64,000 bases of DNA, from contig NIVC01000166.1 of NCBI GenBank assembly GCA_002269645.1, forward strand, positions 434,001 through 498,000. Direction: 5' to 3'. A model generated the notes under the pieces. That model worked only from the letters and a program-made list of their open reading frames with translations. It had not been told where the DNA came from and did no database searches. Every line of letters begins with the position of its first letter. Within the stretch, counting starts at the first letter, position 1. Origin of the DNA: Macrostomum lignano (taxonomy: Eukaryota). The position numbers and the translations under genes were made by a program. Below, in pieces: positions 1-64,000 of this stretch.

Positions 1-559
1 AGCCAGCCAAGCTCAGAGCCTTCAAGAGCTAGCTAACTGAAGCTATGAAAAGTCTGGCACTAGGAGCGAAAGCTTCTACCACTGGCACTGGTTGCAAATC
101 CTAGTTACCATTACCAATTGATGGGGACTATAATGCGATTAAAAGTGCCAAGTGCCTGGCTGATTTACTCCAGGTATCTCTCATTGGTGTGGCGCCCTGC
201 GGTGCAGACCATATCGTTTATTGTATTCCATGCTTTGACAGGTGCCGCAGAATTCCAAGCTTGCGTCTCGCAGCGGATTGTTCTGTGGAGGAAGCATTCT
301 TAAAAATGTAAGCTAGACTTAATTTTTAAGTTAATAAAATTTTGGCTTTAATGGTGAGATCATCAGGAGTATCAGTATCATCAGCTGCACTACATACATT
401 CCTACCATATTTTGCTTTTGTTTTAAAGGAACCTTGCTCGGAAAGGATTGATAAGCACGGGTCTGCTAATCTCGTCCGACAGAATGCACGAGTACCATAG
501 TGACCACTCAAAATTCTGTTTTTTTTCGGCAAATGTCGCTGATCATTTCTCCGGTGTCT

Positions 560-2585
560 CTGGCAAATATCACTTTGATGCTGTGAGAGATTTTCAAGCA
601 AATCTTCAATGACAAACATGCAACCAGAAGGTTGTAAGATCGCTGTTATGCAGCTGCATGTATATTATTCAAACTGCATCTGCTGGTATGCGCCTACAAA
701 GATTTGATATGCCTCCAAGCTGCGAATGATGCTCCAGTTGGCAACATTGGTCATGGCTTGTGAGTTATTAATACTTTTTAAATTCAATTTAATAAGTAAA
801 TAATAAGGAATAAGAATAATAAGTAGAGAATAAGTTGTTTTATATCAGCTTTGTTCTCAGTATGTAGATGTACGAGTATGGTAGGTACTTGATGTTTTCT
901 ATCTTTCATATCTCACTTTAAAGATGCACCATTTAAAATTCCATTCAGTGCCTTCTGCACAGAACTCTGGAGCCTGCTTGAATTTTGCCTAGACCAAGAC
1001 TCCTCAAGGTTCTTGCGGCAGGATCTTCCATCCACTGGACATCCACCATTAGTTTGCTTAACCTGCGACAAGAGTACGCCGAGCCACACGACAAACAAAG
1101 CAGCAATGATCCTGGCTAGAGACTTGACGGGCTGTGCTATGGCCATTCCAGCAGGAGCACCGGCTGTGTATGACAGTGCCATGGATGCCGAAGGAGAGGC
1201 GTTGGTTGGCCTGCTTCTGCAGTCGGTTGAAAAGCTGCGACTTCCACTGCGAAATGTTGCTGGCTTCGTTGCAGATGGCCAATACCATCAGAATAGGCCA
1301 TTTGTTCTAGCTCTGCATGACAAGTTGGGCTATGAAGAAAATGACCACAGCCTGCCAGTGTTTTGGGACACTGCCCATTTGCTAAACTTGGGAGTCAAAG
1401 AAGTGCAAAAATCTAAAGAGCTTGAGTTTTTTAAGCAGCTCATCAAGCGCGCAAATATTTTCCCAAAACTTTTTGGACACGGGCGCAGCTTTGCTGCCCT
1501 TGAAAAAGTTGCTAAAGAACAAGAAGATGCCAAAGAAAGGTTCAAGGCCAAGCGCATCTCAGCCTATGCTGCTCAATGCTTCCTGAGCTCTGCAATGAAG
1601 ATGTGGGATGCAATTGTAGATTTGTATGGCGTAAGATTTTTACCATGTGATTGACTAACTAACTGAAGTTTGAAGTTAATAACTGACATTTTTTATCTCA
1701 TTGCTACAGGCACTTCACGAGGCCTTTTGCTCAGAGCATCCTAACTACTGGGATGACGAGACTTTGCAGTACGAGCTCTTTGGCTATGACTTCCTCTTCG
1801 ATCTGCTCGGCCTCCTAGATTTGCTCGACCCTATCTGGAAGCTCATGGAGTTTGTGCAATACGGCGAGCAGCCGCATTGGAAGATGGCTCTTCTATGGCC
1901 AAATGTAGCCAGCTTTCTTGAATGCCATTCTCAAGGCTTCAATATTAATCACTATCCGTGGCTAAAACCTTGCTATAGCTCACTTTGCGAAGGTAGTGTG
2001 GTAGTTCCATGTCTTCTTTCCGCCAAACCTAGCTCATGCCTCATTAGTTTCTAATCTGTCCTGACCCTGTCAAACTTATTTCCATGATCTATTGACAATT
2101 TCTTAAAATAGACCTACAGACTATTGACTAAATTATCCCAAACAAGCAAATTCAAAATCAATTAGATTCAAATGAATTCAAATTAAATTCAAACATCAGG
2201 TGGAAAATTCTAAGGTATAACTTTGCTTCATGGCTGGCTTGTGGATGAAGACAGCTGTTGCGGAAGTTACAATTGGACTGCACGTAAACGGTCGGATGTG
2301 GAAACAGATTTCACATGACTTGCCGCTGCCCCGCTCAACAGCTTGGCATCACACATAAGAACATCAAATAAGCACTCTGCTAAGGCTACTGATGCCGCAG
2401 TAATGGATGCTGCTGCTGTTATTTTGCTACTGACGGACAATGATCCAGATGTTAGCATTGAACAGTTTACCACATCAAATGCGGTGAAGTGCTTCGTACA
2501 GCAGGCAGAATGGCATCAAAGCCTCGGCTTAAATTCACAGCTGGCCCGCAAATACATGGCCACCTACATTAGCACTATACACTAG
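560..2585 (+). mobile_element. Degenerate, intron-containing hAT-superfamily (ZNF862-like) transposase relic
   Basis: ORF 1013-1654 has LTCDKST (first catalytic D), FVADGQY (second D) and WDTAHLLNLGVKEV (CxxH-equivalent of hAT transposases). It continues after an acceptor at ~1709 (ALHEAF...LLDLLDPIWKL) and in 2343-2585. In-frame stops occur in upstream pieces. Family call is by motif recognition; no TIRs found. Confidence 0.6.
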
Positions 2586-5500
2586 ACATTTCTATCTGGT
2601 GAAGGCCAGGAATCGTGGCTTGTCCCAACCATTACAGGACCAATCATAAAAGTTGAGTGATCAAGGGCTGCAGACCAATTTTTGTTGCACGCACATCTCT
2701 GTGTGACAACAGAGTCCAGCCATCAGCACACAGTGCGACTCGACAAAGCGGTAGTGTATCAGTCGCTTTATTGCAATCCCTGTGTATTTAAACCTGCCAG
2801 TCAGGAGGCGTGCCATTTGCTGGATTTTGCTCTTCATTGTGGTGGGACAGGTACAGGCTTTTAAAGCTAAAAAATTCCAACATTCACTCTCTAACTGTGA
2901 CGTAAATGACACCAACTCACACACTATATTTTTAGAAGCGATTGTAAAGACTTTCTATGCAGTCATGCATTTGCAGGAGCAGCAGGGTGGTCAGACGAAC
3001 GCGACTCTGGCAACAAGACCTAAACTTTGATGGATGCTACCTCCAATCTATATGCCAGCATTGGAGCTGCTGCTGCATGAGGCTGCTTGAGCTTTTTACT
3101 CCAGGGACAAGGAGGCTGCAATCTGACCTCATCGTGGTCCCTTTTTTACAACCTCCAGCAGCGCGCATCTACAAAGTATGTTATAAGCAAAGTTGTAGAC
3201 CGGCATTGTAAGGCTGTTCCTCGCTGTCCATTTGTTGGGTGATACTACAAATTTGAACTGGCAGAAACGGAGTCTGATGATAACATTTGATTGCTATATA
3301 ATAACTACTAGGCCTAATACAAGGCACATTTTTTTTTCTTGGCACATATGCTGTTTTTACTTGGCGCACATGCTGTTTTTACTTGGCGCATGGCGCACAA
3401 TAAAAAAATTTACTGCCAATCTATTGCAGCGCACATGGCGCACTTTCCTGACCATGCTATGTATATAATCATTGATTGGATGAAAAGATCAATCAATTAA
3501 AAAGTTGGAGTTTTTTATTTGACATTTTTTAAAATTAAATTAAATAGAATTTTTAAGAGTAAAATGAAATCATTTTAAATTGTGGCCACAATTATATATA
3601 TGTAGCTAGGCCTACTGAAAAGGAAACATTTTTTCAATATATAGCTATTGTCTGTACTTTAAAATTTAGTGTTACTCAGTCTTATTCAAAAATTAAGTTA
3701 AATAAATTAAATAATTGTTTGACTTTAATTAAAAACTTAAAAAGTTCAAGACAAAAATTTCTATTTGCTAAAAAATTCAAATTAAAAAACTCCAAACCAT
3801 TTGGGATTCAAACCTTGCTATACACAATCTCAAGGCAACTGTCTTATCCACTAAGCTACTATTTGATTATAAGAGAGCCCTACAGAGCAGGCATTTTATA
3901 TTGATGATTATAGCCATGCTTATAAGCTCCAATATTATAGACATGGTCCCCGTGCCTATAAGTACTTTGATATTAATATATTAATATTAATAAGTTAACT
4001 TGCCTTCATTTTTAATAAACCATCTTTATTAGATACCATTTAAAATTTAAAATATTTTAATCTTATATTTAGGATTTTTTTTACCAAAATTTATCTAACC
4101 TAATGCATTTACCTAAATTGGAGCTTGATTGTTATTGTTAGTCATGACTCCAAATCATAGTCAATTCTTCTACTGTTCTACATTTTACTAATAATAACTT
4201 CAAGTTTAGACTAATTGATAGATAAAATACCTAAATTTAAGATCCGAAAATAAAGGATTTAATGATGCACACTTCTAGTAGGTTCTAGCTAGGTAGTTTC
4301 TAAATTCTAACTTATATAGTTATTTCTAGGCCTATTTTAAACATCAACTGTAAAAAATAAAGATCCAATACAGTTTACAGTTCTGAATTCTGGTCTAAAT
4401 GTCTGTCTGTCATATCTAGAAACCATGCATAATTATAAATAATTGAATATTAAATCCAGTTGGAACTTGTGAAGTGTGAAGTGTGAAGTGTTTTTAAATT
4501 AAAATGTTGTCATTTCGAGGAAAAAGTTTTTTTTCAAAAATTGCCAAATAAATTGTAATGTACAACCATTAAAGCAAATGTTTTAAATTTTCGTTTTAAA
4601 AAATAATTATTTCGACTTAACGCTGGCAATATATTCAAATAATACGAAAAAACAGCAAAATGAGTTAATCAATAAAATAATTGCGTCTATTCATACACGA
4701 TAAATATTATCGACATTTCGTGATTTAACATGTTTAACATGCAACAATTTTATCCGAAACACGTCACTTGTAGCCTTGAGTTGTATCTAGTGGTTTGCGG
4801 GCAATTCTATATGCATGCTAATAACACAAGTATACATACACATGTATCTATAGATACAGGATATATAATAGCCTTAACTTCAAATCATTAGGCATCTACA
4901 TTTTCTGAGTCTTTTAATTGTTAGTAGCGCCTTTTAGGTGTGAATTTTTATGCCACAGCTCTAAATCATATGCCATATGACTCACTCAAGATACATTCTA
5001 TAATCAAACTAAAGATAAAGGTTGTAATTTGTGATCTAATGGCAATGCAAAAATTTTCTCCATAATTCACTATGACCTGGACATAGGGAGTTATAAAGAA
5101 TGGCAGCAATAGTTTAACTTATTACTTATTAGCAGTAACTAGTATTAACTTATTTATGTATTGTATAGGGCCTAGCCTATATAATATAGAATGACTGAGC
5201 CTGTATTATTTGAATTTTAGCCTCTACCACTCCAACTATATAATGTTTAATTTTTAATAAGTCTAAATCCATTGATTTAGTCCCTAACCCTGGAACTAAG
5301 ACTTAAATGCATAGTTGAAAAGCACATTGTATGCCTGCTAGCTATCAGTCAAAATGCTTATCCTAGACAACACAATGACTGCAACCTAGCAGAAAATATT
5401 ATATAGTTATAAGTGCTTGATGTTGTCTAGGTATGATTTATATTGAAAGTAAAGAAAGTGGGTAAATATAAATTAATTTAAGAAACTAGGACATTGCCTT

Positions 5501-5863
5501 TTTATTATACTTATAAAAGGATAGCAAGAAATAGGTAAAAATTCATTTATTTTTATTGCATTATGTTATGCCTATCTCTAATTAGGTTCTAATGGTCTTT
5601 TAATCTATTTTTTTATGATAGCAAGATAGCAAGACCCTACAATCTTGTTGGTAAGGACAGTTGGCTTGTTAGGGTCTACAAAATAAAGTTGATAATTTAT
5701 AGTTTCAAGCTAGAAAAAGCTAGTAAATATAAATAAAAAATATAGTAAACTATGAGTTTGCCAAACATCTATATCTAGCTTTCCATAGCCATGTCTAAAG
5801 AATACTAGAAAATAAGCAAAACTTTACTAAATTTACTATTTGGCTTAGCTAGATAAAAATAAT

Positions 5864-5944
5864 AAGTCTTGACTATACTACTGACGGGGGGCGCAGGCGC
5901 CACAAATAGGCCATGAGGCCCCTATCGCAAAAGTCTTGACTATA
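5864..5944 (-). mobile_element. 53-bp GC-rich insert flanked by a 14-bp target-site duplication (probable 5'-truncated retroposon tail)
   Basis: AAGTCTTGACTATA occurs at 5864-5877 and 5931-5944 around the GC-rich 5878-5930, in very AT-rich DNA. The minus strand ends ...CCCCCCGTCAGTAG. Confidence 0.6.
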
Positions 5945-6324
5945 TACATGTATTATAATTTTAATAATAAACTGATTAGATTTTAGGATAATGAGCAATG
6001 TTTTTCAACCTAGGCTATTTGTCAAATTATGCTTTGTCATCTGCATAATGCTATTAAAATTACTATACTAATTGAATTTTTTGTAAACCTTTTTTGTTAT
6101 AGTAATTTATTGGCATTCTTAAACATTTTGTTACTTGTCAATGTCTTCTTTTTGAGAACTTGCTAAATATAGAACATTTATTTCATTAAACTGTTTGTGT
6201 TCTAAGTAAAAGGATTAGTTAGTTTTGTTTTAAATTTTGCATATGACCCTGGCAAACAAATTTAAATCATTACAGTACATTTTATAGCTCCATTTCTAGC
6301 AAATTTCTTGTCAGTGAAGCCAGC

Positions 6325-9160
6325 ATGGTGCAAATCAAAGAAAGCATTGAATTGCTGCTAAAAATTCTGCACAGCTTTGGCTTCAGTCGTATGAAAGCGG
6401 AGACATTTCGGCTGGCAAAGTTCAACGAGCCTGGAGCTGTCAAAGAGCTCTGGCGTCTGCTGTTTGAAACCATCTACTATGTGAAATATGGCGATGTGGA
6501 TGAGGTCTGCGTCCGGGCATCCACCTCCTTCACTAGTCAGGAGCTGGTTGTATTTCTCAAACGGGAGCTCACCAGGCTGGGGTTCTATTGTCGAGATTTC
6601 GATCTGCTGCCGGAGGATCAGGTGAGCCATGCACTATGGGATTCTACATAGTTAAATAGGATTCTAAATAGTTGAAAATTTTAACTATTTAAACAGAGTT
6701 CGGGCTCCCGTGAGCTTCTGTTGGCATTCGGCTGGCTGGCTTGCAAGGAGACTTTGCTCCAGCGCTTTGCTCGCCAGCTCACTTCTCCGCTGGACTTTGA
6801 GCATTTTGAGCAGTCGGATTCGTTTACTCGCAGGCAGAATGGAGCTTCGCAGGGTGAGGCGCCAGTCAGCGGTCTGTCTGGCGATGTGTGCAACGATCTC
6901 AAACAGCTGGTCTGGCTCAATGGCAAGCTGAGGATGACTCTGAAACAGCTGCAGGTAAAACTTGCGCCCAGTGTGATTGGCTGGTTAGAGATGACTTGCG
7001 TAGTCGTTCTCTGATTGGCTGGTTAAAGAGGACTTGCGTAGTCGCTCTCTGGCTGGTTAAAGAGGACTTGCGTAGTCGCTCTCTGGCTGGTTAAAGAGGA
7101 CTTGCGTAGTCGCTCTCTGATTGGCTGGTTAAAGAGGACTTGCGTAGTCGCTTTCTGATTGGCTGGTTTAAGAGGACTTGCTTACGGTAGTCGCTCTCTG
7201 ATTGGCTGGTCAGAGATGACTTGCGTAGTCGTTCTCTGATTGACTGGTTAAAGAGGACTTGCGTAGTCGCTCTCTGATTGGCTGGTTAGAGAGGACTTGC
7301 GTAGTCGTTCTCTGATTGGCTGGTTAAGAGACGACTTGCTTAGTCGCTCTCTGATTGGCTTATCAATGCACGAGCAAAGCAAAAGCGACAAATTATATTT
7401 CTTTTTCAGGCGGCCACCAAGGCGGGAGCCAGCAAGGCGCAGGCGGTGGCCGCAGCATCTGGCGGTCGCCGGACACCATTGGAACTGTTTTTGGCCCGGC
7501 ACCCGGACATGCTGAGCCGAAATCTGCAGCTACTCGAACGGGACAATGAGCGGTTGCAGTGCCTGTTGCGGTGGAAAGATTTCGAAGAGGAATTCTGGTT
7601 GTGGATGGAGAGCGTGTTGGACTTAAAGGTGGGCTGTGCTGATACAGATGACCTACACCTGAGTCTAGATTCTAATCCCACACCTGAGTCTAGATTCTAA
7701 TCCCACATCTGAGTCTAGATTCTAATCCCACACCTGAGTCTAGATTCTAATCCCACACCTGAGTCTAGATTACAATCCCACACCTGAGTGTAGTTTTAAT
7801 CCCACACTTGAGACTAGATTTTAATCCCACACCTGAGTGTAGTTTTAATCCCACACTTGAGACTAGATTTTAATCCCACACCTGAGTCTAGATTCTAATT
7901 CCACACCTGAGTACAGATTCTCATCCCACACTTGAGTTTAGATTCGCATCCCACACCTGAAGGATTATTATCCTGTCGTAAAACCCCATCAGGTTCAGGA
8001 GGCCGAAGCTGCCGCTGCCGACTACGCTGAGTCATTCGAAGAAGGTGGCGATACAGCCGCAACTGCGGCCGCCCCCGAGACGACTTCAACTTCGCTGACC
8101 GAGGCGCACAAGAGGCTGCACGACTCGCTAGTGAAGTACGAGTGCATCGCCGAGCTGCTTGAAACGCAGTGGCGCGAACGGAGTCTGCGAGTGTCGCCTC
8201 AGGAGCTGGATCTCATGATTGGACAGGTGAGCTTTGCGTTGGCTTTTAGCGTAATGCTCTGATTGGTCAGGAGAAGAGTTTAGTGGCTTGTCGCTTTCTG
8301 ATTGGTCAGGAGAAAATCTAGTAGATTGTCGCTCTCTGATTGGTCAGATAAGAATCTAGTAGATTGCCGCTTTCTAATTGATCAGGAGAGAATCTAGTAG
8401 ATTGTCGCTCTCTAATTGGTCAGGAGAGAATCTAGTAGATTGTCACTTTCTGATAGGTCAGCAGAGACCCTAGCATATTGCCGCTCAGGAGAGAACCTAG
8501 CAGATTACCGCTCTCTGATTGGTCAGCAGAGATTCTAGCAGATTGCCACTCTCTGATTGGTCAGCAGAGATTCTAGCAGATTGCCACTCTCTGATTGGTC
8601 AGGAGAAAATCTAGTAGATTGCCACTCTCTGATTTGTCAGGAGTGAACCTAGCAGATTGCTGCTCTCTGATTGGTCAGGAGAAAATCTAGTAGATTGCCA
8701 CTCTCTGATTGGTCAGGAGTGAACCTAGTAGATTGCCACTCTCTGATTTGTCAGGAGTGAAGCTAGCAGATTGCCGCTATCTGATTGGTCAGGAGAGAAC
8801 TAATAAAAGCTTTAAAGATTATCAATAAATTTCGCTGCCAAAATCCTCGCCCAGGTGGACAGGGAGATCGGGCATTTCGCCGAGCACTACGAGCGCCTGG
8901 CCGCGGAGCCGGAGTGCCCGGCAGCTTACTACGCCGAGCACTCTCTGCCGGCGGAGCCGGGCCAGTGGCTCAGCGAATCTCTGATCGCCCGAATGCCCGA
9001 AGCCGAATCGAAAATGGAACGCGAAATTCAACGCCTGGAATCTGTGCTGGCCAAATTGGAATTCGATGTGGAAAAGAATTATTCGGAGTTCAAGACGGAT
9101 TTGCAGACGGCTAGTAGGCAGAACTGTGACAGTCTGCTGATCTTTGATCCTGTGCGCTGA
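6325..9160 (+). CDS. TEDC1: Tubulin epsilon and delta complex protein 1 (C14orf80-like), 5 exons
   Basis: Exons 6325-6621, 6697-6954, 7410-7628, 7993-8226, 8855-9160, all GT-AG, phase 0 and in frame. Motifs ETFRLAKFNEPGAVKELWRLLF, GSRELLLAFGWL and LERDNERLQCLLRWKDFEEEFWLWMESVL match my recollection of human TEDC1 (EIFRRAKFDRPEATSALWQLLF, GSRELLLALSWL, LERENQRLEAVLAWRRSELVFWRWMDTVL). Confidence 0.9.
6969..7360. repeat. ~36-40-bp minisatellite in TEDC1 intron 2
   Basis: Repeats of CTCTGATTGGCTGGTTAAAGAGGACTTGCGTAGTCG. Confidence 0.95.
7652..7955. repeat. 27-bp minisatellite in TEDC1 intron 3
   Basis: Repeats of CACCTGAGTCTAGATTCTAATCCCACA. Confidence 0.95.
8255..8795. repeat. ~38-bp minisatellite in TEDC1 intron 4
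   Basis: Repeats of CTCTCTGATTGGTCAGGAGAGAATCTAGTAGATTGCCA. Confidence 0.95.
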
Positions 9161-9379
9161 GCCTGGGACTGGCTGAATGGCGGTGGAGAAGAATCCGCGG
9201 CTGTTGCATCCTGATTTGTCCTTTTATGTTCTTCACATGCGAATAATTTCCCTTTGATTCTGGAATCTTAGTTACTAATCATGAAACAAATATTCATAGA
9301 GTTAATCCCTTAATACCTTCCATATTCCTACTCGGCACACCTAGTAGTCCTCTAATCCTCAAATAGTTCCCCGATCTGC

Positions 9380-9660
9380 ATCCCTAATTGTTCCCTAATG
9401 TACATCCCTAATAGTTACTTTTAATTAATGTACATTCAAAATATTTACTTAATTGACATCCCTAATAGTTTCCTAATGTACATCTCTAATAGTTCCCTAA
9501 TAACCATCCCTAATGTACCTCCCTAATAGTTACTTAATGTGCATGCCTAATAGTTACCTATAGTTACCTAATTACCATCCCTAATAGCTACCTAATTGCA
9601 TCCCTAATAGTTACCTAACTACATCCCTGAATAGTAACCACCTAATTTGTTTTCTCAATA
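9380..9660. repeat. Degenerate CCCTAATAGTT-core repeat
   Basis: Recurrent CATCCCTAATAGTT(A/C)C motif. Confidence 0.7.
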
Positions 9661-10287
9661 TTCTCTAATCCGCACTCATAATATTCCTTCTAATCTGAAT
9701 CCCTAAGTTTCCATTAATCCCCATAAAAATCTTCCGAGCCAATACTTAATCTTTATCGTTAGTTGTTATACCAATATCTTAACCATTTTTAAAAAACTTA
9801 TAGCAGAAGTTTTTTTTTCATTTTCGTTTTTTAATGCACACTAAATGAAATCAGCTTTTCTGTGGTTTTGATATCACCGTCATTCCTTCTTTGCACCGCT
9901 CTGTTATATTGGCACGTTTAGAACGTACTACGCACTATATTGTATATTGCATGTGTACATAGACCTGTAAGCTGCACAATGCCTCTGGTCACTTATCTTT
10001 TTTTATTATCTGTGCTGTGTAACTTATTGCCTTGTAGAAAAGCTGTTCTTTTAAATAAATTATAAACTGTGTTTATATCCGAACAGGTCTACTACTTAGC
10101 TTTTAGTTTAGTAGTATTTGCGACAAAAACATTTTCGCGTTAATATTGCCTCCTTCTCTTATGTCTGTCTGTGCATTGGCCTAGAAAATGCCACTTATTT
10201 ACATTAGTTCTGTACTACATTTGCATCGTTGTGTCACCTTGCGCGTTTCAAAATCGGGCGAGTCGCCTTGATGATAATAAGCCTACC

Positions 10288-10665
10288 CCAGTTTCCTACC
10301 ATGTCAACCCCCACCCCAGTTTCCTATCCCCGTCAACCTCCACCCCAGCTTCCTACCCCCGCCAACCCCCACCCCAGTTTCCTAACCCCGCCAACCTCCA
10401 CCCCAGTTTCCTACCCCCGCCAACCTCCACCCCAGTTTCCTACCCCCGCCAACCCCCACCCCAGTTTCCTACCCCCGCCAACCCCCACCCCAGTTTCCTA
10501 CCCCTGCCAACCCCACCCCAGTTTCCTACCCCCGCCAACCCCCACCCCAGTTTCCTACCCCCACCAACCCCCACCCCAGTTTCCTACCCCTGCCAACCCC
10601 ACCCCAGTTTCCTACCCCCGCCAACCCCCACCCCAGTTTCCTACCCCCGCAAACCCCCACCCAGT
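10288..10665. repeat. C-rich ~30-bp minisatellite
   Basis: Repeats of CCCACCCCAGTTTCCTACCCCCGCCAACCC; the proline-rich ORFs here are by-products. Confidence 0.95.
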
Positions 10666-11289
10666 TTCCAATTTTATTCAGCCTTCTTTGTAGTCTCTCG
10701 TAGACTCTCAGTAAAGTAATAAATACAAGCGTCACATTCCAAGGAGCAGGTTTCTAAAATAAAATATTTTTACCATGACGTTAGGCTGTGCTGCAATCAA
10801 TGTTTACGCAACTGTAGTTCCAATGTAAAAATTTAGACTAGACTAGATAAGCTTGCACTAATATTTGCACTCATAAATTGCTAATTTTAGCATTCAAATC
10901 GTTTGCTGTTATTGTGCAATTTTGATTTGTGTTTTTTTTCTGTTGTTCATTCGGCAGCACCGTTATTCAGCGCAGGAAAGAAAATCTCGGAAAATTTATA
11001 AATAAACAGCCTAAAAGATTTATTGTGAGCTTTACTAATCTGCCGTCCTTTGCGAATCGTTAAAATTTAACTTAAAGTTCAACTTACTAAAGAAGAATCC
11101 ATGTCTTTTGCGTGTCAAAGTTCTTTGCAGGTGGTGGGTGGCAATACAGGTAGTTGCTATTAAAATTCCATTGCAAAAGTATTAAATTTTTTTTACTTTT
11201 GCGCTAGATGCACAGTGACATCTTCCAACTGACGGAGACAATCGCTAATTAGGTACAGACTAGAGATAGTCTTCTTTCTTAGAGACAAA

Positions 11290-11765
11290 AGTTCCTTAAT
11301 CCACATCCCTATAATAGTCCCCATAATCTAAATTCCTAATAGTCCCCATAATCTAAATTCCTAATAGTCCCCTAAAACGCATCCCTAATAGTCCCCTAAA
11401 CCGCATCCTTAAAATCCCTTAATCCACATCCCTAACAATCCCCTAATCCACATCCCTAATAGTCCCCTAATCCAGATCTCCAATAGTTCCCTAATCCACA
11501 TCCCTAATAGTTCCCTAATCCACATCTCTAATAGTTCCCTAATCCACATCCCTAATAGTCCCCTAATCCGTATCCCTAATAGTCCCCTAAACCGCATCCT
11601 TAAAATCCCTTAATACACATCCCTAACAATACCCTAGTCCGTATCCCTAATAGTCCCTTAATCCGTATCCCTAATAGTCCCCTAAACCGCATCCTTAAAA
11701 TCCCTTAATACACATCCCTAACAATCCCCTAATCCGCATCCCTAAAAGTCCCTAATCCGCATTCC
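11290..11765. repeat. ~24-bp CCCTAA-core minisatellite
   Basis: Repeats of ATCCCTAATAGTCCCCTAATCCAC. Confidence 0.9.
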
Positions 11766-12070
11766 GCTTAAAATTGACTGCAGCTGCATATGATCTACGT
11801 ACTTATCGAAATACCGAATCGCCCATAGCAACAAGCTGGGAAACATTCTAATCAGCTCAGCAGGAGATCCCACAAACGAGTGACACAAGCTCTGAAGCGC
11901 CTGCTATTGGCTGCAGGATGGAGCGGAGAATGCGACAGGAGCATAGTAAAGCGACATCAGGAGCGGAGTGTACAAATATTCAACCAGCAACTATCGGTAA
12001 GCTCGATCATTGTAGGATGGAATCATTCTGCGAAGCCTTTTTCTGGTATCGAAAGCAACGCCGCGCAATG

Positions 12071-12822
12071 CATGGCAACGGCTGTCCTCTTCTGCTCCTT
12101 CTGTTCATCCTCCCAGCCGTCGCCCAAGCCGGCAGCGAGTTGCACAGCGGAGTGTTGCTCGGCGGCTGCCTGGTGCCGCAGACTCCGCAGCACTCTCGCT
12201 GTCGGCCTCGAGCGCCGGCATGTGCGCCTTCCTGTGCACTCAGCTCCGCCGGCCCTGCGTCGGCTGGAGCCACCGACATGTCTGCAACATGTCGGACAGC
12301 CTGCAACCGGCCAGTCTGACGAACGACACCGACTGCCAGGCGTGGAGCGCCCTGCTCCAGCTCGACTTCATCGCCTTCTGGCCCATGAGCAACGCCACTC
12401 GGACTCGCAATGCGGTCTCGAACAGCGGCCATCTCGACCTGCAGGGGAAATCCCGATGGAGTACACGGACAATGCCGTCAACTTCACTGGCCAGTTGGAT
12501 GTGTCAGAGCGCTTCAACATTGACCAGCTGGCTTCGGTGTGTCTCACCAGCTTCACCCTGTCCATGTGGGTCAAGTTCACCAACCCATCGAGAAACATTA
12601 TGCCACTTATTGAGGGCCTCATCATGCCTGGTGCATTTTACCCGCGAATCTGGCTTGAGCTGTCTTTGTCTCGCTTCCAGTTCTTTGTTCTGTCTCCAGA
12701 CTCTCACACTTATTCCTGTTTCAATTGATAATGAGACCGGCTGGACTCACGTCACGACCGTGTACGACAGGACGACACCGGCACAAGGACAACTTAAGTA
12801 CGAGCTACACTCGAAATCTATG
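12071..12822 (+). pseudogene. Secreted PAN/apple-like plus LamG-like protein; three frameshifts (pseudogene or base-call errors)
   Basis: A signal peptide (MHGNGCPLLLLLFILPAVAQA) is in one frame; CAFLC..CVGWSH..C and FIAFWPMS...SGHLDLQG in a second; NAVNFTG...FTLSMWVKF in a third; then GWTHVTTVYD back in the second. One shift lies in a GGGG run near 12445. GT donor at ~12823. Confidence 0.55.
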
Positions 12823-13414
12823 GTAAATGTTTTGAAGGCAACTTTTCGCCGAGAAATACACTACAGAGATAGGGGGTTTTAATTTTTTCAGCATAAAAAT
12901 TGCTATTGCTTTTGATAGAAGGCAGATCCAGTGTTCATCTTTTCATTTGTTATGCCTTTCCTATTGCCCTATCGATATTCATAAAGCATTTCGTTCAGAA
13001 ATAGTTTTAAAGGCAAGGTTTCAACCGGAAAAATACGGAGATAAGAAATTTAACGATTTTCAACACTAAAACAGTGATTGGGTCTCTTAACAGGGTCAGA
13101 GAAAGTCCTAATCACACTATTTTGTGCCTCACATGCTGCTCTAACGACGCATTAACCGATTTTTCATGTTAAATTGGTCTTGTCATTATTTTAAACGTTT
13201 TTTTTCAAGTGCTGATTAAACGGAGTCAACTGGGATACTGAGAATACGGCTCTTCAGCGTTTCCAGCTTGTGTATGTTTTGGATCACTTTACAATCATTA
13301 AAAAATTTTAACTAAGCCGGGCACTAAGCCTAGTGAAAAATATTTTAGGCACGAATTTAACAGACCCCCTTTTTTGTTTGGGATCAAATTTGGGACCTTG
13401 TTAGTCAGACACAC

Positions 13415-13530
13415 ACACAGGTGCACACTCACACAGGAGTGTACAGCGGCCCTAACTTTATTTATCGTTTGGCATGTAAACTTTTCACTGTGTGCCTTGG
13501 CAGTTGGCCCTCAAGGCGGCAGTTAATCTG
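13415..13530 (-). mobile_element. Internal fragment of the SINE family also at 50585-50932 and 56185-56440
   Basis: CACACTCACACAGGAGTGTACAGCGGCCCTAACTTTATT...TTGGC(C/T)CTCAAGGC is shared with ~50705-50805. Confidence 0.8.
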
Positions 13531-13571
13531 CCTTGATTTGGCGGAAGTTGCTTGTTGCTACTTGCCGTAGT

Positions 13572-13625
13572 CAGTCCGTCAGCGTCCAGGTCTCAGTGTT
13601 GTACAGCAGAACGGTCTCGACACCG
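13572..13625 (-). mobile_element. Short LINE RT C-terminal fragment
   Basis: Reverse complement encodes ETVLLYNTETWTLTD, matching the LINE at ~62947-62995 (ETILLYNAKTWMLTD). Confidence 0.7.
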
Positions 13626-13636
13626 CCCTTGTCAGC

Positions 13637-13735
13637 AGTTGACCAGCTGACTTCGGTGGGTCCCACCAGATTTAACCTGTCTCTGTGGGTCAAGGTCACC
13701 AACCTATCGACACATGAGATGCTTCGGAGTTTCTG
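13637..13735 (+). pseudogene. Diverged partial duplicate of the LamG-like exon
   Basis: VDQLTSVGPTRFNLSLWVKVTNLS versus IDQLASVCLTSFTLSMWVKFTNPS at 12517-12590; the nucleotide similarity is clear. Confidence 0.75.
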
Positions 13736-14371
13736 AGAGAGCTTTGAGAGACTCTGAAGTTGCTCTGCTGCAGGAGCTGTGCTAAACAGTCCATCAATCG
13801 TCCTTGTAGTACATTCTTAAAGAGGTTTTCGTCTGAAAAATACATTTTGCTAACATGGACGTGAAGTATAATCTCGTGACTGCTTTAATAGCGTCTACTT
13901 GTGATTTTAGGCAGATCAACCGCTTATCTATTTCTGTTTAACCTTTAATTGGAGGGACGAGAAACTTTGTTTCTTGGAAACTGTCTCGTCTGGTTGGTTT
14001 ACAAAAATAAGAAGTTATTTTTTTCAGAAATGATCACAAAAATGGTGATAGTTTTTACTGGAAGCTGATCTGAAGATCATCTTTCAGTATAAAACGTCAT
14101 CAGAGTTGTAAAAAGCTTTAGTGTACTTTAGTGGAGGAATTCTGCAGTTTGCGATTGAATAAGTCTATTTTTTATATCGTCGATGCGCTGATACCTAAAA
14201 CCAGATATTTGTATATGTACCCGCATTTCTGTCAGTTATACTGCTTTGATGCTAGGTTATGCTTCAGTATGTTATTGCTTTCCCCAAACAGCCTTGAAAA
14301 GTTGAAGGATGGCATCATGGTAGCAGCAAGAATGACAAGAATTTCTCCTGACGCTTTTTTGGAGGGTTGGG

Positions 14372-14437
14372 GGTTAGCAGAGCAGCTCAGCGGCAACGCG
14401 CTGACGACGCCTGAGCCAGAGTCCCGGGTTCGATGCC
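14372..14437 (+). mobile_element. Possible tRNA-derived SINE head
   Basis: A-box-like AGCTCAGCGG (14384-14393) and B-box-like GGTTCGATGCC (14427-14437), followed by CAGTGGCGTAG, a hAT-MITE-like terminus. No complete cloverleaf. Confidence 0.35.
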
Positions 14438-15676
14438 TGCAGTGGCGTAGACTAAATGGAGACTGGGGAAACATCCCTCAGTTATTCCAATCCTCTAAAA
14501 ATTTTAATGATCTCCTTCAGTGAGGCAAGGGCTCTCGCCCCCCCCCCCCAGTGAGAGCGGTGTGTGCATGAACTGTGGATCAAATTCGTGACTGACACTA
14601 CTGCGCAATGGCAGTAGCGCGCTGGGCATGGCATAAATGCTTAAAGACTTCTACAGCTAGTGTACAAGCGTGCAATGATAGTTTTTTCGAAACTACTAGG
14701 ACTGCTGGAAATTACTGTTGTATTAAGACGTAATACTTCTGTCCACTTTATACATAGGATTTATTTATACTCTAAAAATTAAAGATCTGAATTTCCAAGC
14801 ACTTAGTGAATGATTTTTGCCGTCCGCTATTACGGCGATCACATGAAGCTGACATGGGCTTCATCAGTTTGTCGACTTAATCAGAAAAAATGCATCTGGA
14901 GACTGCAGTCAAATGCGTCATATGGAGCCAACTTTTTCATAAAGGAATTACTCATAGAACGAGTGTTACGCCTTGAGCAACCAGAAATTCTACTTGTCCT
15001 GTTATTCGTATGGATCACGGTAGTCGGTAGAATTAATTGGGACCTTTATTCTTTTTACAACTTTTTGTAAGTCATTGGCACCTAAACTTTGTGACGTGAG
15101 AGTGAGAACCTCTAGAGAAGGAAGGCCGTAGCCTAGCAGTCACCTTTATTTGGGTCTTAATTGGTATATCGGCTTGGGTCTGCTCGTGCGATTGGGGGGG
15201 GGGCGAACCGCCCAAGACATTGTGGTAGTTTACACACTTAACGTTTAGAATATAAAGTTTCTTTTCTATTTTCATTAGCTTGGGTAACATTTGAGTCTAT
15301 TGATTTAATTCTATAACCAATTTGAAACTCTTGGCGCCCCCATAGCCGTATTGTTCGGTAATGAGTTTGCTCAATTCAACTGCGCTGTGCAAAAACAAAA
15401 ATACCCAGATACGCTCGCAGCACTTATTTGTACTTCAGTATATTTTGACGTCAACTCTAGAAAGCACTATTAGGAAAATTCTCGAAGCTTCTAAGGATTG
15501 TAAACAGCTAGCGATTAACTTTAGTCATGACGCATTCAACAAGGTACAAAAATTTATTTATATTCAAAACGGTTTGTATCGCAACTATTTTTTTCTCATG
15601 CAACGGACGCATTGCCAGCGATACAGCCTAGTGACAAGAAAGTATTGCAAGCTGCCACCGCATCACCGCTACCGTG

Positions 15677-16664
15677 ATGTCGGAACGTTCATCAAGCGCT
15701 TATCTACGAATAAAACTAAGCGGAACTTCCTGGACGAAGGAGAAGGAAATCGGGCACGGGTGCTTCGGGAAAGTCTTCCAGGGTGAGCTCCGTACAAATT
15801 TGATCACCCTATGCCTGGCATTAGTCACAGGGAAATCGGTTCTCGATTACAGGTAGACTTGAAGATGGAACTCCAATTGCTGCAAAACAGGTAAAGCTGG
15901 AAGCCAGCTCCATGGATCAAATGCACTCACTTGCTGAAAGAGTTGCCAAAGAGTTGGCGATCCTGGAGTCGGTGACGGGCAGTCACAAGAACATTGTTCG
16001 CTACTATGGCTTCTCCATCAGCGTCAGGTCGAAGTCGATTTACTTTCTCATGCAGCACATCGAGGGACCGACTCTGGACTCCTACGTTAAAAGCATGGCC
16101 GGAGCGATGTCTGAGAATGAGATCCGCGTCATCACTCGCCAGCTGCTGTCGGCCCTAGTCTTTGTCCACGCCAAGGGCATTGTGCACAAGGATGTGAAGC
16201 CGGACAACGTACTCATCAGGTCGAGCGACAACGTCGTAAAGCTGATAGACTTCGGCATCGCTGGGATCTGCGGTCATAAACGGGATTCAATCGGTCCCAT
16301 CGCCTATTCGGCCCCCGAGATCACCGACGAGAGCCTCCCGCAGAGCACCAAGTGCGACAGCTTCTCCCTCGGCCTCACTGTGTACTTCATGGCCACGAAG
16401 AGTCACCCGCTGATGAACGGTGGCGCCGAAGCTCTGATGCTGGCCCTCATGCCGATGATGCTGGCCATCAAGATGAGATCACAAGAGCCTCTGCCGGACA
16501 TGGATTCTAGCAAGTTCTCAAGCGCGCTGTGCTCTTTCTACAAGAGAAGCACGCATAAGCACCCTAGCAACAGATCTTCCTGCTCAGAGCTGCTGTTCAA
16601 GTCGGAGTTCATGACTGGAGTCAGAGAGAACACCCAGGATGGGCAGTCTTGTGCTATTCAGTAA
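15677..16664 (+). CDS. Ser/Thr protein kinase, kinase domain only (STE/MAP3K- or NEK-like, non-RD)
   Basis: Exons 15677-15782 and 15853-16664 (70-nt phase-1 GT-AG intron). IGHGCFGKV, AAK, alphaC KE, HKDVKPDN, DFG, APE, DSFSLG and the subdomain XI Arg are all present. Confidence 0.9.
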
Positions 16665-17324
16665 CTACTGAGTGCTATGCTTAGCGTTAAAGTTCAATCT
16701 GAAATCTAAACATATGAATTCTGATGATTCCTACTTCATGTATACTTAAACCAGCTATCGTCTGATTTGAAACCACATCTGATCTGAACGAACTCAAGTG
16801 TTTGTGACATGTACAGATTTGCTTTCCATTATACAAGGGGTTGCCAGCTGGGCCCCAGGAAATGAAACATTTTATCTTTCATTTAACTCTAACTCCATCT
16901 TTTTTGGACAACTCATCCCTAAAGTTATGGTTAAAAATGTGGTACATTTTGGGTCTCTGTCTTACAGAAAAAAATTTGATTGTTTACGTCAAACTCAAGA
17001 GACACTTGTGACTGTTATAGACAAGCTATCAGTAAAATTTTGCCATATACAGCCATCTACTGGTTTTCTTTCCTAAGTAGTTCCTGACTGCAAATAATCT
17101 TTGTAATATAGATTTTGTCAGCCTAACTTTATAATAAAGCCACCCAAACTGAGAATCGATCGGCTAATTGTAAGCCGTGTACTTTATTTATTTATTCGAA
17201 ACAGTGGTTGAGAAAGGTTGTGTTCGGAGGGGGGCTGAGAAAGAGAGAAAAAAGAAAATATGTCGTATTTTCACGAAACCCTCCGTCTTTTTTGATTTAC
17301 AAAAATTGCTAGGAATAGTCTGTA

Positions 17325-18730
17325 GCCAGATCAGACAGTCTGTTAGCCAGATCGGACAGTCTGTAGCCAGATCAGACAGTCTGTAGCCAGATCAGACAGT
17401 CTGTAGCCAGATCAGACAGTCTGTAGCCAGATGAGACAGTCTGTAGCCAGATCAGACAGTCTGTAGCCAGATCAGACAGACTGTAGCCAGATCAGACAGT
17501 CTGTTAGCCAGATCAGACAGTCTGTAGCCAGATCAGAAGTCTGTAGCCAGATCAGACAGTCTGTAGCCAGATCAGACAGTCTGTAGCCAGATCAGAAGTC
17601 TGTAGGCAGATCAGACAGTCTGTAGCCAGATCAGACTGTCTGTAGCCAGATCAGACAGTCTGTAGCCAGATCAGACAGTCTGTAGCCAGATCAGACAGTC
17701 TGTAGCCAGATCAGACAGTCTGTAGCCAGATTAGATAGTCTGTAGCCAGATCAGATAGTCTGTAGCCAGATTAGATAGTCTGTAGCCAGACCAGATAGTC
17801 TGTAGCCAGATTAGATAGTCTGTAGCCAGATTAGATAGTCTGTAGCCAGATCAGATAGTCTGTAGCCAGATCAGACAGTCTGTAGCCAGATCAGACAGTC
17901 TGTAGCCAGATCAGACAGTCTGTAGCCAGATCAGACAGTCTGTAGCCAGATCAGACAGTCTGTAGCCAGATCAGACAGTCTGTAGCCAGATCAGACAGTC
18001 TGTAGCCAGATCAGACAGTCTGTAGCCAGATCAGACAGTCTGTAGCCAGATCAGACAGTCTGTAGCCAGATCAGACAGTCTGTAGCCAGATCAGACAGTC
18101 TGTAGCCAGATCAGACAGTCTGTAGCCAGATCAGACAGTCTGTAGCCAGATCAGACAGTCTGTAGCCAGATCAGACAGTCTGTAGCCAGATCAGACAGTC
18201 TGTAGCCATATCAGAAGTCTGTAGCCAGATCAGACAGTCTGTAGCCAGATCAGACAGTCTGTAGCCAGATCAGACAGTCTGTAGCCAGATCAGACAGTCT
18301 GTAGCCAGATCAGACAGTCTGTTAGCCAGATCAGAGCCAGATCAGACAGTCTGTTAGCCAGATCAGACAGTCTGTAGCCAGATCAGACAGTCTGTAGCTA
18401 GATCAGACAGTCTGTAGCCAGATCAGACAGTCTGTAGCCAGATCAGACAGTCTGTAGCCAGATCAGACAGTCTGTAGCCAGATCAGACAGTCTGTAGCCA
18501 GATCAGACAGTCTGTAGCCAGATCAGACAGTCTGTAGCCAGATCAGACAGTCTGTAGCCAGATCAGACAGTCTGTAGCCAGATCAGACAGTCTGTAGCCA
18601 GATCAGACAGTCTGTAGCCAGATCAGACAGTCTGTAGCCAGATCAGACAGTCTGTAGCCAGATCAGACAGTCTGTAGCCAGATCAGACAGTCTGTAGCCA
18701 GACCAGACAGTCTGTAGCCACACCTGACAG
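17325..18730. repeat. 20-bp minisatellite array (~70 units)
   Basis: (TCTGTAGCCAGATCAGACAG)n. Confidence 0.98.
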
Positions 18731-18998
18731 TCTATATTGGCTGAAGGAGCAGCCCGACATCCGCACAGCCCCTGATCACAAACTGGTGATCAGGGTGCCA
18801 CGATGAGATTCCCACACACGATACAGAAACAAGCATTTAAGACATTCGCCTAACTTTTGTGCCCCAGCGTCAGTTGAGGGGGGGGACACTAGAAACGCTA
18901 AAGTATTAATTTGCATCATTCTTTATGACCTGTTAATCATGTGCAAAAGTGCGAAAAGTGCAAAAGTGCCATGATTGCGCAATTCTAGGCTGAACTGC

Positions 18999-24206
<5,208 letters not shown>

Positions 24207-24682
24207 GCTTGCTTGATCGATTGATTTTTTAGGATAAATCCATGGCTGAAACATACTACTTTCCTAGTGGCAATCAGTAGTTGGCTCGATTTTTGAAAGT
24301 TTCGCATATAGTGACAGGGACTAGGAAAGTTTTTTACATTTTTTTCTACGAAGTGCTGAAATTTGACGGCGTTTCTACATTTTGAATTTTTTATTTAATC
24401 AGCTGGCCAAACATTTATTGGCACATTGCAGTTGCAGTTTTGAGTTCATATCGCTGCTTCTACATGTAAGCGTTCTACCGGGCTAAGAGCACTAGCTTGT
24501 TTTTGAAACTGCCGACTATCTTTGCTATTTTATTATTGGACTGTGTCATTTCGGAAAATTTCCCAAGCTATAGATTCCACAAAAGATTCCTAAGGTGACA
24601 TATTTTGCATTTATTTATTTACAGCTAATGGACAGGTATTTTGCATTAGTCTTTGATAATGCGCAGATCAAGCGTAGAGCTG

Positions 24683-25892
24683 CCACTGAACTGCACTCGG
24701 CCATAGACAATAAAGCCAATCAAAGCCACACTGCCACAGAACTGCACTCGGCCATAGACAATAAAGTCAATCAAAGCCACGCTGCCACAGAACTGCACTC
24801 GGCCATAGACAATAAAGCCAATCAAAGCCACGCTGCCACAGAACTGCACTCGGCCATAGACAATAAAGCCAATCAAAGCCACTGCCACAGAACTGCACTC
24901 GGCCATAGACAATAAAGCCAATCAAAGCCACGCTGCCACAGAACTGCACTCGGCCATAGACAATAAAGCCAATCAAAGCCACGCTGCCACAGAACTGCAC
25001 TCGGCCATAGACAATAAAGCCAATCAAAGCCACTGCCACAGAACTGCACTCGGCCATAGACAATAAAGCCAATCAAAGCCACTGCCACAGAACTGCACTC
25101 GGCCATAGACAATAAAGCCAATCAAAGCCACTGCCACAGAACTGCACTCGGCCATAGACAATAAAGTCAATCAAAGCCACTGCCACAGAACTGCACTCGG
25201 CCATAGACAATAAAGTCAATCAAAGCCACACTGCCACAGAAGTCAGAACTGCACTCGGCCATAGACAATAAAGTCAATCAAAGCCACGCTGCCACAGAAC
25301 TGCACTCGGCCATAGACAATAAAGCCAATCAAAGCCACGCTGCCACAGAACTGCACTCGGCCATAGACAATAAAGCCAATCAAAGCCACTGCCACAGAAC
25401 TGCACTCGGCCATAGACAATAAAGCCAATCAAAGCCACGCTGCCACAGAACTGCACTCGGCCATAGACAATAAAGCCAATCAAAGCCACGCTGCCACAGA
25501 ACTGCACTCGGCCATAGAAAATAAAGCCAATCAAAGCCACTGCCACAGAACTGCACTCGGCCATAGACAATAAAGCCAATCAAAGCCACTGCCACAGAAC
25601 TGCACTCGGCCATAGACAATAAAGTCAATCAAAGCCACTGCCACAGAACTGCACTCGGCCATAGACAATAAAGTCAATCAAAGCCACACTGCCACAGAAG
25701 TCAGAACTGCACTCGGCCATAGACAATAAAGTCAATCAAAGCCACGCTGCCACAGAACTGCACTCGGCCATAGACAATAAAGTCAATCAAAGCCACGCTG
25801 CCACAGAACTGCACTCGGCCATAGACAATAAAGTCAATCAAAGCCACGCTGCCACAGAACTGCACTCGGTCATAGACAACAAAGTCAATCAA
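24683..25892. repeat. 43-46-bp minisatellite (copy 1)
   Basis: (GCCACAGAACTGCACTCGGCCATAGACAATAAAGCCAATCAAAGCCAC[GCT])n. Confidence 0.97.
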
Positions 25893-26592
25893 GCTGATGA
25901 AATGCCATTTAAAAGGACAGTTCTCAATTCACTCATAAACTCACTCACTGCAAGTCAACCCGGCTTTCGAAGGCGCTTCCCCCTGGAAATCGAGTTAGAA
26001 TTTCAAAGCAAGTTTTCTAGCCACAGAACTTTATTTGACCAGACTTAATATGCATAAGCTTTTAGTACATGTATCTTATAGTTAAACGCATTAATGAATA
26101 GAGATTTATACGTAACATGGCTTTGATTCCGAGACCGTATACGAGTAGTTCGAGTTCGAGTCAAGACTATGATTGAACATTTGAACTACCAAAAGTTAGC
26201 AGGCCAGCAAGCCTAAAAAAACCTCGGGTGATCCGTGTTATAGCCACCTTTCGGACAGGGCATTTAAATATTCGAACGTACGCCAATGATGTGAGTGAAG
26301 TACACGTACGTACAGGCCGACGGTTCAACTGGTGTAGCTAAGAAGCTAAATAATGACATATAGATAATACAGCCATACGTGATATTTTTAGTACAAACAC
26401 AAACCAGTACTGAGGTACATGCGAGTAAAAAAATTAAATAAACCATTAGCAATCAAAACCTTGAAAGCGGGAAACTATTGAATTGCGGACGTACACGAAA
26501 CCACTTTTCATTTTAGCATTATTATAGAAAGTGTCTTATGACACAATTACGTTAAAGTAGTTATATTCAGTGTATCAATTTCACTCCAGCTT

Positions 26593-26782
26593 CATTTCTC
26601 ATCACATGTTTCCATCTTCTTTGGTTCATCGGGCGGCGAAGCATCATCCAAGTTTCCGGCCACCTCAACCTGCACAGTCTCCGTTTTCGGCAGCGACAGC
26701 TCCTTGGACTTCTGTTTCTCCGTGTCGACCGTCGTGGACTGCTCAGTGGAGCTTGCTGGCTTTCTCTTCTTAGCCAGATCAG
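26593..26782 (-). pseudogene. 5'-truncated duplicate of the 3' end of the IQ-like exon at 34695-35168
   Basis: Identical to ~34696-34885 (DLAKKRKPASS...METCDEK), then switches into the 20-bp minisatellite. Confidence 0.85.
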
Positions 26783-27370
26783 ACAGTCTGTAGCCAGATC
26801 AGACAGTCTGTAGCCAGATCAGACAGTCTGTAGCCAGATCAGACAGTCTGTAGCCAGATCAGACAGTCTGTAGCCAGATCAGACAGTCTGTAGCCATATC
26901 AGAAGTCTGTAGCCAGATCAGACAGTCTGTAGCCAGATCAGACAGTCTGTAGCCAGATCAGACAGTCTGTAGCCAGATCAGACAGTCTGTAGCCAGATCA
27001 GACAGTCTGTTAGCCAGATCAGAGCCAGATCAGACAGTCTGTTAGCCAGATCAGACAGTCTGTAGCCAGATCAGACAGTCTGTAGCTAGATCAGACAGTC
27101 TGTAGCCAGATCAGACAGTCTGTAGCCAGATCAGACAGTCTGTAGCCAGATCAGACAGTCTGTAGCCAGATCAGACAGTCTGTAGCCAGATCAGACAGTC
27201 TGTAGCCAGATCAGACAGTCTGTAGCCAGATCAGACAGTCTGTAGCCAGATCAGACAGTCTGTAGCCAGATCAGACAGTCTGTAGCCAGATCAGACAGTC
27301 TGTAGCCAGATCAGACAGTCTGTAGCCAGATCAGACAGTCTGTAGCCAGACCAGACAGTCTGTAGCCACA
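26771..27370. repeat. 20-bp minisatellite (duplicated tail of the 17325-18730 array)
   Basis: Same unit and the same variant units in the same order. Confidence 0.97.
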
Positions 27371-27645
27371 CCTGACAGTCTATATTGGCTGAAGGAGCAG
27401 CCCGACATCCGCACAGCCCCTGATCACAAACTGGTGATCAGGGTGCCACGATGAGATTCCCACACACGATACAGAAACAAGCATTTAAGACATTCGCCTA
27501 ACTTTTGTGCCCCAGCGTCAGTTGAGGGGGGGACACTAGAAACGCTAAAGTATTAATTTGCATCATTCTTTATGACCTGTTAATCATGTGCAAAAGTGCG
27601 AAAAGTGCAAAAGTGCCATGATTGCGCAATTCTAGGCTGAACTGC

Positions 27646-32300
<4,655 letters not shown>

Positions 32301-32781
32301 TGATTGCTTGCTTGATCGATTGATTTTTTAGGATAAATCCATGGCTGAAACATACTACTTTCCTAGTGGCAATCAGTAGTTGGCTCGATTTTTGAAAGTT
32401 TCGCATATAGTGACAGGGACTAGGAAAGTTTTTTACATTTTTTTCTACGAAGTGCTGAAATTTGACGGCGTTTCTACATTTTGAATTTTTTATTTAATCA
32501 GCTGGCCAAACATTTATTGGCACATTGCAGTTGCAGTTTTGAGTTCATATCGCTGCTTCTACATGTAAGCGTTCTACCGGGCTAAGAGCACTAGCTTGTT
32601 TTTGAAACTGCCGACTATCTTTGCTATTTTATTATTGGACTGTGTCATTTCGGAAAATTTCCCAAGCTATAGATTCCACAAAAGATTCCTAAGGTGACAT
32701 ATTTTGCATTTATTTATTTACAGCTAATGGACAGGTATTTTACATTAGTCTTTGATAATGCGCAGATCAAGCGTAGAGCTG

Positions 32782-33995
32782 CCACTGAACTGCACTCGGC
32801 CATAGACAATAAAGCCAATCAAAGCCACACTGCCACAGAACTGCACTCGGCCATAGACAATAAAGTCAATCAAAGCCACACTGCCACAGAACTGCACTCG
32901 GCCATAGACAATAAAGCCAATCAAAGCCACGCTGCCACAGAACTGCACTCGGCCATAGACAATAAAGCCAATCAAAGCCACTGCCACAGAACTGCACTCG
33001 GCCATAGACAATAAAGCCAATCAAAGCCACGCTGCCACAGAACTGCACTCGGCCATAGACAATAAAGCCAATCAAAGCCACGCTGCCACAGAACTGCACT
33101 CGGCCATAGACAATAAAGCCAATCAAAGCCACTGCCACAGAACTGCACTCGGCCATAGACAATAAAGCCAATCAAAGCCACTGCCACAGAACTGCACTCG
33201 GCCATAGACAATAAAGCCAATCAAAGCCACGCTGCCACAGAACTGCACTCGGCCATAGACAATAAAGCCAATCAAAGCCACGCTGCCACAGAACTGCACT
33301 CGGCCATAGACAATAAAGCCAATCAAAGCCACACTGCCACAGAAGTCAGAACTGCACTCGGCCATAGACAATAAAGTCAATCAAAGCCACGCTGCCACAG
33401 AACTGCACTCGGCCATAGACAATAAAGCCAATCAAAGCCACGCTGCCACAGAACTGCACTCGGCCATAGACAATAAAGCCAATCAAAGCCACTGCCACAG
33501 AACTGCACTCGGCCATAGACAATAAAGCCAATCAAAGCCACGCTGCCACAGAACTGCACTCGGCCATAGACAATAAAGCCAATCAAAGCCACGCTGCCAC
33601 AGAACTGCACTCGGCCATAGACAATAAAGCCAATCAAAGCCACTGCCACAGAACTGCACTCGGCCATAGACAATAAAGCCAATCAAAGCCACTGCCACAG
33701 AACTGCACTCGGCCATAGACAATAAAGTCAATCAAAGCCACTGCCACAGAACTGCACTCGGCCATAGACAATAAAGTCAATCAAAGCCACACTGCCACAG
33801 AAGTCAGAACTGCACTCGGCCATAGACAATAAAGTCAATCAAAGCCACGCTGCCACAGAACTGCACTCGGCCATAGACAATAAAGTCAATCAAAGCCACG
33901 CTGCCACAGAACTGCACTCGGCCATAGACAATAAAGTCAATCAAAGCCACGCTGCCACAGAACTGCACTCGGTCATAGACAACAAAGTCAATCAA
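32782..33995. repeat. 43-46-bp minisatellite (copy 2)
   Basis: Same unit as 24683-25892. Confidence 0.97.
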
Positions 33996-34694
33996 GCTGA
34001 TGAAATGCCATTTAAAAGGACAGTTCTCAATTCACTCATAAACTCACTCACTGCAAGTCAACCCGGCTTTCGAAGGCGCTTCCCCCTGGAAATCGAGTTA
34101 GAATTTCAAAGCAAGTTTTCTAGCCACAGAACTTTATTTGACCAGACTTAATATGCATAAGCTTTTAGTACATGTATCTTATAGTTAAACGCATTAATGA
34201 ATAGAGATTTATACGTAACATGGCTTTGATTCCGAGACCGTATACGAGTAGTTCGAGTTCGAGTCAAGACTATGATTGAACATTTGAACTACCAAAAGTT
34301 AGCAGGCCAGCAAGCCTAAAAAAACCTCGGGTGATCCGTGTTATAGCCACCTTTCGGACAGGGCATTTAAATATTCGAACGTACGCCAATGATGTGAGTG
34401 AAGTACACGTACGTACAGGCCGACGGTTCAACTGGTGTAGCTAAGAAGCTAAATAATGACATATAGATAATACAGCCATACGTGATATTTTTAGTACAAA
34501 CACAAACCAGTACTGAGGTACATGCGAGTAAAAAAATTAAATAAACCATTAGCAATCAAAACCTTGAAAGCGGGAAACTATTGAATTGCGGACGTACACG
34601 AAACCACTTTTCATTTTAGCATTATTATAGAAAGTGTCTTATGACACAATTACGTTAAAGTAGTTATATTCAGTGTATCAATTTCACTCCAGCT

Positions 34695-35168
34695 TCATTT
34701 CTCATCACATGTTTCCATCTTCTTTGGTTCATCGGGCGGCGAAGCATCATCCAAGTTTCCGGCCACCTCAACCTGCACAGTCTCCGTTTTCGGCAGCGAC
34801 AGCTCCTTGGACTTCTGTTTCTCCGTGTCGACCGTCGTGGACTGCTCAGTGGAGCTTGCTGGCTTTCTCTTCTTAGCCAGATCAGCCAGCGTCGGTTTGG
34901 CGTCGTGGCTCACGTGTTGGTGATAGAACGTGTCGGCGCTCGAGTTCACATCGCCCCACCATCGACGAATCCGGCCGCAGATGGTGCCGTCTTCTTGCTG
35001 CTGCTGTTGCTGCTTTCTCTTCTGGTTGCTGCGAAACCAGCGCTGGATGCAGACTGCAGCACCGGCCTCGCCATGAAGCTTGGCGCCTTTTCTGCGCCGT
35101 TTGTCCAGCGCCTCTTGCTGCTTTAGCAGCTGCTTCTGCTGCAGCTTGTTCACTGCTGAGCCGGACAC
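34695..35168 (-). CDS. Coding exon of an unknown, mostly charged/low-complexity protein with an IQ-like motif
   Basis: 157-codon ORF starting right after an acceptor (AATATCGCAG|GTG TCC), containing AAVCIQRWFR. GC-rich and coding-like. No upstream coding exon resolved. Confidence 0.6.
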   Translation of the reverse strand: MSGSAVNKLQQKQLLKQQEALDKRRRKGAKLHGEAGAAVCIQRWFRSNQKRKQQQQQQEDGTICGRIRRWWGDVNSSADTFYHQHVSHDAKPTLADLAKKRKPASSTEQSTTVDTEKQKSKELSLPKTETVQVEVAGNLDDASPPDEPKKMETCDEK

Positions 35169-36169
35169 CTGCGATATTTTTGAGCAAGGGAGAAGCTGCT
35201 GTCAGTGAACCTGGCACAATGACTTACACAAAGCACTGCTCACTCTGGAGCGGCGTCCAGCAACCTAACCGCTTCCAGACACTGAACAAGAGTACATTAA
35301 TACGTATTAAATTTCCACGAAGAATTTACATGTACTCGCACTTGTAACGCTTTTTTCAATAAGACACGTTCCTTAAAAACCGCTTTTGTTTTTTTATTGG
35401 AGCGTTTGATTGTGTCTATGGCAAAAACCTCCATTGGTGTACTGCATCATAGGTGCAGGATTGAAATGATCACCCCTCCTGTCAACCCTCTCTAGTGTGC
35501 AAGATTGATTTTGTCTATGGTTAAACTTCTTTGTGCATGATTAAAATAGAATCAGATAACAATGAGACTCATGAACGCTAACTCATAACTGATAATGACG
35601 CACTCGTTAGCGTCGTAACCTGGTAATCCTTCTGCGTGCATAAAATATAGCCAACAAGCAAAACAGCGAGGCAGTTTAACTGTGGATCTGCGCTCACCAG
35701 GTTCATGCTTTGATCCGTTCTAGGCTTTCTTTGGAATACGACGTTTACTTTTTGGTAGATTAATTTTTACGATTCTATCGAGACTCGCGGCTTTTATTCC
35801 TGTCTTCCACTGCCGACTGTCTCAGCGCCTGCCTTTTTCTCTCCTGGCTGATTTCTCTGTCTGGCCTAATCTGCTTTTTAGTCTTCTTCTTCTTCTTCGG
35901 GAACAATTTTGGGGATTTAGGCTATTATATATAGAACCGGTTTGGCTCCCGGATTTATGGAGGTGGGTTGTTGGGGTGAACGAAAATTGTCCTTACTTTG
36001 CACAAATGTTGATTTAATCTGTGCGTGCATGCAGTGCCGTACAGAGTCTGTGCCTGTGTCTGGGTTATGCTGCATGTGCCACAGCTTTTATGACCAATCT
36101 TGTGAGTAAAGCCGATGTTCGCGCGAGTTCTTGATTGCCGCTCTGGAGTAAATTCATAACTCCATGAAC

Positions 36170-36170
36170 C

Positions 36171-36233
<63 letters not shown>

Positions 36234-36700
36234 TGACTGACTGACTGACTGACTGACTGACTGACTGACTGACTGACTGACTGACTGACTGACTGACTGA
36301 CTGACTGACTGACTGACTGACTGACTGACTGACTGACTGACTGACTGACTGACTGACTGACTGACTGACTGACTGACTGACTGACTGACTGACTGACTGA
36401 CTGACTGACTGACTGACTGACTGACTGACTGACTGACTGACTGACTGACTGACTGACTGACTGACTGACTGACTGACTGACTGACTGACTGACTGACTGA
36501 CTGACTGACTGACTGACTGACTGACTGACTGACTGACTGACTGACTGACTGACTGACTGACTGACTGACTGACTGACTGACTGACTGACTGACTGACTGA
36601 CTGACTGACTGACTGACTGACTGACTGACTGACTGACTGACTGATCGACTGACTGACTGACTGACTGACTGACTGACTGACTCACTGACTGACCGACTGA
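36170..36700. repeat. Compound (GACA)n-(GACT)n microsatellite
   Basis: Visible directly. Confidence 0.98.
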
Positions 36701-37561
36701 CTTAGAGCTGTCAGGATAATAGCTCATACCTCTATTTTTCAATTTGCTTTCAATAGTATGTTGCTACTATTAGTAGAAACTACTCAAACTGTCACTTTGT
36801 GGGTCTATTCTCAAAACTGATTTCGATTAGCCATCGAATTGTAGTTACATTTATAATTTAATCTGCGATTATTAAAGTCTATCGTTGACAATACTCAGTC
36901 CAACAGACAGACGTATGCAGATTAAAGAATTAAACAGCTCAAAGTAGCAGTATGCTCAATTGAGTAACATTTTAAAGTGCCATTCTATCCTGCACGTTGT
37001 AAAATTAATTACCCAAATAAAAATTAGCGGCCATCTAGCGCAGATGTGGTCACAAATTGAAACGAGTGGCTGTGCTATATAAACCTGTTGCCATTGCGTG
37101 CGCAATGTAAGGATAAGGGAGCTCATTCAGATTTCATCGAGTAGGATTGGCTGCTAGACGCACAGTCCATTAAGCTGTCTGGCTGCCCGAGAACCCTTGA
37201 GCAGTTGCCATGCATATCTATATGCATATATATGTGATTTGGCCAATAATGCATGGCATTGAAGGCCTGCAATAGGGGATTAGCGGCGCGTAGATATAAG
37301 CTGCATATTATTTTTTTCTGCGAAACGAAAATTCGAAAACAATACGGTAAGATTTAATTTTCATTGATTTCACTGCGCTTATCTTCTTGAACTCTCTCTA
37401 TTACTTTTTATTGTGAAGTTTATATGGACAAGCATCCGTGAGCAGCCAAATTACCTATCACCAATCTAATAATTAATTGATTACATCTGGCCTAATGGGC
37501 AGATGTACGACCGACAGCTCAGTCGCAGCTATTGCGCGGCGCATCTGAAGGCTGCGTACGG

Positions 37562-37754
37562 CTGTTCAGTCCAAGGACTGGGGGGTCGCCACTAACACCC
37601 TCAATTTACCCCAGCTAATGCTGGCACCCATTTTACAGCTGGGTGAACTGAAACAATGCAGAGTTAAGTGTCTTGTTAACCAACTGTTCCTAGAGGTATC
37701 GGGAATCGAACTCCGACCTTCAAGTCGTGAGTCCGACGCTCGAACCACAAGACT
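37562..37754 (-). mobile_element. tRNA-derived CORE-like SINE
   Basis: Reverse complement has a tRNA-like head (GTGGTTCGAGCG...GGAGTTCGATTCCCG) followed by AAGACACTTAACTCTGCATTGTTTCAGTTCACCCAGCTGTAAAATGGG, which resembles the MIR/CORE domain. Confidence 0.75.
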
Positions 37755-37859
37755 ATAACCCTCTCTTGCCTATCTGGAAGCAACATTAAGTGCAGTGGTA
37801 ATTCTGTATCAAAATATACAATCAGCTCAATGAGTGTAATGGTAGATTGTGTCCATGGC

Positions 37860-38605
37860 ATTTTAGGTAGACAGTGGTAGATTGTGCCTATGGTTTTGGA
37901 AGTAGACAATGGTAGATTGTGTCTGTGACTTTGGAAGTAGACAATGGTAGACTGTGTCTATGGTTTTGGAAGTAGACAATGGTAGACTGTGCCTATGGTT
38001 TTGGAAGTAGACAATGGTAGATTGTGCCTATGGTTTTGGAAGTAGACAATGGTAGATTGTGTCTGTGGCTTTGGAGGTAGACAATGATAGCTTGTGTGCT
38101 TGTGTCTATGGCTTTGGAGGTAGACAATGATAGCTTGTGTGCTTGTGTCTATGGCTTTGGAGGTAGACAATGATAGCTTGTGTGCTTGTGTCTATAGTTT
38201 TGGAGGTAGACAATGATAGCTTGTGTGCTTGTGTCTATAGTTTTGGAGGTAGACAATGATAGCTTGTGTGCTTGTGTCTATGGATTTGGAGGTAGACAAT
38301 GATAGCTTGTGTGCTTGTGTCTATAGTTTTGGAGGTAGACAATGATAGCTTGTGTGCTTGTGTCTATGGATTTGGAGGTAGACAATGATAGCTTGTGTGC
38401 TTGTGTCTATGGATTTGGAGGTAGACAATGATAGCTTGTGTGCTTGTGTCTATGGCTTTGGAGGTAGACAATGATAGCTTGTGTGCTTGTGTTTATGGTT
38501 TTGGAGGTAGACAATGATAGCTTGTGTGCTTGTGTCTATGGCTTTGGAGGTAGACAATGATAGCTTGTGTGCTTGTGTCTATGGTTTTTGAGGTAGACAA
38601 TGACT
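37860..38605. repeat. 33-bp then 42-bp minisatellite
   Basis: (TTTGGAGGTAGACAATGATAGCTTGTGTGCTTGTGTCTATGG)n preceded by shorter variants. Confidence 0.96.
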
Positions 38606-39089
38606 CGTTTCCCCATAGACTCGTTCAAAATTAGCATTAGCATACCGACTGGATCTTCAGAATTCTATTAATTTTTCGAAGTTTCCAATTTTGGGAACTG
38701 CAAATAAACTCTAGGCCCAGACAAGTCATCTATCATTGGCAGAATTGGCTGTCGCAGCTGTGAACCGGATATTGACAGATAGGGCCACCCAGCTTCGAAT
38801 CTTGGCTGCACTTCAATTTATTCTTCGCAACTCGCCTGTAATGAGTTTTTGTCCAATAGCAACTGGCGATAGGAAGTATTCCGTCATGAGTGTGACAATC
38901 TCCGCTTGTTGAGCTTCCCCAATAAGTCTCAGTTCAGCAGTTAGCAACTGAGTAGGAATTGATTTACTAAGCGTCCACGGCAAAGTGAATATGTACTTCA
39001 ACATCCAACAGCTTCGTAACTAACATCGAGTGATTTCAATCAATATTCAATGTGCTGATGTGAACTAATGGATAACATTAAAACTAATC

Positions 39090-40858
39090 ATGAATCAATT
39101 ATTTGCAGATATGAATGCAACATCAAATAACACATCTATTGGCATCAATGCGAGCCCCGGTTCGGATGACTCATTCAACTCGTTAATGCTGCAGCTGCCC
39201 CTAGAAGCAATCATCTGCCTACTGACTGTTATCGGCAACGCTTTAACAATTCTGGCCGCTGTGACGTACCCGAATCTTCGCAAACCGACTAACTACCTGA
39301 TCATCAACTTGGCCTTGGTCGACTTTCTCGTAGGCATTATAGCCATACCGTTTGCGTCTGTCTCAGAGAGCGGTTTTCCTAAAAATAGTTTCTACGGCTG
39401 TCTAATTATCAACTGCATAGTTGTAACATTCACTCAGGTTAGCTTCATCAATCTGCTGGCAATCGCCTTTGAGATACTCATCGCGGTGAAATACCCGCTG
39501 CGCTATCGGTCTCTCTTCACTAGACGGAACGTCTCAGCATTATGCGTACTGCTCTGGTTGTCAGGCGCCCTACTGGGCTTCATACCGCTCATGGGCTGGA
39601 ACAAGGGCCCGCCTCCAGATGGAGTCTGCTCGTTTGTAAACGTGATCGACTTGCGCTACTGGGTCTACGTGGTCTTCTTTGGCTGGTCGGCCTGGATTTT
39701 TCTCGTCGTGTTTTCACTCTACGCCACCGTGTTCTGCATCATCCGGCGCCAGCTCGGCTACAGGCGCCATCGCGGCGGCGGCGGCGATGGCGGCAGCGGC
39801 GGGATGCTGACAGCAGTGAGACGCAGGACCAGACGACAGCAGCGCATTGGTGACAGCACCTACAGTGGCGGCGTCTCTACCGCCACGGTTAAAGCGGCCA
39901 AGCGAATGTCCGTTATTGTTCTCGCGTTTGCTATAGCCTGGATACCTCTGAATATCCATAACGTATTGCAGGTATATGGCTAATTAGTTGCATTTTTGTT
40001 TTTAGTTTGTTTACATGAAGTTATTGGAGTTTATTCTGCATTGCTGGGGGGTTTTCACGAGGCGTCCGCCAACCATGCAGTGAACTTGATCATATGTATA
40101 CGGACATAAGGACATTGGACATACGGAAATTGGACATACGGACATTGGATATCCGGAAATTGGACATACGGACATTGGATATCCGGAAATTGGACATAAG
40201 GACATTGGACATACGGACATTGGATATCCGGAAATTGGACATCCGGAAATTGGACATACGGACACGTGGTGTGCAGTGGTCCTGGCTTCTCATCTTCAGA
40301 CATTCATAGAACTTGAATTGTGTGCTGTAGGGGTTGAGCTATCATGAGCACAAGTTACGTAAGCCCTAGGCTAAATTCTGTGCAAGGTACAAAACATTGA
40401 ACCCTGAAATCTGGATGAGAGAACGCTCCTCTACCCGGCCAACTCAACTGTGTCTTCCAGCATTGCTTTATTTTACTAACTGACATTAATCTACTCAAAT
40501 TCTCAGAAGAATTAAATCTCCACTGCTTCAGGTGATGTGCGATCTACAATACGGGAGTTACGTCGTCAAAGTGTGCATCTTGTTGACGCACGCCAACAGC
40601 GCGGTCAATCCGTTTGTGTACGCCTTTTCGCATCCGCAGTTCCGGGCAGCTTACGCCGCACTGATTTGTTGCAGACGGGTCAGGCCTGAGTTTTGCGATC
40701 CCAGCGTAAATGGCGGCAGCCGCGGTGTTCATGGAGGACGAAGCATCGCAGCAAACAGACCGGCAACCGGCGCGACTTCTGCCAGCATCGCTCGACGACA
40801 AACAATTGCCAGTGAACCGCAGTACGCTGCTGAACACGAATTTGTCACTAGATTATGA
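39090..40858 (+). CDS. Adenosine-receptor-like class A GPCR, 2 exons
   Basis: Exons 39090-39971 and 40532-40858 (phase 0). Seven TM segments: LEAIICLLTVIGN, TNYLIINLALVDFLVG.IAIPF, YPLRY, GFIPLMGWN, CSF, AWIPLNIHN, LTHANSAVNPFVYAF, all characteristic of adenosine receptors. Alternative ATG at 39111. Confidence 0.85.
40100..40262. repeat. 15-bp minisatellite in the GPCR intron
   Basis: GGACATTGGACATAC / GGAAATTGGATATCC variants. Confidence 0.9.
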
Positions 40859-41961
40859 TCGGGTGACAATTGGTGGCTGGTAACCGAATGTAGGCGGCAA
40901 AAGTAACTAAACTATTTTAAAAGGACGCTGTACATGGAAAATTCGAAAGTTCCTGAAGCTTAAGCTTTTTAATCTCAACCACAGACAGCAAAGTAACCAA
41001 GCTTTGTAATTTGTAATGATGTTGTATGAATCTAATAACTCTAACATACCTGTGATGCATTCCCTGACTCCGATTTTAGCTTAACACTTTCCAACGTTTT
41101 GTTCGACGTCTACTCCACCCACTTGGCATATTGCGACTTCGTGGACAGCTGAAGTTATTCTTGATATTAACAAATTTTGTTTATCTTAGCCGATTAATCT
41201 TAATTTGATTTATTACCTCCAAAAATACGAGGGTATCTCCATGCTTATTGCGAAATGTCGCCCAATATGCATATCGTATCGAAATTATGGCTGAAATTCT
41301 CAAAACTTTCTCGAGAATATTTAATAATAAGAACATACGAAATGTCTTTATAGCTGCTTGAAATATATGCACGTTCATAGAAACTCTTATAGAGTACATC
41401 GCAGCGATAAACATTGCGTCTTATCTTCAACCTTTGGCTTCACTAAGCGCTATAGGTGTACACTAAATTGACCTCTGACATTTTATCTATACAGAGCAGT
41501 CCAAGCAAACGCATTCGGCATGCATATATTGTGACCGAGTCACAGACCGAAGTCTCGAGCCCCACTGGACGCATGGCGGAGAAGCCTTACGGAACATTCT
41601 CGGGTGAGGAAACGCACGGACGAACAATTATTTGACTTTTTGCGCATTTGTTTGCGATTAATATTTAACATGAGAAAGTTGCCAGATAGACGGACAGCTT
41701 CCAGTATAATATAGAATAGTAGAATATGAGGGCCACAAAAGTAAGATCTCCCCAGACTGCATCTTTATAAATTTCCCAAATTCGTACAATTATAATAAAC
41801 TTTTGCGCTTCCATGTTTGATTTCGAAAAAGTGCATGTGCACCTGTGTACACCATGGCCAACTGCAGCAGAAGGAATTTGTTAGAAAACTCCTCCTCACT
41901 CGATTTTGTTAGAAATGAGCTGTAGGTTGGTAAAGAACGCATGACGTTGAATGAGGTTTCA

Positions 41962-42053
41962 CCATAGACAAATTCGGTCAGGGAAAATTGATCGAATAAA
42001 AAATGTGTTAGCTAGCAAGGAGACTTCACAGAAGCATTAGAATTTGTCTATGG
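41962..42053. repeat. 92-bp element with a perfect 14-bp terminal inverted repeat (mini-MITE-like)
   Basis: CCATAGACAAATTC (41962-41975) and GAATTTGTCTATGG (42040-42053); no TSD seen. Confidence 0.5.
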
Positions 42054-42378
42054 CCCGGATCGGTGCGCATCGAAGCACGCTGTGTAATTAAAATCCAGTG
42101 TCTATGCTCACGTACAAGTACGAGGGCACCGCAGTTGTCGACGGCGGTCCGACGGCGCATTAAGCATTCTGTCAAAACTGAATGCACAGTGACAAAATTG
42201 AAAATAGACCGCAAAAGTAGTGCAGAACTAATGCACCAGCGATACGACAAATACGCGTTCCTTACCGAGAGTGTAGCGGTCCTTCTATTTTAGCTGTCCA
42301 ACAAGATTGCTGTTCATTCTATTGCGGCATTTGAGTTTACTAGTCTACTAGTTTACTTAAAAGTGACTCAGCCATGCG

Positions 42379-56767
<14,389 letters not shown>

Positions 56768-56804
56768 GCGCTTTACGTTTTACCTCGGGGGGGGGTTTGA
56801 CACT

Positions 56805-57020
56805 TGATGTACATTGCTTTTTTAGCTCTGCGGGTGAACCTTAATCTTATGTACATTGTTGCTATTTTTAGCTCTGCTAGAGAATCCTCACTCCTTATGT
56901 TACATTGTTGCTATTTTTAGCTCTGCTAGAGAATCCTTACTCCTCATGTACATTGTGGCTATTATTAGCTCCGCTGGTAAACCCTCACTTCTTATGTTTT
57001 CACTTTTGCTATTTTTAGCT
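56805..57020. repeat. Degenerate ~57-bp tandem repeat
   Basis: Recurrent ATGTACATTGTTGCTATTTTTAGCTCTGC. Confidence 0.75.
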
Positions 57021-57608
57021 CCATGAAGCTAATTGCTGCTTTAATGGTAGATTAAGTCTATGGTTTCAGACTTGGATAATGATCACAGTCACGAGTGGTT
57101 GCGATGGCTGCCATCTGACACTTGAATTGTTGACGCTAGACGAAAGATATCAGTACCAGTATTTGCAAATTGATTTCAGTAAGATACGAGAAACGTTTTT
57201 TTAATTTTATCATTTAATCATTTTCCTCTGTATCTAACAGAACAATTTCGTACTTATTCAATAAATCTGTCACTGAATCGTAAACACAAGTTACGATTAA
57301 TTCAATCAGGAGAAAGCAAAATAATTTTTCTTGATACGAGCGTATATATTTATGAAGTCTGATAAAACAAACAATTGTTTAAAAAATCAAAATGCCAATA
57401 AGCTAAAGCAATTAGGACAAAATTTTATGGAATAGAAATATTGCAAAAGTTAATTTTTTAAACGCGCTATATACTACTAAGTACAGATCAGATAAATTAA
57501 GCGAATTAAAGCTATATAAAGGAATATTATGCGGAAAATTTTTTAGAAAGACTGCATTAAATCTGAACTTCAATTCAAATAGAAAATTTTCAACTTGATA
57601 TTTTAGGT

Positions 57609-57884
57609 CAGGGTCGGCAAAAATGTTTTTTATCTCAAAGGGCCAGATAGAGAACCCAGCGCATGACTGTGGGCTAGAGGGGAGAGAGAATAAAGATGAG
57701 AGATGAGAGACACTCGTAGGAAAATGGAGAGGCGAGGGGCGACAGGCCAGGCGAGGCGAGAGGAGAGGAGAGAACAGAGAACAGAGAGAGGAAGAGACTC
57801 TGAGCAAGCCGGATTATTATTGTGAAGTATCAAAGGACCCGAGGCCAAAGAGAGGCTTAGCGGGCCGCAGTTCGCCTACCCCTG
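57609..57884. mobile_element. Charlie-like hAT MITE
   Basis: Termini CAGGGTCGGCAA and TTCGCCTACCCCTG with a subterminal CGGGCCGCAG; flanks TTTTAGGT/TTTTACAG are only a partial TSD. Confidence 0.6.
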
Positions 57885-57972
57885 TTTTACAGCTTAGTAA
57901 ATCAATTCACACGCACGCAGCAAGTTGAAATTTGAACTCGCCAAGTCCAGTTAAAAAAGGAAAAGTAAAAAG

Positions 57973-58641
57973 TCATCCGGACTTCTCCTTCCTTCTGCCC
58001 TTGTCAGCGCCGCCATAGTAGAGGATCTGAGCCACAATGACGGCATTGCCGGCGCTGGCCCCCAGGTACAGCAGAACCAGCATTGGGTCCGCAGTCTCCT
58101 GCACCGAGGTGAACACTCGAGCCAGGCTGCCCAACAGCAGCATCGAATAGGTGATCAGCGACACCTGGCCGGTGCTACTCGAGCTGAAGTTCCGCCAAGC
58201 CTGAGCAGCTTTGCCAGCCAGCACCAGCGGCAGGGTGCACGCCTGGCCAGCCGCAATGACAGCCAGTGGCACCAGACTGGGCGCTGCCAGCAGGGCCACC
58301 AAGCCAGCGAATATCGCGCAGAAGGTCAACGCGAGCCCCAGCGACCGGCCTCTAGCGTAGTAGATGGACAGGGCGGCGATGGCGATTGTCTGGCCGGCCA
58401 GTAGGAAGCCCTCGCCGTAGGCGCTCAGCGGGAATCCCCGGCGAAGGCCGTACAGAAAGCCTACAGTGGAGGCCGCCAGTTCGCAGGCTGTGGTCACCGG
58501 GGACAGGCCGCGGCTGCTGCCGCTGTTGAACACCTTCAAGAGCTGCGGCAGCTTCACGCTGGCTGAGCCAGCTATCACTGAGTAGCCCAGTGCCTTGGCT
58601 GCTACGGCGGCTGCCTGCGGCGGGTTGGCAGCGTCTGTTTG
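57973..58641 (-). CDS. MPDU1: Mannose-P-dolichol utilization defect 1 (PQ-loop) homolog; single coding exon without ATG
   Basis: KALGYSVIAGSASVKLPQLLKV, YGEGFLLAGQT and TGQVSLITYSMLLLGSLARVFTSVQETAD match MPDU1/Lec35. The frame is open up to a CAG acceptor at 58642-58644. Confidence 0.88.
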   Translation of the reverse strand, partial: QTDAANPPQAAAVAAKALGYSVIAGSASVKLPQLLKVFNSGSSRGLSPVTTACELAASTVGFLYGLRRGFPLSAYGEGFLLAGQTIAIAALSIYYARGRSLGLALTFCAIFAGLVALLAAPSLVPLAVIAAGQACTLPLVLAGKAAQAWRNFSSSSTGQVSLITYSMLLLGSLARVFTSVQETADPMLVLLYLGASAGNAVIVAQILYYGGADKGRRKEKSG

Positions 58642-58643
58642 CT

Positions 58644-58689
58644 GTCTGTCTGTCTGTCTGTCTGTCTGCCTGTTTGTCTGTCTGTCTGC

Positions 58690-58775
<86 letters not shown>

Positions 58776-58800
58776 GTCTGTCTGTCTGTCAGTCTGTCCG
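58644..58800. repeat. (TCTG)n microsatellite directly upstream of the MPDU1 acceptor
   Basis: Visible directly. Confidence 0.96.
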
Positions 58801-59111
58801 TCTATCTTGCCTGTTTTACACTATTGTTAATACCTAAAGTCATTAAAAGTCAGATTAGTCTCAAATTAGAAAAAATAGAATAAAAGAAATTTAAAATCAA
58901 ATCAACTGGAAGTTCATAGTAGCTGAGAAAGCATTTATTCAGTAAAAATGTTTTATTTTATATTATAATTGCTACCGATCAGCAGCACTGGTACACCAAA
59001 GACGGCATTGACAGCAAACCATCAAGCAAATAAGGCAATCAGAAATGCGTTGACAATTTTGGTGCACATTTTCGGTCTGGCCCAACATTTTGCAGAACAG
59101 CCAGTATGACA

Positions 59112-59932
59112 ATGCGGGATCTACTTTAACAAACTCTTCCAAATATTATTGTGGGATCTACTTTACTAATCTCATTGCCAACTATATTGTGGGATCTACT
59201 TTACCAATCTTATTGCCAACTATATTGTGGGATCTACCTCACCAATCTCATTGCCAACTATATTGTGGGATCTACTTTACCAATCTTATTGCCAACTATA
59301 TTGTGGGATATACTTCACCAATCTTATTGCCAACTATATTGTGGGATCTACTTTACTAATCTCATTGCCAACTATATTGTGGGATCTACTTTACCAATCT
59401 TATTGCCAACTATATTGTGGGATCTACTTTACTAATCTCATTGCCAACTATATTGTGGGATCTACTTTACCAATCTTATTGCCAACTATATTGTGGGATC
59501 TACCTCACCAATCTCATTGCCAACTATATTGTGGGATCTACTTTACCAATCTTATTGCCAACTATATTGTGGGATCTACTTCACCAATCTTATTGCCAAC
59601 TATATTGTGGGATCTACTTTACTAATCTCATTGCCAACTATATTGTGGGATCTACTTCACCAATCTTATTGCCAACTATATTGTGGGATCTACTTTACCA
59701 ATCTTATTGCCAACTATATTGTGGGATCTACTTTACCAATCTTATTGCCAACTATATTGTGGGATCTACTTTACCAATCTTATTGCCAACTATATTGTGG
59801 GATCTACTTCACCAATCTCATTGCCAACTATATTGTGGGATCTACTTTACCAATCTCATTGCCAACTATATTGTGGGATCTACTTCACCAATCTCATTGC
59901 CAACTATATTGTGGGATCTACTTTACCAATCT
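59112..59932. repeat. 38-bp minisatellite in the ATPAF2 3' region
   Basis: (GGGATCTACTTTACCAATCTTATTGCCAACTATATTGT)n. Confidence 0.97.
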
Positions 59933-59954
59933 CTATCCCATCTGCACTGGTGAT

Positions 59955-61615
59955 CTATTTCCCCTGCCTTGAGGCGGCGGTGGCGGCCGCACCAGCCAGC
60001 TGCACTTCGCGCCACTCGTGGCTGACAAGCGCCATCAGTGTGCCGGCAGAGACGCGGCACTCCAGCTCGGTGGCATCAACGCCATGGTGCCACTCCACTT
60101 GGCCCCACTTGTCCGCCTGGAACTGCGACTCCAGCCGGCTGAGGGAGCAGGCCTCGGAGACTGGGAGGCGTCTGCGGGCCAGTGCGTGTGTAAATTGATT
60201 TATGAAGTTGGCAATGGCCCAGCAACTGAGCATCTGGGAGGCTGGCCCAGCAACTGAGAATCTGGGAGGCTGGCCCAGCAGCTGAGGATCTGGGAGGCTG
60301 GCCCAGCAACTGAGGATCTGGGAGGCTGGCCCAGCAACTGAGGATCTCCGAGGCTGGCCCAGCAACTGAGGATCTGGGAGGCTGGCCCAGCAACTGAGCA
60401 TCTGGGAGGCTGGCCCAGCAACTGAGGATCTGGGAGGCTGGCCCAGCAGCTGAGGATCTGGGAGGCTGGCCCAGCAACTGAAGATCTGGGAGGCTGGCCT
60501 AGCAACTGAGGATCTGGGAGGCTGGCCCAGAAACTGACACTCTGGGAGGCTGGCCCAGCAACTGACACTCTGGGAGGCTGGCCCAGCAACTGACACTCTG
60601 GGAGGCTGGCCCAGCAACTGAAGATCTGGGAGGCTGGCCCAGCAACTGACACTCTGGGAGGCTGGCCCAGCAACTGAGGATCTGGGAGGCTGGCCCAGCA
60701 ACTGAGGATCTGGGAGTCCTGGAATCCATCACAAAGCTGAAGACAACGAAGGTCAGACCAACCTGTCAAGCAGACACACAGCCAGCAGACATGACTTGAG
60801 ACTCTCGGCAGCGAACCGGACCCCGGAGACGCCCCAAGAGTTCAGCGACGCCAGTCTGGCTCTGAACTTTTTCAACGCTTCGCCGTCAATCTGCGGCGGC
60901 TGCAGCGTGAGAGTTGGCGCCAGCCGCAGGCTGTACTGCTGGTTGACGTTGTCAAGCACAGGCTGCCACCGCTGCCGCTGCAGCTGGTGCAGATCTTCAG
61001 GCTCGGTGCTCCAGAACAGCAGGGTGTCAGTTTCCAAGTACTCCAGTATCGCGGCGGCCTGCTGGTCGCGGCTCAGTCCCAGCGGATTGTCTATGGCCGA
61101 GTTGCACAGGCTGGTCAGGTGCATGCGGGTCCTGCGGGGAGACGGGTGATTAATGAGCTCAAACACTGGGGAAGTTAGGTGGTGCTCAAACGTGGGGATA
61201 TTTTGGGGAATTTAGATGCTCAAACGGGAAGATATTTTGGGAAATTTAGGTGCTCAAACTTGGGGATTACGAGCGTTTTTGAACCTCAACACTTCAATCA
61301 ACGCTCACTAAAAATATGTAGAAACTGCTAGAGTCATTAGCCCATTAACAGCCCTCACCTGTCAATATGATTAACCTGAGAATTCCATTCCTGAACCACA
61401 GCCAATGCTAGACCTTCGTGCGGCACAACAAACGGCTGTCCGCCCGGTGTCCGCAGTCTGCGCTGATCCAAGTTGACCTCGTAGGCCCCGGGGCCGGATT
61501 TGGTCACGTGGGCCTGCTTGTAGAACCGTTTGATCTTGCCGCCAGCCATGCTGGTCAGGTCACGGCTGTGACTGAGGCACAGGGCCTCGCGGGTGAGCAG
61601 CTGGCGGATGAGAAA
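59955..61615 (-). CDS. ATPAF2: ATP synthase F1 assembly factor 2 (ATP12), 3 coding exons
   Basis: Exons 61615-61359, 61131-60763, 60171-59955 (phase-2 GT-AG introns). KRFYKQA, YEVNLDQRRLRTP, LALAVVQEWNSQ, MHLTSLCNSAIDNP, YLETDTL, ESLKS and SRLESQFQADKWGQVEWHH match ATP12. First ATG at 61549; the frame stays open 22 codons further, to an acceptor at 61616-61618. Confidence 0.92.
60212..60715. repeat. 30-bp minisatellite filling the last ATPAF2 intron
   Basis: (TGGGAGGCTGGCCCAGCAACTGAGGATC)n variants. Confidence 0.96.
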
Positions 61616-61899
61616 CTGGAATGCAGCACGGTTAACACTGCCTTAGCACTGCTACTAAACCAAAGCAGCAGGTTGTCAGAGCCAGCACTATCTTATACCT
61701 TTCTTTTGAGTCACTACAGTAGGCCAAGTTCACTGCATCTCCTGTGCTCATATGACTCAACCATGTCATATGACTAATCCCTTGAATATGCAGACACACT
61801 CATCTCTTGGGCAGTTGTGTTATCAAATTTTAAATCATTTTAATAATGTGAAGTTACACGACGGGTTGACAAGCCTTGGTCACAATTCTTTCCACATAT

Positions 61900-63345
61900 G
61901 ATGAAATTGTGACCAAGGCCGATGCCCCCGCTGCCAAACGATCTGAGTCTGAGGCTGCCGCCGGAGACGCCGTTGCCGGCAGAGGAGAGTTTTAATGTAG
62001 CCCCAGTCAGCACAGCCGAAGTTGTGAGGCTCGCCCAACAGTCACCGGACGGGAAAGCGCTGGGCCCGGACGAGGTGCCCATCGAGGCGCTGCGACTCCA
62101 CTGGGTGGCCAGCGAGGTCGCCAGTGTGATGAACCGCGTGCTTTTCGGTGAGACGGCACCCAACGAATGGACCACGGTGCACATCGTCGCTATTCCGAAG
62201 AAGCCGTGCACCACGCGGCTTGAGGAGCACCGAGGTATCTGCCTGCAGTCCTGCGCTGCGAAGCTGTTCAACCGGATGCTGTTATCGCGGTTGCAGCCCG
62301 TGCTGGATCCGTACCTGCGTCCTAAACAGAACGGCTTCCGGCCCCACCGCGGCACATGACGGCCAGTTGCACCAGACATCATGGCACGAATGCTGCTGTG
62401 CTGACACCGGACGGCCTGTCAAATTTCTTTGAGACATCCACTGGGGTGTTCAGGGAGATACGCTTGCGCCGTTCCTGTTCGTCCTGGTGCTTGACTGGGT
62501 GCTGCGGACTGCTCTCCCTTCTAACCACGTCCACGACGGCTTCCTGTTGCAGCGACGCGTGGGTCGACGCCAACCGGAAAGGCAGCTTAGCGTTCTGGGC
62601 TACGCCGATGATCTCGCCCTGCTGTCCTCGACCGTCGAGGGCGCCCAACGCCAGCTGGACCGGCTGGTGAGCGTTGCGGCGAGCGTCGGCCTGGTGGTCA
62701 ACACGCAGAAGACCGTCGTGCTCTGCGTGCCGGACGACATCGGGGCTACAATTTTCTGCCGAGGCGCCGACGGACAGGCGACGAAGCTTTCGTGCTGTCA
62801 GCAGTTCGTCTACCTCGGCGGTCTGGTGCCTGACGTTAGCGAGGACCTGCGACGTCGCCGTGGACTTGACTGAGCTGCATTCCATGAGGGTTGTCCTGCA
62901 GTCCGAGGCCCTGCCTGACTGTTAGAGGGCATTGTTCCAGGTGGTAATCGAGACCATCCTGTTGTACAACGCCAAGACCTGGATGCTGACGGACTCACAA
63001 AAACAGCTGGTCGATGCAGCCCACGCTGGCCTGCTGCGCACTGCCTTCAAGATCGGTTACAAGTGAGTCACCAATGCGGCACTCTATTGCCGCACTGGCC
63101 TGTCTCGTACCAGAGAACTGTTGCGCCATCAGCAAATCCAGCTAGCAGGCCGTTTCATCTGAGCCAAGTTGTACTGCCCACAGCTGATGCAGGAGGTGCT
63201 GCTGCTGACACTACAGGCACCCTACCGGCAGGGGCAGGCGTGTACTTGGCATTTTGTTGACTGCCTGCTGGCTGATGCCAGCGCCCCAGACACTGCTAGT
63301 GGAGCAGCCTATGTTCATACCCAGGCCTTGAAATGTGCCTTGTGA
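61900..63345 (+). mobile_element. 5'-truncated, decayed RTE/RTEX-like LINE (reverse transcriptase)
   Basis: KALGPDEVP, IPKK...RGICL, QNGFRP, GV.QGDTLAPFLF, LGYADDLAL, FVYLG and ETILLYNAKTW are spread over several frames. The DFxKAFD block is missing (internal deletion near 62360). Confidence 0.9.
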
Positions 63346-64000
63346 TGTTGTCTACTAACTGATTGACAATGTATTTTTGTTGTTGTGTTGTATGGAATTA
63401 GGCTAAGAGAAATGTGGTAATACACAAAGATTTTGCCAATGCATAGAACAGTTTAGCTTAATAAAAATGACTTAAAATTTGATACATAACCATTCAATAT
63501 ACTAATTTACCTGTCTGTTGAGTAGCATTGAACTAGGACTGATGTTTGTCATAGCAATGCAAGAAAAATAGTGAACTTATTATGGACAAGCAAGCATACA
63601 AACAAACCTTAGAGATTTAGTATATTTAGATTTGACAACAAAGATATACAATGGTACTGACTTAAAAAACCTATTGCTTTAGGTTAATAGTAGCACCAAG
63701 ACATAAAATTGGGGATATAAGTATATAATCCTAACTTGAAGTTGAATATATCAGATGTGTGATGCTCAAATGACAATTCTAGTGCTTGATGAATAACAAA
63801 GATTGTATCTTGCTTTGCTTGTTTATTTGGCTTTAAGACTTCATAAGTGATAGCAAGGCTTGTAACAAGATTATAAAGCTAGGGCACTTTATATATTGGC
63901 AGTGCTTATCCCCACGGTACCGCAGGAACAATTTCTGTCCCATTCCAACGGTACCGTGCGAATAATTTTCTGCTTATCCGCACGGCACACTGACGAGATA

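What the first reader, a model, noticed from the sequence alone, without database searches (positions are those of the whole stretch)
57973..61620. Candidate ATPAF2-MPDU1 operon with start codons donated by a spliced-leader AUG
Seen: both genes are on the minus strand, head-to-tail, and each frame begins in phase 0 right after a CAG acceptor. ATPAF2 reads TGCATTCCAG|TTT CTC ATC CGC CAG CTG..., with an in-frame TAA just upstream of the acceptor. Adding one AUG gives M-FLIRQLLTREALCLSHSRDLTSMA, an Arg/Leu/Ser-rich presequence-like leader that a mitochondrial protein needs and that the ATG at 61549 would skip. MPDU1 reads CAG|CAA ACA GAC... and has no ATG before TM1. I found no MPDU1-like exon in the ~1.3 kb up to the ATPAF2 stop, which is mostly repeats. 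Two minus-strand AATAAA (58934-58939, 58952-58957) lie between the genes. The phase-2 ATPAF2 donors do not fit the MPDU1 acceptors (phase 0 or 1), arguing against a fusion. Known: flatworm spliced leaders end in AUG that can initiate translation, and M. lignano trans-splices. Inference: a polycistronic unit resolved by polyadenylation plus SL addition, with SL-dependent mitochondrial targeting.
Basis: partly seen in the sequence, partly recalled or inferred. Interest (0 to 1): 0.8.

Follow-up and report, generated by a model that had tools for sequence, protein, structure and literature searches.

The report
Spliced-leader start codon for flatworm ATPAF2
Two housekeeping genes of the flatworm Macrostomum lignano sit head-to-tail like a typical operon of this species; the first (ATPAF2) almost certainly takes its start codon from the trans-spliced leader, a mechanism known in flatworms since 2006, while the same claim for the second (MPDU1) is not confirmed at the proposed site.

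Summary
The window is Macrostomum lignano Mlig_3_7 contig NIVC01000166.1 (100% identity).

ATPAF2 is well supported:
- The GenBank model of the 98.9% copy (PAA94538.1, "partial") starts exactly at 61615, behind a TTCCAG acceptor.
- The published SL ends in ATG and would be in frame there.
- In the 95% paralog the internal ATG (61549) is ATA, so only an AUG at the acceptor gives a full ATP12 domain.
- That paralog reads CATG where the window has CCAG. An older assembly has CAG there. This is probably a trace of SL-bearing RNA-seq reads used in Pilon polishing.
- M+FLIRQ… is collinear with the Echinococcus presequence.

MPDU1 is only partly supported:
- It has no ATG before TM1 in any of the three copies, and no MPDU1-like upstream exon was found.
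- The annotated 5' ends fit acceptors at 58610 and 58598, not 58641. At both, the SL AUG is out of frame.
- In-frame acceptors exist at 58614 and 58641.

The operon fits the published criterion, with about 350 bp of non-repeat spacer, but co-transcription is unproven.

This is a new example of a known mechanism. No transcript reads could be examined.

The parts
61616..61621 (-). ATPAF2 trans-splice acceptor TTCCAG. It matches the M. lignano SL-acceptor motif [T/C]TNCAG.
   Evidence: Sequence. Motif from PMC8629364. GenBank PAA94538.1 on the 98.9% copy starts at the base equivalent to 61615.
61643..61645 (-). In-frame TAA in the outron, 9 codons upstream of the acceptor. No ATG lies between it and the acceptor.
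61359..61615 (-). ATPAF2 exon 1. It reads FLIRQLLTREALCLSHSRDLTS, then M23 (ATG 61549-61547, context ANNATGG), then the start of the ATP12 domain (KRFYK).
60763..61131 (-). ATPAF2 exon 2.
   Evidence: The joined exons equal P0001 exactly.
59955..60171 (-). ATPAF2 exon 3, including the stop TAG at 59957-59955.
60215..60716 (-). 28-bp tandem repeat x18 inside ATPAF2 intron 2.
59116..59933 (-). 38-bp tandem repeat x21.6. It fills most of the ATPAF2 3' region and the spacer.
58934..58957 (-). Two AATAAA hexamers (58957-58952 and 58939-58934), candidate ATPAF2 poly(A) signals. Both are lost in the paralog L002.
58633..58807 (-). (CAGA)n microsatellite abutting the MPDU1 ORF. It is open in frame, and every third CAG is a phase-0 acceptor.
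58593..58643 (-). Cluster of MPDU1 acceptor AGs.
   Evidence: Annotated CDS starts are 58608 (window), 58611-equivalent (L001) and 58596-equivalent (L002).
57973..58641 (-). MPDU1 single coding exon (PQ-loop x2) with stop TGA at 57975-57973. There is no ATG before TM1.

Best explanation
This is an ordinary M. lignano two-gene unit.

ATPAF2 is transcribed from a promoter in the roughly 300 bp between a dead LINE fragment and the acceptor. Its outron is removed by SL trans-splicing at 61615. The SL's 3'-terminal AUG then lies in frame and acts as the initiator. The product is M-FLIRQLLTREALCLSHSRDLTS…, a leader of 29 residues before the conserved KRFY motif, which is the position of the mitochondrial presequence in orthologs. 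In this copy the internal AUG (61549, strong Kozak context) could also be reached by leaky scanning, because the SL AUG has a weak context (U at -3, U at +4).

MPDU1 lies about 1.34 kb downstream, of which about 0.35 kb is non-repeat. It is most likely released from the same precursor, or from its own outron, by SL trans-splicing within the CAG-rich acceptor cluster at 58641-58598. Only mRNAs spliced at a phase-0 acceptor are productive. The most likely one is 58614, giving M-AAAVAAKALGYS…; 58641 is less likely. These mRNAs would also use the SL AUG.

Shown here: the gene structures, the absence of cis ATGs, the paralog differences and the agreement with the annotation. Inferred: the SL junctions, which acceptor MPDU1 uses, translation from the SL AUG, co-transcription and mitochondrial import.

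My confidence by component is about 0.8 for the ATPAF2 SL-AUG start, about 0.5 for an MPDU1 SL-AUG start at an in-frame acceptor, and about 0.65 for the operon.
For: Species and SL:
- The window is M. lignano.
- The SL is CGGTCTCTTACTGCGAAGACTCAATTTATTGCATG. Thirty per cent of genes are trans-spliced and 15% lie in operons. The operon criterion is a repeat-adjusted spacer under 1 kb, with a mode near 100 bp.

ATPAF2:
- GenBank PAA94538.1 and PAA94620.1 are 5'-partial CDSs that begin exactly at the TTT after the acceptor. Gene ends in that annotation were cut at peaks of SL-trimmed reads.
- In paralog L002 the internal ATG is ATA, so the next Met lies inside the ATP12 domain. The gene is otherwise intact, with pN/pS of about 0.4.
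- L002 reads CATG|TTT where the window reads CCAG|TTT. CATG is the SL's last four bases.
- The same paralog type in the older ML2 assembly begins FQFLIRQ, that is TTC CAG.
- Mlig_3_7 was polished with Pilon using RNA-seq reads. So the CATG is best read as a trace of SL-joined reads. If it is real, it is a cis ATG at the identical position.
- BLASTP against E. granulosus ATPAF2 runs into the leader, residue 12 aligning with residue 10.
- There are 29 residues before KRFY, against 24-46 in orthologs. Starting at ATG 61549 leaves only 6.

MPDU1:
- The ORF is under strong constraint (pN 0.002, pS 0.016) and has no ATG before TM1 in any of three copies.
- No N-terminal exon was detectable. An HMM scan of the whole window gave a best E of 0.91, at an unrelated place.
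- Annotated 5' ends fall behind AGs of the cluster.
- Family members with equally short N-termini exist, for example MLSKALG… and MDVLAVSKLLG….

Spacer: 818 + 175 bp of tandem repeat within about 1340 bp.
Against: - No transcript read was examined. Every SL junction is inferred.
- The annotated MPDU1 ends imply acceptors at 58610 (two copies) and 58598 (paralog). Both are phase 1. There the SL AUG gives MPP* or MPRHWATQ*, not MPDU1.
- None of the three models starts at 58641 or 58614.
- The MPDU1 acceptors do not match the YTNCAG motif.
- Both AATAAA are mutated in the paralog.
- The leader is only weakly presequence-like. Its net charge is +2, it has two acidic residues, and its helical moment of 0.40 is at the low end of the orthologs.
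- In the window copy ATG 61549 has an optimal Kozak context.
- ATPAF2 is not annotated on the window's own contig.
- ATPAF2 and MPDU1 are not neighbours in E. granulosus.
Confidence: 0.6

Rival explanations
1. ATPAF2 of this copy is translated from the cis ATG at 61549 to give a 258-aa protein. The open frame between the acceptor and that ATG is merely 5' UTR.
For: ATG 61549 has an optimal context (A at -3, G at +4), while the SL AUG has a weak one (sequence). Twenty-two stop-free codons are not rare by chance. A few predicted orthologs have only 6-7 residues before KKFY.
Against: The paralog has ATA at this codon yet keeps an intact, constrained gene. The leader aligns with the E. granulosus presequence. 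Well-annotated orthologs have 24-46 residues before KRFY. In a scanning model the in-frame SL AUG is met first.
Confidence: 0.15
2. MPDU1 has an unrecognised upstream cis exon that carries the ATG. Candidates are the ORF starting at 59088 (MLGQTENVHQNCQRISDCLICLMVCCQCRLW, with phase-1 donors at 58995 and 58989 that fit the annotated phase-1 acceptors), or an ATGAGATTG|GTRAAG module of the 38-bp repeat (phase 0).
For: The annotated 5' ends are phase-1 acceptors, which fit phase-1 donors of the 59088 ORF. Joining 58995 to 58598 recreates the conserved SK-x-LG motif. The ATG and the whole ORF are retained in the paralog. Sharing of acceptors between cis- and trans-splicing is reported for parasitic flatworms.
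Against: The candidate peptide scores no better than its shuffles against an ortholog N-terminal HMM (32.3 bits against a mean of 32.3; p=0.42). It is not found by an HMM scan of the window. Its donors (GTACCA, GTGCTG) depart from GT[G/A]AG. Its substitutions against the paralog are 2 nonsynonymous and 1 synonymous. No public model includes such an exon.
Confidence: 0.2
3. The two genes are not an operon. MPDU1 has its own promoter in the A/T-rich 58810-59110 stretch and is trans-spliced as a monocistronic gene.
For: About 60% of trans-spliced M. lignano genes are not in operons. The raw spacer is 1.34 kb. The gene pair is not conserved in E. granulosus.
Against: The repeat-adjusted spacer is about 350 bp, and only about 100 bp of non-repeat sequence separates the AATAAA from the acceptor cluster. 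This falls in the operon mode of the published distribution. The arrangement is kept in all three copies. A database model that starts with a non-ATG codon joins both genes.
Confidence: 0.3
4. MPDU1 mRNAs spliced at the phase-1 acceptors are translated from a near-cognate codon, for example CUG at 58590 in the context GCACUGG.
For: The annotated ends are phase 1. The CUG has G at -3 and G at +4.
Against: It would leave only 12 residues before KLPQ, too few for TM1. There is no precedent at this gene. In-frame acceptors lie 4 and 31 nt upstream.
Confidence: 0.07

Closest known systems
Flatworm SL 3'-terminal AUG used as initiator methionine (Cheng et al. 2006, J Biol Chem 281:733, as cited in PMC9851317 and PMC12582326); 'slORFs'
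   Same: The SL ends in AUG. Here the AUG is in frame with a conserved ORF that lacks a suitable cis start. In S. mansoni 28% of SL AUGs are in frame, and more than 40 cDNAs need the SL AUG.
   Different: This is a free-living macrostomorphan rather than a parasite. The SL-encoded Met heads a presequence-like leader. Translation from the SL AUG was not demonstrated here. I found no M. lignano paper that discusses SL-AUG initiation.
M. lignano SL-resolved operons (Wudarski et al. 2017, PMC5730564; Ustyantsev & Berezikov 2021, PMC8629364)
   Same: Two same-strand genes form the unit, which is the commonest operon size. The spacer is inflated by repeats, with about 100-350 bp of non-repeat sequence. 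Both genes are conserved housekeeping genes.
   Different: The SL tracks, poly(A) tracks and transcriptional-unit assignment for this locus could not be consulted. The downstream acceptors do not match YTNCAG.
ATP12/ATPAF2 (PF07542) and MPDU1/Lec35 (PQ-loop, PF04193)
   Same: Clear orthologs, at 40-44% identity to metazoan ATPAF2 and 40-45% to MPDU1 relatives.
   Different: M. lignano MPDU1 lacks the roughly 35-residue N-terminal segment with two conserved Cys that most orthologs have.

Membership tests
SL-AUG-initiated ORF (flatworm slORF) | The species' SL ends in AUG. | tested here: met
   Published SL …TTATTGCATG. The window is M. lignano at 100% identity.
SL-AUG-initiated ORF (flatworm slORF) | The mRNA is SL trans-spliced at the stated acceptor. 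| tested here: inconclusive
   ATPAF2 has strong indirect support: annotated 5' ends fall exactly at the acceptor in two copies, the TTCCAG motif is present, and the paralog reads CATG against CAG in the ML2 assembly. For MPDU1 the annotated ends imply 58610 and 58598, not 58641. No reads were available.
SL-AUG-initiated ORF (flatworm slORF) | The SL AUG is in frame with the main ORF, with no intervening stop. | tested here: met
   Met for ATPAF2 at 61615. For MPDU1 it is met only at 58641, 58614 and 58593, and not at the annotated 58610 and 58598.
SL-AUG-initiated ORF (flatworm slORF) | No cis AUG can give the full-length conserved protein. | tested here: met
   MPDU1 has none before TM1 in any of three copies. 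The ATPAF2 paralog has ATA at the only candidate. In the window copy ATG 61549 leaves 6 residues before KRFY, against 24-46 in orthologs.
SL-AUG-initiated ORF (flatworm slORF) | Translation starts at the SL AUG. | not testable with these tools
   This needs ribosome profiling, N-terminomics or reporter assays.
M. lignano operon (criterion of PMC8629364) | Adjacent genes on the same strand, with no opposite-strand gene between them. | tested here: met
   The spacer holds only repeats and short ORFs.
M. lignano operon (criterion of PMC8629364) | Repeat-adjusted intergenic distance under 1 kb. | tested here: met
   About 1340 bp minus 818 minus 175 leaves about 350 bp.
M. lignano operon (criterion of PMC8629364) | The downstream gene is SL trans-spliced. 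| tested here: inconclusive
   The 5'-partial models start behind AGs. A 'partial' label alone does not prove trans-splicing, since another partial model in L001 starts at no AG.
M. lignano operon (criterion of PMC8629364) | A single polycistronic precursor. | not testable with these tools
   The only hint is the fused database model A0A1I8HT12.
Mitochondrial presequence | An N-terminal leader of 20-40 residues that is net positive, poor in acidic residues and amphipathic. | tested here: inconclusive
   There are 29 residues before KRFY. The leader holds 4 K/R and 2 D/E, and its maximum helical moment of 0.40 is the lowest among the orthologs compared. It is collinear with the E. granulosus presequence. 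TargetP and MitoFates were not available.
ATP12/ATPAF2 | The Pfam PF07542 domain. | tested here: met
   E=3.8e-38, covering 123 of 124 model positions.
MPDU1 (PQ-loop) | Two PQ-loop repeats and best matches to MPDU1 orthologs. | tested here: met
   PF04193, two stretches. 954 relatives at E<=1e-10. UniRef names the M. lignano protein an MPDU1 homolog.

The most novel reading that the evidence does not exclude
Two conserved housekeeping genes of a free-living, early-branching flatworm have no usable genomic start codon and depend on the spliced leader's AUG. For ATPAF2 the SL-encoded Met heads the mitochondrial presequence, so trans-splicing is a precondition for making an import-competent assembly factor. 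The window copy might in addition make a leaderless isoform from the strong internal AUG by leaky scanning. MPDU1 would be productive only from the subset of mRNAs spliced at in-frame acceptors of a microsatellite-derived acceptor cluster. That would make acceptor choice a translational on/off switch.
Probability: 0.4. Interest if true: 0.45.

Novelty: new member of a known kind. Interest (0 to 1): 0.3.

Why it matters
If confirmed, this extends SL-AUG initiation from parasitic flatworms to Macrostomorpha. That would support the view that the conserved terminal AUG of flatworm spliced leaders has an old coding function.

It also has a practical side. The GenBank and UniProt models for these genes are labelled partial, lack a Met or are fused (PAA94538.1, PAA94620.1, A0A1I8HT12) because annotation pipelines ignore the SL AUG.

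The CATG/CCAG difference further suggests that polishing with RNA-seq reads wrote SL bases into the Mlig_3_7 assembly at a trans-splice site. Anyone designing promoters or guide RNAs from that assembly should know this.

Tried and rejected
1. A cis exon 1 for MPDU1 at 59088-58995. It looked attractive because its phase-1 donors fit the annotated acceptors and it recreates SK-x-LG. It scores no better than shuffles (p=0.42), is invisible to an N-terminal HMM scan and has poor donors. It is kept only as a rival.
2. A search for transcript-derived proteins or contigs of M. lignano or other Macrostomum species. The P0001 cluster holds only genome-derived and UniRef entries. The nearest MPDU1 and ATPAF2 Logan hits are about 40% identical and come from unrelated organisms.
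3. Two exact-match scans of metagenome contigs with exon sequences. Both returned nothing.
4. Supplementary tables of three M. lignano papers, searched for ATPAF2, MPDU1 and Mlig007483. Nothing was found. A full-text search for the gene ids also found nothing.
5. An SL RNA gene in the window. None was found with up to 3 mismatches. No Rfam family was found in 47000-64000.
6. Conservation of the gene pair in E. granulosus. It is absent.
7. AATAAA as strong evidence for a poly(A) site. This was weakened because both hexamers are lost in the paralog, and none follows the MPDU1 stop within 475 bp.
8. A tRNA-derived SINE as the identity of the insertion in L002. No tRNA was detected.
Full report
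**Source and copies**

The window is identical to M. lignano Mlig_3_7 contig NIVC01000166.1. Locus L003 positions 4609-20636 equal window 64000-47973 at 100% identity. Two further copies were fetched:
- L001 (NIVC01000007.1), about 98.9% identical.
- L002 (NIVC01000006.1), about 94-95% identical in the flanks. This is a paralog of the kind expected in this hidden polyploid.

**Observation**

On the minus strand ATPAF2 has three exons: 61615-61359, 61131-60763 and 60171-59955. The joined translation equals GenBank PAA94538.1 residue for residue and hits Pfam ATP12 at E=3.8e-38.

MPDU1 is one exon, 58641-57973, with two PQ-loop matches. It has 954 relatives at E<=1e-10.

- the TTCCAG acceptor;
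- the in-frame TAA (61645-61643);
- the internal ATG (61549);
- the two AATAAA;
- the phase-2 donors;
- the repeat-rich spacer;
- the absence of any ATG before TM1 of MPDU1.

**Background from the literature**

The M. lignano SL is CGGTCTCTTACTGCGAAGACTCAATTTATTGCATG. Thirty per cent of genes are trans-spliced and 15% lie in operons. The SL acceptor motif is [T/C]TNCAG. Operons are defined by a repeat-adjusted spacer under 1 kb, with a mode near 100 bp (PMC8629364).

In the Mlig_3_7 annotation, gene ends were cut at peaks of SL-trimmed reads. The assembly itself was polished with Pilon using RNA-seq reads as well as genomic reads (PMC5730564).

Use of the flatworm SL AUG as initiator is established for S. 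mansoni: Cheng et al. 2006, as summarised in PMC9851317 and PMC12582326.

**ATPAF2**

Four independent lines point to an SL-encoded initiator.

1. *Annotated 5' ends.* The two annotated copies are 5'-partial CDSs whose first codon is the TTT right after the acceptor. L001 position 10001 equals window 61615. The acceptor TTCCAG fits the published motif.

2. *Loss of the internal ATG in the paralog.* In L002 the internal ATG is ATA (Ile). The next Met lies inside the ATP12 domain. The paralog is nevertheless intact and constrained, with pS 0.0385 and pN 0.0158. A full-length protein from that copy therefore needs an AUG at the acceptor.

3. *CATG in place of CCAG.* L002 reads …GCATTCATG|TTTCTC where the window and L001 read …GCATTCCAG|TTTCTC. 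The two changed bases turn the acceptor into CATG, the last four bases of the SL. The same paralog type in the older ML2 assembly starts FQFLIRQLLTCEAL…, that is TTC CAG (UniRef A0A1I8HT12). Mlig_3_7 was built from previously deposited PacBio data and then polished with RNA-seq reads. The simplest reading is therefore that SL-bearing reads overwrote the two bases nearest the junction. That would be indirect evidence that mRNAs carry …CATG directly before TTTCTC. If the CATG is real instead, the paralog encodes the same Met in cis at the identical position. Either way M-FLIRQ… is the N-terminus.

4. *Collinearity with orthologs.* BLASTP against E. granulosus ATPAF2 extends into the leader, aligning ALCLSHSRDLTS with CVILRHSR-LEF (residue 12 with residue 10). 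With the SL AUG there are 29 residues before the conserved KRFY motif. Well-annotated orthologs have 24-46. Starting at ATG 61549 leaves only 6.

Caveats on ATPAF2:
- My crude measures make the leader only weakly presequence-like. It has 4 K/R and 2 D/E, and its helical moment of 0.40 is at the low end of the orthologs.
- In the window copy ATG 61549 has an optimal Kozak context while the SL AUG has a weak one, so a second, leaderless product is possible.
- Nothing here shows that targeting is regulated by trans-splicing.

**MPDU1**

The ORF is strongly constrained between paralogs (pN 0.002, pS 0.016). The 45 bases upstream of TM1 are identical in all copies apart from one A-to-V change.

Most orthologs carry about 35 further N-terminal residues with two conserved Cys. 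No such exon was found:
- An HMM of 33 ortholog N-termini found nothing in a six-frame scan of the whole window. The best hit had E=0.91 and lay elsewhere.
- An ORF I noticed at 59088 scores no better than its own shuffles (p=0.42).

Short N-termini do occur in the family, for example MLSKALG… and MDVLAVSKLLG…. A protein starting a few residues before KALGYS is therefore plausible.

Their CDSs start at 58608 (window, AVAAK…), at the equivalent of 58611 (L001, AAVAAK…) and at the equivalent of 58596 (L002, KALGY…).
- The window and L002 starts fit acceptors GGCAG|CC (58610) and GTAGTAG|CC (58598).
- The L001 start, one to three bases upstream of 58610, follows no AG. It fits 58610 only if the SL's terminal G was retained when the reads were trimmed, which is my inference.
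- Both acceptors are phase 1. The SL AUG would then read MPP* or MPRHWATQ*.

The three near-identical copies were given three different ends, and the zone holds seven AGs. I therefore infer heterogeneous acceptor use, and possibly a bias of coverage-peak calling towards the most downstream site. Neither inference is shown.

Mechanistically the best acceptor is 58614, the first AG after the pyrimidine-rich tract CTGCCAACCCGCCGC. It is phase 0 and would give M-AAAVAAKALGYS… with G at +4. So an SL-AUG start for MPDU1 remains the leading explanation, but at a different site from the one proposed, and with real doubt.

**Operon**

- The spacer from the ATPAF2 stop to 58614 is about 1340 bp. Of this, 818 bp are a 38-bp tandem repeat and 175 bp are (CAGA)n.
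- About 350 bp of non-repeat sequence remain. Only about 100 non-repeat bases separate the AATAAA pair from the acceptor cluster. This is the published operon mode.
- The arrangement is kept in all three copies.
- A UniProt model that starts with a non-ATG codon joins the genes through a cryptic donor in exon 3 (CTGGCTG|GTGCGG) to the 58634 acceptor. This hints at a spanning transcript but may be a prediction artefact.
- Against the operon: both AATAAA are mutated in L002, and the pair is not linked in E. granulosus.
- Co-transcription is inferred, not shown.

**Verdict**

This is an ordinary M. lignano gene pair that illustrates two known features of the species, SL trans-splicing and operons, and one mechanism known from parasitic flatworms, the SL AUG as initiator.

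The ATPAF2 case is convincing on indirect evidence. The MPDU1 case is open. I found no discussion of SL-AUG initiation in the M. lignano papers I read. It is therefore a new example rather than a new kind.

No RNA reads could be examined with these tools. Mapping the public RNA-seq runs would settle all three questions.

Noticed in passing
L002:9996-10000 (NIVC01000006.1), equivalent to window 61616-61619: The paralog reads CATG where the window and L001 read CCAG, while the ML2-derived protein of the same paralog type implies CAG. This is probably SL bases written into Mlig_3_7 by Pilon polishing with RNA-seq reads. Other trans-splice sites of this assembly may carry the same artefact.
   Followed up: partly
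window 47470-47486, minus strand: TCAATAATTATTGCATG closely resembles the SL 3' end TCAATTTATTGCATG: 10 exact terminal bases, plus TCAAT after a 2-nt insertion relative to the SL. No GTAAG donor follows, so it is not an SL RNA gene. It could be another polishing trace, a retroposed 5' end or chance.
   Followed up: partly
window 59116-59933, minus strand: Nine units of the 38-bp tandem repeat contain ATGAGATTG followed by a consensus donor (GTGAAG, GTAAAG or GTGAGG). These are repeated 'ATG plus phase-0 donor' modules that would fit the phase-0 MPDU1 acceptors.
   Followed up: no
window 61922-62873, plus strand: Frameshifted fragments of a non-LTR retrotransposon reverse transcriptase (…IPKKPCTTRLEEHRGICL…, …YADDLALL…). 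They lie head-to-head with ATPAF2 and leave only about 300 bp for its promoter and outron.
   Followed up: partly
L002:9469-9975: A 507-bp insertion sits 24 bp upstream of the ATPAF2 acceptor in the paralog. It is apparently tolerated, as expected for an outron. No tRNA-like sequence was detected in it.
   Followed up: partly
window 59955-61615 (= L003:6994-8654): ATPAF2 is intact here and identical in protein to PAA94538.1. No gene is called at this place on the window's own contig NIVC01000166.1, where only MPDU1 and an SDF-family transporter are listed.
   Followed up: no
UniRef A0A1I8HT12 (P0029), mapped to window about 59991 / 58634: A 490-aa database protein named an MPDU1 homolog is an ATPAF2-MPDU1 fusion. 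It uses a cryptic GT in ATPAF2 exon 3 and drops the last 12 residues of ATPAF2.
   Followed up: partly
window 20001-24000 and 30001-32000: Blocks of low GC (0.31-0.36) with very strong GC skew (+0.45 to +0.63) and AT skew (+0.22 to +0.32). They probably hold long strand-asymmetric simple repeats.
   Followed up: no
window 58641-58800, minus strand: The MPDU1 reading frame stays open through the (CAGA)n microsatellite as (QTDR)n. SL addition at upstream phase-0 CAGs would therefore add variable QTDR repeats to the N-terminus.
   Followed up: no
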